Source of the DNA: Diplonema japonicum
Lineage: Eukaryota > Protista > Euglenozoa: Diplonemea
Length of the DNA: 64,000 nucleotides
Reading direction: 5' to 3'
Assembly (NCBI GenBank): GCA_964019335.1
Contig: OZ025672.1
Location: forward strand, 62,001-126,000
Numbering within the stretch: the first letter of the stretch is position 1; every line of letters begins with the position of its first letter. The translations under genes were made by a program, and so were the position numbers. Below the pieces are notes generated by a model that was not told where the DNA came from, did no database searches, and saw nothing but the letters and a program-made list of their open reading frames with translations. Positions 1-64,000 of this stretch are shown in pieces.

Positions 1-1773
1 GCACTCCTTGAAGAGCACGCTATTGAGGATCCCGTTGGGATCGTCGCGGCAGGTCTCGACCACAGCATCATCGTCCAACAGCGTGAAAGAGTGTAGTATG
101 TCAGGGGATTTTGATGATGGAAAAACTTCGACCCTGGCGGCAGACCTGTAACCTGCCCTTACTACGTCCCCGACATCCACGTGGGAAATCTTCCATCCCG
201 CTCGAGTGCTTACTATTGTGCTGGTTGTAATAATAAACTTGCGTGAGTCGATGTGTACCTCCATCAGGTGTTGGGGCTCACCGTTGCTGCACGTTAACTT
301 ATCATGCACTACCGACCCAGGGCATTTGTCCAGCAAGCTTATGTATTTGATGAGCTTCCCCCAAACGTCGGTGATGCCCGAGCATTCACTCCCCGGCTTG
401 CAGGAGGTGCCGTCACACACGAACTCCTTATCCACACACTTCGTCTCAAGCGACTGGCACTCGGTACTGCATGAGTCGGACACCGAGCAGTACAGCTCAG
501 TTAATTTACATGATTTTTGCGATAAAGGGGTCGTAGTGTTTGTCGTCAAACCGACTGCCTGGATCACGTTGGGGTACAGGTTGGCTGGCCCGACGTAGTC
601 TATCTTCACGTTGGTGCCTCGAACGAGGTCGCTGACGCTCAGGGGAAGGCTGTCACCTGTCTGAACGTTCCGGACACGCGTGTCCGACGTAACGTTGAAG
701 ACATGACCTGACTTGAGCCGCACCATCATCCAGAAAGCAAAGTTGTCGACCACCGCAATTGTTACATCCAATGAAATGTCGCCCGTCATAGACTCCACAG
801 TGTCGCTCAGGTCTGTGAGATCGGGTGGGGTGATGTGCAGAATGTCCACTCTATTCACGCTCTTCTTCACAGCGTCTGTATATGACGCTCGCACGTACAT
901 CCCGGCTCCCAATTCCATTCTGCTTGCCAGGACGGTACCCAGAGTCATTGTGTGCTTAGTCGCGTAGTAGGCCCCGTCAAAGGTGGGTCCATCATTGCCC
1001 AGTTTTAAAGGGTCGTCAGAGGGGCACGTCATATGGGGGATGGACCCATCAGCGCAAAGGGGGTCTGCCTCCTCAATGGTTAACTTATTAGCATGAATAT
1101 CGAAGTGACGGATGATGCCGTAGACTGGTGGGACGCATGCCTCTTCGTACGACAAGTCCATCTTCTGCCCTGAAACGGCACAGTTCGACTTCAAAGTGTC
1201 ACATGTCTCACGTGCGGTGTGCCCATTTATCAAGCACACGGGATTTGACAACGGTTGGTTCCTTGTGCATTTGCTACAAACTTCCTTCGAGGCTGTTTTG
1301 CAGGTCCCGCAAGTGTGTGGGCACAGTTCGCTCATGTGAGGGTAGCCGGCGACCCTTTCCCCGAGGTTTGCGAGTTGGGCGTTGCAGCCTATTGACTCCT
1401 TCAGCATAGGGCAGGTTAACTTGTTATTCACGAGAGTCTTCCACGGATCGTCAGGGCAGTCTTGGCAACATCCGTGCGTTCCAAAGTCAACACACACACC
1501 TTTAGAACAGACAGGGAGGATGGTCACGGCAGTGGGGTCGCACCTGATGCAGGTTTCCAGTTTTGGCTGCTTAATTTCGAAGAGTCGTGTGAAGACTACC
1601 TTCGTCGATAAATCAATGTCGTGTGTTCCCTTCATCAGTGCAGACAGACGATTAACCGGGCTGTGCCCACTGGCGCATCGGTTGAGTGGCTTGCAATCAT
1701 CACTCCCAACGGCGGCGGTAGCAAGCAACACGATGCAGACAACGCTTCTCTGCATTGTCCTACGAATCATCAT
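1..1773 (-). CDS. Secreted Cys-rich protein with ShK-like motif(s), 3'-partial (>=591 aa)
   Basis: Not in the ORF track because no stop lies inside the window. My manual translation from ATG 1773 stays open to base 1: MMIRRTMQRSVVCIVLLATAAVG (signal-like), CPDDPWKTLVNNKLTCPMLKESIGC...MSELCPHTCGTC (ShK-like), and a similar start CRDDPNGIL near base 1. Confidence 0.8.
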   Translation of the reverse strand, partial: MMIRRTMQRSVVCIVLLATAAVGSDDCKPLNRCASGHSPVNRLSALMKGTHDIDLSTKVVFTRLFEIKQPKLETCIRCDPTAVTILPVCSKGVCVDFGTHGCCQDCPDDPWKTLVNNKLTCPMLKESIGCNAQLANLGERVAGYPHMSELCPHTCGTCKTASKEVCSKCTRNQPLSNPVCLINGHTARETCDTLKSNCAVSGQKMDLSYEEACVPPVYGIIRHFDIHANKLTIEEADPLCADGSIPHMTCPSDDPLKLGNDGPTFDGAYYATKHTMTLGTVLASRMELGAGMYVRASYTDAVKKSVNRVDILHITPPDLTDLSDTVESMTGDISLDVTIAVVDNFAFWMMVRLKSGHVFNVTSDTRVRNVQTGDSLPLSVSDLVRGTNVKIDYVGPANLYPNVIQAVGLTTNTTTPLSQKSCKLTELYCSVSDSCSTECQSLETKCVDKEFVCDGTSCKPGSECSGITDVWGKLIKYISLLDKCPGSVVHDKLTCSNGEPQHLMEVHIDSRKFIITTSTIVSTRAGWKISHVDVGDVVRAGYRSAARVEVFPSSKSPDILHSFTLLDDDAVVETCRDDPNGILNSVLFKEC

Positions 1774-1878
1774 GTCCTTCCCTGTTTGCCGTCAATCTAA
1801 AAACTGGTAGATAAAAAAAAAAAAGACGAAGAGAAAAAAAACACTCGCCGCTCACCATCTTAACCGTTCGGTGTGTAG

Positions 1879-2127
1879 TTAAATATCGCCGAAAGCAATC
1901 TCCTTATGCATGCTATGGCTGTTTGTAAATGATAAAAAGAGAAGTTACCCTTCTTTAACATACTTTGAAGCAAGCTTCATGCTCCCGCTGCTCCCGCTCA
2001 ACAAATTTGTTTTCGCCAACTTCCCAATGAACCTCGACGTGTTTATACCTCCCGGAGCATCGGCTAACCTCAATTTCTTCAATCTCACATTTGACCCTGG
2101 TGCATGCAGATCAGCAAGGCGCCCCAT
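1879..2127 (-). CDS. Small 72-aa hypothetical protein, 2 exons
   Basis: ORF 1945..2127 is extended by a 30-nt GT-AG intron (1919-1948), adding HSMHKEIAFGDI*. An acceptor-like caccacag sits 16 nt before the ATG. Confidence 0.55.
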
Positions 2128-2231
2128 GAGGGCGTGTAATCACCTGTGGTGGAGTCAATGCTCGTTTAGTTAATTACTTTTTCCAACACAATTATTAGGT
2201 GTAATAAATAAATTAACGTAGCGGCCTTCTT

Positions 2232-3854
2232 CTACCGAGTATATCGCTTACGTCTGGGGTTCTGCCGTCGCGGGGAGTTTGAAATAACCCATTTCGACAG
2301 AAATGAATTCATGAATTTGAAACATTGCGATGAAACCCCGTTCTGCGCCTCGAGGGGAAGCTTAAGCTTGATAAAGCTCATGGCGGCAATCGCGGGTTCC
2401 ACCCAAAGGTGGCCGTATTCACGGAAGCACATGTGCGGCTTCGTGAAGTCGCCAGGATGCATTGCCACGTACTTAGGGTTCTTACACGACGTGCTCTCAT
2501 TCAGATGCGGATCGCAAAGGGAGGTGAAGACACCAGCTGCGTGCCGTGAGAGAGCTTCTTCGAAGGCCCGCTGGTCTGTCCCCGACGTCTTTGTGCCGCC
2601 TCCGTACATATGGAACGCAAACAAGCCGCCGTGTCCGTTGAAAACGTTATGCGGGACCTCAGATATGTTCGCTTTCATCTCCTTTGTCCCGTGTAAGTTC
2701 AGCCCCGACTGGTCACCAGAATTGTATATTCTGGTCATCATCTTCTGACAGTTGTGCATATCCTTCCTGCACAGCTTCGTTTTCTCCAGCGTACAGTCGT
2801 TGTTGCGCAGTCGCCACCATTCTTGAAGGAATCGTGTCCGCCCGTTCTTTTCGTTGCTCAACAGTAGGACTCCCGTGTTTAGTCCCATGCCTTCCCCGAT
2901 CATCTCCCTGCACCCCGTCACAGTGTTCGGCTTGTGAAGAACATGCTGGTTCCCGTTGCACCCCACGCTGTTGCCATCGCACTTATGCGTGGGATCGAAC
3001 ACCATGCGTGAAACATGCTGTGCCATGGCAGGGATGGTGTACCCTAGGTGCCGCATTGTGGCGTCGATGTCAATGGAGACCACCCAGTCTGTGGCCGCAT
3101 ACAGGCGCGAGGCTGCCAGCAGCGCAGCGGGTTTTACCCAGTTGGGGTGCAGGTAAAAACCTTCCACCCAGCAGCACCTCTTTCCCATTGTACCGCAAAA
3201 CTCCTGCTTGTTAGGGCTTTTAAAAACACCGCCGTGCTTCGAGACCCTTTGCGCCCACTCGCCACACGCGTCTATCGCGTCATAGTACACGGTGGGGTAA
3301 CCATGGGCCAGAGCGTACAGCACCGTCGATGCCATCGCCATTTTGATGGATCCAGAGAAAGGGTATGTGAGGGTGTAGACGAAAACTGCTTTAGGTGTCT
3401 TGGGAGCTGCTTGCGAGAGATGTTTGACAAGCCGCTCTGGAGAGCTGCAGATATTCGCATCATCAGGGGGGACGGTAAGGAGGGCAGGGGTTTGCATGTC
3501 TGGGATTCTTATGCCAGTTTGTACGCATTCCAGCCACCAGTCCGATTTCTTCTTTTGGATGACAGGGAAGGCAATCTCCCGCCAAAGGGTTTTGTCTCTT
3601 CTCGTGCACAGTACGTCGGTGGGGCTCCCTCGCAGATCCTTCGGCTCGAATAGTTCAGTTCCTACACCACACACTCCCATACAAGCTACGTCAGGGAAGA
3701 TGGGATGTTGCCCTCCCCTAGCGCTGCACGCCGTTCGTGTCCCGTTCCCTATGGATCTCGCTGCAATATCCCCTTCCTCACCATAGCCTGCTATCCAGAA
3801 TGCTGCTGCACTCATCACGCATACAAAAGCGGCACATGTCGCCACCCAACGCAT
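2232..3854 (-). CDS. GT34-like (GMA12/MNN10-type) type II membrane glycosyltransferase
   Basis: N-terminal signal anchor, then HPNWVKP, WVVSIDIDA (DxD), LNTGVLLL and GDQSGLN motifs in GT34 order. Confidence 0.75.
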   Translation of the reverse strand: MRWVATCAAFVCVMSAAAFWIAGYGEEGDIAARSIGNGTRTACSARGGQHPIFPDVACMGVCGVGTELFEPKDLRGSPTDVLCTRRDKTLWREIAFPVIQKKKSDWWLECVQTGIRIPDMQTPALLTVPPDDANICSSPERLVKHLSQAAPKTPKAVFVYTLTYPFSGSIKMAMASTVLYALAHGYPTVYYDAIDACGEWAQRVSKHGGVFKSPNKQEFCGTMGKRCCWVEGFYLHPNWVKPAALLAASRLYAATDWVVSIDIDATMRHLGYTIPAMAQHVSRMVFDPTHKCDGNSVGCNGNQHVLHKPNTVTGCREMIGEGMGLNTGVLLLSNEKNGRTRFLQEWWRLRNNDCTLEKTKLCRKDMHNCQKMMTRIYNSGDQSGLNLHGTKEMKANISEVPHNVFNGHGGLFAFHMYGGGTKTSGTDQRAFEEALSRHAAGVFTSLCDPHLNESTSCKNPKYVAMHPGDFTKPHMCFREYGHLWVEPAIAAMSFIKLKLPLEAQNGVSSQCFKFMNSFLSKWVISNSPRRQNPRRKRYTR

Positions 3855-4298
3855 GGCTTTAGACTACTGTAAGAAATTGTTAAAATTGTTCAGAAAGCTA
3901 CTTTCTTTTCAAGGCAACTTCAAATTTCTTTTTCTAAGTTCCAATGTATCTTTCTTTCTTTCTTTCTTTTATTTGGTCGTAAACTAAAATAGTTGGAGGA
4001 AACTGAAGTTTATCGGAGGAAAGAAACCCTTTCGTGAAGCAAATAAAAAAAAGAGTACAAAGTTGCAATGTTGCTGTTAAACCCCGACCCATGAGACATT
4101 CGCAAGGATTTTGTCGGGCAGCACACAAACTGCGAGTTTACTTTTTATAACTTATTTCTTTCCATTCTACGCACACAGGAAAACAAACGAAAGGTAAAGT
4201 GGTAGAGGGTGGGGAACGAGAGAGACAAAACAGAAAGAAGAAAACAAAACGAAAAGAGGCAAATAAATCTTGATGTTTCGTAAGAAACCTTCTGCCAG

Positions 4299-5486
4299 CT
4301 AAAGAAGGCTGGCAACCAACTTGTGGCCTTTCTGAAGCGCAATGTCTTTGGGGGAGACGCCTGTGTGGCAGCGGATCAAGGGGTTGGCAGAGTTGCGGAG
4401 GAGGTAGCTCACAGTGCAAGAGTGGCCGTGTTGCGCGGCAACATGGAGCGGGGTCCATCCGGCAACGTCGTTGGTGTTAACACTCTCGACAGAAGTGACG
4501 AGGTCGAGGATGCTGCTTCGTCTGTATTGTGCAGCGTAGAAAACGGGAGACCATCCGCTCACATCGACAGCAGTCAAGTCCGCACCGTGGTCTACAAGGA
4601 ACCTAACAAAAGGCTCGGACCCTGCCTGGACAGCGACCATGAGAGGCGTCATCTGCTTGTCGTTTACCACGTCCACCTTGTTTGTGTGGCATATGATGAT
4701 GTCGGCCATGTTAAGGTTCGCCATCTGTGCTGCAGTGTGCAAAGCCCCCATCCCTCCAGCGTCCCGCAAACCCATCTTAAGCAGCATCTCTAGCGTCTCG
4801 GGCTGCTCTGCAGAGACAGCGACATTAAGCAGCCCCCTGTACGACGACTCGGGGCTCGCCTCTAAAAGGTGAGCTGCTGTCTCGAGATGGCCATGTGCTA
4901 CAGCGATTTCCAACGCTGTGTTCCCATACACATCAGTGACAGTCAAATCCGCATTTGACTCCAGCAGCAACTTCACAATTGTCGGCTGTCCGGTCTGTGC
5001 ACCTAGCATTAGCGCAGTTAGCCCAGCGTCGTGCACGTTGCTGAGGTCCCCCGTCTCCGCTAGGAGGCGGATCATCTCCGTGTCGCCGTTCGGTGCTGCG
5101 GACATCAGGGCTGTCCACCCCCCAAAGCCCCGTTCGTTGACATCAACCCCTGCCTTCGTCAGCAACTCTAAGACTTCAACATTGCACTCCCACGCTGCAC
5201 GTATGACTTCCTTTCCGCATAGTTTCACGCCTAGTTCTCTCAACTTCCGTCGTGCTAGCTCCTTTGCACTCAGCCTCATTTCTATAACAGCATCAGCCTC
5301 AAGCCCTACCTCGGCGAGCAGTGCTCCATCTTCCTTCAGCTCTTTTCCGTCCACCACGAGCACAAGGTTCTCCACGCCAATTCTGCTGCGGTCTCCGATT
5401 TCCTCTTTGAGGCTTAGCACGTTCCACCCGCCCTCCACTTCCAGCCCCATCAGGCTTCCGTCCTCCTCACGTACATAAACCTGCAT
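4299..5486 (-). CDS. Ubiquitin-like domain plus ankyrin-repeat protein
   Basis: N-terminal MQVYVR...LKEEI...LVLVVDGKELKEDGALLAEVGL (beta-grasp pattern), then ~9 ankyrin repeats (GWTALMSAA, GNTALEIAV, TPLMVAV, GWTPLHVAA). Confidence 0.9.
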   Translation of the reverse strand: MQVYVREEDGSLMGLEVEGGWNVLSLKEEIGDRSRIGVENLVLVVDGKELKEDGALLAEVGLEADAVIEMRLSAKELARRKLRELGVKLCGKEVIRAAWECNVEVLELLTKAGVDVNERGFGGWTALMSAAPNGDTEMIRLLAETGDLSNVHDAGLTALMLGAQTGQPTIVKLLLESNADLTVTDVYGNTALEIAVAHGHLETAAHLLEASPESSYRGLLNVAVSAEQPETLEMLLKMGLRDAGGMGALHTAAQMANLNMADIIICHTNKVDVVNDKQMTPLMVAVQAGSEPFVRFLVDHGADLTAVDVSGWSPVFYAAQYRRSSILDLVTSVESVNTNDVAGWTPLHVAAQHGHSCTVSYLLRNSANPLIRCHTGVSPKDIALQKGHKLVASLL

Positions 5487-5590
5487 CTCCTCCTGTGGTG
5501 GTCTCTTTTCTTTTCTGGTTTCACTTAGTTTTGCTGTTGGTATGGAATTACATAGGATAAAGTTAGTGAGCTATGCTTATCAGCACGGGT

Positions 5591-7492
5591 TTAGGAGTTA
5601 CTTGGGTGCTCCTCGTGTCGTTTCCGTTTTCGTGCCTTCGGCCTCGGTGGTGGTATCAAGGTGCTTGCGAAGGATGGGCTGCCTGAAAGCAGGAGGCGCA
5701 TTGGACCTGATGTTTTCTTCTTCACCAGGTAATAGTCAACGAGGCACTTAACGATACGTCCGTTCAGGGCGACAACCTGCTTACCAACACAGTGAGTCGT
5801 TTCGCCCGTTGCTTTCACCACAACCAGCCCAGGCGACAGTACAAGCCCACGGCTGCTAGCCACTGTCGCCGAACAGTACGGCATTGCTAGCACGGTCACA
5901 GCGCACACCAGTGCGGCGGTTATGCACCCTGATGTGAGGTGCCTCTGAGGCAGTCTAGTCACCACCACTTCTGTGATCCCAATGTCCCAGCCTAAAAAGT
6001 GTGTAAGATACTTGAATCTATACCGTGTGTCATTGCACCCAGCTGTCGCAGCCCCAAATGCTTAGTTTCCACCACAAGTGTCAACACACTTCCCTTACCT
6101 TCGAAGATGTCGAGCTGCTTCTCTACTGCTTCCGTAGAACAGAGGTCGTCCGATCGGTTGCAACCCCTACAAATATACAGTTGCTAAAAAGGAATACCTT
6201 ATAATATCACCAGCATAAAGCATAGTGCTGAGAGGGGAGAGGTGCGGGACCTTGTCTACTACGAAGGGAGCAAAAGGCTTAGTACTGAAGAGATGGTCGG
6301 CGAAGCTAGCTGTGTCACTAGAAGATGGGAGGGCAGTGAGAAGAGACGCGGCGACAGCCGCAACGGCAGAGGAAGTCACAATTTCACCTGCGTACCTGGT
6401 GAGGTTGGGAAGGTGATGTTTGGCGAGCTGCCGCAGAAAATCCCGTGACCTGCTAGCCAGGAGATCCCGTACGCCTTGCTGCCTGCTTGACATAATTTCC
6501 GGGTGATACTCGCCTTCGTTCATCTTATGCGCGTAGAGCAAGGTGTCCACTAGCCACTGTACCCCTACGAGGTGCGGTTCTTTACCACATTGATCAGCCC
6601 ACCGGTTGGCCGTGGCGCTGTCGGACACCACATGTGTCACATTAGTGCTTGGTACATCTGCAACATGCCCGCCGTGGCTCAATACCGTCCCACAGAGATG
6701 CTCCAGCTCTGCTCGGAACTCATAATCAGCTCCTTGCGGTGCGACAATCAGCAAGGATAGCGACCTGCCGTCCTGGTGCCTCATCCGCCGAAGCAGTGTA
6801 GTGCGCAGCCACGCGAGAGCATCGACAGAAGAGTCTCCCGTTTTGGTGATATGCGTGGCCATCAGTGATATCTGCTGGCACGCGACCATTAAGTACCTTT
6901 CCTTATTCTCTATGACACGGTCATAAGGATGCACCTTTGCCATGTTTGAAAATGCGAAGAAGGGCGGCGTCGCCAGCACAGTGCCTAGCTGCGTCCACAC
7001 ACCCGGTTGGTCGTCGAGGACAACAGCGTGCTCGATCTGTTCGGCTGAGAGAAGGTTTCGCAGATCTTTTCGCGAGCTGGTGTCTTCACCCTTGGTGATG
7101 ATATTTCCGTTGATGAGACAGTTCGGGCTGTCCATTCGCCCGAACAGCACCCTCAGTACGGCGTGAACGTAGCAGTTTTTCCCTTTGCTGTAGATGTGAA
7201 CGTCGCAGTCGCTTTTTCGCAGCTCGATCATCGCCTCGAATAATGCGGGTCGCACCTGCAGCAGCGCCAACGTTGTCTCCGCGCCCTCCTTGAACGTGAA
7301 TTCGTGCGTCATTTGGTATACTTCTGTACGCTCCTTCCCAGACTTCCTTGCACGCCACACATCATAAAGAGATCTTCCGACCTCGCAGTGCAGCCTGCGA
7401 AACAGGTCGACCTCTGCCCCAGTTCTTCCCGCCGCATGTATCATCGTGTTGTCCAAGTCAAGCACCACCTGGATCCGTACTCCTTCAGACAT
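5591..7492 (-). CDS. FCP1-like HAD phosphatase with BRCT and PDZ-like C-terminus, 3 exons
   Basis: LDLDNTMIHA (DxDxT), VRPAL, VVLDD..VW; BRCT-like GG...VTHVV...LVGVQWLVD. Introns 6167-6197 (31 nt) and 5992-6023 (32 nt) join ORFs 6167..7492 and 5591..5968 in frame. Confidence 0.8.
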
Positions 7493-7644
7493 TTCTATAT
7501 TGCGTTTGATACTTCTTTCTTATTTCTTCTTTTCTTTTTTCCTTTTTTGAATCTAAAACTCTACGTGCATTTTCTTTTGCCTAGTGCTGCCAGGTAATAA
7601 ATCATGTAAGTTAAAGGAAGTAATTGATATTAGTTCGCACACAG

Positions 7645-8511
7645 TCAAGACGTGGAGCTCTTGTTAACAGACAATTTTACCATCCACCTGGGAAGGTTTT
7701 CATTGAGGTAGCAGGTAGGGTCGGAAGGCAGCACGAGTTGTTTGATCCAGCCGCAGTGCAAAAGGAAGTGATCCCCCACAACGAAGATGTTCGTGAGCAT
7801 CGACATGTCAACGTTTGTTAGTGAGCTGCACTCTCGACAGAAAAAGGGGCCGATACGTTGGAGGGAGGGGAACACATTCATATCGATGCTAGTTAGATCG
7901 CGGCAGTAGTAGAAAAACAAACTGTCGATACGGGTCATAGAAGGGATGAGTGGAAACTCAACGGACTTGAGGGAAGTACAAGAAGAACAAAAACCTGACC
8001 CGATAGAGGCAAGATTGGGGAAACCGCAGAAGCGTAAGGTGAGTAATAATCGGCAGAACTCAAGGAAGTTGCTCTTTATGAAACGACATGCACCAGTATC
8101 CGTGATGAGAATGTGCAGAACACGTTGAATAATTGGCACGTCAAGACCTTTTAAGAGAAATCCTCCTTCCGTGTCCACGAATCCTTCTGTACAGACTTCC
8201 AGCTCCAAATCTGGGTTGTCTTCGAGGAGCCTCTCTATCGCTTCCGCAGCCACTTGCAGCTCCTTCTCACTTCGCACGGTTATTTTGGTTTTCTTCTCAA
8301 CGGCTACCTCGCTCCCTTGTCCTATCATAGCCTCTTCCAGGGTTTCCATCTTATTAAGGACCCTTCCCTCTAACATTACATTAAACATCCCTTCGATCAA
8401 CCCCTCTCTTTCTGCAGCCGCGGTGTATAGCACACCTACCGTGTCATCGTGGCCTACAGCCACATCACGAACCTCCCCCGACAAACCACGCACAAAGATG
8501 GTGATCGCCAT
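7645..8511 (-). CDS. Ubiquitin-like domain plus BspA-type leucine-rich repeat protein
   Basis: MAITIFVRGLSGEVRDV...LEGRVL...TLEEAMI (Ubl). LRRs LASIGSGFCSSCTSLKSVEF, IGPFFCRECSSLTNVDM. First true ATG is at 8511. Confidence 0.85.
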   Translation of the reverse strand: MAITIFVRGLSGEVRDVAVGHDDTVGVLYTAAAEREGLIEGMFNVMLEGRVLNKMETLEEAMIGQGSEVAVEKKTKITVRSEKELQVAAEAIERLLEDNPDLELEVCTEGFVDTEGGFLLKGLDVPIIQRVLHILITDTGACRFIKSNFLEFCRLLLTLRFCGFPNLASIGSGFCSSCTSLKSVEFPLIPSMTRIDSLFFYYCRDLTSIDMNVFPSLQRIGPFFCRECSSLTNVDMSMLTNIFVVGDHFLLHCGWIKQLVLPSDPTCYLNENLPRWMVKLSVNKSSTS

Positions 8512-8567
8512 TATTCTATGCACGCAATTAAGGGGAAAGAAAGGGAGACAGTAATAAGCACTAAGAA

Positions 8568-8648
8568 GGGGGGGGGGGGGGGGGGGAGAGCTGTTGTTAA
8601 AGAGCTCATGTGTAGTAGAAATCGAAGGGGGGGGGGGGGGGGGGGGGG
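8568..8648. repeat. Two poly-G runs (G19 and G22); poly-C on the coding strand
   Basis: Runs at 8568-8586 and 8627-8648 in the spacer between two genes. Confidence 0.9.
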
Positions 8649-8650
8649 AC

Positions 8651-10180
8651 TCAGGTTTGCCGGTGCTTTTTGACTATCTGCAGTATCTTACTGCTGAACA
8701 CATAAGGGAGGTTTTCGAGTTCGTTGGCTGTTTCTTTTCTGCTTTTTAGTTCATCAGTCTGGTTCTGCACCAAGTTAACGAGAGGTGCTGTTGTGGCTGG
8801 TAACACCGAGGGCACGGCATCCATCGTGTGGACCTCTGCTGTGAGATAGGGAATTTGGAGGTGCGGGTTGCCAGAGCAAAGGAATCCACAGCGGCCTTCT
8901 AGAGCGCGGAGGGATCGGTCGTAGACGGAGATCGCGTTGCCGGACCCACCGAGGTTTACTTCTAGCTTCTGCACGCATTCAGACCTGCTCTTCCACTCTT
9001 TGGCGACCCATACCTCCACAGCCACCCCCTCAACCGTCTCTTCCATCCTGCTTTCTCCCAACAGTGTTGCCTTGTTATCCTTTACAACTACGAGTTGCAT
9101 CACCTCCTTTCTCACATTCCTCTGTACCATGTACCACCCATCCTCTTTGTGTGCAAACACGAACGCATACTCCCCATCCATCGTACTGCCTCCTGCGTAT
9201 GTTCTGTACCGGACTCTTTCCCCTGAAACAGGCTTCTTAAGCAGCAGCATTGTGCCCCTCAAGACAAGAGTATCTGGAGTCTGGTCAGCCATGCATCTGA
9301 TGTTTGAAAGCTGTTGCAGGAGACGGAACTCTATTATCCACTGCGACGGGGCGAACGATGCACCTGAGGCGTCCTGCACGATGGTGGCTGCTTCAAGCTG
9401 TTCCTGGGAGAGTGTGCCAAATGCGATCTGGAGAACGACCTGTGAAGCTGGCTTATAGCAGAGTGAGCTGATGGCAGTGGTCGCCTTCCACGGCTGACAT
9501 GACATTGACTTCACACACAGCAGTGGGTTGTCATATGCCAGCAGCCCGACACTGCCCGTTGGATGGGCCGCGTCCTCAAGGCACACGATGTTTGAGCCGT
9601 ACATGATTTTCAAACAGGTGTTCACATGGACAACTTCGACTGCTACCCCGTTAGAGTCCGGCGCGCCGCATGGTTCCTCGTTGAGGAGATAAAAGAGGTC
9701 ATTCGCAACCTTAAAGAGCCGTAGCACCTTCTCTTCCCTGATGAGGAGGTAGTAGTTCGAAAGGTCTTGCGCACAGAAGACAACCCCGCCAGGACGGAGG
9801 AGGTTCGAACCCCGCCTCGTAAAGTGCACCTTGAACTTGAAATCAGCATACGTGGCGTTCCTGCGGAGCAAGAGTGAGCCTCTGCGTGCGCTCTTTTGCC
9901 CTGAGCACTCGGGCAGCTGTTTGATCCCCCCCGACTGGTGCAACATCCTGTCCTTAACGTACCAGCACGATGTCCCTCGCACCTGGCACTTCTCATCGAT
10001 CACTTCGTACTTTGCAAGATCTTCTGTAAAGGTTTCCTCAAACCCTGCGCCAGTCACACTTGCCGCCACTCCGCCCTCCACCTTCTCCTCGATTGAACCC
10101 TCGTCCCTCTTGTACATCAGAACCGCCAGCTTATCAGAAAGCTCTGGGTACCGCAACTTAGCGATTGCGACGTCGCACAT
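8651..10180 (-). CDS. Protein with two tandem ConA/LamG-like beta-sandwich domains
   Basis: Two internal repeats: WYVKDRMLHQSGG..RGSLLL..GVVFCAQDLSNYYLL..GSVGLL and WIIEFRLLQQLSNI..RGTMLLL..FVFAHKEDGWYMV..GRCGFL. ATG at 10180 chosen because the ORF track start is a GTG. Confidence 0.65.
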   Translation of the reverse strand: MCDVAIAKLRYPELSDKLAVLMYKRDEGSIEEKVEGGVAASVTGAGFEETFTEDLAKYEVIDEKCQVRGTSCWYVKDRMLHQSGGIKQLPECSGQKSARRGSLLLRRNATYADFKFKVHFTRRGSNLLRPGGVVFCAQDLSNYYLLIREEKVLRLFKVANDLFYLLNEEPCGAPDSNGVAVEVVHVNTCLKIMYGSNIVCLEDAAHPTGSVGLLAYDNPLLCVKSMSCQPWKATTAISSLCYKPASQVVLQIAFGTLSQEQLEAATIVQDASGASFAPSQWIIEFRLLQQLSNIRCMADQTPDTLVLRGTMLLLKKPVSGERVRYRTYAGGSTMDGEYAFVFAHKEDGWYMVQRNVRKEVMQLVVVKDNKATLLGESRMEETVEGVAVEVWVAKEWKSRSECVQKLEVNLGGSGNAISVYDRSLRALEGRCGFLCSGNPHLQIPYLTAEVHTMDAVPSVLPATTAPLVNLVQNQTDELKSRKETANELENLPYVFSSKILQIVKKHRQT

Positions 10181-10249
10181 TGCAAAGACCTGTCGTTGTC
10201 TAGGCCGCACATAAAGGAGAAGCTTTACTAACTACTGAAAGTGTAAATG

Positions 10250-12097
10250 TTAATAAAGTACTACAAGCGTGCCGTTTGACGATGCAGTTGCCGTGTTTCC
10301 AGCGAGGTCGTATGCCCGGACGTGCACGAAGACCGTGCTGCCCAATGGGATACCCATATCGCGCATATCGCCAAGCGAGCTGTTAAAGTATTCGGTTAAA
10401 GTGGTTGCAGATGTTGCTTCACCAACGTTCACCCAAGAGAGGACCTCTGTAGAGATGCTGTGCTTCTGTGTCCCTGCTGCCCACTCATAATGGTGAATTC
10501 CGCTTAAAGCGTCACTGAAATACGCCCACGAAGCAGAGACGGGCTCCCATGGGAGGATGACCTGCTGGTCAACAAGAGACGTGTTGCCATCAAAGACGGT
10601 GCCCTGCACAGGCGGTGTCGCATCAACTACAACACCCTGCGAGCTCGCGTAGGTCTTTACACCAGCACAGTTCGTGGACATCACAGTGAAGTAGTATTTC
10701 TGGCCTTCAACAAGCTCCAACGAGCTGGCTGTGAAATGAGGTGTGCTTACACTCGTGAAACCCAAAACAGACGTATCATTCAGCCCCACCTGTCCTATGC
10801 TGTATGCATACCCTCTCTCTGTCCACACTGACGTGCTTGAATCAAATCCGTCTTTGTCTACTCTAGCATACTCTTCCCACCACCCTCCCATCCATGTGTT
10901 GTCGCCCCAGTATTTCAGCTGGCTTCCTTGAAGGCTCGTTAGAGGGCTGTTTTCAGGTCCATCGTGCAACGAGGCAGACAGTGGCTTGCTGTTGTTCAAA
11001 ACCCAAACCCATGGCGCGTCCACTGCTGTCTTCAGCCCCGCGTGGTTCCATGCAGTGACAGTCAGCTTGATGGTGTCATTCGCTGTGAGCGAAACCGGCT
11101 GCTCGATATAGGTGTTTAGCTGAATATTCAGATCATCGATGATGACATTTCCGTCCCATTCTACCAGGGTAATGGTGTAGTAGGCAACACCTCCAATAGG
11201 TTCTGTGAACCCACTCCACATCCCATAAAGCGTGGACAAAGACGCTTGGCATGCATTATTCCCATTCTCACCCACCTTTACGTACCCAGGAGTGAACCGA
11301 GGTGCCTCTTCGCCAGAGCGAAGCCCAATGGAACCTTCTCCATGCCCGCTCCCTGCACCGATTAGAAGCACGGCATTTCGCTTGCTCTGGCGTGCTTCGC
11401 CGTCAAGAAGCGACCTGTCTTCATTTAGAGGTGTTCCGGACAAGAGGGATGACGACAGATGGGCACATCGTGGCTCATTTGGTTTGAATAGCTTCTGCCG
11501 TAGTGTAGGGTTCTTGTATTTGTTGGCAGCGTCAGTTAAGTCAATCGTGAAGCGTGCGTACTCTGTGTGATATGGGACAGAGGAGATGTCATTGCACAAG
11601 CCATCAACGAGAGCAGCCGAGCGGTACCCCCATAGAAGGGTGAACTTGAAGGGGTTTGCAAAAGGGTCTGCTGATGTTCCTACTGACAAATTCCTATCCA
11701 TGTGAGTGTGTACCCACCAGTCGTCAGACTCCACGTATTGCCCAGGCACCTCAACGTCGAAATTGTATGGCGAACCGAACGAGTCATACTCCAGTGCCGT
11801 GTCGTACATCGCTCGCAAGCATGTGATGTCAGCAGCAGGCTCTCCAAGTACAATTTGCACCCCTTTACCCACATCCTCAAACCCCATCCCCACGAAGCCC
11901 CGCCCCTTCCGTCCATGTAACACCACCTGCAGTCTGTTGTGAGGTTCCCCCAACAGCGACCATTCGATCACGAACTGCGATAGCTCTTCAGCGTCCGGGG
12001 GGCCGACTTCTACGCACCTTTCATAAAACGAAGGCTTAGGTTCATTCTCTGCTGCGGACACCGATACTGCCCATATTAATAGGTAAAACAAAAACAT
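10250..12097 (-). CDS. Secreted protein, DOMON-like N-terminus plus FN3-like repeats
   Basis: Signal MFLFYLLIWAVSVSA from ATG 12097; GFVGMGF (DOMON-like); repeats of the type DATPPVQGTVFDG..SASWAYFSDALSGIHHYEW..VRAYDLAG. Confidence 0.75.
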   Translation of the reverse strand: MFLFYLLIWAVSVSAAENEPKPSFYERCVEVGPPDAEELSQFVIEWSLLGEPHNRLQVVLHGRKGRGFVGMGFEDVGKGVQIVLGEPAADITCLRAMYDTALEYDSFGSPYNFDVEVPGQYVESDDWWVHTHMDRNLSVGTSADPFANPFKFTLLWGYRSAALVDGLCNDISSVPYHTEYARFTIDLTDAANKYKNPTLRQKLFKPNEPRCAHLSSSLLSGTPLNEDRSLLDGEARQSKRNAVLLIGAGSGHGEGSIGLRSGEEAPRFTPGYVKVGENGNNACQASLSTLYGMWSGFTEPIGGVAYYTITLVEWDGNVIIDDLNIQLNTYIEQPVSLTANDTIKLTVTAWNHAGLKTAVDAPWVWVLNNSKPLSASLHDGPENSPLTSLQGSQLKYWGDNTWMGGWWEEYARVDKDGFDSSTSVWTERGYAYSIGQVGLNDTSVLGFTSVSTPHFTASSLELVEGQKYYFTVMSTNCAGVKTYASSQGVVVDATPPVQGTVFDGNTSLVDQQVILPWEPVSASWAYFSDALSGIHHYEWAAGTQKHSISTEVLSWVNVGEATSATTLTEYFNSSLGDMRDMGIPLGSTVFVHVRAYDLAGNTATASSNGTLVVLY

Positions 12098-12132
12098 CCC
12101 TGTATGCCTTTCTGAGTACAAGAGCTGTTCTG

Positions 12133-13662
12133 CTAAATGGCTTCGAACTCCGGATCGCATGGTAATGGGAACGGAATGTCAATGTCAGGAGTCTCTCTGC
12201 ACGAGTCTGGGAATGTGGAAAAGGGTTCAGAAGAGGCAGGGACAGGCTGAGTAGGAAGTAACGACATATCGATACGTGTGGCGTCTTCAACAAAGGTTCG
12301 GAGCTCTCTCCAAGTCGGTGCGGTTGCCTCTAAGAGTTTCTTGAACGTGTGGTTTACCGAGAGGCGTGCAGACTCGACACGCGCTGCAGCCCTGTCGCAA
12401 TCCCGTTTCTTCATTGTGTTCATCGACTCCACTATGCCACCCGCAAAGCATTGTCTCTTCTGGAGTCTTGACCAATTAAAGCACTGCTCTTCCACCGGCT
12501 TGCTTCTTTTTCGTATTATACTCTCTAGAACACCCTCACCAGGACTGCTCGCATAGCAGCTCGACCTTTGCTGGGGGGTAGCAGGTGGGTTCAAGTGCAT
12601 GCACCCAATCTCACCGTGCCGGCAGACGAGGAACCTTGCGACCCCTTTGTTGCGAAGGCAGTCCGGATAGGAGGGAGGGGGCGTGTACATGTGGCTGTCC
12701 GGTGACAACTGATACTTAACAACAGCTTCAATATGTGGTGGCACCGGTGTCTGTGGAGGGGTCAACGGCGACCTGGGGGTCCTGGCAGACTGGGGGCGCG
12801 GCGGCCTTGGTGTCCTGGGGGCCCGTATCACATTGAAAGATGAACAAAACTGCCCGCTCGACTGCTTGGTGGAGCAACCTGCTGAGCTATTTGACAGCTG
12901 AGCTGTCTGACTGCTGGGCACGTAACTTGGTGACGACACGATCTTGCTGACCGACTCCTTTGCTTTTCTGACGACGCAGACCTTAACAGGCGAGCCTACT
13001 ATGCACCTGCAGCAGAAAACCCGAAGTACCTTGAGAACATCAACAGCCTCCGACGGCTGCGAGGCCCACACCCTGCAGATCGATACCAAGTAGCTCAGCA
13101 GGTCATCCTTGTCCACCATGTCATCGCTGATTCTGAACAGAACCATGTCGCAAGATATAACCTTCCGTAATCGTGTTCGTGCGATGCCCCCGCAACCCTT
13201 TCCCAGACACAGTACACAGCAGTACGCCTTGAAGATGAATTCCTTGAGAGCCTTCACCCCTATCTTGTTGTCTTTAGCGTCAAGGTTCCTGAAGATGAGC
13301 TTCAGCTCGTGATGGACATCTCTGGTTATGGGCAGTGCTTCGAGAGGAGGGGTGTAATCCTCGCGGAGGGCTTCGCAAACAGCTTGCTTGATCGTGCTGT
13401 GCTTTGCGGTGATGCGTGACGGTGCTCTCGAGAGGTACGAAAGGATCGGCCACACGGTTGCCCGGTACCTCTTGTGCCCGTTGGGAATGTAGGAGGAGAG
13501 GTGTGCTCTAACGACCTCTTTCGTGCCAGTCTCCTTCACAATCCGTGGGATGAGAGGGACATACTTCGTCTTTCTAACCGTCGAGACCTTTAGCTTGTCC
13601 TCCACAGCACTTGCTGCAGCATCATGAATCTGGTAGTCTGGGGGCTCTTCTCCAACAAACAT
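12133..13662 (-). CDS. Hypothetical protein (509 aa) with Pro/Ser-rich middle
   Basis: Long ORF on the cluster strand with an AG leader; no family recognised. Confidence 0.7.
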   Translation of the reverse strand: MFVGEEPPDYQIHDAAASAVEDKLKVSTVRKTKYVPLIPRIVKETGTKEVVRAHLSSYIPNGHKRYRATVWPILSYLSRAPSRITAKHSTIKQAVCEALREDYTPPLEALPITRDVHHELKLIFRNLDAKDNKIGVKALKEFIFKAYCCVLCLGKGCGGIARTRLRKVISCDMVLFRISDDMVDKDDLLSYLVSICRVWASQPSEAVDVLKVLRVFCCRCIVGSPVKVCVVRKAKESVSKIVSSPSYVPSSQTAQLSNSSAGCSTKQSSGQFCSSFNVIRAPRTPRPPRPQSARTPRSPLTPPQTPVPPHIEAVVKYQLSPDSHMYTPPPSYPDCLRNKGVARFLVCRHGEIGCMHLNPPATPQQRSSCYASSPGEGVLESIIRKRSKPVEEQCFNWSRLQKRQCFAGGIVESMNTMKKRDCDRAAARVESARLSVNHTFKKLLEATAPTWRELRTFVEDATRIDMSLLPTQPVPASSEPFSTFPDSCRETPDIDIPFPLPCDPEFEAI

Positions 13663-13761
13663 CCTTGGAAGACCTGAGAATTGACTACGATAAAAGATTA
13701 CGATTTTTCGTTTCAGAAAGTTACAATTAAACTACAGTACATAGGGTTAGACTCCTTTTTC

Positions 13762-14430
13762 TTACTTAACGCTGACCAAAGGAAGGCCAACCTGATATCC
13801 GCACCTTGAAGCACGGGGTGGCTTTACAGTAGGAGTTATCTTTTGTATCATCTCCCCGAGGTGGAGCATCGTGTCAGTGTCTGCTTCTTCCTCTTCTCCT
13901 ATCTCGTCTTCTGCCTCGTCTTCTGCCTGCTGTGGGGTTGACAACCCCAACAGCATCGCGACGGTGTCTTCGTTGCTATTTCGGGTTACGAGCTTCATGA
14001 TGAGGGGCTTCGACATCTCCTCTTGTACTGGTTTTTCGTCAGGGCTTTCTAGGTCAGGTTCCTCTTCTCTTGTTGCCTCAATCGGAGCTGTACACGACCT
14101 CCTGTGTTTCGCTTGCTTCAAGTTCTTACACGCGTCACACTCCTCGCATCTCTTACGCTTCTTCAGAACAGGAAGGTCGATCTTCCTCTGCAACACTGTC
14201 CTCTGCGCCTTCTTGCACCTCCGCTTCCAGTTCGGGTTCTTGCAGAAAAGACATTCCCCACATTTAAACCCTCTGTATTTCTTTGCTTCAACCAGCTTTG
14301 GCGATGTGCAAGGCTTTTTGAACTTGCACTGCTTGCACTCCCTACACCTTGCCCTTATCATCCCTTCTGGAACTTCCGCGGGGTTCTCCTCTTTTTCGCG
14401 GTCTTCGTCCTCAGATGCTTTTTTGCTCAT
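13762..14430 (-). CDS. Protein with three CxxCxxC..C (mono-CXXC-like) zinc fingers
   Basis: CRECKQCKFKKPC, CGECLFCKNPNWKRRC, CEECDACKNLKQAKHRRSC; basic fingers, acidic tail. Confidence 0.8.
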   Translation of the reverse strand: MSKKASEDEDREKEENPAEVPEGMIRARCRECKQCKFKKPCTSPKLVEAKKYRGFKCGECLFCKNPNWKRRCKKAQRTVLQRKIDLPVLKKRKRCEECDACKNLKQAKHRRSCTAPIEATREEEPDLESPDEKPVQEEMSKPLIMKLVTRNSNEDTVAMLLGLSTPQQAEDEAEDEIGEEEEADTDTMLHLGEMIQKITPTVKPPRASRCGYQVGLPLVSVK

Positions 14431-14563
14431 TTTAATTTAACCTAGCGTATGTATGTGGAATGCACGGGGAGGAGCAAATAATGCACAAATTAAATAGTGA
14501 ATTCTATTGTTACTCATCTAAGGGGGTTTTGGAAGTGGGTCACTAACAGGAACAAAGTGGTCG

Positions 14564-16180
14564 TTAGTTATTTCTAGCGAGAGGGACACCGAAAGCGTAG
14601 CCCGTTCTGTTGGGTCTAGGGGGAGGGTTCGAAGGTGCAGGGCCTGATAGTATGCGCATCCCAAGCAACCTTGCCACAGCATCGTCACTCTCGATGTCGT
14701 CGCTAAACTGTGTGATGGGCTCGGTGCCGGCAGTGCTTGGGGTCTGCTGCACTGCCCGGCGTGGCGGGTTCTCACAGCTTTTCTTCCACCGTGGGTTTCG
14801 GCAAGAACTGCACACACCACACCTCGGTGCAAAGCCTCTTGAGACTTGCGCCGGAGCTGCTGTCTTCGCTTGAACTGCTGAATTTGTTTGAACAGGGGCA
14901 GCCTGTGCTTGCTCGTTCTGGCTGGTCTGTGCAGATATCACACCCTGGGAAGCACTAGAAGTAGGTGTGGGATTCACTAACGACTCCTGGCTCCCTCTGA
15001 AAAGGAAATCGCAGACAACATCTTCTGGGATACCTTTTTCCGGGGCACACTTCAGCTCGTCACAAAACCTAGCCCATGTTTCATCGGAGAGGGCTGTCAT
15101 GTAGGGGTCGTTCGTATAGTGTCTAAGGAGGCGCCCAAATGCCCGTTTCTTCAGGACGCCGTTATTGCCGAACCTTTCAATCACCTTCACGATTGCTCCC
15201 TTGACGTTCAGCGAGATAACACGGATGCCCTGGTGTGCACGCCAGCAGCCGAACTCGGCGCACTGCCACAAGTGGTCGTCGTTGACGTGCGGCATCTTGT
15301 TGTTGTGATGGGTGCCTGCTGCTACTAAACCCCTACCCGTCCTGAAGTCCTCATCCGGACCCTTGGTGATAGTCCACATCCCATTGGGGCTGGAGTACAT
15401 CTTCCACTGCACCCCGTTGTTTGGTTTGCTCTTCCACCACGGCTGGTGGTTGACCTCACCCTTCTGCAACTCATATACACCTTCGCAGTCAGTCAGAGGC
15501 GGGCACACAACTCTCAGCCTTGCTATCTCCGCTGAGTCTTTTGTTCGTTGGCTGGTCTGTGCTGCCTCCCTTGAATCGATCACAATCGGCTGGCTGGTAG
15601 TGAAGTCGATGACCTTTTGTTTCTTCGCCCTCGGCGTTTGCATGTCCTGCACAGACAGTATGTCGAAGTCTCCCCTTGCGTAAGTCTGCACGCCTTTGTC
15701 CACGTACTTGTGCTGTCCCTGATTGCGCGGTTGCTCGTCCTCCTCACCTTCCTCATCTTCTTCATCTTCGTCGAGCTCTGTGATGAAGCGACGCTTTCCA
15801 GGTGCCTTCCGCTTTCCTATTTCAGGCAACTTCCTTACTTCTCGTGCCTTTCTGATGTCGTCAGGAAGCATGGCGGTGAAAGCATCTCGCAAAGCTTCAC
15901 CATCAGGCTCTCCACTGAGGATCTCCGCCTCCTTGTTCTCAAGAACCTGCTCCATCCATTGACGGAACCCTTGGGCACCGCTCTCTTTGTGCATCGTGGC
16001 CATTTCCGAACATAGTTTCGACCACTTCAGCTGCTTGAGCTCCGGCAGTTTGCTCTGTGTGATTGATTGATATTTGAATACACCGCAACATACCACAGCC
16101 TGCAGCCAGTAGTTCTTTGCGGCTGAGTCGGGCGCTTTCTCAGACACAAAAATGGTTTTCTTCTCAACAGCGGGCATCAT
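14564..16180 (-). CDS. Multidomain protein with a Trp-rich module and one mono-CXXC-like finger
   Basis: RCGVCSSCRNPRWKKSC; Trp-rich module at ~15215-15520; C-terminal motifs shared with the neighbouring gene. First ATG at 16180. Confidence 0.8.
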   Translation of the reverse strand: MMPAVEKKTIFVSEKAPDSAAKNYWLQAVVCCGVFKYQSITQSKLPELKQLKWSKLCSEMATMHKESGAQGFRQWMEQVLENKEAEILSGEPDGEALRDAFTAMLPDDIRKAREVRKLPEIGKRKAPGKRRFITELDEDEEDEEGEEDEQPRNQGQHKYVDKGVQTYARGDFDILSVQDMQTPRAKKQKVIDFTTSQPIVIDSREAAQTSQRTKDSAEIARLRVVCPPLTDCEGVYELQKGEVNHQPWWKSKPNNGVQWKMYSSPNGMWTITKGPDEDFRTGRGLVAAGTHHNNKMPHVNDDHLWQCAEFGCWRAHQGIRVISLNVKGAIVKVIERFGNNGVLKKRAFGRLLRHYTNDPYMTALSDETWARFCDELKCAPEKGIPEDVVCDFLFRGSQESLVNPTPTSSASQGVISAQTSQNEQAQAAPVQTNSAVQAKTAAPAQVSRGFAPRCGVCSSCRNPRWKKSCENPPRRAVQQTPSTAGTEPITQFSDDIESDDAVARLLGMRILSGPAPSNPPPRPNRTGYAFGVPLARNN

Positions 16181-16306
16181 TATTCTTTTTATGTGCAGCA
16201 ACCGAGACTGAAGACTATCTTACATAAAAAAAAGGGGGGAAGCGGGATACCGCCAGGAAAAAAATAATAATGAAATATCCATATTCCACTCCATAAATCG
16301 CTTGGG

Positions 16307-16581
16307 TTAAACAGTGTAAACATTAAAACTCGGTGTCTTCCTGATGTGCGTGAAAAAGCCCATCGAGGTGCAAGACCGGGGGTCTGGGTGCATGTGGACA
16401 TCGTACTTGACAGAGGAAGCCAGGCTGTCGGCAACATACTGGTGTCTGGGCATGAAACAGCGAAGGGGCTTGTCCTAGTGATTTATGTTATTTTAAACAC
16501 CCCCTTTTATGTAAGCCACACCTCGCTCGATTTCACGACACTCCTGAAAGAGCCCGGTACGGAGAATGCAGGGTGCGACAT
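16307..16581 (-). CDS. Putative 75-aa protein, 2 exons
   Basis: ATG 16581 MSHPAFSVPGSFRSVVKSSE, 47-nt GT-AG intron 16475-16521, then DKPLRCFMPRHQYV...SFNVYTV*. Coding-like composition fills an otherwise long spacer. Confidence 0.45.
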
Positions 16582-16656
16582 GATGCACCAGCCCTCCTGT
16601 GTTGACGCTGGGATTGCATTACGAACAAAACAAAACAAAACAAAACAACCATCTAC

Positions 16657-18867
16657 CTAGCGTTGTGCAAACACGGAAGTGTCGATACTAGGGGTATCAA
16701 GAAGAGCAGAAAGTTTCACATCGCACGGTGGGGACATAGACTGCGTTACGGGACATTGAAAGTACAGACCAGGACTTGCCGTGGTCTCTTGCTCTTTTGA
16801 GTTCAGCTCCTCGAAAAGGTTCTCCAGCCCTTGCAGGCCCAGGCACCCGTCGCTCTCGGAGTCCACTACGTTGAAGACATCGACGATATCCTCTTTCCCT
16901 AGAACAGAATGCTTCGACATGGACTCCAAGAGGCTCTCCGGCGACAGCCTCTCCGACCCCCCTGACAACCAATCGAACAAGCGCTTCACTTCCTCATTGC
17001 AGCTTTTGTCTTTCTCAGCTTCCTGTTTCTCCCGCTCAAGCTGCTCTCGCTTTTTTTTTTCCAATTCGTAAACCGCTTTTGTGTGCTTCAGCTCCGAGAT
17101 GGGCAAGTGGTTGAACAGGATGCGCAACATACTAGTGAACCCCAGCGAGGGGTACCTATGCTTGTCACGTTCGACAAGTTTCCAGATTCCCAGCTTTGAG
17201 GGGGGCAGGCCGAGCTGCATCTGGAGTGTCTCGCAGAGATGCCTCATCGTGTCTAGTGACAGATTATCCTTGTTGTGTTTGTTGAAGGCTTCCAGCATGA
17301 CGTCGTACTGCTCTGCAGTGAAACAAAGTTTGTCGTTGACGGAAGGCTGTTGCTGCTGAGTGGCGCACGAGGCATACACCCAGATGCCTTTCTCGATGGT
17401 TGCTGCGGGGTTCTGTTTGAAAGCAGTGCCGCAGATCATGTACAGCTTGTGGTCGATAGGCGCGATGGCTTGCATGTATGGGAGCTGGTTTGTTCCGGAG
17501 ACAGCTTTGCGAGAGGTACGGCCTTCGGCTATGTTGACCTCCCACAGGGATCCTATGAGGCCACTGCTTGCGTAGGCACCGCACACTATGTACAAGACGT
17601 CGTCCACTGCGGTCATGAGTGCAGCTTCCGAGAAACCGCTGCCGACGAGTACTCGCCTCACCTCTGTCTTCACGTTGTACTCTATGAGGGACCCTCCGCC
17701 CTGCCGGCCGAAGGCGGACCCGAACACGACATACAGGTTGTTACCTATCATGCTCATAGCCTGCGCGTCTGCAAAGCCTCCGATGTCCATTGGCACAACC
17801 TTGTCTGCAGCCTTGTTCTCTATGTCTACGACGTACAAACATCCACACCCCTCAACCCCTCCCATCCGCCCGCAGACGATGTACAACTTATCCCCCTGCG
17901 CTTCTATGAGTGTCCCGCATTTGTACTTTTTCGATTTCAGCTGTCGTGCCATCCTCAGGTTTGTATTGTACTCCCACACGATCCCATCTCCTGCCAAGCC
18001 GTGGGCAGTCCCCGTCACCATGTACAACTTCCCTGTAGTAGAACACATGGCTTGCACGTCACAAAAAGCAGCCGGGATGGGCAGCCGTAAAGGCTTGGTC
18101 CCTTTCTGTATAGGGTCGATCTCCCACAGAACGGCCTCCACGGCGGGGTATGCTTTGCGGGGCTGTCCCAACCGTCCGGATAAGAGGTAGAGTTTCTTGT
18201 CGGCAGCAGACATCAAGACGCACTTGGAGAACCCGGGGTAGATCCTTGTCGCGGTGTGCGTCTTCTTGGATTCGGTGTGTTTGGGCTGCCGCATGCTATG
18301 GTGGCGTTTGTTCTTGAGATACCCTGGGCGGTCATTCTTAAGGTTGAGCTTGTGGGTTACATGCCCGCATTGGAGAGGGTTATCTTCGAGGTCGGGGTTG
18401 CCCTCGAAGGGCGTGACGCTACGCTTGAGATGCTGGTAGTAAGCAGAGCAAGAATCGAAGGATGGGGCAGAGAGGGTCGTAGGGAGGGAGGTGGTAGTAG
18501 GTTGCAAGAGGAAGGGGCTTGGTTTGGCTGGCTTCTCATGTTTTCTTTTGACGAGAATTTCAAAGTCATGGAGCCCCCACTCACCGATGGGATACTTCTC
18601 TCCTTGGGAGTCGAGGGGCACCCCAAGGAAGGAGTCGAAAAGGGAAACCCCTCCCCCTCCTCCACCCTTCAGCCAAATCATATCTTCACGGTTCTTGTCT
18701 ATCTTCAGCGACGGGATCTTCTTACGCCTCCTTGCGATATTTCGCACGTCGAATACCTCATCTCTACGCGCCGCCTTCCCCTTCACACTACCTCCTAACA
18801 GGCTGCATGACAGCATTACACCCTGCCTCATTTTTAAAATGCTCTCTGAGTCCCTCATAGGATACAT
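16657..18867 (-). CDS. Kelch-like beta-propeller protein with C-terminal EF-hand-like pair
   Basis: Six repeats LYLLSG/LYMVTG/LYIVCG/LYVVFG/LYIVCG/LYMICG, each followed by LWE/VWEY-like strands; FNVVDSESDGCLGLQGL is EF-hand-like. Confidence 0.75.
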   Translation of the reverse strand: MYPMRDSESILKMRQGVMLSCSLLGGSVKGKAARRDEVFDVRNIARRRKKIPSLKIDKNREDMIWLKGGGGGGVSLFDSFLGVPLDSQGEKYPIGEWGLHDFEILVKRKHEKPAKPSPFLLQPTTTSLPTTLSAPSFDSCSAYYQHLKRSVTPFEGNPDLEDNPLQCGHVTHKLNLKNDRPGYLKNKRHHSMRQPKHTESKKTHTATRIYPGFSKCVLMSAADKKLYLLSGRLGQPRKAYPAVEAVLWEIDPIQKGTKPLRLPIPAAFCDVQAMCSTTGKLYMVTGTAHGLAGDGIVWEYNTNLRMARQLKSKKYKCGTLIEAQGDKLYIVCGRMGGVEGCGCLYVVDIENKAADKVVPMDIGGFADAQAMSMIGNNLYVVFGSAFGRQGGGSLIEYNVKTEVRRVLVGSGFSEAALMTAVDDVLYIVCGAYASSGLIGSLWEVNIAEGRTSRKAVSGTNQLPYMQAIAPIDHKLYMICGTAFKQNPAATIEKGIWVYASCATQQQQPSVNDKLCFTAEQYDVMLEAFNKHNKDNLSLDTMRHLCETLQMQLGLPPSKLGIWKLVERDKHRYPSLGFTSMLRILFNHLPISELKHTKAVYELEKKKREQLEREKQEAEKDKSCNEEVKRLFDWLSGGSERLSPESLLESMSKHSVLGKEDIVDVFNVVDSESDGCLGLQGLENLFEELNSKEQETTASPGLYFQCPVTQSMSPPCDVKLSALLDTPSIDTSVFAQR

Positions 18868-19016
18868 GTTTTGTTTTCACGCTGCTGAGTACTGGTTGGG
18901 TAAATGGAGGAGTTTACAAAAGGAAAATAATGGGATGGAGCGGGACCCCCCCAAAAAAAAAGGTGTCTTTGAAGGGAACCTGCCGTATGTGACAGGATTG
19001 CCTAACGACAATCAAC

Positions 19017-19390
19017 TCATCTAGTGTTTGATCCCTTCTGTCGTGGTAGTGCCTTAGGCCCGTCGTAGTATCTCATCAGCAGCTTGGGCGTGAAACCAAC
19101 TAGCGAGTTGTTGAGGATGCAATGCGTTCGCATTTGTTCCTCCAGGATCGAGTGGGTGACCTTCGGGGACGCGAAGATCGGACGAGTGGAGTAACCAGTG
19201 CCGGCATGGCTGTGGAGCTCTATCAGGTGGAGCTCCTTGACTCTCGATAGGCTGATGTCCAAGTCCGAGGTAATGATGCCGTGTACGCGGGTGCAGATTG
19301 GCCAGTTGATGTGTTCTTGCACTAGCCATTCGCGGTCGGCGTTGGCCGTTCTAAAACCGGCGTGTGCCGGGCAGTGCCAAAAAAAGAAGA
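19017..19390 (-). mobile_element. Probable non-LTR retroelement remnant
   Basis: FWHCPAHAGFR...WPICTRVHGII resembles the W-x-C-P...R...WP-x-C...G region downstream of RT in LINEs. No proper start; lies in a homopolymer-rich zone. Confidence 0.45.
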
Positions 19391-20749
19391 ATTGTTTTTT
19401 TTTATGCACAGCGACGTGCAGATCTTAAGGAGGTTATGAGGTGTTGCCTGAGGTGTGCATATTCCTCTTTTTCTTTTTAATGACAACTTTCATTTAACCT
19501 ATTTCTTTTTTTTGAAAAGCGGCTCGTTTTTTGTAAAGTTCCACCACACCAGAGACTTGTTTCCATGGTATAAAACACCTTGGGAACTCTCCAGAGTGCA
19601 GCGAAATAAACACAACAAAATGCGAGCAGGCGATGCACGCCCTGCCTAGCTGCCCGTATATTCACATTTTGAGCAAGCTTGATATGCTCAAATCCTCCAA
19701 AGGACCAAACAGGTTTAAAAAAAAAATGGAACCTTTCAAAGTTTAACCAAAAAAAAAGCTCTTTTTTTTAACACACTTCTTTCCCCCTCCCCTGCCACCC
19801 CTTTTCTTCATTTCTCTCTCAAATGAGACTCAAAAAAAAAAAGAATGTTTTGATGGGGCCATATAAGTATTCAACCCTTCTTTTCTCTTTCTTTTTTCTT
19901 CTTTCTCGTAAAGGTCACATTGCTGCACCTGGAAGAAGCGGCACTGAACCAAAGGGGAGGGCATTGTACAGAGGGAGGGGTGGGAACACTGGCCATCTTT
20001 TCTTTTGAATTCTCTTTTGAGACTGATTTCAACAGTAGACAAACATAACGTAGGTTTTGAATATTAGTTTTAAAAAAAAAAAGGGGGGAAAAAAAAGGAA
20101 GGAAACATTTATGCGCGCATGCTGCTTCCTTCACGTGTCACTACAGACCAGAGGCAGGCCTGCTGGGTGGAGCAGTCTTCGTCTCAGCGACCAAGGGCAA
20201 AGAAACTAAACAAAAGAGAAAAAATTTAATACTCTAAAGAGCTATGCTTTCATGTTTCGGACCCTAACGTAAAGTAGAAAGTAGAGAGGATAAGAGGGGG
20301 GGGGGGGAGGAAAGAGAGGCTTCACAATTACAGTAGAACGGCGAAGTACCCTCATGCAAGGAAGGCAATATTTTCTTTTTTCTCTTCTCTTCTCTTCTAG
20401 AACCCAGTCTTGACCTTTCTTGCCCGACTAGCATCCCCGTTGTTGGTGTACTTCCTTACTGCACGAAATAATTTCGGAAATGCTGTGCGCGCACGGTGCC
20501 ATCACCCATAGTTTTTTTTTTTTTTTTTTCCTCTTTTCTTTTTGCTTCTCCGTTGCTTTCAATTGGAAATGGCTCAGTTCTCTTCTCTTTTTTCTTTTTC
20601 ATCTCGCATTTCAACTGGAGAACTGGAAGCCTTGGCAATATACGGAAAAAAAGATTTTCTTTTTTTTTTCTTCTTCTTCTTTTTTTTTGAATCGAATAAG
20701 GGAAGGGGTGGAGGGAAAACAAAACAAACAAAAAAAAAAATTTTTTTTG

Positions 20750-21835
20750 TTAAAGCAAATCGTCGTAACACGTGAGGCGCGCATGTGCATTAGACCAGAT
20801 ACCATCACCTGAGCTCACGAGCCAAGGCGCTGTGACTGCCGACTGGATGAAATCAGTTCCAGTGACATCTTCACTGACGAGCCAACCGGGGCAATTGGGG
20901 TAGGTCGTGGAAGGGACCTTCAGCTCAGTGGATATGTCAACCGCGCGTGTGATCTTCCAGGCTGGTTTGCCCGCAAGAAGGAAACAAGAAGGGCACCAGT
21001 ACAACGTGTGCTCTCTGTCTACTGTAACGTAAGTCTTTCGGTGATTCACCACACTTCCTGAAGGCACGAATGCAATGTTCTGCAACCCTGCCACACCTTC
21101 TACCCAGAACTTCGAACAGGGAACGCTAGCGTCGCTTTTGTTATGCTTGGGATCAATCATCCTGACAAGCGAGTCAGACACCCAACCCCCTTTGCCGTCC
21201 TGCCGCCTCCAGTCTGTAATCTGATGGGGCATCCTCCCGGCATGGTGCGATGCCATCGCCCACCCAGTGTCCTTTACATAGTCGGGGCCCAGTACCCAGT
21301 TTCCGTGCGAATCTGTGAACGTAAATCTTTTTTCGCATTTTTCATCTTCGCAGCTGTGCAGACATTCCCACACCGGGAAGCCCTTCGCAAGGACGTTCAT
21401 TAGTCTGCATGCTCCTTCTAGATGCTCGAGCTGCGGTGATCGTATGTGCAGCTCCTGGGGAACGCTCGGCCCTTTTGTGGTCACCCGTACCGTCGGGTCG
21501 TTCACCCAATCCTTGTTGAGTACACGGCCCCATTCTTCGATCTCGTCGGGAGACCTTCCCTCGTTCCCTTGGATAGTGACGACCCAACCCATGTTCTTTG
21601 TGACGGCGTCTGTCGTTCCTATGAGCCACACGTCCCCGTTGCACCGTGACCCCAACGCGATCCTGCGCTCCGTCCGCACGTTAGCCACGTACCCATATGA
21701 CTTCCAAGTGAGGTGTCCCCGCACTGCAGGGTGCGCTTCGTCCAGCTCATACCGCCCAGCAGCTTCAGGTATATTTGGGGACGTCACCCACAACACTTCC
21801 GCCAGCGCCAGTAATACCATCGGCAGCAGCAACAT
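20750..21835 (-). CDS. Secreted protein made of three copies of a Trp-rich ~100-aa module
   Basis: Signal MLLLPMVLLALA from ATG 21835; repeats LWVTSP..GRYEL..W..GW..P..W..WVNDPTVRV and LHIRSP..EG..GFPVW..GNWVLG..GRMPHQITDW..WVSD. Confidence 0.8.
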   Translation of the reverse strand: MLLLPMVLLALAEVLWVTSPNIPEAAGRYELDEAHPAVRGHLTWKSYGYVANVRTERRIALGSRCNGDVWLIGTTDAVTKNMGWVVTIQGNEGRSPDEIEEWGRVLNKDWVNDPTVRVTTKGPSVPQELHIRSPQLEHLEGACRLMNVLAKGFPVWECLHSCEDEKCEKRFTFTDSHGNWVLGPDYVKDTGWAMASHHAGRMPHQITDWRRQDGKGGWVSDSLVRMIDPKHNKSDASVPCSKFWVEGVAGLQNIAFVPSGSVVNHRKTYVTVDREHTLYWCPSCFLLAGKPAWKITRAVDISTELKVPSTTYPNCPGWLVSEDVTGTDFIQSAVTAPWLVSSGDGIWSNAHARLTCYDDLL

Positions 21836-22109
21836 TGTCCAGCAGTGCAGGCCAAGGGGGGCGGGGCCCCCCTCGTTCCTGACCTTTTTTTTCCCCTCAG
21901 CTCCTCCACCTGTTATATGGGTGTTGGTCAAATAAACAAAGCTGTAAAAAAAGAAAAAAGCAAATTACTCGAGCAAAACCAATCTGCCTCAAAGGGGTTT
22001 GAGGGTCACACGGGAGTTCGTCCCAGCTTTAATGCACTCAAGAATATTATCAATAAAAAAAACAATATTGTAAGAACGTAGGGAGAAACCACCCCCCCCT
22101 GGCAGTTCC

Positions 22110-23171
22110 TTAGCCCCTTGCTCGTACATGCACCTTCCTTACGAAGCACCGCCTTGGGGGCAACGCCGGTGGGAGAGTCGTTTCGTGTTTGATACTGTAC
22201 TTCTCAGAGATGAAAACCTTGGTGGGGTCGAGCTTTTTGACAATCGAGGGTGTCGAACCGGTCTGGGTGGGCTTGGCGCACCATTTATGGCAGGCGCGAG
22301 TGTGGCATCTGTAGGAAGAGTAGTTAAGGGTGATGACAGGAAGGGTGTGATGCGGTCGGGGACAGTAGGGGGGACCCTCTGTGGGAGCCTTCACCTCGGG
22401 GGGTCTTCTCGTGCTGCTTGCACTGCTTCTCAAACCTTCGTATTCCATGACCCTGAAGGGGGTTTCAATGGAAACGGGATCGCGCAGCTGACTCAACATG
22501 TCAAGTACCTTGCCAGCGGAGGCTCGGACAAGGTCACCGGAGCAGGTCCACAAGACACAGACCTCCGTGATTGCGTAACGCAGCATAGAAATGCTGATAA
22601 TCTCACGGATGGAGGACTTGTTGTCATGGCGGTTACGGTCTTCCATAGAAAGGTCTTTGAATCGATCAAAGAGTACGATGTTGAGGATAAGCCTCACGCT
22701 TAGAAAAGGGCACAACAACTGAACAAGCGAGGCAGTGACTGCAGTGTAAAGTGCCACGGAGACGTAACCTTCGGGAATGGCGTGCACTTCACTGATCAGG
22801 AGTTCATGCATCCAGTGTTGCAGTTCGTTTTTAATCTTGCTATCCGACAGGATTAAGTCCATCTTTGTTGTCAGATCGGCTTGTGAAGGGAGGACTACCG
22901 CGCGGAGGGCGTCTTGTGCGATGCTCTCACACGCCAGCCCGCCACCTGCATTCTTCATCATCGTCACCGCAACGTTGCTTGTAAAGGCAGCAAGGCGGTA
23001 CAACGACCTCCTCCCCCACCCCATATCATCGTGCCTCGTGAGCTTCTTTATCACCTTGCTTTCCTTCACACCCTCCCAAGCCTCCATCACATCTCTGTGA
23101 TAAAACTCCCCGAACAGCTTGTCCTCCCCACAATACCGATTCCAAAGACTTGTCACATTCCTGCGCTTCAT
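22110..23171 (-). CDS. Hypothetical protein (353 aa)
   Basis: Long ORF on the cluster strand; no family recognised. Confidence 0.65.
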   Translation of the reverse strand: MKRRNVTSLWNRYCGEDKLFGEFYHRDVMEAWEGVKESKVIKKLTRHDDMGWGRRSLYRLAAFTSNVAVTMMKNAGGGLACESIAQDALRAVVLPSQADLTTKMDLILSDSKIKNELQHWMHELLISEVHAIPEGYVSVALYTAVTASLVQLLCPFLSVRLILNIVLFDRFKDLSMEDRNRHDNKSSIREIISISMLRYAITEVCVLWTCSGDLVRASAGKVLDMLSQLRDPVSIETPFRVMEYEGLRSSASSTRRPPEVKAPTEGPPYCPRPHHTLPVITLNYSSYRCHTRACHKWCAKPTQTGSTPSIVKKLDPTKVFISEKYSIKHETTLPPALPPRRCFVRKVHVRARG

Positions 23172-23327
23172 CCAAGATGTCTAGAACGTGACAGTTAAGG
23201 ATAAGGGAAAGACAGGGCAACATACGAAACAAGGGTAGGGGGGAGTCAGGCGGGGGGGGCTATACTTTTCTCTTTTTTCTCTCTCTTTTTTTTCTCACTT
23301 CTCGGGGGGAAAAAACACACCGAGTGG

Positions 23328-24009
23328 TTAGTAAAAAACCCAAATCACAAATAAGCAGAATGCCACAACAGCGGATATTATAATTTGATCCCTGTTAGTT
23401 TTTCTGTTTATCTTGTTGATCAGGTGGTGGACGACGGGGACGTTGGCGGCAAGCTCTCGGGTTCGGCTCGTGATGCGGGACTGTTCGTGTAAAGTTCCCT
23501 TTTAATTCCATTCCGTTTTCTCATACCAGAACAGTGTTGGAATGCAACAAGGCAGCATGGCTTGCATTCGCCTCCTCATAGATGTTCTGCACGCGTTTCA
23601 TCGTCTTACCGATATCGTCTGACTCTTGTTGCAACAGCTGCTGCGATGTGCTGTACTCAGCAATGCTTGTGTGTATGTCTGACATAAGCTGTTCTCTTTT
23701 CTGTTTTTTCAGCACCATTTTGTACGTCCTGTCCAGTTCTTCGCTGCTGTCCTGGTGGATTCCTTTGAAGCGCTCCACCTGCAACCGCTCTCCATGGCTC
23801 AAGCCCTCTAGATCTATTCCGTTATTCGCCTTTTCTAACGTCTCTAAGAAATTGCTGATCTGATTTTTCAGCGTGTCTACCTCGTTCTCTGTACTCTGCC
23901 CAGCCATCTCTGCCAACACGACTAATTCCTGTTCCACAACATTCACCAAACCCCTTGCTTCGGACGTATACGAGTCCCATGACTGGCCTACCTCGACGCT
24001 GTAGGACAT
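23328..24009 (-). CDS. GOS1: Golgi Qb-SNARE GOS1/GS28-like, 2 exons
   Basis: W....EAR.L N-terminus, REQLM, LLQQES. The 46-nt intron 23481-23526 restores ANVPVVHHLINKINRKTNRDQIIISAVVAFCLFVIWVFY*, the typical GOS1 C-terminal TM region. Confidence 0.85.
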
Positions 24010-24200
24010 TCTCTTCTTTTTCTTTTTTTCCCCCTTTCTGAGAAGGTAAGCATTGAAAGAAAAAGGATGTCAAGAAAAGAAGAAGAAAACAACAGAACTT
24101 TCTTTTCCCGTTCCCCCCCCATTTTTGTGAAAAAACAAAAGAGAATGTGCCCCTTTAGAAAAAGGGACGAAAAGAGGGGGAGGGGACAACCCCGTTTCTG

Positions 24201-25920
24201 TCAGAACACAGATATGGTAAATATGTTACCAGCTGTGTCGCCCACGTAAAGTTTCTCTGAGCCATCGGAACAAGGAGTAATCGTGTAGAAGGGAAATCGG
24301 TTGGGGAAGGAGAAGAGTTGAACCCCCGAGATGTCGAAGAACGACACGACTGCGGGTGAGGTGGTGGCCATGATCAGGTGCTCAAAGGAAGAAGGAAGGA
24401 AGGAAGCCGACAGGAAGGTCAGCTTATTCGCGTTTGACGAACATGATGCATGCGGTGGGCTGCTGACGATCCCTCCCGAGACGAGCCCGAGGTCATCGAT
24501 GCTCACCGATCCAACAGCCTCCTCTTCAATGACCATGTTTTCAGTCTTCCACACTTTAATGTACTTCTCACAAAGCGATATCAAATTGGAGCCTGTGCTG
24601 TTAAACTGCAGTATCCACACAACGGTGTCATGCCCTCCGAGTTTCATCAGACCCTTCATGCTTTTTACATGTATTATTTCCACTGCCATCTCTCGCGTCC
24701 GTGTTACAGCTGCCATCTGCTTCATGGTCGCTAGAGTGATGACCACACCCTTCCCACTTTGCTGAGGAGGGGTCGTCTGTTCGGGGGTGGGGGGGTGGTG
24801 GTTGTCTTCTCCCTTTTCTTGTATTCTTTGCCCATCATACATGCATTAAACCTTTTCCCACGTCGTACCGCCGCACCATCGAATCGTAGCTTCCAGTTAG
24901 GATCTGTTTTTGTTTTTTTTTTGTTTTTTTTTTGTTTTTCTGAACACCTGGTTGTTTTCGGTGAAAACACAACACGTCACGACGCCAGGATGTCGGAATT
25001 GCTTAACGAGATGCCCGCACTGTGGTGGGGGAAAGGGAGGAGTAAGACAAAAAAAAGAGGAGAGACAAAACAAGACAAAAAAAAAAGAAAGAAAGAAAAC
25101 GACACACCGTGCAGTCCCATAAAATCAGAGTATTATCGCGGGAGGCGGTGGCCACAAATCGCTTGTCGGGAGAGATGCTCAAATCGAAGATAGCGGAGCA
25201 ATGTCCGCTGAAGGTTCTGTAAGTTTCGCCTGTTTCACTAGAGAGGAGCATGGCTGTGCAAGCATCTTTCACGCAGACTGCGAGACAGGGGAGAGGTGGG
25301 GAGGCACTTATACACTTAATGCGCCGAGAGAGACTCACTAAGGGCTCGATGGTGTACCCCCGAAGACGACGAGTTCCAGGGTCCCACTTCCGTCGTCGTT
25401 TGTCAAGAACCTCCGTGATGCTATCCCTGCTTGAGCAGCGGAACATGGCGAGGGACCGCAGGCCTCGGAAAGTCTCGATGAATCGCAGGCGAGTGACGCT
25501 GAACTCATTCTCGTTATCGATCCAGCCACCCACCTTTGGCATCTTGAAGATCGCCTTCAGACCCTTCGGAGAGTGCGCCCACCCAATCCTGTGGAACCCC
25601 CGCTGCAGCTGCTGCAGCGACAACCTCTCTTTGTGATCTTCATCCATCATGTCATACAAATGCCCGACAATCACATCCCGCTCGGTCCCCTCGCTCTCTT
25701 CCTTTGACACGATGTCCGCAAGCTGTATCGAGAACTCCTGCATCTTCTTTGTACGCTGCTTTGTTTGAAGAAGTCCCGCCTTATCGAACTCCGACACCCC
25801 CAGAGACCCCACCGTCTTCAACCCCTCAATCTGCTCGAGGCTCCTGTCTAGCGGATGAACCGACGAGGACCTCCCCTGCTGCTGCGGGCCCGTCGGCTCT
25901 CGAGACACACCGCAACCCAT
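24201..25920 (-). CDS. N-acylated (MGCGVS) EF-hand plus WD40-repeat protein, 4 exons
   Basis: Phase-0 introns 25020-25107, 24904-24947 and 24777-24840 join two ORFs via 72- and 63-nt exons, giving continuous WD40 repeats (ATASRDNTLILWDCT-CGHLVKQFRHPGVVTCCVF..ILTGSYDSMVRRYDV). Confidence 0.85.
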
Positions 25921-26059
25921 CCCATGTTCGTATCATGTGGGCCTGTGTGGGCTGTGACAGTGATAAAGCTGAAAGGTCGCATGGGCTATAAATATATAAT
26001 CTAATTGTTAATCTATAAAACAAGAGGGGGGTTCTAGGTACATCAAATAACAATTGAGC

Positions 26060-27100
26060 TCAAGGGTATTGGCAGATAGCGGTCACGGAAGGAATAGGTT
26101 TAGGAGGGCCGCGCTCCTTGCTGACGACAGTGGAGTACTTTTGGAGAAGGGACTGCGCCTTGGCCATTACATCACGCTCGAATTGCAGGGTGGCCTCGTG
26201 CTCGGCACGCTCGATGCCGTACTCGCGGCGGTACTCGGCAGTGACAGCACTGGCAAGGTACGACTGCGGGGCGGGCTCTGGCTCAGTTTGTGCCGAGGTT
26301 GTGACGCTGGGCGACCGTTTAGGCGGGGTCAAGCCTTCGAGCCTTCGCTCGGCTTCGTCCGCACGCTGCTTGTACTGCCGGACAAGGTCGTCTGCCTTGC
26401 CCATCACAGCCGCTTCGAATGTTGCGTTCTTCTTTTCAAGCGAGTCCTTCATATGGATGCACACCATCGCAACACGTTGCCTCTCCTCTTCAAGGTCGTC
26501 CCTTGCGAGGGAACACTCGCGTTTTATCTTACACAACTCAGGGGATGTGGAAGGGTCGCTTGAAGCAGAGATGATGTCGTCGCGGACTTCGCGTGTCATC
26601 CTTGTGACGGTCTGCTCGTGCGTCTCTTGCAGAGCGTCCAGTTCGGACTTGTGAGCAGAGAGGATACCCCCGAAGGTTTGCTTTACGGCCTTAGTGATGT
26701 TGGAGTGGAGTGCCTCAGGGTTCAACGGGTCCGTCTGGTCTTGTAAGTTGAGCAAAACATCTAGGAGGCTGTCAGCAAGATCTGTGTACTTCCCCTCGTC
26801 CACATCATGCGCCGTAGGGTCATGCTGAGTGGCGCGCTGCAGCACTGCAAGCCTCTCCTGTGCTTTCCTTGTTTCGAGTCGGTACTTTTCGATCTCTTCT
26901 TCCGTCCGCAGCCGATACGTATTCATCTTCTCCTCTACCTTCTGCAACATCTGCCCCTGCATTCTTTCATGGCTCATCTGCAGCTCTTCCAGTGCTCTGC
27001 GAAGTTCCCTATTTTCTTCCCTTAAGTCGAACTCGGCGCCTTCCCACTCTTCTTGCCGCTCCTCGGAGTACATGCTCGGCCTTCTACTCGTGCTCTGCAT
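26060..27100 (-). CDS. Coiled-coil protein (346 aa)
   Basis: E/K/R/L-rich heptad-like ORF. Confidence 0.75.
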   Translation of the reverse strand: MQSTSRRPSMYSEERQEEWEGAEFDLREENRELRRALEELQMSHERMQGQMLQKVEEKMNTYRLRTEEEIEKYRLETRKAQERLAVLQRATQHDPTAHDVDEGKYTDLADSLLDVLLNLQDQTDPLNPEALHSNITKAVKQTFGGILSAHKSELDALQETHEQTVTRMTREVRDDIISASSDPSTSPELCKIKRECSLARDDLEEERQRVAMVCIHMKDSLEKKNATFEAAVMGKADDLVRQYKQRADEAERRLEGLTPPKRSPSVTTSAQTEPEPAPQSYLASAVTAEYRREYGIERAEHEATLQFERDVMAKAQSLLQKYSTVVSKERGPPKPIPSVTAICQYP

Positions 27101-27823
27101 AACTTTCTAGCTTTCTTTTCAATGTGGTACGACCTGTGTGGTCATAGGTGGCAGAATAGAAAAGCAAGAAATACCCGAAACCAAAAAAAAAATATGAAAA
27201 TTGGTCATCATAAGTTAATGGGGGAGGGGAGCAGCAATTTGCTGGAGTTCATTCTTCTTTCTTTTTTCTTTTGGACTTATTCCTTCGGGAATGGAAGAAG
27301 AGATGACAATGAGCCTCACGACAAATACCAAAGAATAAAAGCCGTGGGCAATCAGCGGGGAAAAAAAACGATAACCTTCCATTGTGCAGGTTCACTGTGG
27401 AAAAAAGATTTAAGCTCTCTGCAATAATATTCTCAGTTTTCTTTACCTAATTCATCTTTTTCGCGAGGGGGAGGAGGTGTGGAAAAGAAAGAAAAAAAAC
27501 AAAAAAAAAAGTAACGTTGGTGAGAAAGAAAGGAAAAAAAAGAAATTCAAATTAACATGCAAGCTCTCTGAGACGAAAGCCGTATGCCCTAAAAAGGGAA
27601 GGGGTATGGTCAGTACTAGGTATCTCTCAGTTTTGGACATATCTCGCGACTCCTCCAAGTGCTGTCCTTCAGGCGAGAGGCACCCTTCAATGGCTCCTAC
27701 TACTTTTCCCGACCAAAAAAGAAAAAAAAAAACACTAACCAGTGATGGTGGAGAAAGCGTTTGTGTCTTTCTACCATGATCATCAGCACAGAAAAGAAAG
27801 ATAGAAAAGATAAAAATACATTC

Positions 27824-30800
27824 CTACTGCTTCATTGCCAACTTGTTGATAAGCTCATAGGTGGCGACAGCGTGGCGGAGTTGGAGGATCTCAGGGAAGT
27901 GCTTATCGAACCACTCTGAGCCACCCACATCCATGTCCTGGTAGCTGATGTAATCCTTGAGGGACTCCGTTTCAGGGAAGTTCACGTCCGGTCCAGAGAG
28001 GGGTCCCACGATGAGCTCGCGAAGAGCACCTGCGAGGTGTGAGTACTTAAGGTGCCCTGAGCTCCTCCTGATCTCCATTTCTTCTTCTTCGTCCAGATTC
28101 GAGGTGTACTTCCTGTTTACTCTGTGGAAGGCACCACCGCCCGACATCAAGCTCTCTGCCAGCAGAAACATCGCCTTCAAATGTGCTACCTTCCCATACT
28201 TCACGACTGCCGGTGTGACCTTCGCAGCGATCTCCTCCTCGTTGAGCCCCATGACATCTTTGAAGAACCCTGTGAGCGCGGTGTCCGCCTTCAGCACGTT
28301 GCCCACCGCCGCCACAAAGTGGATTGCATCGCCAACTAACCTCAGCAGCATCGATAGCTGCTGCTGCGTGTTCAGCTCCTTCGTTATCGATTCCTCCACC
28401 GCTGTCGGTAGGGTTGCTACCTGGTCCAGGTTCGCCAATGCAGCAAGCCCACCACGCTGCCGTACCTCACCGTGGTACTCAAAGTGCGCCACTTGCAATT
28501 GTAGAGGCATCTTCCCTGTAAACACCGTTGTCATGAGTTCGTTCTCAATGCCTTCCATGTCGTACCCCAGGTACCCATCGTCGAAGTCGACCTTGTACTT
28601 GTACAGCAGCGGGATCAGGTCACGTTTTGTGTCGTACTCAATGAGTAGCCTTCGCGACACTTCAGGGGGCGTCTCGTAGCTGAGCGTCGGGATGGCGACT
28701 TCGCCTTGTTCAGGGAGAACGTCCTTTAGCTGCTCGACGACTTGGTTGTGCGTCCTGTGGAGAAGGCCTGCCAGCTGGATGGTGCACAGCCCAGGTGCAT
28801 CAACCTCGCCAGGCACCATAGAAGGGAGCGAGAACGAGATGGGTGACTGCGGCGACAGCAGCACGCGCTCACCCTCAGCGTGTCCTTGGAGATTCACATT
28901 ACCCTTACTATCGAGGAATGGGTTGGCTTGACACTCGTGCAGGTTTGGCAGGAGGGGCATAGCCTCATTGAACACGTTGCAGTACCCTTGAAGTGCCTTT
29001 GCGGCCTTCTTCCTGTCGGTCGCGTTTACCCTAGCAAGGACTGCTGAGGCAGGGATCTCATGTGCCTGCAACCTTGAGAGATCGTCGCCTTCCAGTACCT
29101 TGAATATGATCTGCTGCCACTCGAGAATATCGGCAAGGTACCTGATGATGCACAGTTTTTGCTCGTTTTCGCAGACGGCCGCCAGGAGGGGGTGCTTTGT
29201 GGCGTTAATGCTGTTGGACTCAAAGAAGTTCTTAAAGTGCGCGACAGTGACCATGGGGCGCGTTTTCCACAGCCCCTTGCTGCAGAAGATAGCGTCCACG
29301 GACGAATCGTTGAACACCTTGCGGATGATTTCCTCCCTGCCTCCCTTCCCAACGATGCCGTAGGCAGACTCCAAAATGGGCTTTGGGCTTTGGAAGAGGG
29401 GCGCAACAACGTCCTCAGCGGCCTTCTCGAACTTGATCATCGAAGTGACATTGGAGAATGGTGCCGTTAGACCTTGTAAGAGGAGACCAACACGGTCGAT
29501 TGCCACATGTGCTAGCAGAAGCATGTCACTTGCATTCATCCTGGGAGCTGCTCCTCTCAAGCCATCGTAACTGCTCAACAGTCTTGCAGCTAGATATTTA
29601 GGTGTGATCTTTTCATGCAATTCCGCAGGTTTAGCATCCCCCATCCTCCCGACAACGAGAGCTGAGTAAAACATCACCCTCAACACGCAGCACGTGATTC
29701 GCGACAAGTTGGTACCAGGTCTCATCACCTCGATAGCTGAATCAGGGACGTACCCAGGCTCGCTCTTCATCTTGCTGAGGTTTTTCTTCACATCTTGGAA
29801 ACCACCCAAACGGACGTTGCCTGATACAGAAACGTGGTTTGTACCCCCAATCCTGGCCCTGCAGCCAGGGTGGCTGCACACACCGATCTGCATGGGACCG
29901 CCACACTCACCGATGCTGTACAAATGACCTTGTGGGCATCTGTACCAAGTCACGTATTCATTCAAGCCCTGCATCACTGCCGTGATCTCAGTGCTGATCG
30001 GCATGGAAGGCAGGAACGTCGTTTTAAGCAGACGAGGGTGAGTAGCCGCAAGGTTTAGGAAGGTACCCTTCACCTTTTGAGACAACAATGCCACTTGGCA
30101 GACCAGCGGGTAAACTGAGTTTAGCTGCATCGGGAGTGCTTTTGGAGGCCAGCAGAACGGCCTAATTTCAACACCCTCGGTTCCCCATCCCCTCCCTGTT
30201 GGTCCCCATCCTCCATACGTCAAGAGTGAGGCAAGGGGAGACTCGCCCATCTCTGCCAACCAGGCGCCAACGACCTCACGCCCTGAGAAGTCCTTCCTTA
30301 AAGCGCCTTCAATCATTGTCTCACACAGCACGGCCATCTTCACGTCATGGAGGATGGCAGTATCGTTGAACATGTCCCCCGCCCTTTTCTTGGCCGGTGC
30401 ACCGCCTTTCAGTGCTGTGTTCACCGCCGCCTTTAGGGTGACAAACTGGTCTCGTGAGCTGCACACCAGCGGCATGATCATCGGTAGCTGCACGTCACCG
30501 CTGCAGTTCTCTGCGTAGACTCGGTCGAACTTCACGAACCAGTTGTAGTTCCTCCCGATTTGAAGAAACTCAGTTACACCGCTGAAGCCGCTTTCCTTTG
30601 CCAGTAGACTCAGGACAAACAAACCACACTCACGGATCTCGAGCAGCTTTCTGCTCGTGAGAGAAAGCTTAGGTGAGTGTTTTGGGAGAGGCCGCTTCAC
30701 ACCCTCTTCGACGACGATGGCCGCCTGCTCAGTACATACATCATGCAAAATAATAGAAAACCTGCGCAGTTCGTTTCTTGCTGTGGCAAGAGACAGTAGG

Positions 30801-33800
30801 TAGTCATGCGACAGTGTCTTTGGCTCCCTCAGATGCTCCAAGTCGGCGTCAGTGACCTCGCTGTCCACATCACCAATGTCCTCCAGGTAGCCCAAGATGA
30901 GCACAGCCAGAGACTCCGAGTATTTAGGTCCCATTGGCATTGTCTCGGCCTGCTTCATCGTCTGCTTCAAACCGTCATGAGCCACCAGTGTGTGAAACAG
31001 ACCTCGTCTGATTGGTTCGAGAGCAGGTCCCGAACCCGAGTACAACTTCGGACGCAGGCCACACGCAAGCCTCAAAATGTCTTCATGTACAGCATCCCCT
31101 GCCGGGAGGGCATAGTCGCGCAGGAAAGTCACCAAGAACGCATCTTTCACATTGTTCTCTGGCTTCACAGGTGCACCAACGATCAGCTTCTCCAGCTCGG
31201 CCACCTTATGTTCCAACTTGAACAGGGCAGGGACGTAATAATCCAGCACAGGCACGAGAAGTGGGCTCTGCAACACAACCAGCTTGATGAAATCCGCGAC
31301 CAGTGGCCAGTTCCCAATGTCGCCACCCAGAGCTCGGCAGTCAAGAACAAGAGACGGGTATATTCTGTGCGACCAGTCTGCCAGCTTCTTGAGCCTGCAC
31401 ATGCTATTGATGTATACTTCCATTACTTTGAGGGTTTCACGCACAGTGACTGTCTGCTGCTCATCATGGGGTGTCTTGTCAATGATGTCGATGATTTTGT
31501 CTTGTGCATCAGGCTTCACTGACGACAGCAGCGAGGACATGTGGAAGAGCCTATGTTCGTTGACCCACAATGCAGCGTGTAGGGCAAGGGGATTTGAGAG
31601 CACTGCTGGGTTCGTTGCCTTCAAGACAGCTGTATGTAAAGCCAAGACCTGCGTCCATTCTAGTCCCTGGAACTGACGAGCCGACGAAGTTACCAAGTCT
31701 GCCAGGTACTTCGTGTGGGACCCACCTGCCCACTCGTTCCACTGCGAGACGAGTGTTGGGCCGTGCAGCTGTTCCGCCATACCAGCAAGGCCTTCATAAT
31801 TAATCGACGACTGCTTCATGATCGGCTCACGAGCCTTCTCGTGCATCTGGATTAGACGGTAACTGAACGGAAACTGCGCCTTCAGCACCCTCACAGTACC
31901 GGTGTTCTTTGTTTCGTCCGCTTTCGGCATCCCATCGACGGGCGCCATGTCCACGATGACCTCCTCACTAAGCACAGTCCGCGCAAGCTCATACCACAAG
32001 GTCTCACTCTCTGCGTTCAATGTGAACAAGTTAAAGTCTACGTTAATAACCCTCAGAATGTGTGCAGTGATCTGAATGAGTAAGTACTCTACAACGTGGT
32101 TCACAGACGCACGAAGCGACCCAGAAGACAGCTCGCCAACTGCCAGGTCCACATGATGCTGCAGCCCGGTGGCGCCTACGGTGCACTTATCCTTCAGGAT
32201 CTTCTTAATGAGACCAAGCACCAACTCCAAGAACTCCTTCCTCTCAAATAGCTTGCGCACAAAACGCGTTCTCTCGACGAAGGGGATGACGTGTCCCGTG
32301 CTGGGTTCCTGCAGCAAGGACAGTGTTGTGTTCAATTTGCCAAGCACGGTGGCAGAAATGTCTAGCTCCTCTTTCTCGACGAGATCGATGAGGGAGTAGT
32401 ACAGCATATTCGCACTCGATTCGTCGGCTTCACTCACGTCATCAATGAAATAGGTGCTCCAGTTCTTACTGTAGTCGATGGTGAAATGCCTGGTGCATTT
32501 CTTGGCACCGGGCGGCGTGTGTATCAAAAACAGCACACGCTTCTGCTCGGTATCATTTCGCTTTTTGCACCATTTGACGTAATAGCTCTCGGCCACACGT
32601 TTCGCGTGGTCGATTGTGTTCTGCGGTGTAGTCATAGGGTCGCATTGCATTATGAGCATATTGTTTTCTCCATCGAAGAACTTGTCAAGCAACGACGTCA
32701 GCCGGTGCTCGCTGCCAATGTCTGAGAGCCTCAGCAACCTCCCTTCGACTGTTCCCTCACGGACCTGCTCCAAGGGACTGTATGTCACGAGCGTGAGTAG
32801 GTCACAACCTTCCACAGACTTGAGAAGCGTATTCAGTCCGCTACGCTCTTTGATGTATTCGGGATGTATCTCACGCAGTGTGCTCGATTGCATCATGGCA
32901 ATCGGCATGGCAATGTGCACGAGGCGCTTCTGCAGCTGTTCCAGGCTCTCCTCGGGGAAGCTGAACACCAGCGAAGGGAGCGTACTCTTAATGAACCCGT
33001 AGAACACGTTGCTGGGGTTTTCCAAAGTGGTTTCTTTGCACAATGCCAATGCCCACTCCTTGAGGAGCACATATTTCTGCCTTTGCGCATCATTCAGACA
33101 GTCATCGAAGTTTAGCACCTGCTTCTCAAATCTATTCAACAGGGGCAAGTCAAGGTTGTCATAAGCGTGCTGCTGCTCGGCAACGACGATGATGCGGAAG
33201 CCCCGCTTCACGGGGCACAGCTGGCTCCTAGACCCGATCGCAAGGCGGAGCATGCGTTTTTCTCTGCCAGTTTCGAGCACCGTCCTCACTACGTACCTCT
33301 GGTTCAGCACATCGTAGAGGGACTCGTAGATGCTGTCGTGGTTATGGAGCAGAACAACCTTCCCGCTTGCCATGGCGGCCTTCACCTTGTTCACCTGCTG
33401 GATGAGGTGCAGGTCGTGGCCGTCGTCTTCGAAGGTGCTGCCCACAAGGACTTCAGTGTTCTCATAGTCAATGAGTCCCATAGAAAACAGCAGAGGAAGA
33501 GCAGCGCCGTTCTCCGTCAGTACCATCAAGTGACGCGCATCGGTGTCATTCAAGTTCGCAGATATGAGGCGCGATGGCGACGGGATGAACGAATCCAGAG
33601 CACTTTCTTCTTTGAAGCACTTGGCTCCGAACGAAGAGCATACATTCTGCACAATGGTGGGACTTCCCCCGAAGTTTCGCAGCAGCGCGTATGTCATGAG
33701 CTGTCTGGAGATGGGACCCTCTTTGCCACCGGGCTCCCTCATGTGCAGGAGATCGCCGATTAAGTCCGTGTCACGGTCGACAAAGTCCATCATTTCCGGC

Positions 33801-36800
33801 CCCTTTTCGCACAGATCATTTAGGGCATCCTCAGTGATGATCCTAAACGGGACAAGCATCTTAGACTCGATGCTGGCCGTAAGGTCGTAGACAGACATCG
33901 TCTCGGTTTCTACTGTGAAGACACTGTCTTTACTAATGTCAGAGATGGTGATATAGCGGGTCTTGTAAACAGCGCAGTTAGTGAGCATCTGCATGCGGGG
34001 TACGATGCAAGCACGTGGGAAGAGCAACGCACGCTCACGTTTCAAGAGCTTCACCGTCTGGTAGTAGTCACGCATCCCCACAAAGTCCCTCCCCATCTGG
34101 TTAGTGTACACCATGTGGTATGCAACACTCAGCTGGTTCAGCAACCTTTGCATCCCCTCACCTGCGGTACCCAGGATGTACTCGCCTGTCAGATGGATGT
34201 CGTCACTGGCTGGCTCCGGTCTCTGCAGGCAGATCGCTCTGTTCATCTTGGCAGCATCAAGAGTCCAGTTCGACAGCCCAACTATCCCGATGGGCGGGTC
34301 GACCAAGATGCCGTGCAGTACCTTGAGAGGCATGTCTGGGCTGTGCTCTGCCAGACCAACTTCGTCGAGCAAGAGAACCACAATTGTTCTCTCTGCTTTC
34401 TTCTGGAAGCTGCACGCAATGTCATACTGGTGCCTGATGCCAGCTGCTGTAGAAAGAGGCGAGCACTGGTAGGGGAAAATGTGTAGAGCGGGGAACTTTG
34501 CCCAGAACTTGTTGGTCGACTGGTCGCCCTTCAAGTTATTCGAAAGGACTTGCAACGTGAGGGTCTTCGAAGACCCGGGCTTACCCACAACAAAAATAGG
34601 GACTCGGTTGAAGATGCAGATCAGCGTTACATAAAGGTTCTCTTTAAGTGCCTGGTTCATTGCGATCCCGTCCTCTACGGCGAGTTTCCCGCAGATGGCG
34701 GACATCGTCATCTTGATGATCTTAGCCATTGCGCCACAGGGGAACAGGTGCTCGAACCCCTCGAACTTGTTCATGCCGTGTCTTAGGGAATCAAGTAACT
34801 TTTCCCTGTGTTCATCCGAACTGAGCCTAAAGTAGAACACATGGGCTATCCCAAGTACTGCAGGTGACGACCAAGCATGGCGCCCTGGTACAGGCTTGCC
34901 CGAACCGTACTTTGCGAACCACTTGCTTAGCTTGAGAGCCCTCTTAAGATCTCTGAGTGATACCACGGAAGGATCTCCTTCGACTTCACGGACATAGGAC
35001 TGTGCTCTCATCAGCATGAGGGAAATAGCTTGCTGCCCTTCCTTGTCGTGCACGTACACGGCTACCATTGCCTTGATATACTTCGCTTCGACAGTTTCGG
35101 ACAGGGAGCCGAAGTCAAACACGAACTCCTGCAGCCTCGTGGGGATCGGGTGCACCCTGTACACAAGGTTCTCTAAGGGGTCCACAGCAACATCTGTTCG
35201 AGTAGGCGGCTTGTACGCCAGTCCAGGTGCACTGTCAATGTGCTTTCGCATACGGTATGGGTTCGCCGCCGCCAGGACATGTATGTTGTTATGGATAATC
35301 TTTCCGTACAGCGTCCTGCCGACAATGACCTCAGCAATAAGCCCCATGTGCTGGCAGGTGTTTACTTCATCTAGGAACACATACACTCCTTTTGCCTTCT
35401 TCGAAGTAATGAGGGCATTCGCATCTGAGAAGACCTTGAGAATGTCTGCCTCCGTGGTGCCACCATGCACATCAAGGATCAGCAGTTCCGCCTCCAGCCA
35501 TGCGCACACGTAACGGAGCATGTGGGTCTTACCGCAACCACACTCGCCCATGAGTAGGATGGGAACACCACATCTCACCCTGACAAAAACGGCAAGCATC
35601 TTCAGAACCACATCCCCGGTCATGCAATACGTGCCGCCGAGCAGCCTTGCCGCTGATGCAGCATCCCTCACAATGCCTGTCAAGGCACTCAATGCTTCGT
35701 GCGGACTCTTTTCGTTTGCGCCGATCGACACGTTCAAGGTACTATTCTCAAAGTATGAAAGAAGTCCTGGGTGCATTTTCTTCTTCAGCGCAGTAACGTT
35801 AACCGCCAGCAAGTGAAGTCCTGTCCTACTGGTTGTAGTCAGCAGTGCCTCGTGGTTGGCTTCGTTCCATGTTTTCAGGTCGCCAAGCGGCTCATTGGTG
35901 AGAGGAATCATGTTGTCCTCCCGCTCCGTGCTTTTGGCTAAGTCAGGTTTTTCTTTTGCCAACTGGTCCCATGTAAGGAACTCGATGGAAATCGTACCAT
36001 GGGGCAGTTCCCATGGGGCGAGCAGAGACTGCCCTGGTTTCGCCATATATGTAATATCTATCTTGCTGCCGATTGCATTAGACATCACCCACCTGTCGTC
36101 TAGGAAGTGGATATACGACGGGTCCAGGTACGACCCCATCCTGAACACAGGCTGGCCGTTGCTCCTAAACTGGCATCTCTTGTAGTAGTTTTTCACAGTC
36201 CCCAACACGCTCCCGTCGGACCCTTTGCTCACTTCCGCTGATCTTAGCCACATCAGATCGTCGCCCTTCACCCGGCGCTGGCGGGTGGCAAAGTCTGCCG
36301 CGGTTCTGCAAATAAAGTCGAAAGCTTCAGCTCTAATCTGGTGTGGCGTATCGCGGAACAGACTGCTTGAAAGAAAGGTGCTGTGGGCCATCCAGTAGAC
36401 AACATCAACGAAGGACCACACGGCCCATAGGGATACAGGCTCAGACAGGTTCGCAGCCCTTGAAATCATCCCCAACGTGTTTTCCTTAAGCTGGAAGGAC
36501 ACAGATCCTCCGGCATTGAACTTCTTTGTTTCGTCCACCATTGACATGATGCGTGCCACAAACACAAGCCTGTTGTATGCTGTCGAACTAGTTGTCGTCA
36601 TGACACTGTTGTATATAGTGCCGTCGCATCGGGCGACAGTGAAGTTCGTGCGCATGCCGTTCTTGATTTCGTTGGAATTGATCTTAAAGGTGTCCTTGTT
36701 GACGACGCTGACCTTTTTGTTGAGGAAGCTGAAGATCGGAAGCTGCGCTGCAAGAGGAGCAGTCTCCACAGCGATGTTCACGTTGGAGTCTAAGAACCAT

Positions 36801-39800
36801 CTGATCCCCTTCTCGGCGTCATAAAGCGACCCAAGCACCAGCAGCTCGAACAGGATCACAGTAACGGACTCATCGACACTGTCGGCAACGTCTACATGTA
36901 ACACGTATGCCTCGTCCTTCTTGACGGAAAGTGCTTTCTTGTTCGCTTCAATCAAAGTGATGAGGTTGCCTGTCTTGCACGTCTTGTGTAACGGGACATG
37001 CACAATCTTCAGCGTCCCTGCATCAGTGTTGATCTGGAAGGTCTTCCCTGCCCCTGCTGACTTTGCCGTGTACACTGTCACCTTCTTCTCTCCTTGCGAC
37101 ACGGATACCCCAACATTCTGCAGCTCCTCGACTGGGAGGGCTGCCGACGCCTCCCTCCAGTGGGCCAGCTGCCTCACAACGTAATTATCACGCGAAGAGC
37201 TCACAACAAGGAGTGCGTTCTTTGCCTTCGGTTCCAAATCAAGAAGCAGCGAGGTCACCTTGTGGTAGTCAGTCTCCTGCATCTCCTCAATACCCACCAA
37301 GCAGAACAAGTACCCTGCCGCTTCGCTCATGGCCCACCTCAGCAGCAAGTTGCAGATTTGCTCTGATGTTGTGTCCTCTGTGACCCACAGAAGCTGATGC
37401 CACTCAGGCAACATGCCTCTTCTAACATACGCCGACAGCACAGACGGCAGTACCATGTCCGTCACAATGAGCTTCACACCCGAGTCAGACGTGAGCCCTG
37501 TGAAGTCGATTTCCCTCGTAGGGAAAGTGTACCACTCAAGGGGCGCAACCGTCATCATCATGTCAATTTTGCTGATGAAGCCAGCTGCCGTTTTGGCGTC
37601 GTCACCACTCCACGTCTCCCGGAGCAGTTCTGTGACATCTTTCAGTGGCCCCGCTGGGAACAGCGTGTTCTTGATCTCTAGTGTCAACCCCTCGATTCCC
37701 GTCTCGGAGTCTTCGGCACTCATACGGAGCAGCTGTCGCAGCATCACAGTGTTGATCAGAGGGTACCGCATCCTCATCGCTTCCACAAGGTCACTCCATT
37801 CATTCAAACTTTTCTGAGCTCGCTTTACTTCTTCGTGGATGTCCTTCGAAGCCAGGCTGAACGGTACTCTCGCTGCGAAGCCCTGCCTCTCAGGGTGCCC
37901 CGATCTTTTTAACTTTAAGAACTCTATGCATAGCTCACGAACCCAACCAAACTTGGCGACGAACTCTTGCACGTGGACCACATCGTCGTCCCTCCCTTTC
38001 GCAAGAACAACCGCGCTCTGATAGTCGAGCAGTTCGCCCACAGTTTGTTTGGAATCAATAACCTTGCCGTTCCTGTCTACCTTGTACTCTAGCCACATAG
38101 TGACCTCTGAAGCCTTTACATCGCCCGAGATCACCCACTCCGCCTGCCATGACGGCAGAGACAGATTGTGTAACCTGTTCAAGGCTGAGGCGTCACCATC
38201 ACCAGAAAGTAACTCTGCTAACGCAAGCTGAAGGGGGCTGAGCTCAGAGATGGCCTTCGCAGTTGCAACAGAAGTGTGGAGGCTAAGATGGCCCAGACAG
38301 TCCACAACCTGTGTGATAGTGTCCCGCATGAAGCTGGCAGCGCTGTACAGCAGTTTGTGCAACGATGTCCTCACGCCTGACAACTGACTGAGGATGCTCT
38401 CGTTGGGGTGGCCAGGACCAGTCTCCTCTGCCACCCACAGCTCAGGAGGACATTCCATCTCGGGACGCCCCATTGCCATCTCAATGGAACTCGCGAAGTT
38501 CTGGTTGCTGGCGTGGTCCGAAAGCCACTCTAAGAAAGGGCCGTTCTGGTTCAATGCCTCCAGCAGCTCGCAGCTGATGTCCAATATCCTATCGTCAATC
38601 TGGCCCAGCGTGTGGGTCATACTTGTGAGATTTTGCAGCGTGAGCTTGTCATAGTCGAACTTAGACACTTCTTCTATGAGCGTGCCAAGGTTCTGGCGCT
38701 CTGCGTCGACTGTTGCTTGCCCGCTGGGTCGCACCAAAGCAGATAGGTAATCCACATTTCTAAGGATCTCGCCGCTGCTGCCCTGCAGGCGTTGCATCCT
38801 ACGGAACATAAGAACTGTTTCTGTCAATTGACTGAAAAAGTTGTTGTTCAACCTCCGTCCTGTCGCTGGGTAGTTCGTGACGTCTACTTCTTCTTGGAGT
38901 TCCCTGCAGACAAGGCAGAACTTACGCAGTGCTTGCGACTCGTTCCAAGTGCCGCCTGTCGTGGCTAGGCTGACGTGCGATTCGGGGGTGACCATTTCGG
39001 TGAATTGCATGAAATCTGTGAAGCTCATGGTCTTGTTATCAATTTTGTCGTACAACTCAAGCAGGCGTGCGCGTGCTTGGGCAATTTTTGTGTCAATGTC
39101 CGCCTCCTTGATGGAGTTCCAGACGAAGTGAAACACGCCGCTGCCGCATTGTTCATGCAACCATCTGGATGCTCGCATAAAGACAGGGGGCAGCTGCTGC
39201 ATCCCCTCAACTGTGTGAACAGTCTCCTTTCTGAAAACGTACATGATGTCCCTGACAGGAAGGGCGCCCCACCTCTGGCGAATGTCGGAGATGAAGTTGC
39301 TCAGGTCATTTTCCTCGAGGAGCGCGTGCGCCACATCTTCGAAGCACTCTCCTTCAGCGTTCAAAGAGCTCAAAAGAGACCTGGCGTGTTCAATACTGTC
39401 GTCTCCATGTGCAATCCCAATAGCCTTCCAAATGCTAACCACGTTTTCCTTATGCTTGATGATATTCGTCACAACAGTGGTTGGCAGTGCATTGGTGAGC
39501 AGGTTGGAAGCGCCTACATTGAACTTGTTCCCCACCGCCTTGCACATGGACGACAGTGCTTCCCAGTTCTCACCGCTCGTGAAGGTTCCAGGCGATCTCA
39601 CGATCTTCGTGTACCATGGGAGGAGCTGCTTCCACACGTTGTTGAACTTTAGTAACTCCCCAACCTCCGATTCCTTTCCGAGGCACTCCAACATATTGAT
39701 CTTAGCCCCCATCAATGCGTACTGGACCGCCCTGTCATCAACTGTGAACCAGTCACGTGGCTCGGCAGCATTGCAGTCCGTCAACTCCACGAACGTGTCG

Positions 39801-42800
39801 TCAAAGTCCAGCTCCGTCATGGCTTCCTTCCCAGTAATAATTATATTCTCCATCAGCGCCTCTGGGATTGCGTGTGGTTCCATGCTTTCATCATGTGGCT
39901 CTATGAAGCGGGACAACCCCACGCCCACAGACTGCAGAAAGCCTTGCCTTTGGCTCTTGCTTTGGGTACTGAGGCCGAGGGTCCACCTCTGCATCGCAGC
40001 AGCAACGTGCTTGAGCTCCTCGCACTCGCTGTTCTCATAGTACTCTATCCAAAGTCGCAGCGTCCCACGGAGGACCTTCTCATTCGACATCTTCTCATTT
40101 TCCATTTCCTTCGGGATGGCAGCAACCAGCCATACATTAAGGGCATCTTGCTCTTGAGGTTCAAGTTTAAAATCGGCAGTGTGAAGCGAGAGGGCGGTCT
40201 GCACCAACGTCAAGAGCTCCTTACAAGGCCTGACTCGGAACCCCTGCGCCTGTAGCAGCTTCTCCAGTGCGACAGGGCCAAAGACGTCAGGAACATCTTC
40301 TGTGAACCTAATGAGCTCTTGCAGAACAGCACGCTGCTCATCTTCAGAGGGAAGCCAGCGCACACGTGATATTGATGCTTCGATGGCATCAAGCAGGCCG
40401 AGGGGCTTCTGCGGCAATGACGACAAGTTGTAAGGAAGGTCGTTGTCCTTAGTATCGTGCGACACGCTGGGTGTCCTGTCTAGGTCCAATGACACAACTT
40501 TCCTCGCCAAGGCATTCGTTATGATCCATCGCAGGCAGTGAACTGAAGGGGCCGCGGCGATCAGCGTCAAAATGTGCGGCAGGTTTTCGTCCATGACGAA
40601 CTCTGCGTACTGCTTGTACGATGCTTCCTCCGAATCGTTCCGACCCTTCAGTAGAGTCAGCCTCGACGTGCGCACTGCATCGATGATGCCTGCGGAGTGT
40701 ATGTTGTTGTTCTTGCTGAGCAGCGTAATCTTGTCGGCGAGTTCCTCGATCGTTTGCTGGTTATCGGTGTATACACTATTTGCCTGTCTCAATGTGAATG
40801 GTGGTGCAATGAGCCTCATCCTGAACTGTTCGCACAAAATGAAGCTGCCATCCTGGTTAGGCATGATGGAGCCTGGTACACACAGCTGCGATACACTCCC
40901 CATCCCATCTTTCCAAGCATGGGTGCTGTTCCCACGGCCCAAGATAATCTGTGTCTCGACCGACTCAAAGGTATGGCTTCTCTTTCCCATGTTGTAGACA
41001 GCTCGAATGCAATTGTTGTTGGTGTCGGACACGATCAAGACCGACTGCATCGTTCTGTGCATCTTGTCCTTTGCATCGTACTGCCCCATGAGTACAGCAA
41101 GGTTCTTCGGGTCAGACTTTTCAACCGCTTTCATGAATTCTTCCCTTGCTTTCACATCTGGCTCCAGGGGCGTCTCACGCGGGACTCGTGTGAAGGCGAG
41201 ACCGCATGGTGTGTCGAACCCTGACTTTGGATTCTTTGTTGGCGCTGACTTATTCACATTTCCGAAAATAGTACGCACACGGCCCAGAGTACCTTTGGTA
41301 TTGATATCCACTCCACGCAACGCGTGACGGTCGATAAAGAACAGCATTTCTATGGAGGGCTCGTACCACAAGCAACGAACTTCCACCGTCTTCGCACTTT
41401 TACAGGGCCCGTCACACGGTACGCTCGCCCCAGTAGTGACTGTTTCCACCTTCCCACTCTTCAGACCTGCAACTATCCTACGAATGCAAGAGCCATCGGC
41501 GATGTAGTAGGTGGTCTGCCCCCTATATTCCACAGTTGTTATGCTTCGGATGCTTGTAAAGGCCGCAGTCTTAAGGACGCCATCTTTATTGCCCCTGACC
41601 CCTGGCTGCCCTGCAGCGAGGGAAATGGACCACCCACTGTCTTTGAAACGCATTACCCTCAAACAAGCATTGCCGGCATCGGAAACCAAGATCTCTGTCT
41701 CGGAAATCTTCACTAGGGCGTTGGGGCCCCTCAGGCGCGCCTCGTCTATTTGCCCATCGACAAACCCGGAGCCGTTGGCCCCTAAAAGTGTCACCAGTGT
41801 TTGCTGTCGAGTGTTTAAGCACCTGATTTTGTTCGTGGAGGGTTCTGTGAAGATGATTGTGCCGTTTTCCATCGTAACAGACGAACTGGGCATGAGGGAG
41901 GCATAGGGGTCCTTCTTAAACATCAGGGGGCCGTCGATACTGGCTAGCTTGGGAGCACGGTGAAATCCTGCAACAGTAGTGATGCCAAAGGACTGCCCAT
42001 GGTTGTGCCCGATGTAAGGTCCGTACAGCTCAACAAGCGCCTTTGTTTCCTCACGCGTCTCTCGCCCGCGCTTTGCCAACTCTTTCGCTGTTGAGTACAA
42101 ATCCTGCATCTCGAGCTTCGTCACGCTATCATCTATGCCGCTAAGGATCTCGAGCGAAGCTTGCTGGCACCTCTTTAGCACACCCCATCCAGGTACCCCG
42201 CTTTCAGTGGCAGCATGCTGCGCACCAGTGACCATGCCACGCACCCAAGCACGCTCATCAAGGACAACCTTTCGCGCAACAAATAAACGATGCAGCGTCG
42301 CCTCAGCGCTCTTGACAGACTTTTCCCACGTTACCTCCCTCTCCTGAAGTGTCTCGGACCTCTCCAGGTTTCCCCAAGCAACGTGAGCTGCTTGATCTAC
42401 ACCCTTTGAGGCTTCAGACTGGTCCTTGACAGCCGCAGGTACCTTGAAGTCGGGGAGGTGGTTTTTCTGCAAGGCGAAGTTTTTCAAAGGTTTACCGAAG
42501 TCTGACTCCAGAATATCTTCATCCCCGAGCAGGCCTAAGATGTCCGTGAGCGTCGTGTACCTGAAAGAACTGACTGGCGCACATCTATCGAACTCGTACA
42601 GCCATTTCACAAGCCTTTTTGTGAAGAAGCTAGCAGGAGACGCCCCGAACTGCTCTAACCTCTCCGTGCTGAAGGAGCACTCCAGTAGCTTCCAAAGGAC
42701 ATCTGCCACATTGCCACGATTAAACTCCTCGGACAACTCCAGGTATTGCCCTACATGCCCCAGCAACACAAGGAGGAGGTCTTCGTCGCCCTTGGGGATG

Positions 42801-43354
42801 AAGGTCTTTGCCGCAAGGGCGTAGTCTTTAATACAGCATTCAAGTGCAGGATAGAGAGGCAGGCCTGCTGAAAGCAGCTGAGCATGTTGCGCGGATAGAT
42901 GAACAGGCTCTGCATGAAACAGCGACCACATGCACTTGAAATACATATTAAAGACACGGAGCCCCAACATTACAGACTGGCTGGATTGGACGAAAACGGC
43001 ATTCTCATGAACGATATTGACGGCGAAGGTTTGCAGGGTGTCATCGAAGATGCCTCCGTCGCACTTCACAGTCCATGACATTGCCACTGGGTCATTGGAC
43101 GGGAGCTCGAACGTGCTGTGCCAGCAGTTCGAAAACTCATTCAACTGAAGCTGTGGAACCTTAACAGCCAGCTCTGGGGTAAAGTTTACCACCAAGGGCC
43201 CCGTCACATGATCGAACCCTTCGTTGGCAACATACACCGTCACCCTCTTGTTGCTGTCATTTTGCTTTGCGGCATGAATGAGCGACGTGTTTGCAGTCGC
43301 ACTCCTGCAGTGCGCCAGCAGCTTCCAGTCTTCCTGCTCAATAGGATCACCCAT
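27824..43354 (-). CDS. RNF213/mysterin-like giant AAA+ ATPase with RZ finger and NHL repeats (~5176 aa)
   Basis: RNF213-family motifs in order: SAGAGKT, MGECGCGKT, FLDEVNT, LVYRVHPIP, VGKPGSSKT, LLDEVGLAEHSPDMPLKVLH, SNWTLDAAKMNR, RDYY, LYDVLNQRY, PLLNRFEK, then RZ finger YRCPQGHLYSIGECGGPM..C..C..RIGGTNH. ATG 43354 preferred because the track start overlaps the upstream gene. Confidence 0.93.
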   Translation of the reverse strand: MGDPIEQEDWKLLAHCRSATANTSLIHAAKQNDSNKRVTVYVANEGFDHVTGPLVVNFTPELAVKVPQLQLNEFSNCWHSTFELPSNDPVAMSWTVKCDGGIFDDTLQTFAVNIVHENAVFVQSSQSVMLGLRVFNMYFKCMWSLFHAEPVHLSAQHAQLLSAGLPLYPALECCIKDYALAAKTFIPKGDEDLLLVLLGHVGQYLELSEEFNRGNVADVLWKLLECSFSTERLEQFGASPASFFTKRLVKWLYEFDRCAPVSSFRYTTLTDILGLLGDEDILESDFGKPLKNFALQKNHLPDFKVPAAVKDQSEASKGVDQAAHVAWGNLERSETLQEREVTWEKSVKSAEATLHRLFVARKVVLDERAWVRGMVTGAQHAATESGVPGWGVLKRCQQASLEILSGIDDSVTKLEMQDLYSTAKELAKRGRETREETKALVELYGPYIGHNHGQSFGITTVAGFHRAPKLASIDGPLMFKKDPYASLMPSSSVTMENGTIIFTEPSTNKIRCLNTRQQTLVTLLGANGSGFVDGQIDEARLRGPNALVKISETEILVSDAGNACLRVMRFKDSGWSISLAAGQPGVRGNKDGVLKTAAFTSIRSITTVEYRGQTTYYIADGSCIRRIVAGLKSGKVETVTTGASVPCDGPCKSAKTVEVRCLWYEPSIEMLFFIDRHALRGVDINTKGTLGRVRTIFGNVNKSAPTKNPKSGFDTPCGLAFTRVPRETPLEPDVKAREEFMKAVEKSDPKNLAVLMGQYDAKDKMHRTMQSVLIVSDTNNNCIRAVYNMGKRSHTFESVETQIILGRGNSTHAWKDGMGSVSQLCVPGSIMPNQDGSFILCEQFRMRLIAPPFTLRQANSVYTDNQQTIEELADKITLLSKNNNIHSAGIIDAVRTSRLTLLKGRNDSEEASYKQYAEFVMDENLPHILTLIAAAPSVHCLRWIITNALARKVVSLDLDRTPSVSHDTKDNDLPYNLSSLPQKPLGLLDAIEASISRVRWLPSEDEQRAVLQELIRFTEDVPDVFGPVALEKLLQAQGFRVRPCKELLTLVQTALSLHTADFKLEPQEQDALNVWLVAAIPKEMENEKMSNEKVLRGTLRLWIEYYENSECEELKHVAAAMQRWTLGLSTQSKSQRQGFLQSVGVGLSRFIEPHDESMEPHAIPEALMENIIITGKEAMTELDFDDTFVELTDCNAAEPRDWFTVDDRAVQYALMGAKINMLECLGKESEVGELLKFNNVWKQLLPWYTKIVRSPGTFTSGENWEALSSMCKAVGNKFNVGASNLLTNALPTTVVTNIIKHKENVVSIWKAIGIAHGDDSIEHARSLLSSLNAEGECFEDVAHALLEENDLSNFISDIRQRWGALPVRDIMYVFRKETVHTVEGMQQLPPVFMRASRWLHEQCGSGVFHFVWNSIKEADIDTKIAQARARLLELYDKIDNKTMSFTDFMQFTEMVTPESHVSLATTGGTWNESQALRKFCLVCRELQEEVDVTNYPATGRRLNNNFFSQLTETVLMFRRMQRLQGSSGEILRNVDYLSALVRPSGQATVDAERQNLGTLIEEVSKFDYDKLTLQNLTSMTHTLGQIDDRILDISCELLEALNQNGPFLEWLSDHASNQNFASSIEMAMGRPEMECPPELWVAEETGPGHPNESILSQLSGVRTSLHKLLYSAASFMRDTITQVVDCLGHLSLHTSVATAKAISELSPLQLALAELLSGDGDASALNRLHNLSLPSWQAEWVISGDVKASEVTMWLEYKVDRNGKVIDSKQTVGELLDYQSAVVLAKGRDDDVVHVQEFVAKFGWVRELCIEFLKLKRSGHPERQGFAARVPFSLASKDIHEEVKRAQKSLNEWSDLVEAMRMRYPLINTVMLRQLLRMSAEDSETGIEGLTLEIKNTLFPAGPLKDVTELLRETWSGDDAKTAAGFISKIDMMMTVAPLEWYTFPTREIDFTGLTSDSGVKLIVTDMVLPSVLSAYVRRGMLPEWHQLLWVTEDTTSEQICNLLLRWAMSEAAGYLFCLVGIEEMQETDYHKVTSLLLDLEPKAKNALLVVSSSRDNYVVRQLAHWREASAALPVEELQNVGVSVSQGEKKVTVYTAKSAGAGKTFQINTDAGTLKIVHVPLHKTCKTGNLITLIEANKKALSVKKDEAYVLHVDVADSVDESVTVILFELLVLGSLYDAEKGIRWFLDSNVNIAVETAPLAAQLPIFSFLNKKVSVVNKDTFKINSNEIKNGMRTNFTVARCDGTIYNSVMTTTSSTAYNRLVFVARIMSMVDETKKFNAGGSVSFQLKENTLGMISRAANLSEPVSLWAVWSFVDVVYWMAHSTFLSSSLFRDTPHQIRAEAFDFICRTAADFATRQRRVKGDDLMWLRSAEVSKGSDGSVLGTVKNYYKRCQFRSNGQPVFRMGSYLDPSYIHFLDDRWVMSNAIGSKIDITYMAKPGQSLLAPWELPHGTISIEFLTWDQLAKEKPDLAKSTEREDNMIPLTNEPLGDLKTWNEANHEALLTTTSRTGLHLLAVNVTALKKKMHPGLLSYFENSTLNVSIGANEKSPHEALSALTGIVRDAASAARLLGGTYCMTGDVVLKMLAVFVRVRCGVPILLMGECGCGKTHMLRYVCAWLEAELLILDVHGGTTEADILKVFSDANALITSKKAKGVYVFLDEVNTCQHMGLIAEVIVGRTLYGKIIHNNIHVLAAANPYRMRKHIDSAPGLAYKPPTRTDVAVDPLENLVYRVHPIPTRLQEFVFDFGSLSETVEAKYIKAMVAVYVHDKEGQQAISLMLMRAQSYVREVEGDPSVVSLRDLKRALKLSKWFAKYGSGKPVPGRHAWSSPAVLGIAHVFYFRLSSDEHREKLLDSLRHGMNKFEGFEHLFPCGAMAKIIKMTMSAICGKLAVEDGIAMNQALKENLYVTLICIFNRVPIFVVGKPGSSKTLTLQVLSNNLKGDQSTNKFWAKFPALHIFPYQCSPLSTAAGIRHQYDIACSFQKKAERTIVVLLLDEVGLAEHSPDMPLKVLHGILVDPPIGIVGLSNWTLDAAKMNRAICLQRPEPASDDIHLTGEYILGTAGEGMQRLLNQLSVAYHMVYTNQMGRDFVGMRDYYQTVKLLKRERALLFPRACIVPRMQMLTNCAVYKTRYITISDISKDSVFTVETETMSVYDLTASIESKMLVPFRIITEDALNDLCEKGPEMMDFVDRDTDLIGDLLHMREPGGKEGPISRQLMTYALLRNFGGSPTIVQNVCSSFGAKCFKEESALDSFIPSPSRLISANLNDTDARHLMVLTENGAALPLLFSMGLIDYENTEVLVGSTFEDDGHDLHLIQQVNKVKAAMASGKVVLLHNHDSIYESLYDVLNQRYVVRTVLETGREKRMLRLAIGSRSQLCPVKRGFRIIVVAEQQHAYDNLDLPLLNRFEKQVLNFDDCLNDAQRQKYVLLKEWALALCKETTLENPSNVFYGFIKSTLPSLVFSFPEESLEQLQKRLVHIAMPIAMMQSSTLREIHPEYIKERSGLNTLLKSVEGCDLLTLVTYSPLEQVREGTVEGRLLRLSDIGSEHRLTSLLDKFFDGENNMLIMQCDPMTTPQNTIDHAKRVAESYYVKWCKKRNDTEQKRVLFLIHTPPGAKKCTRHFTIDYSKNWSTYFIDDVSEADESSANMLYYSLIDLVEKEELDISATVLGKLNTTLSLLQEPSTGHVIPFVERTRFVRKLFERKEFLELVLGLIKKILKDKCTVGATGLQHHVDLAVGELSSGSLRASVNHVVEYLLIQITAHILRVINVDFNLFTLNAESETLWYELARTVLSEEVIVDMAPVDGMPKADETKNTGTVRVLKAQFPFSYRLIQMHEKAREPIMKQSSINYEGLAGMAEQLHGPTLVSQWNEWAGGSHTKYLADLVTSSARQFQGLEWTQVLALHTAVLKATNPAVLSNPLALHAALWVNEHRLFHMSSLLSSVKPDAQDKIIDIIDKTPHDEQQTVTVRETLKVMEVYINSMCRLKKLADWSHRIYPSLVLDCRALGGDIGNWPLVADFIKLVVLQSPLLVPVLDYYVPALFKLEHKVAELEKLIVGAPVKPENNVKDAFLVTFLRDYALPAGDAVHEDILRLACGLRPKLYSGSGPALEPIRRGLFHTLVAHDGLKQTMKQAETMPMGPKYSESLAVLILGYLEDIGDVDSEVTDADLEHLREPKTLSHDYLLSLATARNELRRFSIILHDVCTEQAAIVVEEGVKRPLPKHSPKLSLTSRKLLEIRECGLFVLSLLAKESGFSGVTEFLQIGRNYNWFVKFDRVYAENCSGDVQLPMIMPLVCSSRDQFVTLKAAVNTALKGGAPAKKRAGDMFNDTAILHDVKMAVLCETMIEGALRKDFSGREVVGAWLAEMGESPLASLLTYGGWGPTGRGWGTEGVEIRPFCWPPKALPMQLNSVYPLVCQVALLSQKVKGTFLNLAATHPRLLKTTFLPSMPISTEITAVMQGLNEYVTWYRCPQGHLYSIGECGGPMQIGVCSHPGCRARIGGTNHVSVSGNVRLGGFQDVKKNLSKMKSEPGYVPDSAIEVMRPGTNLSRITCCVLRVMFYSALVVGRMGDAKPAELHEKITPKYLAARLLSSYDGLRGAAPRMNASDMLLLAHVAIDRVGLLLQGLTAPFSNVTSMIKFEKAAEDVVAPLFQSPKPILESAYGIVGKGGREEIIRKVFNDSSVDAIFCSKGLWKTRPMVTVAHFKNFFESNSINATKHPLLAAVCENEQKLCIIRYLADILEWQQIIFKVLEGDDLSRLQAHEIPASAVLARVNATDRKKAAKALQGYCNVFNEAMPLLPNLHECQANPFLDSKGNVNLQGHAEGERVLLSPQSPISFSLPSMVPGEVDAPGLCTIQLAGLLHRTHNQVVEQLKDVLPEQGEVAIPTLSYETPPEVSRRLLIEYDTKRDLIPLLYKYKVDFDDGYLGYDMEGIENELMTTVFTGKMPLQLQVAHFEYHGEVRQRGGLAALANLDQVATLPTAVEESITKELNTQQQLSMLLRLVGDAIHFVAAVGNVLKADTALTGFFKDVMGLNEEEIAAKVTPAVVKYGKVAHLKAMFLLAESLMSGGGAFHRVNRKYTSNLDEEEEMEIRRSSGHLKYSHLAGALRELIVGPLSGPDVNFPETESLKDYISYQDMDVGGSEWFDKHFPEILQLRHAVATYELINKLAMKQ

Positions 43355-43419
43355 TTGTAAGGACAGAGCAACAGTGCCCGGCTGCACGAAAAGTTTTCTG
43401 TGGTGGTAGGTAATATGAT

Positions 43420-44382
43420 TCACACCAAACAAAAACAATACATCCAAAAACAGTTAATGACCACCGCGAAGGCGACCAAGGGGAAAAGTGGTACCAGGGC
43501 CGCGGAAGCAGCCCTGTAGCAAGGGGTGTCTTCAAAGTTGAAGCCGATACAGGACTTATTGTAATACACGCAACCATCAGGACACTGTAGACAAGCTTGG
43601 GCAGGGATGTCTACTTGACACGCTGCGCAGTCGTGCGCGGTGGCTGTGTCATCAACTATGACGAAGTCGAAGCTTGCATCTTGGAAGTTAGGCGGAGGGA
43701 GTGCACGCATGAAATCCTCACCTGCCGTGGGGCCCTTGTAGAACTTGGATGGGATCACAATATTATCACCGCATTGAAATGGATCCCACCCTGCGAGCAC
43801 TGGTGTGCTCGTCGTCACAGTGGCCTTTGTTTCAGGGTCGTACACAACCTGCTTCCCCCCGTCGCACGGGTTCTGCATTTTGATCCCGCACGCGTCGTAC
43901 TGCTTTCCTGCCGTGTTGTCGTCATCGTCCCAAAGCTTGTCACTAAACGACTTACAGACCCGCCATTTATACAAGGGGGACGAAGAAGTCCTATTCTCGA
44001 CAGGGGGGATTCCATTTCTCGGTGAGCCTTCCAGAACTTTGAACCTATACCGTGGCTCGTCAGGATCGCAAGACATGCAGTACCAGTGTCTGATGCTGTT
44101 GTATGTAATCTTTATGGAGTGCTTCGCGTGGGAGCAGGACAAACCCAAGTCCATGAGCGAGTTGAACTGGTCGTAGTTCTCCTGGTCGGAGGCGGGAATG
44201 CAACACGACTTCGAGTTATACCAATGACAGAACTCCAGCCCCATCGGTTCCTGTGGGATTGTTGTTGACGCGATGCATTCCTCTTCAGTGTACTCCTCAA
44301 TGTGCAGCTCGCCCTGCGTATGGACAAATCCTTGCTGCTGCCCAACAGCCGCTCCTAGTACCGTGGCTATGACCAGCGACAT
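43420..44382 (-). CDS. Folate-receptor/NPC1-N-like Cys-rich surface protein, probably GPI- or TM-anchored
   Basis: Signal from ATG 44382; FCHWYNSKSCC...C...WYCMSCDP...VCKSFSDKLW...C cysteine pattern; hydrophobic C-terminus. Confidence 0.75.
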   Translation of the reverse strand: MSLVIATVLGAAVGQQQGFVHTQGELHIEEYTEEECIASTTIPQEPMGLEFCHWYNSKSCCIPASDQENYDQFNSLMDLGLSCSHAKHSIKITYNSIRHWYCMSCDPDEPRYRFKVLEGSPRNGIPPVENRTSSSPLYKWRVCKSFSDKLWDDDDNTAGKQYDACGIKMQNPCDGGKQVVYDPETKATVTTSTPVLAGWDPFQCGDNIVIPSKFYKGPTAGEDFMRALPPPNFQDASFDFVIVDDTATAHDCAACQVDIPAQACLQCPDGCVYYNKSCIGFNFEDTPCYRAASAALVPLFPLVAFAVVINCFWMYCFCLV

Positions 44383-44515
44383 TCCGACCAGTCTTTGTGT
44401 GTTATTGATACCAAGGAAGAGAAAGGGCGAAATGAAGGGGAGAGGAGGGGGGGAGGGGAGGAAAAAAAACACAAATATCCGCATTAGGAAAACAAATTCA
44501 CGCTAATGCTCTTTA

Positions 44516-45053
44516 CTATTCCACCTTCCGCTTTGCTCCCTCGTCACGCTCGAATTCCTCTTTAATCCTCTTTATCTTCATCAGGATCTCCTGTAGCTTG
44601 GGGTATTTCTTCAGTATTTCGGCAGCCTTTCCGGGTTCTGTAGTAGGTTAAACAAGTTCTTTACATACCTCTGGCGATGGTTTGGAAGTGTGAGGCGATC
44701 TCCATGTCCTGCATGTCGTCGAGGAGGGAAGGGTCTTTCCGGGCGTAGGGGAGCATGGCTTGGACCTGCGCCTCATCGAAACCAGGAGTGCCTTTCAGTC
44801 TTTTGAGAAGCTTCTTGTCTTGGTAGTGGAAGTCGTGGTTTTGCTTTTCAGTCACTTCAGGCTCTTCGGGCTCCGGTTCTGGCTCAGGGTCATTGACTAG
44901 CACAAATCCTGTTTCTTCTAGCTCCTTCTGCATGTTGGCTTCCGCCTCTGCTGCCTGCTTGAACACTGCCTCCCTCGCAGCCTCCCTCGTTGTCGTCTCC
45001 CATCTCCTCGACTTCACCATCCCAGCCCGGAGTCCATACCGTAGCGCCTTCAT
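44516..45053 (-). CDS. Small STI1(DP)-like protein with probable mitochondrial presequence, 2 exons
   Basis: MKALRYGLRAGMVKSRRW leader. The 31-nt intron 44638-44668 completes DPSLLDDMQDMEIASHFQTIAREPGKAAEILKKYPKLQEILMKI. Confidence 0.7.
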
Positions 45054-45085
45054 ATTGTCACCCTCTTCTGTATTGTAAGTGTGAG

Positions 45086-46348
45086 TTACTGCGAGCCCCA
45101 CTTCTCTACCCGCCACCCACCATTCTCCTTGAGCTCCTTGACCCTCCCCTCCGTGAGGACCTCTTCCAAGGCACTTACGGTGTTTTTCATCATCAACGCC
45201 GGACCGCAGATGTACACAGCCGCAGGGGCAAAGGACACGATGTCTTCTTTGTCCTGCAGAAGCTTCTTCCAGATATACCCTTGAGAAGACAGGCACGGGC
45301 TGAAGCGCGCTGCCTGTTGCAAGGTATGTTGGTGAGGGATATCTTCTGCCGTCCTGCAGCCATGGTACACCCAAGCAGACGAGGGCGGCATGCCTCGCAG
45401 AACTCGCATGATGGGCGAAACACCAACACCAGCAGATATCAAAAGGCAGCGGTCAGCTGAGGTAGGGCTTCGAAAGGGAGTTAGGGGGATGTTGGGGGTA
45501 GGGCCCCCGAGGAATACGGTGTCGCCTTTCATGAGCTTCTTCAATGCACCTGAAGAGAGGCCTTGTCTTGAGGTGTTTACAAGGACCTCTCCCACGCTGC
45601 CGACTGCCGCATTGGAGAAGAACCTCGCTTTGAGCTGAGGGAGCGCTGATAAGAGCCTGCCCACAGGCGGGCATGCAGAGGGGTACTCTTCCAAGACATC
45701 CAAAAGGCTCACATGCTTTCCGGATGAACAGTATTTCTGACGGTACTCGCTGAGACCTGCTGAGGAGGCAAGGTGCTTAAGGGCAGTAGCCTCGTCGGGA
45801 GAAGCAAAAGCCGCAAGGATGTGCAGGACAGGCTGTCTGACAGAAGCACGCGAGGATAAGTCCGAAAAATACATTAAAATGGTCACCAATGACAAAGGTG
45901 TGTTTTGCGGTATCCAATAAGGATAGGTGGGTGCGTCTGCACCGTCGGAGAAGGTACTGGGCAGCACCTTGATAGTCCTGTCTGTGTAGTTCAGCCTCGT
46001 CATGAGGCGTGACACGACTTCGGGTGGGTTTGGGGTAAAGATGCTGATATGATCTTGCAGGGTGCTCTCCAACATGATGCTCTTCAAGCAACCAAACTGT
46101 GTTATTTCGCAGACCGATACACTTGCAAGTCCTAGGACTCCCAAGGCGCACTCTCCCTCCTCTTCGACACCCACTACTTTCACACAATTCTGTGGCATCT
46201 CAAAAGGCCCAGCGGTTTTGGCGATTCCTCTCTCTTGTACTTCTTCCTTGAAGCCTTCCTCTTCCACCTGTTCATAGTACGTGTCCCAAACACACTTCAG
46301 GCACCCGCTCCCGCAGCAGTCCGCCTCCTTGGGGGGCTCTTTGACCAT
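45086..46348 (-). CDS. CCGSGC oxidoreductase-like domain fused to a CPR/MTRR-type FAD- and NADPH-binding reductase
   Basis: PPKEADCCGSGCLKCVWDTY; LPQLKARFFS, GLSSG, LISAGVGVSP, YHGCR, VYICGP, EKWG. Confidence 0.85.
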   Translation of the reverse strand: MVKEPPKEADCCGSGCLKCVWDTYYEQVEEEGFKEEVQERGIAKTAGPFEMPQNCVKVVGVEEEGECALGVLGLASVSVCEITQFGCLKSIMLESTLQDHISIFTPNPPEVVSRLMTRLNYTDRTIKVLPSTFSDGADAPTYPYWIPQNTPLSLVTILMYFSDLSSRASVRQPVLHILAAFASPDEATALKHLASSAGLSEYRQKYCSSGKHVSLLDVLEEYPSACPPVGRLLSALPQLKARFFSNAAVGSVGEVLVNTSRQGLSSGALKKLMKGDTVFLGGPTPNIPLTPFRSPTSADRCLLISAGVGVSPIMRVLRGMPPSSAWVYHGCRTAEDIPHQHTLQQAARFSPCLSSQGYIWKKLLQDKEDIVSFAPAAVYICGPALMMKNTVSALEEVLTEGRVKELKENGGWRVEKWGSQ

Positions 46349-46764
46349 TGACGCAATGAAGAATCACGAAAATCCACAAAAAAAAAAAAGCTGAGTGAGG
46401 CAAAAAAAAAAAAAAAAAAACTCAATGAAAATAAACAATCCCACTTCAATGAAAAAAAGAAAAATGGGGAAAAAAAAAACACACACAATTTGTAACGAAA
46501 AGGCAGCGTTACAGCCCTATGCGGTGTCATTGCGACACTTCACCCACCAATACCTAAAACGAAAAAGGAAAAAAGGGAAAAAAGCTCCTCAATTCATTGT
46601 TCATGGGTACTAGACCATTCTTGCCTCATCAAGAAAGCTTTCCGCAATGCTCAGATCCTGTTCGAGATAGGTTCTCCACGATCTTTCGTTTTATTATTAT
46701 TTTTGTTCCATTCTTGCATGCAAGGGGAGGGTAGGCTTATTTACATTTCTACTGAGAATGCTCT

Positions 46765-47412
46765 CTATCTGACACCGACGATAGACTGTTGTGAGTTATG
46801 CTGTGAAAGAAGAGCAAGAATAGAACGGAAGGTGAGTTGTTGGTCCTTCGTCTTTGAGTGGAGAGCGGAGGTGTGGCAGAGGTGGAAGGGGTCGTTGAGG
46901 GTGGTTGAAGCGCCGTGAGAGACAAGGAGGCGAGTGAGGTCTAAGTTCGCCGCAATTATTGTGGAGCAAAGAGGAGTCGTGCCAGTCGAATCAATGTCGT
47001 TTATGATAGAAGACCTTGTGAACTGGAGGAGGTACCGCACGATCTCTATCTCACTACGCCTGCACGCGAGGCATAAAACGCTCCCAGCCTTTAACCTTCC
47101 TTTTGCCTTAACATCAGCCCCTGCTTCACACAGCAGCTTCACCACATCCAAGTACCCTCCCCACACAGCCCTGTGCAGCGCTGTGAAGCCTTCTACGTCG
47201 CCTACGTCAGGTTGTGCACCCTTTGCCAAGAGCAGACCGACCACCCCCGCATTCCCCCTCCCGGCAGCCAAATTCAACAGCGAACACCCATAGTCAGGGT
47301 CACAGTGATTCACATTTGACGCGGATAATAACCTCCCTACCTCTTCTACGTCGCCGTCCTCCGCAGCCCACTGCAACAGCTGCACCCTCGATGCCGGTAC
47401 CCCTTCTAACAT
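46765..47412 (-). CDS. Ankyrin-repeat protein (3' end uncertain)
   Basis: GFTALHRAVWGGYLDVVKLL, GTTPLC and related repeats. Confidence 0.85.
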   Translation of the reverse strand: MLEGVPASRVQLLQWAAEDGDVEEVGRLLSASNVNHCDPDYGCSLLNLAAGRGNAGVVGLLLAKGAQPDVGDVEGFTALHRAVWGGYLDVVKLLCEAGADVKAKGRLKAGSVLCLACRRSEIEIVRYLLQFTRSSIINDIDSTGTTPLCSTIIAANLDLTRLLVSHGASTTLNDPFHLCHTSALHSKTKDQQLTFRSILALLSQHNSQQSIVGVR

Positions 47413-47518
47413 CTAACGGGACACCAGCCTGAAAGGTTAAGTAAGTTGTGCGCGGAAAGAAAAAAAAAAGGGGGGTGGGGGGCTTACTGTTAAATATATT
47501 CTTTTTTAAAACTCGAAC

Positions 47519-50500
47519 TTAAACACACAGCAAGCCGCTCATCTTCTCCTCGTAGCAGGGCTGCATCATGAACACTGTAAAGTGCTCGAACCGAACTAAG
47601 TTGGCCATCCAAGGGCAGTTGATAGCCAGAACGGACACTGTGAAGAGCGCATCGATGAAACTGTCGTATGACAAGTGCTGCAGGACTGATGTGGGGCAAG
47701 GGGACGTCGGGACGCACGTGTCGCACATCTGGGGGAAGTCATACGACGCAGGGACTGACCGTGTGAGCTCGACCAAGTGGATTAAGGAAGTGAGAGTCCT
47801 GGGGTGGGAGAAGGTGTGGAGGGAAGAATGCTTGTTCCCAATGGTTTGCAAGATCCCCTCAAACGTCTTGAAAGACATGACACGATCGGCAAGAAGGTTC
47901 GTCGGCGTGGGGCACGTCGAATGAGCGATAAAAAACTGGCTGAGATAGGGCCCGATTTTCATGAGCACGTCCCGACCGTTAGGTGTGTACAGCTCCGACA
48001 GGTATTGCTGGTGCATGTTAGGGAGGCCGGTCAAGAATGTCTCGAGATCCATCGCCAACAGACTTGACGTCTTAAACAGCAGCATCGTGAACCCACTCAG
48101 ATCCATTGCACCATTATCATTTACTACAGCGTCGTAGCAACTCCCCACTTGCTCGTCCTGAATCTTCGGCAACGTGGCTCCTTCCCATGCATGCCGCAGA
48201 TACTTCACAAATGCACAAACCCCAGTCTTCGGCAGCTCCGCATCTATGCGCATACCGCATAAAACCAAAAACAACCACTTTATCTTGCTGCTGCTCTCCG
48301 CCGTCACTTCCCTCGCTTGTTCTGGCAGCATCCTCAGCATGAATCTCATAACACTCTTCGCTTCGTACAGAACAGGTACCTTTTCTTCTATCTTTTTCTT
48401 TTTTTTCCTGATTCTCGCGTTCGGTACTGCCGCTAAGGCTTCCTCCTCTTTCGTTTTTCGCATCCAGCAGGATAGGAATAAGGTTGTCACAAATACCATC
48501 TTCACGTCAGGTGAGTTACAAGCCAGCAAACCGGGGGTAAAAGGGAAACTGTTCCCAGGGCAGATCTGCTTCAAGCACTGCAAGAGATACACGGCGTGCT
48601 CGTATTCATTGTTGGGTGTATTGGCTGGTAGGTTCAAAGCTCCGTCTGTCAGGTAGGGTGCCGACACGAATTGCGAGAGCTGCACCAGCTTCCACAGTCC
48701 TGGCTCAAACCCTGTTGCAAAGGTGGCACACTTGTACTTCCCATCGATCTCAATCCAAGACGACGCGCCGTGCCACCACACGAGCTGCATGGCTGAGGTT
48801 GCCTCGGTAGCGATGATGCTTTTCGCCTTGAGGCGTGGGCTTTTTGACACAAATGTCGCTCGCCTTTTGGTACCCCCTTTCTGTGCGGTAAGGAGTGTCT
48901 CTGTGATTACGTCTGTCACGCGCGGCACCTTCTCCTTCACCGTGCGTCTGAAGTATCCACCGCCTTGTGCAGCTTGGAGCTGCCCAGACGCCCAGATAAG
49001 CACCAGGTGTGCATCGGAAGGGGTTGACGATTTACACACTGCGTGGTTGTTGACCTCTTTCTTGGAAATGAGGCACCGTATGTTAATGGGGGGCACAATT
49101 GTCTTCTTTGGGTACCAGGGTCGTGACGAGGACGCAGCGGCGCGTGCAGCCAGCTCATCGGGATCCATTGCTGTATGCAGCAAGTCATACAAGAGAAGCT
49201 TTGAGAGGATAACAACCTGCAGTGGTTGGCTGTTCTCAGTGAAGCTTGTCTTGTCTGCGTCTTCGAGAATCTCGATGAGCAGCAGCGCTTTCCACACAAG
49301 CTCCGTTTTGTCTGGTGTAGCTTCGCTCGTCGAACAAACAAAATTCAAAGCGTCCTGCGCAACGCAAGAAAGTAGCAGCATCCACACATCCACCGTGATA
49401 TCTGCCAAGGTGGGCACAAGATACTCTTCGGGCACGCCTGCATTCTTGCCACGAGAGTGTGCCGCCTTCGACTGCATTGCATTGTAGTGGCTCCGCAGGC
49501 TCGGAGGGATCATGTGCTGCATCATATCGCTCTGCAGCGCTTTTGTTAAAACGTGGTTCATCCACAATCGCAACACCTCAGCGTTCGTCCATTCTTCCTT
49601 CACGATTGGGACGCCTCTCTGCACCCAAACCGTATAGTAGTCAGGATCCCCCTCTACACCACATGACTGCTGCCCTGTCTCCCCTACACCTACTGCAGAT
49701 GTCGTCAGATCCGGCCGCTTAAAACTGATGATGCCGCTGCTCATAACAGTACCCTCCATGTCTGCTAGAGGCGACGACAGGTCGAACAGCAGCTTATTTG
49801 CTGTTCTGTTGTTGTAAGCCTTCTCGAGTTCGTTGTGATCGTACTGCAGTAAGTCACTAGACACCTTGAGCTCCTTGATAACGTGCTCTGACGCAAGATG
49901 GAGCGTACGAAGGTCTTCGTAATCCTGTTTTATACCCGCCAAGGCGTTGTGTGCCCTGCGCGACTCGACAGAAGATATCGCATGCCGCTTTTCAAAGACA
50001 TAACACCGCCAGCAGCTTATAGTTCGCTGTTTGATACAGCGTGTTTGGATATTGAAGTGGTTGCGAAGGGACACTGCGCGCCCTGCGGCGATATGTGATG
50101 CGTAACGTCGCCACTGCCGTAGTATGATCCTCATAAAGAGCTCCCATTTTGCGTTGAGAAAAGAACGCTTTTGCTTACTTGCTCGTTCTGCCTGGGCCTT
50201 CTTAAGGTCGCGGATACACGCCTCTCCTAACACCTCATCTCGGCTATGGCCTTGCAGGCATGCATCTTGCCATGTTGTGGAGCTTTTGTACTCTGTTTGT
50301 CTTGCAGCTACCCACCTGCAGATCTTCGTTGTGTCTGTGAGGTGTTCTTCGGGGAATGGAGCACTGTGCCTTGGTGGGTCGGCCTTGACAGCCTTGATGA
50401 GAACAGCCTTGATGGATGCAAGGAGCTGGCACCAGACTGGGGAAAAAACCTTAGCAACAAGTCCTGATGTGATGAGGAAGTCGAACGCAGCACAGGCCGT

Positions 50501-50881
50501 CTCGATGGGTGCATCCATATAATCGACGAGTTCAAGCAGCTTGAGGAGGATGCCCTCGGTGGTGTTGGTGCTGAGCAGAGGTGTCGGGTGCTCTCGTGAC
50601 ATATTCATCGAGAACGGTTCCCTGTCGCAGTGCTTCATGATGTAACTGATTGACACTTCCGACTGTCGCCTTCTCTGCGGTGCTGACAGCGGCCTCTTTG
50701 CTTCCTGCCATATCCCTCCTGCTGATAACTTCTTCCCAGCACCGTACCGTGCCCATCCCTTCCCCACATCGTTCACGATATCCTTCATCGACACCCTAAC
50801 AGCATCTACCCTGCATGAGTCAGGCACCTCTCCGGTCACGCTGAGGCCTCCGCTATATGTGTACTTATCCATAGTGCTCAT
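47519..50881 (-). CDS. Large hypothetical protein with coiled coil and degenerate calponin-homology-like segments
   Basis: ~1120-aa ORF; EVLRLWMNHVL and LVLIWASGQL resemble CH first helices; W-spaced basic helices. Domain call is weak. Confidence 0.7.
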   Translation of the reverse strand: MSTMDKYTYSGGLSVTGEVPDSCRVDAVRVSMKDIVNDVGKGWARYGAGKKLSAGGIWQEAKRPLSAPQRRRQSEVSISYIMKHCDREPFSMNMSREHPTPLLSTNTTEGILLKLLELVDYMDAPIETACAAFDFLITSGLVAKVFSPVWCQLLASIKAVLIKAVKADPPRHSAPFPEEHLTDTTKICRWVAARQTEYKSSTTWQDACLQGHSRDEVLGEACIRDLKKAQAERASKQKRSFLNAKWELFMRIILRQWRRYASHIAAGRAVSLRNHFNIQTRCIKQRTISCWRCYVFEKRHAISSVESRRAHNALAGIKQDYEDLRTLHLASEHVIKELKVSSDLLQYDHNELEKAYNNRTANKLLFDLSSPLADMEGTVMSSGIISFKRPDLTTSAVGVGETGQQSCGVEGDPDYYTVWVQRGVPIVKEEWTNAEVLRLWMNHVLTKALQSDMMQHMIPPSLRSHYNAMQSKAAHSRGKNAGVPEEYLVPTLADITVDVWMLLLSCVAQDALNFVCSTSEATPDKTELVWKALLLIEILEDADKTSFTENSQPLQVVILSKLLLYDLLHTAMDPDELAARAAASSSRPWYPKKTIVPPINIRCLISKKEVNNHAVCKSSTPSDAHLVLIWASGQLQAAQGGGYFRRTVKEKVPRVTDVITETLLTAQKGGTKRRATFVSKSPRLKAKSIIATEATSAMQLVWWHGASSWIEIDGKYKCATFATGFEPGLWKLVQLSQFVSAPYLTDGALNLPANTPNNEYEHAVYLLQCLKQICPGNSFPFTPGLLACNSPDVKMVFVTTLFLSCWMRKTKEEEALAAVPNARIRKKKKKIEEKVPVLYEAKSVMRFMLRMLPEQAREVTAESSSKIKWLFLVLCGMRIDAELPKTGVCAFVKYLRHAWEGATLPKIQDEQVGSCYDAVVNDNGAMDLSGFTMLLFKTSSLLAMDLETFLTGLPNMHQQYLSELYTPNGRDVLMKIGPYLSQFFIAHSTCPTPTNLLADRVMSFKTFEGILQTIGNKHSSLHTFSHPRTLTSLIHLVELTRSVPASYDFPQMCDTCVPTSPCPTSVLQHLSYDSFIDALFTVSVLAINCPWMANLVRFEHFTVFMMQPCYEEKMSGLLCV

Positions 50882-50948
50882 GGCAAGGCTGAGTGTGCAA
50901 TGGATTGATGGCACAAAGCAACAAAAAACATTTTATTTGTTAAAAGAC

Positions 50949-51542
50949 TCAAGGCCTCAAGGCATGCCGCTGCTGGAGGAACCTTGTCGCGTCGTACACC
51001 ATCTCGCCGTTGTTAAGGCTCTTCGCCTTCTTGTACAAGGAAGCAAGAGAGGGAGCAGGAGGAGGGTCGGGCACGGGGTTGTTATGTTTCTCGTGCATGG
51101 CACGAAGGCGCTCCCATGACTCTGGCTCTGGAGGCGGAGAGTGTGTTGGGGTGGAGGGGAAGAAATCATCCCATTTTGATTTGATCCTCGTGAACTTGTT
51201 AGTGATATCACTAAGTGCCACATCGCATTCGTCAGCATACTCTTTGCTTTCCCGCAGAGCCTTGCGAAGCTTCTCCATTTCCCCACTCACCTCTTCACTC
51301 ACCTTCATTTCTCGCTGCTCCTCTCTTTGCTCTTTTAGGTTCCCCATCAGTTCCTCATACTCTGCACTCACCATCTCTACCACCTTTACGGCTTCACTTC
51401 TCACTTCCATCAGCTGGCGGAGCTTCAACTCCTTCAAGTAATACTCCTTTTTCAATTCCTCGATCTCGCTAAACGCATTCAGGTAGTTACAGACACACAA
51501 AACCACAATGGCCCCTGTCCACACCACAGGGAGGGTCTGCAT
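50949..51542 (-). CDS. N-terminally anchored coiled-coil protein
   Basis: Hydrophobic N-terminus followed by E/K-rich heptads. Confidence 0.7.
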   Translation of the reverse strand: MQTLPVVWTGAIVVLCVCNYLNAFSEIEELKKEYYLKELKLRQLMEVRSEAVKVVEMVSAEYEELMGNLKEQREEQREMKVSEEVSGEMEKLRKALRESKEYADECDVALSDITNKFTRIKSKWDDFFPSTPTHSPPPEPESWERLRAMHEKHNNPVPDPPPAPSLASLYKKAKSLNNGEMVYDATRFLQQRHALRP

Positions 51543-51707
51543 CTTTTGCTATATAGCTGAGAATTTGTGCAAATATGAAAAGAAACCTTGGGGGGGGGGG
51601 GGCAAAACGAAAAACTACTACAATTTCACAACAAGGTTTGGTTCTATAGAACTTGTAACAGACCACTGGTTACTGGGGAAGGGAGGGGTATAAAAAAGGT
51701 TTAAAAA

Positions 51708-54700
51708 CTACAACTGTACAGGGGTGTGTGGGGCTGCCTTCATTGGGCTTTTATTAGGCGAAGCAGCGAGGGGGGAATGCTCGAACATGCGGAGGAGCTG
51801 ACGCGGCGAAACTGCCTGCGGCTCCTGCGCTGGGTAGACGATGGTGGCCATTCCTAAGTGGTGGCGTTCTATCTCGCTAAGGTATGTGTTCAGAATATGC
51901 AAAGACTGCTGTGAGGCACGTGTGGTAAGCTTCTTGGTACCGCTTTGTGTCTTGTCGTTCGATATGGCACCTATATGCTTGTGCAGCTTGTGTAACTCCC
52001 TCACCAAAGACCCTCGCTGCCCTAGAATCCATCCAAACTGCTCTAACCTTCCGGCCAGCGAGTCTTTATCTTTTGCCGCATTGTTGTTCTCCGCAACCAG
52101 CTCCTTCATCTGTTCCATGAGGTAGTCCCTCTCTTCATAGAGCTTCTGGTTCTCCTCTTGAAATTCCGCCCTGTCATCTTCTACCGTCTTGAGCTGCTGG
52201 ATGCACATTTGAATCCTTGCTTCGAGTCTCTCATTTCTTTCCATCTCGTCCTTGAGGCCCTGTTCTGATGTGTGCAGCATATCCTTTATGTCAGCCAGCT
52301 GGCCTTCTACTTGCTGGTAATGCAAGTCTTTCGGTGCTGATGCGTCGAGCTTCAACACCTCGTTTTCCTCTTCAACAGTTCGGAGCTTCATTTGGGTATC
52401 GATAAGCTTCTGATAGAGACTGGCCTTGTCCTTCTCGAGCTCGTGGGTTGAGTCTTCCACAAGAGAGGTCCCACTCTCAAGTAGGTCTACCTTGCTCTTC
52501 ATCTCGTTCAATTGATGAAGCAGCCTGTGTTAGTGATGTTGACTTGATACACATGCTGCATACCTGCTTTTTTCTTCGTTGGACACTGCAAGGTTTTCGT
52601 TGGCCACGCTTAGCTGTTGGCCTACTTGCTGCGTCTCTTCCTGTGTGCAGGGTAAACGGACAACAATATTGCCACACCTTCATCTTCAAAACCCTTTCAA
52701 ACACCTCCTTTAGCTTCTCGTCCTTCACCTCGTTCTCCCTCCGCTGTTCGACAAGCTGATTTGACCTCAGGTTCTCTTCTTCGGCGAAGGCTTGAACACT
52801 GGCCCGCAGCCCCTCCAGCTGTAGGAGTTGAGTGAATACGCAGACATCATACCTCTTCTTGAAGTTTGGACCTCTCGCTTTCTTGTTTTGCGGTTTTGGT
52901 TTCCAGCTCTTTCTTCGTTACTTCTTTTGCGTGTTTCGCTTCCTGATATTTTGATTCCGTTGGTTTGCTTTGCGTACCTTGATGGCCTTGCTCGCCAGTT
53001 CTTCCATCTTTTCGGCTTTTTCGCTCATTTCCTGCGTTTCTATAAATCATTGTCGTGTTGGGGAAATACCTTAAGCTTCTTTTTCGCTTGCGTGCCAGAC
53101 TGGTCAACCTTCTCGCGAAGAGTAGCTACCTCATTTGTCAGCAATGCATTCTGATCCCTCAGACCGATGACGACAGGGTTGCGGGGCGACTGCTGACGTT
53201 GTAATTCAGCTTCCAAGTTGGTGAGTCTCTTGATGGAGTCGTCTGCCCGCTCGGTAGCGGAGTCCAGTAAAGCTTTCAATTTGTCACGTTCCGCGGTCAC
53301 CTCTTCGCACAGCGCTAGTGCAGCATCAAGCTCTGCCTCCCTAAAGGAGAGTGTGGATTGGATTGCATTAGCATTCTGTGTCTCTTTCTGCAGCGCAGAC
53401 TCCGCCGCTGTGGCAGCCTCTTCCAGTGCATGTTTCTCAGCTACAACAGCATTATTTCTTGTTGTGTCCTCATGTGCAGCAGCAAGTGTCTGCATGGCTT
53501 CTTCCAGTCTGCTCTCTGCGTCGCTCGCAATGGCATCCGACTGGAAAGCTCGTGTGAGAGCGTCACTTGCCTTACTCTCTGCCTCCTCCAGCGCATCGTG
53601 CGCTTGCTGAAAATTCTCTTCTGCTTTTTGTAGGGCCGTTGCGTTCTTTTTCAGTTTATTTTCTAGCATTTCGATGATCTCCTGCGACTCTTCTGCTTGT
53701 TTAATCATCTCCATGTTCTTAATCGTCATTTCCTGCAGTTCAGATGTAGCGACCGTGCTTGTTTCTCTCCTGGCAACACTGGCCTCTCTTCGTTGTATTA
53801 GCTCAGCCTCCACTTCGAACAGCCGCTGCACGACCTTTTCCCTCTCAGATTTGTTATCTGCTGCCTTCTGCTGTTCCGCTTTGAGCTGCGTCATCAGCGA
53901 TGTGAGCTCTTGTGCGGGTGTTGATGATCTGGATAGTGCGTCTTCTGCGATGGCATCTGCTTGCATAGCACGGATCTCAGCTTCTTTTAGCTTCTGCTGC
54001 AACTCTTGTGCACGCTGCTCTGCGTAGATGGTCCTGACTTCTGCCTCTCTTAACTTGGAGTGAAGCTCGTCCTCGTTGGTGGGTGTCGGTGAAGTAGTAG
54101 TGGCTCGTGTGGACTCCTCTGTCTGCACCGCCCTGGTGAGCAGAAGCTTCCCATCAGAAATCGCATTCCCCATAACCAGCTGTGGCATGGCAAGCTCACT
54201 GCCCAACTCCATCAGCACTGGCTCTTCAGCGTGAGCAGGCCTATCTTGGAGGGCGGTTATCTCTCGCTGCAAAATGATGATCTCCGCAGCTTGTGCCTTC
54301 TCCACATCATGAACCTTTTCCAGCTCTGCCTCCCTATCCTCGCGCAGGATGAGCTCCCTTTGCAGCTGTGTTTGCAATACGCTTTTGGAGTTCTCTACTT
54401 CGTTCACGAGCTCTTTCAACGCGAATAGCTCTACTTTTGTAGCGTCGGAAGGCTCTTTTGTAGGTGCTTTTGTAGGCTCGGCCTCTTTCTTCGTCTGCGT
54501 GTCCATAGCTATTAGCAGGTAATCGCGCTCTTCCTCTACTTGCTTCAGCTTCTTCCCGAGTGCAGCAAGATCCTCATCTTTGCTTGTCAAACTCTTAGAC
54601 AGTTTCGAACTTTCTGCAGATAGCCTTTTAACTGCCTCACGCAAAGTGTCCAACTCTTTGGTGTCTTTTTTGGGATTCTTCTTGCGGATCTCTTCATTCT

Positions 54701-55907
54701 CTTGCAGAAGTTGTTGGTTTTCATGCGACAAACGTGCGTTTTCTATAGTAAGCTGTTTTACAGCATCACGGTAGGTACTCAGCTCCTCTTGTTCCTCTGT
54801 GTCGCTATGTACAGACTGTGCAGGCTCTTCTTTGGCAGCTTTTACCTCGTTTACTTGCAACACCATCTCATGCATCTGGAGTGGCTGTTGTTCCAGTTCT
54901 TGTTTTTGTGGCTGTTGTTGCGGTTGGGAATGCTGATTCTGGTGCTGGATGGGTTGGTGTAAAGGCTGATTCAGTTCCTGCTGTTGATGGTGAAGTGACT
55001 GCTGTTGCAAAGGCTGGTGCAGCTGCTGTTGCTGGTGGTGTAGTGACTCCTGTTGTAAAGGCCGATTCAGTTGCTGTTGTTGATGGTGTAGTGGCTCCTG
55101 TTGCTGCAAGGGCTGAGGCTGTTGCTGCTGAGAGTGGAGGGGTTGTTGATGCTGCAGTAAGGGCTGATGCAGCAGCTGTTGTTGAGAATGCAGGTTTTGG
55201 GCCTGCTTCTGCTGTTGCAGAGACTGCTGTATGAACGACTGCTGCTGCAGAAGTTGAGGTTGCTGTTGTTGCTGAAGAGATTGCTGCAGGAATGATTGCT
55301 GCTGTAAAAGATGAGGCTGCTTGTGAGTCTGAGCCTGAAGGTTCAAAGGCTCTCGCTCAGGCAAGAGGCCCTGTTGTTCCTCTTCTACCCGGTTGTGCAG
55401 ATTCTCAAGTTCCTTCTTTAACTCTTCCACCTTCTGGCTGTTGACGCGGCGCGTGGCCTCAATGTCTTTGTGCATGTTGACATAGTCCTGAGGCGGTTCA
55501 TGGTTCACATGCTGTTTAGTGGCCTGCTTAGAAGGGGGCTTCTTCCCGATATTCCAGTGGGCGCGAAGCTCGTTCCGGATCTGTTCTTGGTCCTTGTAGG
55601 CTGGAGCGTCCTGCATGCTGCGGTCAGCGCTGACGGATCGCTTCATCACCTGCTGAGCTTGGCCAAGGACTGCACGGAGAGACGAAGCAGCCTCCTCGAC
55701 TCGCGACTCCAAGGAGGGTGTGTATGAGGGCGAAGGAGAAGCTGAGTGGTTGCTTTGCTGAGCTGCTTGGTTCATCGGGTCCATTAACAACAATCGCCTT
55801 ACTGCGACGGGAGACTCCCACGCGTCCTTCTGCCCATGCCGCAGGGGGGATATGTTCTGCCTCTGCTGGTTCATCGGCGACACAGACGCACTGAGTGTCG
55901 ACCTCAT
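51708..55907 (-). CDS. Large Q-rich coiled-coil protein, 6 coding exons
   Basis: Introns 53032-53069, 52943-52977, 52819-52852, 52641-52677 and 52525-52563 join ORFs 53040..55940 and 51708..52511 without stops. Possible 5'UTR intron 55915-55956. Confidence 0.8.
54880..55330 (-). repeat. Coding CAG/CAA-rich Gln/His/Pro/Leu repeat
   Basis: Units such as LHHQQQQLHQPLQQQS and LLQQQSF recur. Confidence 0.85.
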
Positions 55908-56255
55908 CCTCCTCCTGTGAACATGATGAAAGCAAGACAAAGCGAAAACAACTTACCGACACCCGTAGTTAGAACCAGTGAAAATAAAAATAAATGAATA
56001 AAATAAAATGACACTGACCTTCTTCATCTGAATACAAGAAAAAAAAAAAAGAAAGAAACGAAAAAAAGGAAGAAACGCAAACCCGTTTTACGTATTTCTT
56101 GTTTTTGTGCATCCTACCGTGCTGTACTGTAAAGCGCATCTAACGCTGCCCGAATGACTACAAAATAAACAAGTGTTTCTGCCCATTAAAAAAAAGGGGG
56201 GAGTAGCGCACCTTCTTCTTTCCAAGGGTCTGTTTGCGTGTCACAATTCGTTTCT

Positions 56256-56726
56256 CTAGCAAGGAAGGAGAGAGCAGCAGGTTTTGCAGCAGCTGATGCA
56301 AGCGGTGTGGCCAAGGGGAATATAGGAGAGCGTGAACCAGGCCTGGGAAATGAAGAAGAAGACACACATTAGAGAGATAAGTGCATCGGGGGAGTGGAGG
56401 TACCCGAGCGTGAACAAAGTGATTAGAGATGCAAAATATGTGACACAGGCACAGCGCCGGTCAGGAGACCACAGGGAGGACATTGTGGATTTGATGCCCG
56501 AAGCGGTGCAGGAGGAGCACATGGTGAAGATACAGCTCAACACTGTGAGCACCGCGAACGACGAGAGCCTCCCCTGCCGCGCGCTTATCCACGACAGCAT
56601 CGTGCACAGCATAGCAGTGCACAACCACATGAATGACACATATATCCTCTCATCCCATTCCATGTCGAACATTCCATCCTTCGGCTCTTCGTCCTTATCT
56701 AACAGCACTGACCTCTCATTCGCCAT
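56256..56726 (-). CDS. SFT2: SFT2/Got1-family tetraspanning vesicle transport protein
   Basis: WDERI..F, FAVL, DRR, and WFTLSYIPLG C-terminal motif; four hydrophobic segments. ATG at 56726. Confidence 0.75.
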   Translation of the reverse strand: MANERSVLLDKDEEPKDGMFDMEWDERIYVSFMWLCTAMLCTMLSWISARQGRLSSFAVLTVLSCIFTMCSSCTASGIKSTMSSLWSPDRRCACVTYFASLITLFTLGYLHSPDALISLMCVFFFISQAWFTLSYIPLGHTACISCCKTCCSLLPC

Positions 56727-56821
56727 TTCATGCCCTGTTACTGAATAGAAACAGCCACAAAAAAAGAAAACCAAAAATACGACAAAAGAAAGAAAAAACT
56801 AATCTAAACTCTATTTCTACG

Positions 56822-57793
56822 TCAGTTGCGTCTCTCCATGCCTGCTGAAGGACATCTGTGTGACGGACTCCGCAGTGGGGTGTGGTTTGGTGCGGTGCCT
56901 ATGTGATTCCATATCGACCTCACGGAGCTATCGATGAGCGTCATGCGGTCAGCAACATACTGCATCATGGACTTATGTTGTGTGGACTGCACGCTGGAGA
57001 TGGGGTGTAGCTTGCCATCGATGACCTTATGCAGAAGAGAAGCGGGGTATGAAGGGGCATCTCGTGCAGCTTCCTCCAAGACGGCAGTTAGGGTAGCCTC
57101 TACATCTACAACACGAGGAGGGGAGGGAGGGGACGGTCTCTTCGCCCATTCCTGCAAAGCTATGTACCGCCGCCTAAGCAGCACCATCGTGGCCGTGTGT
57201 TGCACTCGCCTCACAGCACGGTGCCTCACAACCCTCTTCTTCCTTACATCTATTACCCATGCTTTCCACGCTTCGTACCTTCTCTTTATCATCGCCAGTA
57301 AGGTACTATGTGCGACCCGCCGTACTGCTCTCACCTGCTGCATCCTTTGCCTGCATAAGGAATACCATATTTTATAGAAGTTTGACATAAGGTCACGGTT
57401 TCTCAGCCTTGACGTGGCGAGCATCAAGCATGCTTTCTGTAGCCGTGCGTTCCGTGCGACGGTGCTCTCTAGTTGCGACGTCCGTAGTGTGACACTCTGG
57501 ACAGCCTTTTTCTCGACATCTTTTACAGTGCACTCAAGAAAGGCTACCCTCTCTTTGATCTCGTCTTGCTCGCTACTTCGCCTTGAGTGTCTGAACTCTG
57601 TGCTCGGCTCGGCAGACACTGAAGGCACCACGCTTGCACTTCGTATGGACACGGCTGCCATGTCGTTCACTTCCATGAATCGCTCTTCGAACTGCTCGTA
57701 GTTAGGAGTCCGGCACCGCTCGCGTTCCCTTGACTGCTTCCCAGCCTTTGCCCAGATACATGAAGCAGACAGGGAGCCCCTATGTGGCTGCAT
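56822..57793 (-). CDS. Hypothetical protein with Sfi1-like W-spaced basic helices
   Basis: FYKIW, RRYEAWKAW, RRRYIALQEW repeats. Confidence 0.65.
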   Translation of the reverse strand: MQPHRGSLSASCIWAKAGKQSRERERCRTPNYEQFEERFMEVNDMAAVSIRSASVVPSVSAEPSTEFRHSRRSSEQDEIKERVAFLECTVKDVEKKAVQSVTLRTSQLESTVARNARLQKACLMLATSRLRNRDLMSNFYKIWYSLCRQRMQQVRAVRRVAHSTLLAMIKRRYEAWKAWVIDVRKKRVVRHRAVRRVQHTATMVLLRRRYIALQEWAKRPSPPSPPRVVDVEATLTAVLEEAARDAPSYPASLLHKVIDGKLHPISSVQSTQHKSMMQYVADRMTLIDSSVRSIWNHIGTAPNHTPLRSPSHRCPSAGMERRN

Positions 57794-57877
57794 CTTGCTT
57801 CCTATTAATTAATCTTTTAAAACCCCCTTTTTAAAAAGAAATTGCTTTAAAAAAATAATAGTCTATCTCTATTGGGT

Positions 57878-59251
57878 TTACAGCGTCCTCCGGCGGAGGT
57901 CAGCTGCCGGGTCCATGAGGATGGCAGGCAGTGAGGTGAGTGGGTCGATTTTCGAGCGGGAGATGGGCATGTTAGAAGAACTCCACGCCGGTTGTTTTGC
58001 AGTGCTTCTTGCAGAGGTCAGTTCCGCGGGGGCGGGGTTGATCGGGCCGTCGAGCAATGCGGCTTTCGTGATCTCCTGGATCTTCGCGTCACGTTCAGAG
58101 CGGGAAGGGTCCTTATCCCTGACAGGGCGTTTGACGGGTAAACGTGCAGGGTGGTTGAGCGTGCGTGGCTGAAGGGGGTCTTTGTGGAGCCTTCCGGTAG
58201 CCATGCAGTAGGGAGACGATGAAATGTCCTTTTTGCAATCGCTGCAGATTAACTTTTCACTGGGGAAGACATGCTTCGGGACGTCGTGAAGTGTGCCGCT
58301 GATGGGGCAGAAGGGTAGACGGTCGCCGTTGACGACAGTGAGCTCAACATGGCAAGCGGGGCATGTCTTGGCACGTTGAGTGGTCTGCTCCCATGGGCTT
58401 GCCATATCGAGGCGGTGTGCTACACCAGCAATGATGGAGTCGATGTCATCGTTGATGTCTATGTCGCCCCACACCACCTTCGAAAGGGGCGCCGCGTCGG
58501 GGGCTGCAAGCTCGGCCAGAGGAGCTTGATGGCGAGGAGGCTGTCGTTCGGCTTTTGAAATCCGTCCTGCAGGAAGCAATTCTTCACCGTCCACAAAACC
58601 CTTAACCTCCTCAATGACACACTCTACAATAAGGTCGTTCCCCTGCGGGGACGGTACCCCCGTGTCTGTTATCAGGTCCTTCCCGTACCGCGACGTCCAG
58701 AACACGTTGAAAATATTGATGAATCGAACACCCTCGTCGTCCTGTCTTACAACATCAACCACTCCCTTCCCAGCACTCCCTATTGCCATGATTGCTTGGT
58801 TTAGATAGTCTTCATGGTCTAAATTAACTGGTGGTGTGGGTATGACGATCACCTTGCTGCCCAGTCGCCTCATGCCCTTTACTACCCTTTCCAGTTCCAT
58901 GCAATAGGTAGGGAAAGGGGTGGACTCCAGAGCTTCGTCGAGGCCGGTGTGGATGATGGTGAGCTTTATGTTGTTTTGTGAGTAGTCTTGCGGGTTAATT
59001 TGGGATGTGATGGCGCCCCCAAGCCATGTTATTAGGTCGTACTTTGTGCCGTATATGCTCTGCAGAGTGCAGCACCACCCTTTGTCCTCCGGCTCCAGAG
59101 CGGTTTGAACAGCCTTACCTCCTATTATTAGTATCTTGCCTTTTGCCGCTGTATTGCTGTTGTTGTCTTCCTTCGGTAGCACTGTTGCAATATCCGAGAG
59201 CAGTTCTTTCATAGATAGAGGCATGTCGCTAAGTTCATCTTCTGTAAACAT
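57878..59251 (-). CDS. Degenerate SGNH(IAH1)-like domain plus two CxxC..C..G..H zinc motifs
   Basis: KILIIGG, GW, VIVIPTPPV, FINIF, LITDTGVPSPQGN; CPAC..FCPISGTLH and CSDC..YCMATGRLH. Confidence 0.7.
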   Translation of the reverse strand: MFTEDELSDMPLSMKELLSDIATVLPKEDNNSNTAAKGKILIIGGKAVQTALEPEDKGWCCTLQSIYGTKYDLITWLGGAITSQINPQDYSQNNIKLTIIHTGLDEALESTPFPTYCMELERVVKGMRRLGSKVIVIPTPPVNLDHEDYLNQAIMAIGSAGKGVVDVVRQDDEGVRFINIFNVFWTSRYGKDLITDTGVPSPQGNDLIVECVIEEVKGFVDGEELLPAGRISKAERQPPRHQAPLAELAAPDAAPLSKVVWGDIDINDDIDSIIAGVAHRLDMASPWEQTTQRAKTCPACHVELTVVNGDRLPFCPISGTLHDVPKHVFPSEKLICSDCKKDISSSPYCMATGRLHKDPLQPRTLNHPARLPVKRPVRDKDPSRSERDAKIQEITKAALLDGPINPAPAELTSARSTAKQPAWSSSNMPISRSKIDPLTSLPAILMDPAADLRRRTL

Positions 59252-59369
59252 TTTTTTTTTTTTTTTTTTTTTGCCTTAACCCCTTTACTCTGTTAATTTG
59301 CCGAGATGTGAGGCACCCATTTAGAAGAGAAAGAGAGAAGGGAAAAAAAAAAAAAAAAAAAAAAAAAAA

Positions 59370-59985
59370 CTTTTAAGGTATGCGTTTTTGCGCTCACCGG
59401 CCGAGCTGCGCTTAGTCCCCGTTGTCCCCGTTCTGGGTTCTGGCGGGTTCCTACTGCGGTGGTCAAACTGCGGGGCAGCCTTGTCGGTGTCTGCGACAGG
59501 TACCTGTCCCGCAAGCCTTCGATGCTGCTCATGGTTCGTTCCGGGAGTACTGGCCTCCTGTCATTCCCGTGTGTGGTCGGTCCTCCGATACAGCGTAGGG
59601 AGTTGACGCGCTCCACTCGCGCCGCTGGGAACGCTACCCCTCTGCCATCAGCGTGGTACTGGTCCTGGACTCGTCTCAGCACATACTGTAGCCTCCTTGC
59701 CTTGTCGCCCAGGTCCTCCACTTCCCCGCCGTCGTCCAGCGGCAGCTCCATCTCCCTCTCGAAGTCGAGGGCCAGCTCTAACGTCGTCACCGCCGTGTGC
59801 CGACCAGGCGCGTCATCCCACAGCAGGCCTCCCAACCACCTCAGCACCGGCCTCAGCAGCTTGTCCATCACTGTTCCTGACGCTCCCAGCCTTCGTAGCT
59901 CAGACACCGTCGGCGTCGGGTGCGCCCTCCCCGTCACGACCGCCCGCCACGGGTAAGCTTGTGTCTGCAGTGCGCGGTTCGCATT
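59370..59985 (-). mobile_element. Probable non-LTR retroelement 3' remnant
   Basis: GC-rich island between homopolymer tracts; LRWLGGLLW...TTLELALDFE...SLRCIGGP...RRP resembles C-terminal regions of protist LINE ORFs (recalled similarity, not searched). Confidence 0.55.
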
Positions 59986-60097
59986 AAAAAAAAAAAAATA
60001 GATCTTATCAAAAAAAAAAAATAGATCTTCTTTCTTCCGTCCCTTCTACTTCTTTGTTTTCTTTTTTGTCCTGTGATGCCGGGATATGAGAGGCTAG

Positions 60098-60137
<40 letters not shown>

Positions 60138-60685
60138 CAATGGAATAAAAATGTAAAGAAAAAAAAATAAGTGTTTTGAAAAGGGAAGAAGGGAGGGGGT
60201 GCATAGGGTTTTAGTTTACGCAGATAATCGCGAGAATTGCAGCATCATACAGCATATACCTTGTTAACCCGACGAGGTGCCCCGCCCCTCCCTCCTCTTC
60301 TTCTCCCCTCCCACCTAATGTTATGTGCTGAGGTTCCGTGCCATCCGTCACATTTTCGAAATACAGAATATTTTGTTTTTCTTTTCTAACGTGCTTTTCT
60401 TCTTTTAAAAAAAAGAAGAAAAAAACAAAAAAACAACACCGTATCTCTTTTTTTTTTTTAAAATACTTCATTTTCATATTTCTACCGTTCGATACGGCGG
60501 GGCAACGGCTTTTCCCCCCCACCCCCTTTTTTTTCCCCCTCTTCTTGCATTCCCTTGCGAGAAGGGGGGGGAAATAACACACAACAAAAAAAATTAAATA
60601 AAAAAGAAAATACGGCCATCTTCACCCGTGGGGGGGGGGGGGGGGAACTCTAAAAAAAAGGGGGAGGGGGGAGGGAGAGACTCAC

Positions 60686-61200
60686 TCAAACCATGTCAGC
60701 CTCTGCAGAAAGCGGCCGCAGAACAACGGTTGTGTCTTCCTGATCGTTCTGCTTGAGGATATCTTTGAACGCGCTGTCAGCCACCGCCTCGGAATTATCT
60801 TCAGCGCCGGGTGCCGCCACGTTCATGACGATGGCTACAGGGGGTGCTATTGCGTCAGGGGGACGGGCGAAAGGTCGAATAATAGCCCAAGGCGTCTCTT
60901 CAGGTATGTTGCGTGCACGGGCCAAGCAGCAGAGCAAGTTAGCAGAATAAGGAGCCCGTTCCCGCTTGTCCTTTTCATTAAGAGAAACAAGATGTGCCAT
61001 CTGTTGGGTAAAAGAGTATTACATGTTAACAAACAAATACCTCCCAACACGCTTTAAACTTACACTCCAATGTAGTCAAAACCCCCAGCAGGCACGCCGT
61101 AGGTTGAACAGCAACCTTAGGCGTGAACACGATAGTTTCCCCTTCATAATATTTCTGCGGGGAGGGCGCGACGATCACGAAATCCGCTTCAAATTGCTCA

Positions 61201-61234
<34 letters not shown>

Positions 61235-61754
61235 CCCCAAAGCCCATACCACTTTATTTGTAACAGGTAGGTGGAGGGTGTGTCTCGGGCACACTCTCCA
61301 AGGGACGCACATTTGGTTGTCTTCTGTTCCAAGTTTTGCCATTTCCGCGACCTTGTGGCGCACTTCTTCCTGTAATTGGATACAGGGGTGTTGTTACACT
61401 AGCGAAACATACTATTGGTGCGTCGTCCCATCTGCCTCTGTCTGCTGCTGTTTGTGTCATACCCAGATAGATATTTTCTCTTGTAGGAGGTTGGCACCCG
61501 CATGTTTCAGGGACCGGGGTTAAAATGTCTGATATGCTTTCCAGAGCGGCGGTGAGGGATTCTTGATTGGCTTGGGCCTGGCTTTCTTTTTCGTATGGCT
61601 TAGCCCAGCTCGGTCCTTGTGCCCACCCGGATGAGGGGGCCATCATGCCCCCCCGGCCTCTTCCCGCTCCTGCAATCCGCCCGCCGGAATTACCAAATGA
61701 ACGGGCTTCTTGTTGTCGTGACTGCTCGTTTCCTATGGTCACATCCTCCATCAT
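60686..61754 (-). pseudogene. Frameshifted decayed ORF, possibly retroelement ORF1-like
   Basis: Four consecutive minus-strand ORF fragments in shifting frames, one junction interrupted by a 31-nt homopolymer (61204-61234). Confidence 0.45.
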
Positions 61755-61761
61755 GGTGCCT

Positions 61762-61804
<43 letters not shown>

Positions 61805-62073
61805 ATTATTATACCTCGCAATTCGCCGCCAGCTTCGCGAATGCTGTGCATAGTCCATCCATTGTCTTTTTCCAAAGTGGGCCCCTCCCCCTCCCCCCTT
61901 TTGGTTTTTTCCTTCTTTTTCCTCTTCCCTTTCTTCCTTCCCACTCCTGTTATGTGGTATGTATTCATTGTGTGCTGAATGAAAAAAGTTGGGGGGGTAA
62001 CTTGCTGGTTTGCTATGTTGTAAAGGGGTTTAATTGTTTTCTTTCTTTCTCGGTATACAATAGCTGTACTTGA

Positions 62074-62100
62074 AGAGAGAGAGAGAGAGAGAGAGAGAGA
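62074..62100. repeat. (GA)n microsatellite
   Basis: Perfect GA dinucleotide run. Confidence 0.9.
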
Positions 62101-62583
62101 AAACAGGTTTTTATTATAGGGGAAGTAGGCGGTATTACAGCTGATTACAATCTTCGGCTAGGAAATCGTTCATCTTTTTCAATACTCTTCCGTCCTCTGC
62201 CTTTTAGAAAAAAGGTCGAGAGTTCCAGTGTGTTTTTGCTTGCGATTTACTCGACTACAAAAGGTGCTTGGACCGATGCACTTTACACTTGCATCAGGTC
62301 ACCAGCCAAGCGCCCTTTGTAAAATCAAGATTCTGCCGTAAATTATGAAAGTTTGACAAAATGTAAGACTAAGAACAATGGCACAGGGGGGGTGAGGGGT
62401 GAGGGTATGCCTCTTTTCAATCAGAGAAAGCTTTTAATACTTCTTCTTTTATCGTTTCCTTTTTTTTCTCTTTTCTTTCTCGTTTCTTTCCTACTTGCGT
62501 CCCCTGGTACTTAAATGCGTGCAATGTGATCGTAAAGAGAAAGGAAGTTTGATTGGTAGTACATCGCTAGTGTCATGAGTTGG

Positions 62584-64000
62584 CTACTCGAAGGACTTGG
62601 CCCGCTGTGCAAGAATAATAGCGGCCACACAACGGAAAAAGATGAAGATGCCCACCATGATGAGGGTGTAGATCCACCAGTCGTCACGGTTGATGTTCGA
62701 GTTCTCAATAAGCTGTGCTGTCTCAGTGGCCGCAAACGTGTTGTTGCCAGGGATGTTCTTGTCTGCGAACTCAACAATCGACACCAATGCCACGCTGTAC
62801 TTCAAGGGGCACACCCACTGAAGCCACCTCATGAACACAGGGATGGAATCAGAAGAGATGAAGAAGCCTGCGAACAAGATCTGCGGGACATAGATGGCGG
62901 GTACAAGGTTCACAGCTGTCTCCGCCCTCGTCGTCGAGGCCCCCAACAGTAGCGCAGTCGAGGCCGACACAGAAGCCAGAAGGGTCAATGACAGAACAAT
63001 CAGAATGAAGTTCCCCTGAAGGTCCACCATGAAGTAAACCAGCACTGTTCCGAGAAGCTGCTGAACGAAACCAGCAGGAACATCGATGCAAGTCTTCGCA
63101 AGGAAGTAGGCGGCTGTCCCGTACGTCCCAACAGTGTACTCCCTGATGAACACAGCACGCTCAATGGGGAACACGAGAAGCATGGGTTGTGCCGACAAGA
63201 ACATAGCATTGATCGAGAAGAACACAAGAGCACCCCAATGGTTGTTCACATCCTTCGCCACCTCGTCACCAGTCACAGCATTGCCCCACTCATCACCAGC
63301 ACCAAGGAAGATGAGACCAATGAGGAGGGCGAGGATGATGCCCATCCCAAACCTAGCCATGAGGGTCATCTTGTCTCTGGTGAACTGGTGGAACTCCCTC
63401 CTCAGAAGGTGTGCGAACTGTGTGTAGAAGGGTGCCGCCTTGAAGTCCCACATCCCACCTGCACTGTTCATCCCATCGATCTCACTCCCCAACTTCATGG
63501 GTGTCACTGCAGCAATGAGGGGTTCGATCTCCTCATCACTGAGTGTTTGAAGCTTCTGCATCGCAAAGTCAGCAGGGTTGTAGTTGGGCTTGCAGTGGTG
63601 GCCCTGAGCGGCGAAGTGTTCTAAAATACCACCCACGGCACCATTGTACACAATCTGACCGAGCCTCAGGAACATCACACGGTGGAAGAGGTCGAACACC
63701 TCACTCGAAGGCTGATGGATCGTGCACACAATGGTGCATCCTTGCTCAGCAAGACCTTTCAAAACCTTGATCAGCTCAAAGGCATTGTGGGAGTCCAGCC
63801 CACTGGTTGGCTCATCAAGGAAGATGAGGGAGGGAGAGGAGATGAGCTCCACAGCAACAGCAGCCCTCTTCATCTCACCACCAGAAAGCCCAGGCATCAT
63901 CACAGAACCAATCATCGTGTCAGCACACCTCTGAAGACCGAGGGCATTGATCGCACCTTCCACCAGCTTCTCCCTCTCCTCGTCAGAACTGTCAGGAATC
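62584..64000 (-). CDS. ABCG (White-like) transporter, 5'-partial
   Basis: GLSGGEMKR signature, IFLDEPTSGLD Walker B, TIHQPS, then ABC2 membrane domain (ERAVFIRE, LFAGFFI). Frame stays open to the window end. Confidence 0.95.
   Translation of the reverse strand, partial: IPDSSDEEREKLVEGAINALGLQRCADTMIGSVMMPGLSGGEMKRAAVAVELISSPSLIFLDEPTSGLDSHNAFELIKVLKGLAEQGCTIVCTIHQPSSEVFDLFHRVMFLRLGQIVYNGAVGGILEHFAAQGHHCKPNYNPADFAMQKLQTLSDEEIEPLIAAVTPMKLGSEIDGMNSAGGMWDFKAAPFYTQFAHLLRREFHQFTRDKMTLMARFGMGIILALLIGLIFLGAGDEWGNAVTGDEVAKDVNNHWGALVFFSINAMFLSAQPMLLVFPIERAVFIREYTVGTYGTAAYFLAKTCIDVPAGFVQQLLGTVLVYFMVDLQGNFILIVLSLTLLASVSASTALLLGASTTRAETAVNLVPAIYVPQILFAGFFISSDSIPVFMRWLQWVCPLKYSVALVSIVEFADKNIPGNNTFAATETAQLIENSNINRDDWWIYTLIMVGIFIFFRCVAAIILAQRAKSFE

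Follow-up and report, generated by a model that had tools for sequence, protein, structure and literature searches.

A RING-less RNF213-family protein with an NHL arm, probably a giant AAA+ ubiquitin ligase, in Diplonema japonicum

Can a giant AAA+ protein of a protist act as an RNF213-type ubiquitin ligase when it carries no RING, and what might such an enzyme do? This question is raised by a locus in the window analyzed here, a 64,000-nucleotide stretch of contig OZ025672.1 from Diplonema japonicum. The activity of vertebrate RNF213 requires the RZ Cys and His and the Walker motifs, but not the RING (PMC11549300). ATP binding activates its E3, AAA3 and AAA4 alone bind ATP (PMC12075652), and mammalian RNF213 loses no activity, whether on bacteria or on itself, when the RING is removed (PMC11549300, PMC7311170). 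We consider it highly probable that the D. japonicum gene encodes an intact, transcribed giant AAA+ E3 ubiquitin ligase of the RNF213 family, RING-less and with an NHL arm.

The RNF213-like CDS (27824..43354, minus strand) runs from a first ATG at 43354 to a stop at 27824-27826 and encodes 5176 aa. It lies in an open frame (27824..43447, minus strand) of 5207 codons without interruption, and the chance probability of this 15.6-kb frame is approximately e^-250 when uniform codons are assumed. The N-terminus lines up with the starts of homologues P0001, P0004 and P0008, and the strand and composition of the gene match those of its neighbors. A spliced-leader (SL) acceptor with a 43-nt 5' UTR precedes the ATG (43355..43399, minus strand), and its AG (43399-43398) follows a pyrimidine-rich tract. 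One RNA contig stops at 43398 with 7 unmatched letters. In the genome, 157 instances of the SL exon with a trailing GT were counted, compared to 0 for a control. RNA contigs over 39500-43398, the part of the gene covered by transcript evidence, are fragmentary and of low depth, derive from four runs in two studies and are identical to the genome. The run type of these contigs is not on record; the runs are taken to be RNA because neighbor genes in them show spliced-leader loose ends and a spliced 31-nt intron. An upstream ORF (43420-44484) was rejected as an N-terminal exon, as it has a separate SL-capped mRNA (43439-44393). The gene is intact and transcribed. An earlier reading, made from sequence only, had described an intronless ORF of ~5176 aa. 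The single 5176-codon frame bears out the length, and the absence of introns now has transcript support over 39500-43398, where the RNA contigs show no joints.

The AAA core spans residues 2574-3464 (32963..35635, minus strand), corresponds to human RNF213 AAA3-AAA4 and onward, and was delimited by phmmer and Pfam. It matches RNF213 entries of the PDB at E 1e-119 (phmmer) and the Pfam families AAA_5, AAA and AAA_7, and contains a PLLNRFEK motif at residue 3404. Four nucleotide-binding motifs align with human residues, whose numbering and roles follow PMC11549300. The AAA3 Walker A, GECGCGKT (35525..35548, minus strand), places K2609 on human K2426, and the AAA3 Walker B, VFLDE (35366..35380, minus strand), places E2663 on human E2488. 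The AAA4 Walker A, GKPGSSKT (34562..34585, minus strand), places K2930 on human K2775, and the AAA4 Walker B, LLLDE (34361..34375, minus strand), places E2998 on human E2845. With the Walker A Lys and Walker B Glu kept in both, AAA3 and AAA4 are predicted to be two ATP-competent modules. A profile match to human and mouse RNF213 begins at AAA3 and continues unbroken to the C-terminus (E 1e-269, up to 5235/5247), while AAA1-AAA2 and the stalk gave no significant match to their RNF213 counterparts by phmmer or profile. RNF213 itself carries six AAA units per chain in a dynein-like ring. A P-loop, GAGKT, is found at residue 2101 of the window protein.

Downstream of the core, residues 3825-4699 (29258..31882, minus strand) cover the helical E3 module and RZ finger and run into the C-terminal domain (CTD), and their predicted fold superposes on human RNF213. 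For this comparison, residues 3600-4799 were modeled with AF2 (pLDDT 76). The only significant Foldseek matches of the model were RNF213 chains (E 5e-15 to 5e-11), and VIA-align against 9jwg_A superposed 710 residues with Z 18.6 and rmsd 12.8 (model 226-1100, human 3706-4744). The middle of the module is highly divergent, with 14% identity to human and just six database representatives aligning across it, so E2 docking may differ. When the E3 region was run through phmmer as a single sequence, the RZ alone aligned. The CTD (residues 4515-5176; 27827..29812, minus strand) is homologous to that of RNF213, and the third phmmer stretch extends within it to human residue 5101 (tagged numbering).

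The RZ finger occupies residues 4461-4514 (29813..29974, minus strand; Pfam PF20173, E 4e-17), with the core CPQGHLYSIGECGGPMQIGVCSHPGCRARIGGTNH at 29834-29938. Alignment to mouse and human RNF213, with residue roles assigned from PMC11549300, identifies the zinc ligands C4473, H4477, C4493 and C4498, the nucleophile C4484, which is the Cys of GECG, and the base H4507, the terminal His. These six residues are invariant in 20 homologues. Compared to mouse RNF213, a 2-residue insertion broadens the CxxC to CSHPGC (Cx4C). The RZ finger lacks none of its key residues, and homology to RNF213 extends over the E3 module and CTD.

No RING was found. A C3HC4 regex had no match over the whole protein, and relaxing Pfam to E<=10 brought up neither a RING nor a U-box in the E3 region. 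Between the AAA ring and the RZ, any 60-aa window has at most 2 cysteines, and the maximum across the whole protein is 5. In two protist homologues, P0031 and P0058, the C3HC4 RING is a cassette of ~70 residues at the position where the window protein has KYSESL; Pfam recognized it in P0058, and a regex together with precomputed Pfam did so in P0031. The L-INS-i alignment places the empty cassette site at residues 4144-4150, KYSESLA (30905..30925, minus strand). On human RNF213 the RING site was placed by linear offsets and the VIA range, not residue by residue. Searching for homologues of the P0058 RING/E3 region returned P0058 itself as the sole match. We infer that the RING, which vertebrates and a few protist homologues have, can be present or absent as a cassette at a single fixed position of the E3 module and lies outside the conserved catalytic machine.

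The N-terminal arm contains a six-bladed NHL β-propeller with a helical insertion (residues ~457-850; 40805..41986, minus strand), identified by AF2 (pLDDT 81, pTM 0.77) and Foldseek. Its best Foldseek matches are the NHL domains of teneurin, SOQ1, NHLRC2 and TRIM71 (E 2e-15 to 1e-8), phmmer matches the arm to SOQ1 (E 2e-5), and the NHL repeat consensus is visible in the homologue alignment. By analogy, the propeller is likely to be a target- or surface-recognition module, in place of the human CBM20. A CBM20-like N-terminus is unsupported: hhalign of the clade N-terminus against the CBM20 of P0095 gave a probability of 0.2%. Pfam found no CBM in the window protein. Separately, a weak language-model lead pointed to CBM53 (score 0.89). 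The architecture agrees in several respects with the sequence-only reading. The RNF213 AAA motif series it had noted is borne out by the AAA3 and AAA4 Walker alignments, and the intact RZ finger it had located has both C4484 and H4507, in the same place. The absence of a C3HC4 RING between AAA and RZ is upheld by the regex, the Cys windows and Pfam, and the different accessory modules it expected take the form of an NHL propeller here and a CBM20 in human RNF213.

At least 1106 database homologues are spread across most eukaryotic supergroups. Among the 120 closest, 114 have neither a RING nor a U-box, and many of the RING-less ones have an NHL. Domains shuffled within the family include RING, U-box, CBM20, NHL and WWE/PDZ/UBA. 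The closest named relative is the Diplonema papillatum hypothetical protein DIPPA_15027 (P0004), and the two share a strongly supported clade in a homologue tree built without vertebrate RNF213. This clustering and the spliced-leader trans-splicing of the euglenozoan host support a lineage distant from animals, as had been proposed. The suggestion of a novel system is not sustained. Most of the 120 nearest homologues are RING-less AAA and RZ proteins, which occur in many eukaryotic lineages; the window gene is one orthologue of a widespread but unstudied family. We found no paper on these RING-less proteins, and the searchable literature treats RNF213 as vertebrate or mammalian and describes no homologue from outside animals.

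The D. japonicum genome holds further genes of these types. A ZNFX1-like RZ gene on contig C24, in two overlapping ORFs, has an SF1 helicase core, a ZNFX1 domain and NFX1-type fingers upstream of its RZ, whereas Pfam detected no helicase and no NFX1 fingers in the window protein. A short RNF213-like paralogue, C104, has a defective RZ that lost the terminal His. Five giant AAA paralogues have no RZ, and giant AAA paralogues bear varied recognition-type modules, such as SPRY.

If the protein works like vertebrate RNF213, its E3 module would be turned on when the AAA core binds ATP. A thioester-linked E2~ubiquitin may then dock on the helical E3 shell and the CTD, and ubiquitin would move to RZ C4484 by transthiolation. 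The RZ finger would hand it to substrates, among which non-lysine or non-protein acceptors are possible. An ATP- and RZ-dependent ligase activity is predicted for the window protein on this basis.

What the ligase acts on can be read in more than one way. It may be a housekeeping surveillance enzyme whose ATP-gated RZ marks endogenous lipid droplets, organelle surfaces or RNPs and whose NHL propeller has RNA or a host protein as its ligand; we regard this as quite conceivable, if short of an even chance. One conserved orthologue per diplonemid-type lineage and the wide eukaryotic spread suggest an ancient core function, and NHLRC2 and SOQ1, which are chaperone-like, and the RNA-binding TRIM71/Lin41 are among the structural neighbors of the propeller. 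Roles of RNF213 on lipid droplets and in other non-immune processes, as listed in the preprint 10.1101/2021.05.10.443411, also count for it. However, the family shuffles its domains a good deal, a pattern better known from conflict-driven systems than from housekeeping enzymes.

A somewhat less probable and tentative reading is that of a cell-autonomous immune effector that, like mammalian RNF213, would coat and ubiquitylate intracellular bacteria, endosymbionts or ingested prey. Some diplonemids host bacterial endosymbionts and eat bacteria, which counts in its favor. The genome also keeps the ZNFX1-like RZ helicase, the counterpart of the other human RZ immune protein, and the varied recognition modules of the giant AAA paralogues fit an arms race. 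The protein retains every catalytic feature that pathogen ubiquitylation needs in mammals, namely the RZ Cys and His and the Walker motifs, and lacks the RING, which is not needed (PMC11549300). On the other hand, vertebrate RNF213 also works on lipid droplets and other targets, therefore homology does not single out immunity. The best-studied NHL propellers, such as that of TRIM71, bind RNA or proteins, and the runs examined show low expression that looks constitutive. Nothing in the genome bears on immunity, and the neighbor genes are uninformative on function because they form a unidirectional polycistron. The pathogen- or endosymbiont-tagging role given to the protein by the sequence-only reading came entirely from vertebrate RNF213 homology; sequence, context and reads are silent on such a role.

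It is improbable that the protein is an ATPase or scaffold without ligase activity, in which a RING-less chain cannot recruit E2 and the RZ is purely structural. Pfam recognizes no E2-binding domain and the central E3 module is highly divergent, but mammalian RNF213 minus its RING stays fully active (PMC11549300, PMC7311170). Invariance of C4484 and H4507 in 20 divergent homologues is unexpected for a purely structural finger, and paralogue C104 shows that decay looks like loss of the terminal His. That the locus is no real gene of the organism, being a chance ORF, pseudogene, contaminant or recent transfer, has a negligible likelihood given the ~e^-250 chance estimate, and contamination and a pseudogene were rejected on the SL acceptor, RNA contigs identical to the genome, the D. 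papillatum clade and the strand and composition of the neighbors.

The preferred reading is an intact RING-less RNF213-type ligase, and its interest lies in what it says of the family. Mechanistic RNF213 work all comes from mammals. The conserved machine consists of the AAA core, helical E3 module, RZ finger and CTD, while the RING that names the family is dispensable and the N-terminal sensor (NHL, CBM20) is exchanged between lineages. The RING-less family provides independent evolutionary support for RNF213 acting via its RZ finger. Natural RING-less enzymes open a minimal mechanism to study, in a group that includes a genetically tractable species, and a pre-animal origin of cell-autonomous immunity by RZ ligases becomes directly testable. 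More speculatively, and in our view unlikely as a whole, RING-less ligases of this type, with an NHL or other sensor, an ATP-gated AAA ring and an RZ, could be an ancestral eukaryotic surface-tagging immune machine, present with ZNFX1 near the eukaryote root. In that scheme a single fixed position in the E3 module would have acquired or shed a RING or U-box as an optional cassette, and the diplonemid protein would use RZ-dependent ubiquitylation, as happens in mammals, to tag bacteria, symbionts or prey.

Among known systems, dynein heavy chain and midasin (Rea1) share AAA_5/AAA_7-type modules in one chain, midasin with weak P-loop matches, but have no E3 module or RZ, and sequence similarity covers ~45 residues around one P-loop. 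TRIM-NHL ligases (TRIM71/Lin41, TRIM2) also join a six-bladed NHL propeller to a ubiquitin ligase; the kinship of these and other NHL proteins is through the propeller fold only. ZNFX1 has the same RZ finger type but is an SF1 helicase with NFX1-type fingers, without the AAA ring and RNF213 E3 module. Vertebrate RNF213 (mysterin; PDB 6TAX, 8S24, 9JWG) is likewise a giant single chain with AAA3/AAA4 Walker motifs, the helical E3 fold, the CTD and an RZ finger whose Zn ligands, Cys and His lie at the same chain position. It differs in having the RING cassette in its E3 module, CxxC rather than Cx4C in the RZ, a CBM20 (human residues 378-515) rather than an NHL propeller, and an interferon context. 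The window protein is also ~150 residues shorter between human 3706 and the RZ, and the N-terminal 2500 residues have no detectable similarity. Closest are the uncharacterized orthologues P0001-P0008, including DIPPA_15027, and more distantly Salpingoeca rosetta PTSG_02206 and a Cymbomonas protein. These come from other species, share a strongly supported clade and are annotated as "hypothetical protein" or "RZ-type domain-containing protein". Full-length members have 5183-5501 aa, AAA core identity is 55-60%, and the order is the same: NHL arm, AAA core, RING-less E3 module, RZ and CTD.

The RNF213-like protein (CDS 27824–43354, minus strand; 5176 residues) aligns through its C-terminal 2676 residues with human and mouse RNF213 in three stretches (E = 1e-119), and an eight-homologue profile matches them in a single stretch covering AAA3 through the C-terminus (E = 1e-269). 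The next best family in the profile search, midasin, matched only about 45 residues around a P-loop. [quoted passage not shown] The RZ finger is recognized by Pfam (PF20173, E = 4e-17), and all six of its key residues are retained in alignment with mouse RNF213: zinc ligands C4473, H4477, C4493 and C4498, the putative nucleophile C4484 and the putative base H4507. The sole change from mouse is that CxxC becomes CSHPGC. These six residues are also invariant across 20 divergent homologues. The sequence-only reading of an RNF213-like AAA/RZ protein with an intact finger, including its Cys and terminal His, is thus borne out, and molecular identity as an RNF213 homologue is secure.

The E3 module was modeled with AlphaFold (residues 3600–4799, pLDDT 76). 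The model is all-helical apart from the RZ, which forms a short helix followed by β-strands, the layout described for the human RZ domain (PMC11549300). RNF213 structures were its only significant PDB matches (Foldseek, E = 5e-15 to 5e-11). VIA-align paired model residues 226–1100 with residues 3706–4744 of the human E3 module (Z 18.6 over 710 residues), with the next-best match at Z 7. Used as sole query, the E3 module retrieved 1004 representatives at E ≤ 0.001, of which just six aligned along its whole length, indicating that the centre of the module evolves fast.

The absence of a C3HC4 RING, also claimed from the sequence, held up. The pattern occurs nowhere in the whole protein, 60-residue windows from the AAA ring to the RZ hold at most two cysteines each (the whole-protein peak is five, at the AAA3 P-loop), and Pfam reports neither RING nor U-box in the E3 region or CTD even with the threshold relaxed to E ≤ 10. 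Two homologues, P0031 (Pinguiococcus) and P0058, do have a RING, which occupies identical columns in a local-pair alignment as an insertion of about 70 residues flanked by the conserved anchors RRGL... (upstream) and VLILGYLEDI (downstream). At this site the window protein and its clade carry just KYSESL (residues 4144–4150). The RING-to-RZ spacing is 507 residues in P0058 versus 508 in human RNF213, and by offset from the VIA anchor, residue 4147 would correspond to approximately human residue 4028, within the human RING (3997–4035). A further homologue, P0069, has a U-box similarly distant from AAA3, its position not being aligned to the RING site, and has WWE, PDZ, UBA and MIB_HERC2 domains where the RZ would stand, with no RZ. 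Taken together, these observations make the site look like an optional cassette slot. In the RZ of P0031, the zinc-binding His motif is swapped for C-x-C.

No RNF213 similarity was detected in the first 2500 residues, where the sole match was an NHL match to SOQ1. The Pfam NHL score is below threshold (E = 0.12); the repeat consensus is visible in the alignment with homologues. Residues 440–960 are modeled as a β-propeller (pLDDT 81, pTM 0.77) with best PDB matches to the NHL domains of teneurin, SOQ1, NHLRC2 and TRIM71 (E = 2e-15 to 1e-8). The initial ~130 residues are β-rich, in the same place as an N-terminal CBM20 in homologue P0095 (residues 35–110); a CBM20 in the window protein was unsupported by hhalign. 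Protist RNF213-like proteins swap modules, as seen in P0095 (CBM20), P0069 (U-box, WWE/PDZ/UBA/MIB_HERC2), P0031 and P0058 (RING).

The minus-strand open frame, from 43447 to 27824, spans 5207 codons in a single frame, for which the chance of being stop-free is ~e^-250 under uniform codon use. Its first ATG, at 43354, gives the 5176-residue product, whose N-terminus lines up with where three full-length homologues begin. Contigs from four public runs of two studies, with run type not on record, were mapped to 39500–45400 and behave as RNA. Their depth shifts stepwise at gene borders. Over the RNF213-like gene they are fragmentary and shallow (~2–7 versus 20–300 on neighbouring genes), equal the genome sequence exactly and show no joint within the mapped portion. 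One contig stops at 43398 with 7 unmatched letters, directly after an AG preceded by a pyrimidine-rich tract, which puts a spliced leader (SL) acceptor 43 nt ahead of the ATG.

Contig ends at 44393 and 45068 bear the additional letters AATAAAGTACAGAAACTGTA, the reverse complement of which is the 3' portion of a spliced leader; in the RNA contigs, SL addition sites show up as such loose ends. The SL exon followed by GT has 157 genomic copies versus 0 for a control, dispersed and many close to contig ends, and reads ...ACCAACGATTCTAAAGCTACAGTTTCTGTACTTTATTG directly before GT (e.g. L028 1487–1520). This leader closely resembles that of diplonemids. The SL letters at 44393 indicate that the ORF directly upstream of the RNF213-like gene (43420–44484, minus strand, 354 residues) is a separate SL-capped mRNA, 43439–44393. 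Its protein has no Pfam match, and its RNA contigs are several-fold deeper than those over the RNF213-like gene. A highly expressed upstream gene on the same strand contains a 31-nt GT..AG intron (44638–44668), with 44637 joined to 44669 by one contig in each of the four runs; few spliceosomal introns would be expected to be so short. The window's 25 ORFs of at least 250 residues are all encoded by the minus strand, so that 1–64000 forms a unidirectional gene cluster, like euglenozoan polycistrons; base composition is even throughout.

Within the D. japonicum genome, PF20173 occurs in three places: the window gene, a ZNFX1-like gene and an RNF213-like paralogue. The ZNFX1-like gene (contig C24, L031 328–6892, minus strand) encodes a ZNFX1 domain, an SF1 helicase (AAA_11/AAA_12), NFX1-like cysteine-rich fingers and a strong RZ (E = 2e-21), in two overlapping ORFs (frameshift or tiny intron), each searched on its own. 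Enumerating paralogues, as the sequence-only reading had proposed, yielded this short paralogue of 2606 residues (G000:C104:274139–281956; L015 6140–10000 plus L021 1–3957), which combines an AAA core with a weak RZ that retains the catalytic Cys and has Ser in place of the terminal His, and five other giant AAA ORFs of ~4100 to >5600 residues (contigs C16, C18, C60, C7 and C69; L013–L024). These five are distant kin of the RNF213 core, with 24–31% identity across AAA3–AAA4 and the NRFEK region, and neither RZ nor RING was found in them. The C16 ORF bears a SPRY domain, C7 a sacsin domain together with a BMT5-like methyltransferase at the C-terminus, and the C69 gene is two overlapping ORFs.

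Searching with the AAA core recovered at least 1106 proteins at E ≤ 1e-5. Named proteins among the best 120 include representatives from Diplonema, a choanoflagellate, green algae, mosses, a haptophyte, dinoflagellates, Amoebophrya, a stramenopile, a chlorarachniophyte, Thecamonas, a fungus and invertebrate animals. A regular expression detects an RZ in 72 of the 120 and Pfam an NHL in 11; four have a U-box and only two a RING. The AAA-core phylogeny called for earlier (FastTree, 124 rows) places the window protein beside Diplonema papillatum DIPPA_15027 (P0004) in a fully supported nine-row clade, nested in a 53-row clade also containing Salpingoeca and Cymbomonas.

By analogy with mammalian work (PMC11549300, PMC12075652, PMC7311170), the protein may act by ATP-gated transthiolation via C4484. 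Immunity, the role first proposed, and housekeeping surveillance appear about equally likely. Literature searches turned up no account of RNF213 homologues outside animals; the wording of Ahel et al. 2020 for RNF213 is 'all vertebrates', and in a preprint on ZNFX1 the RZ domain is traced back to choanoflagellates. The finding is real but ordinary within its family. The value of the window gene is as a pointer to a widespread, unstudied, RING-less form of RNF213.
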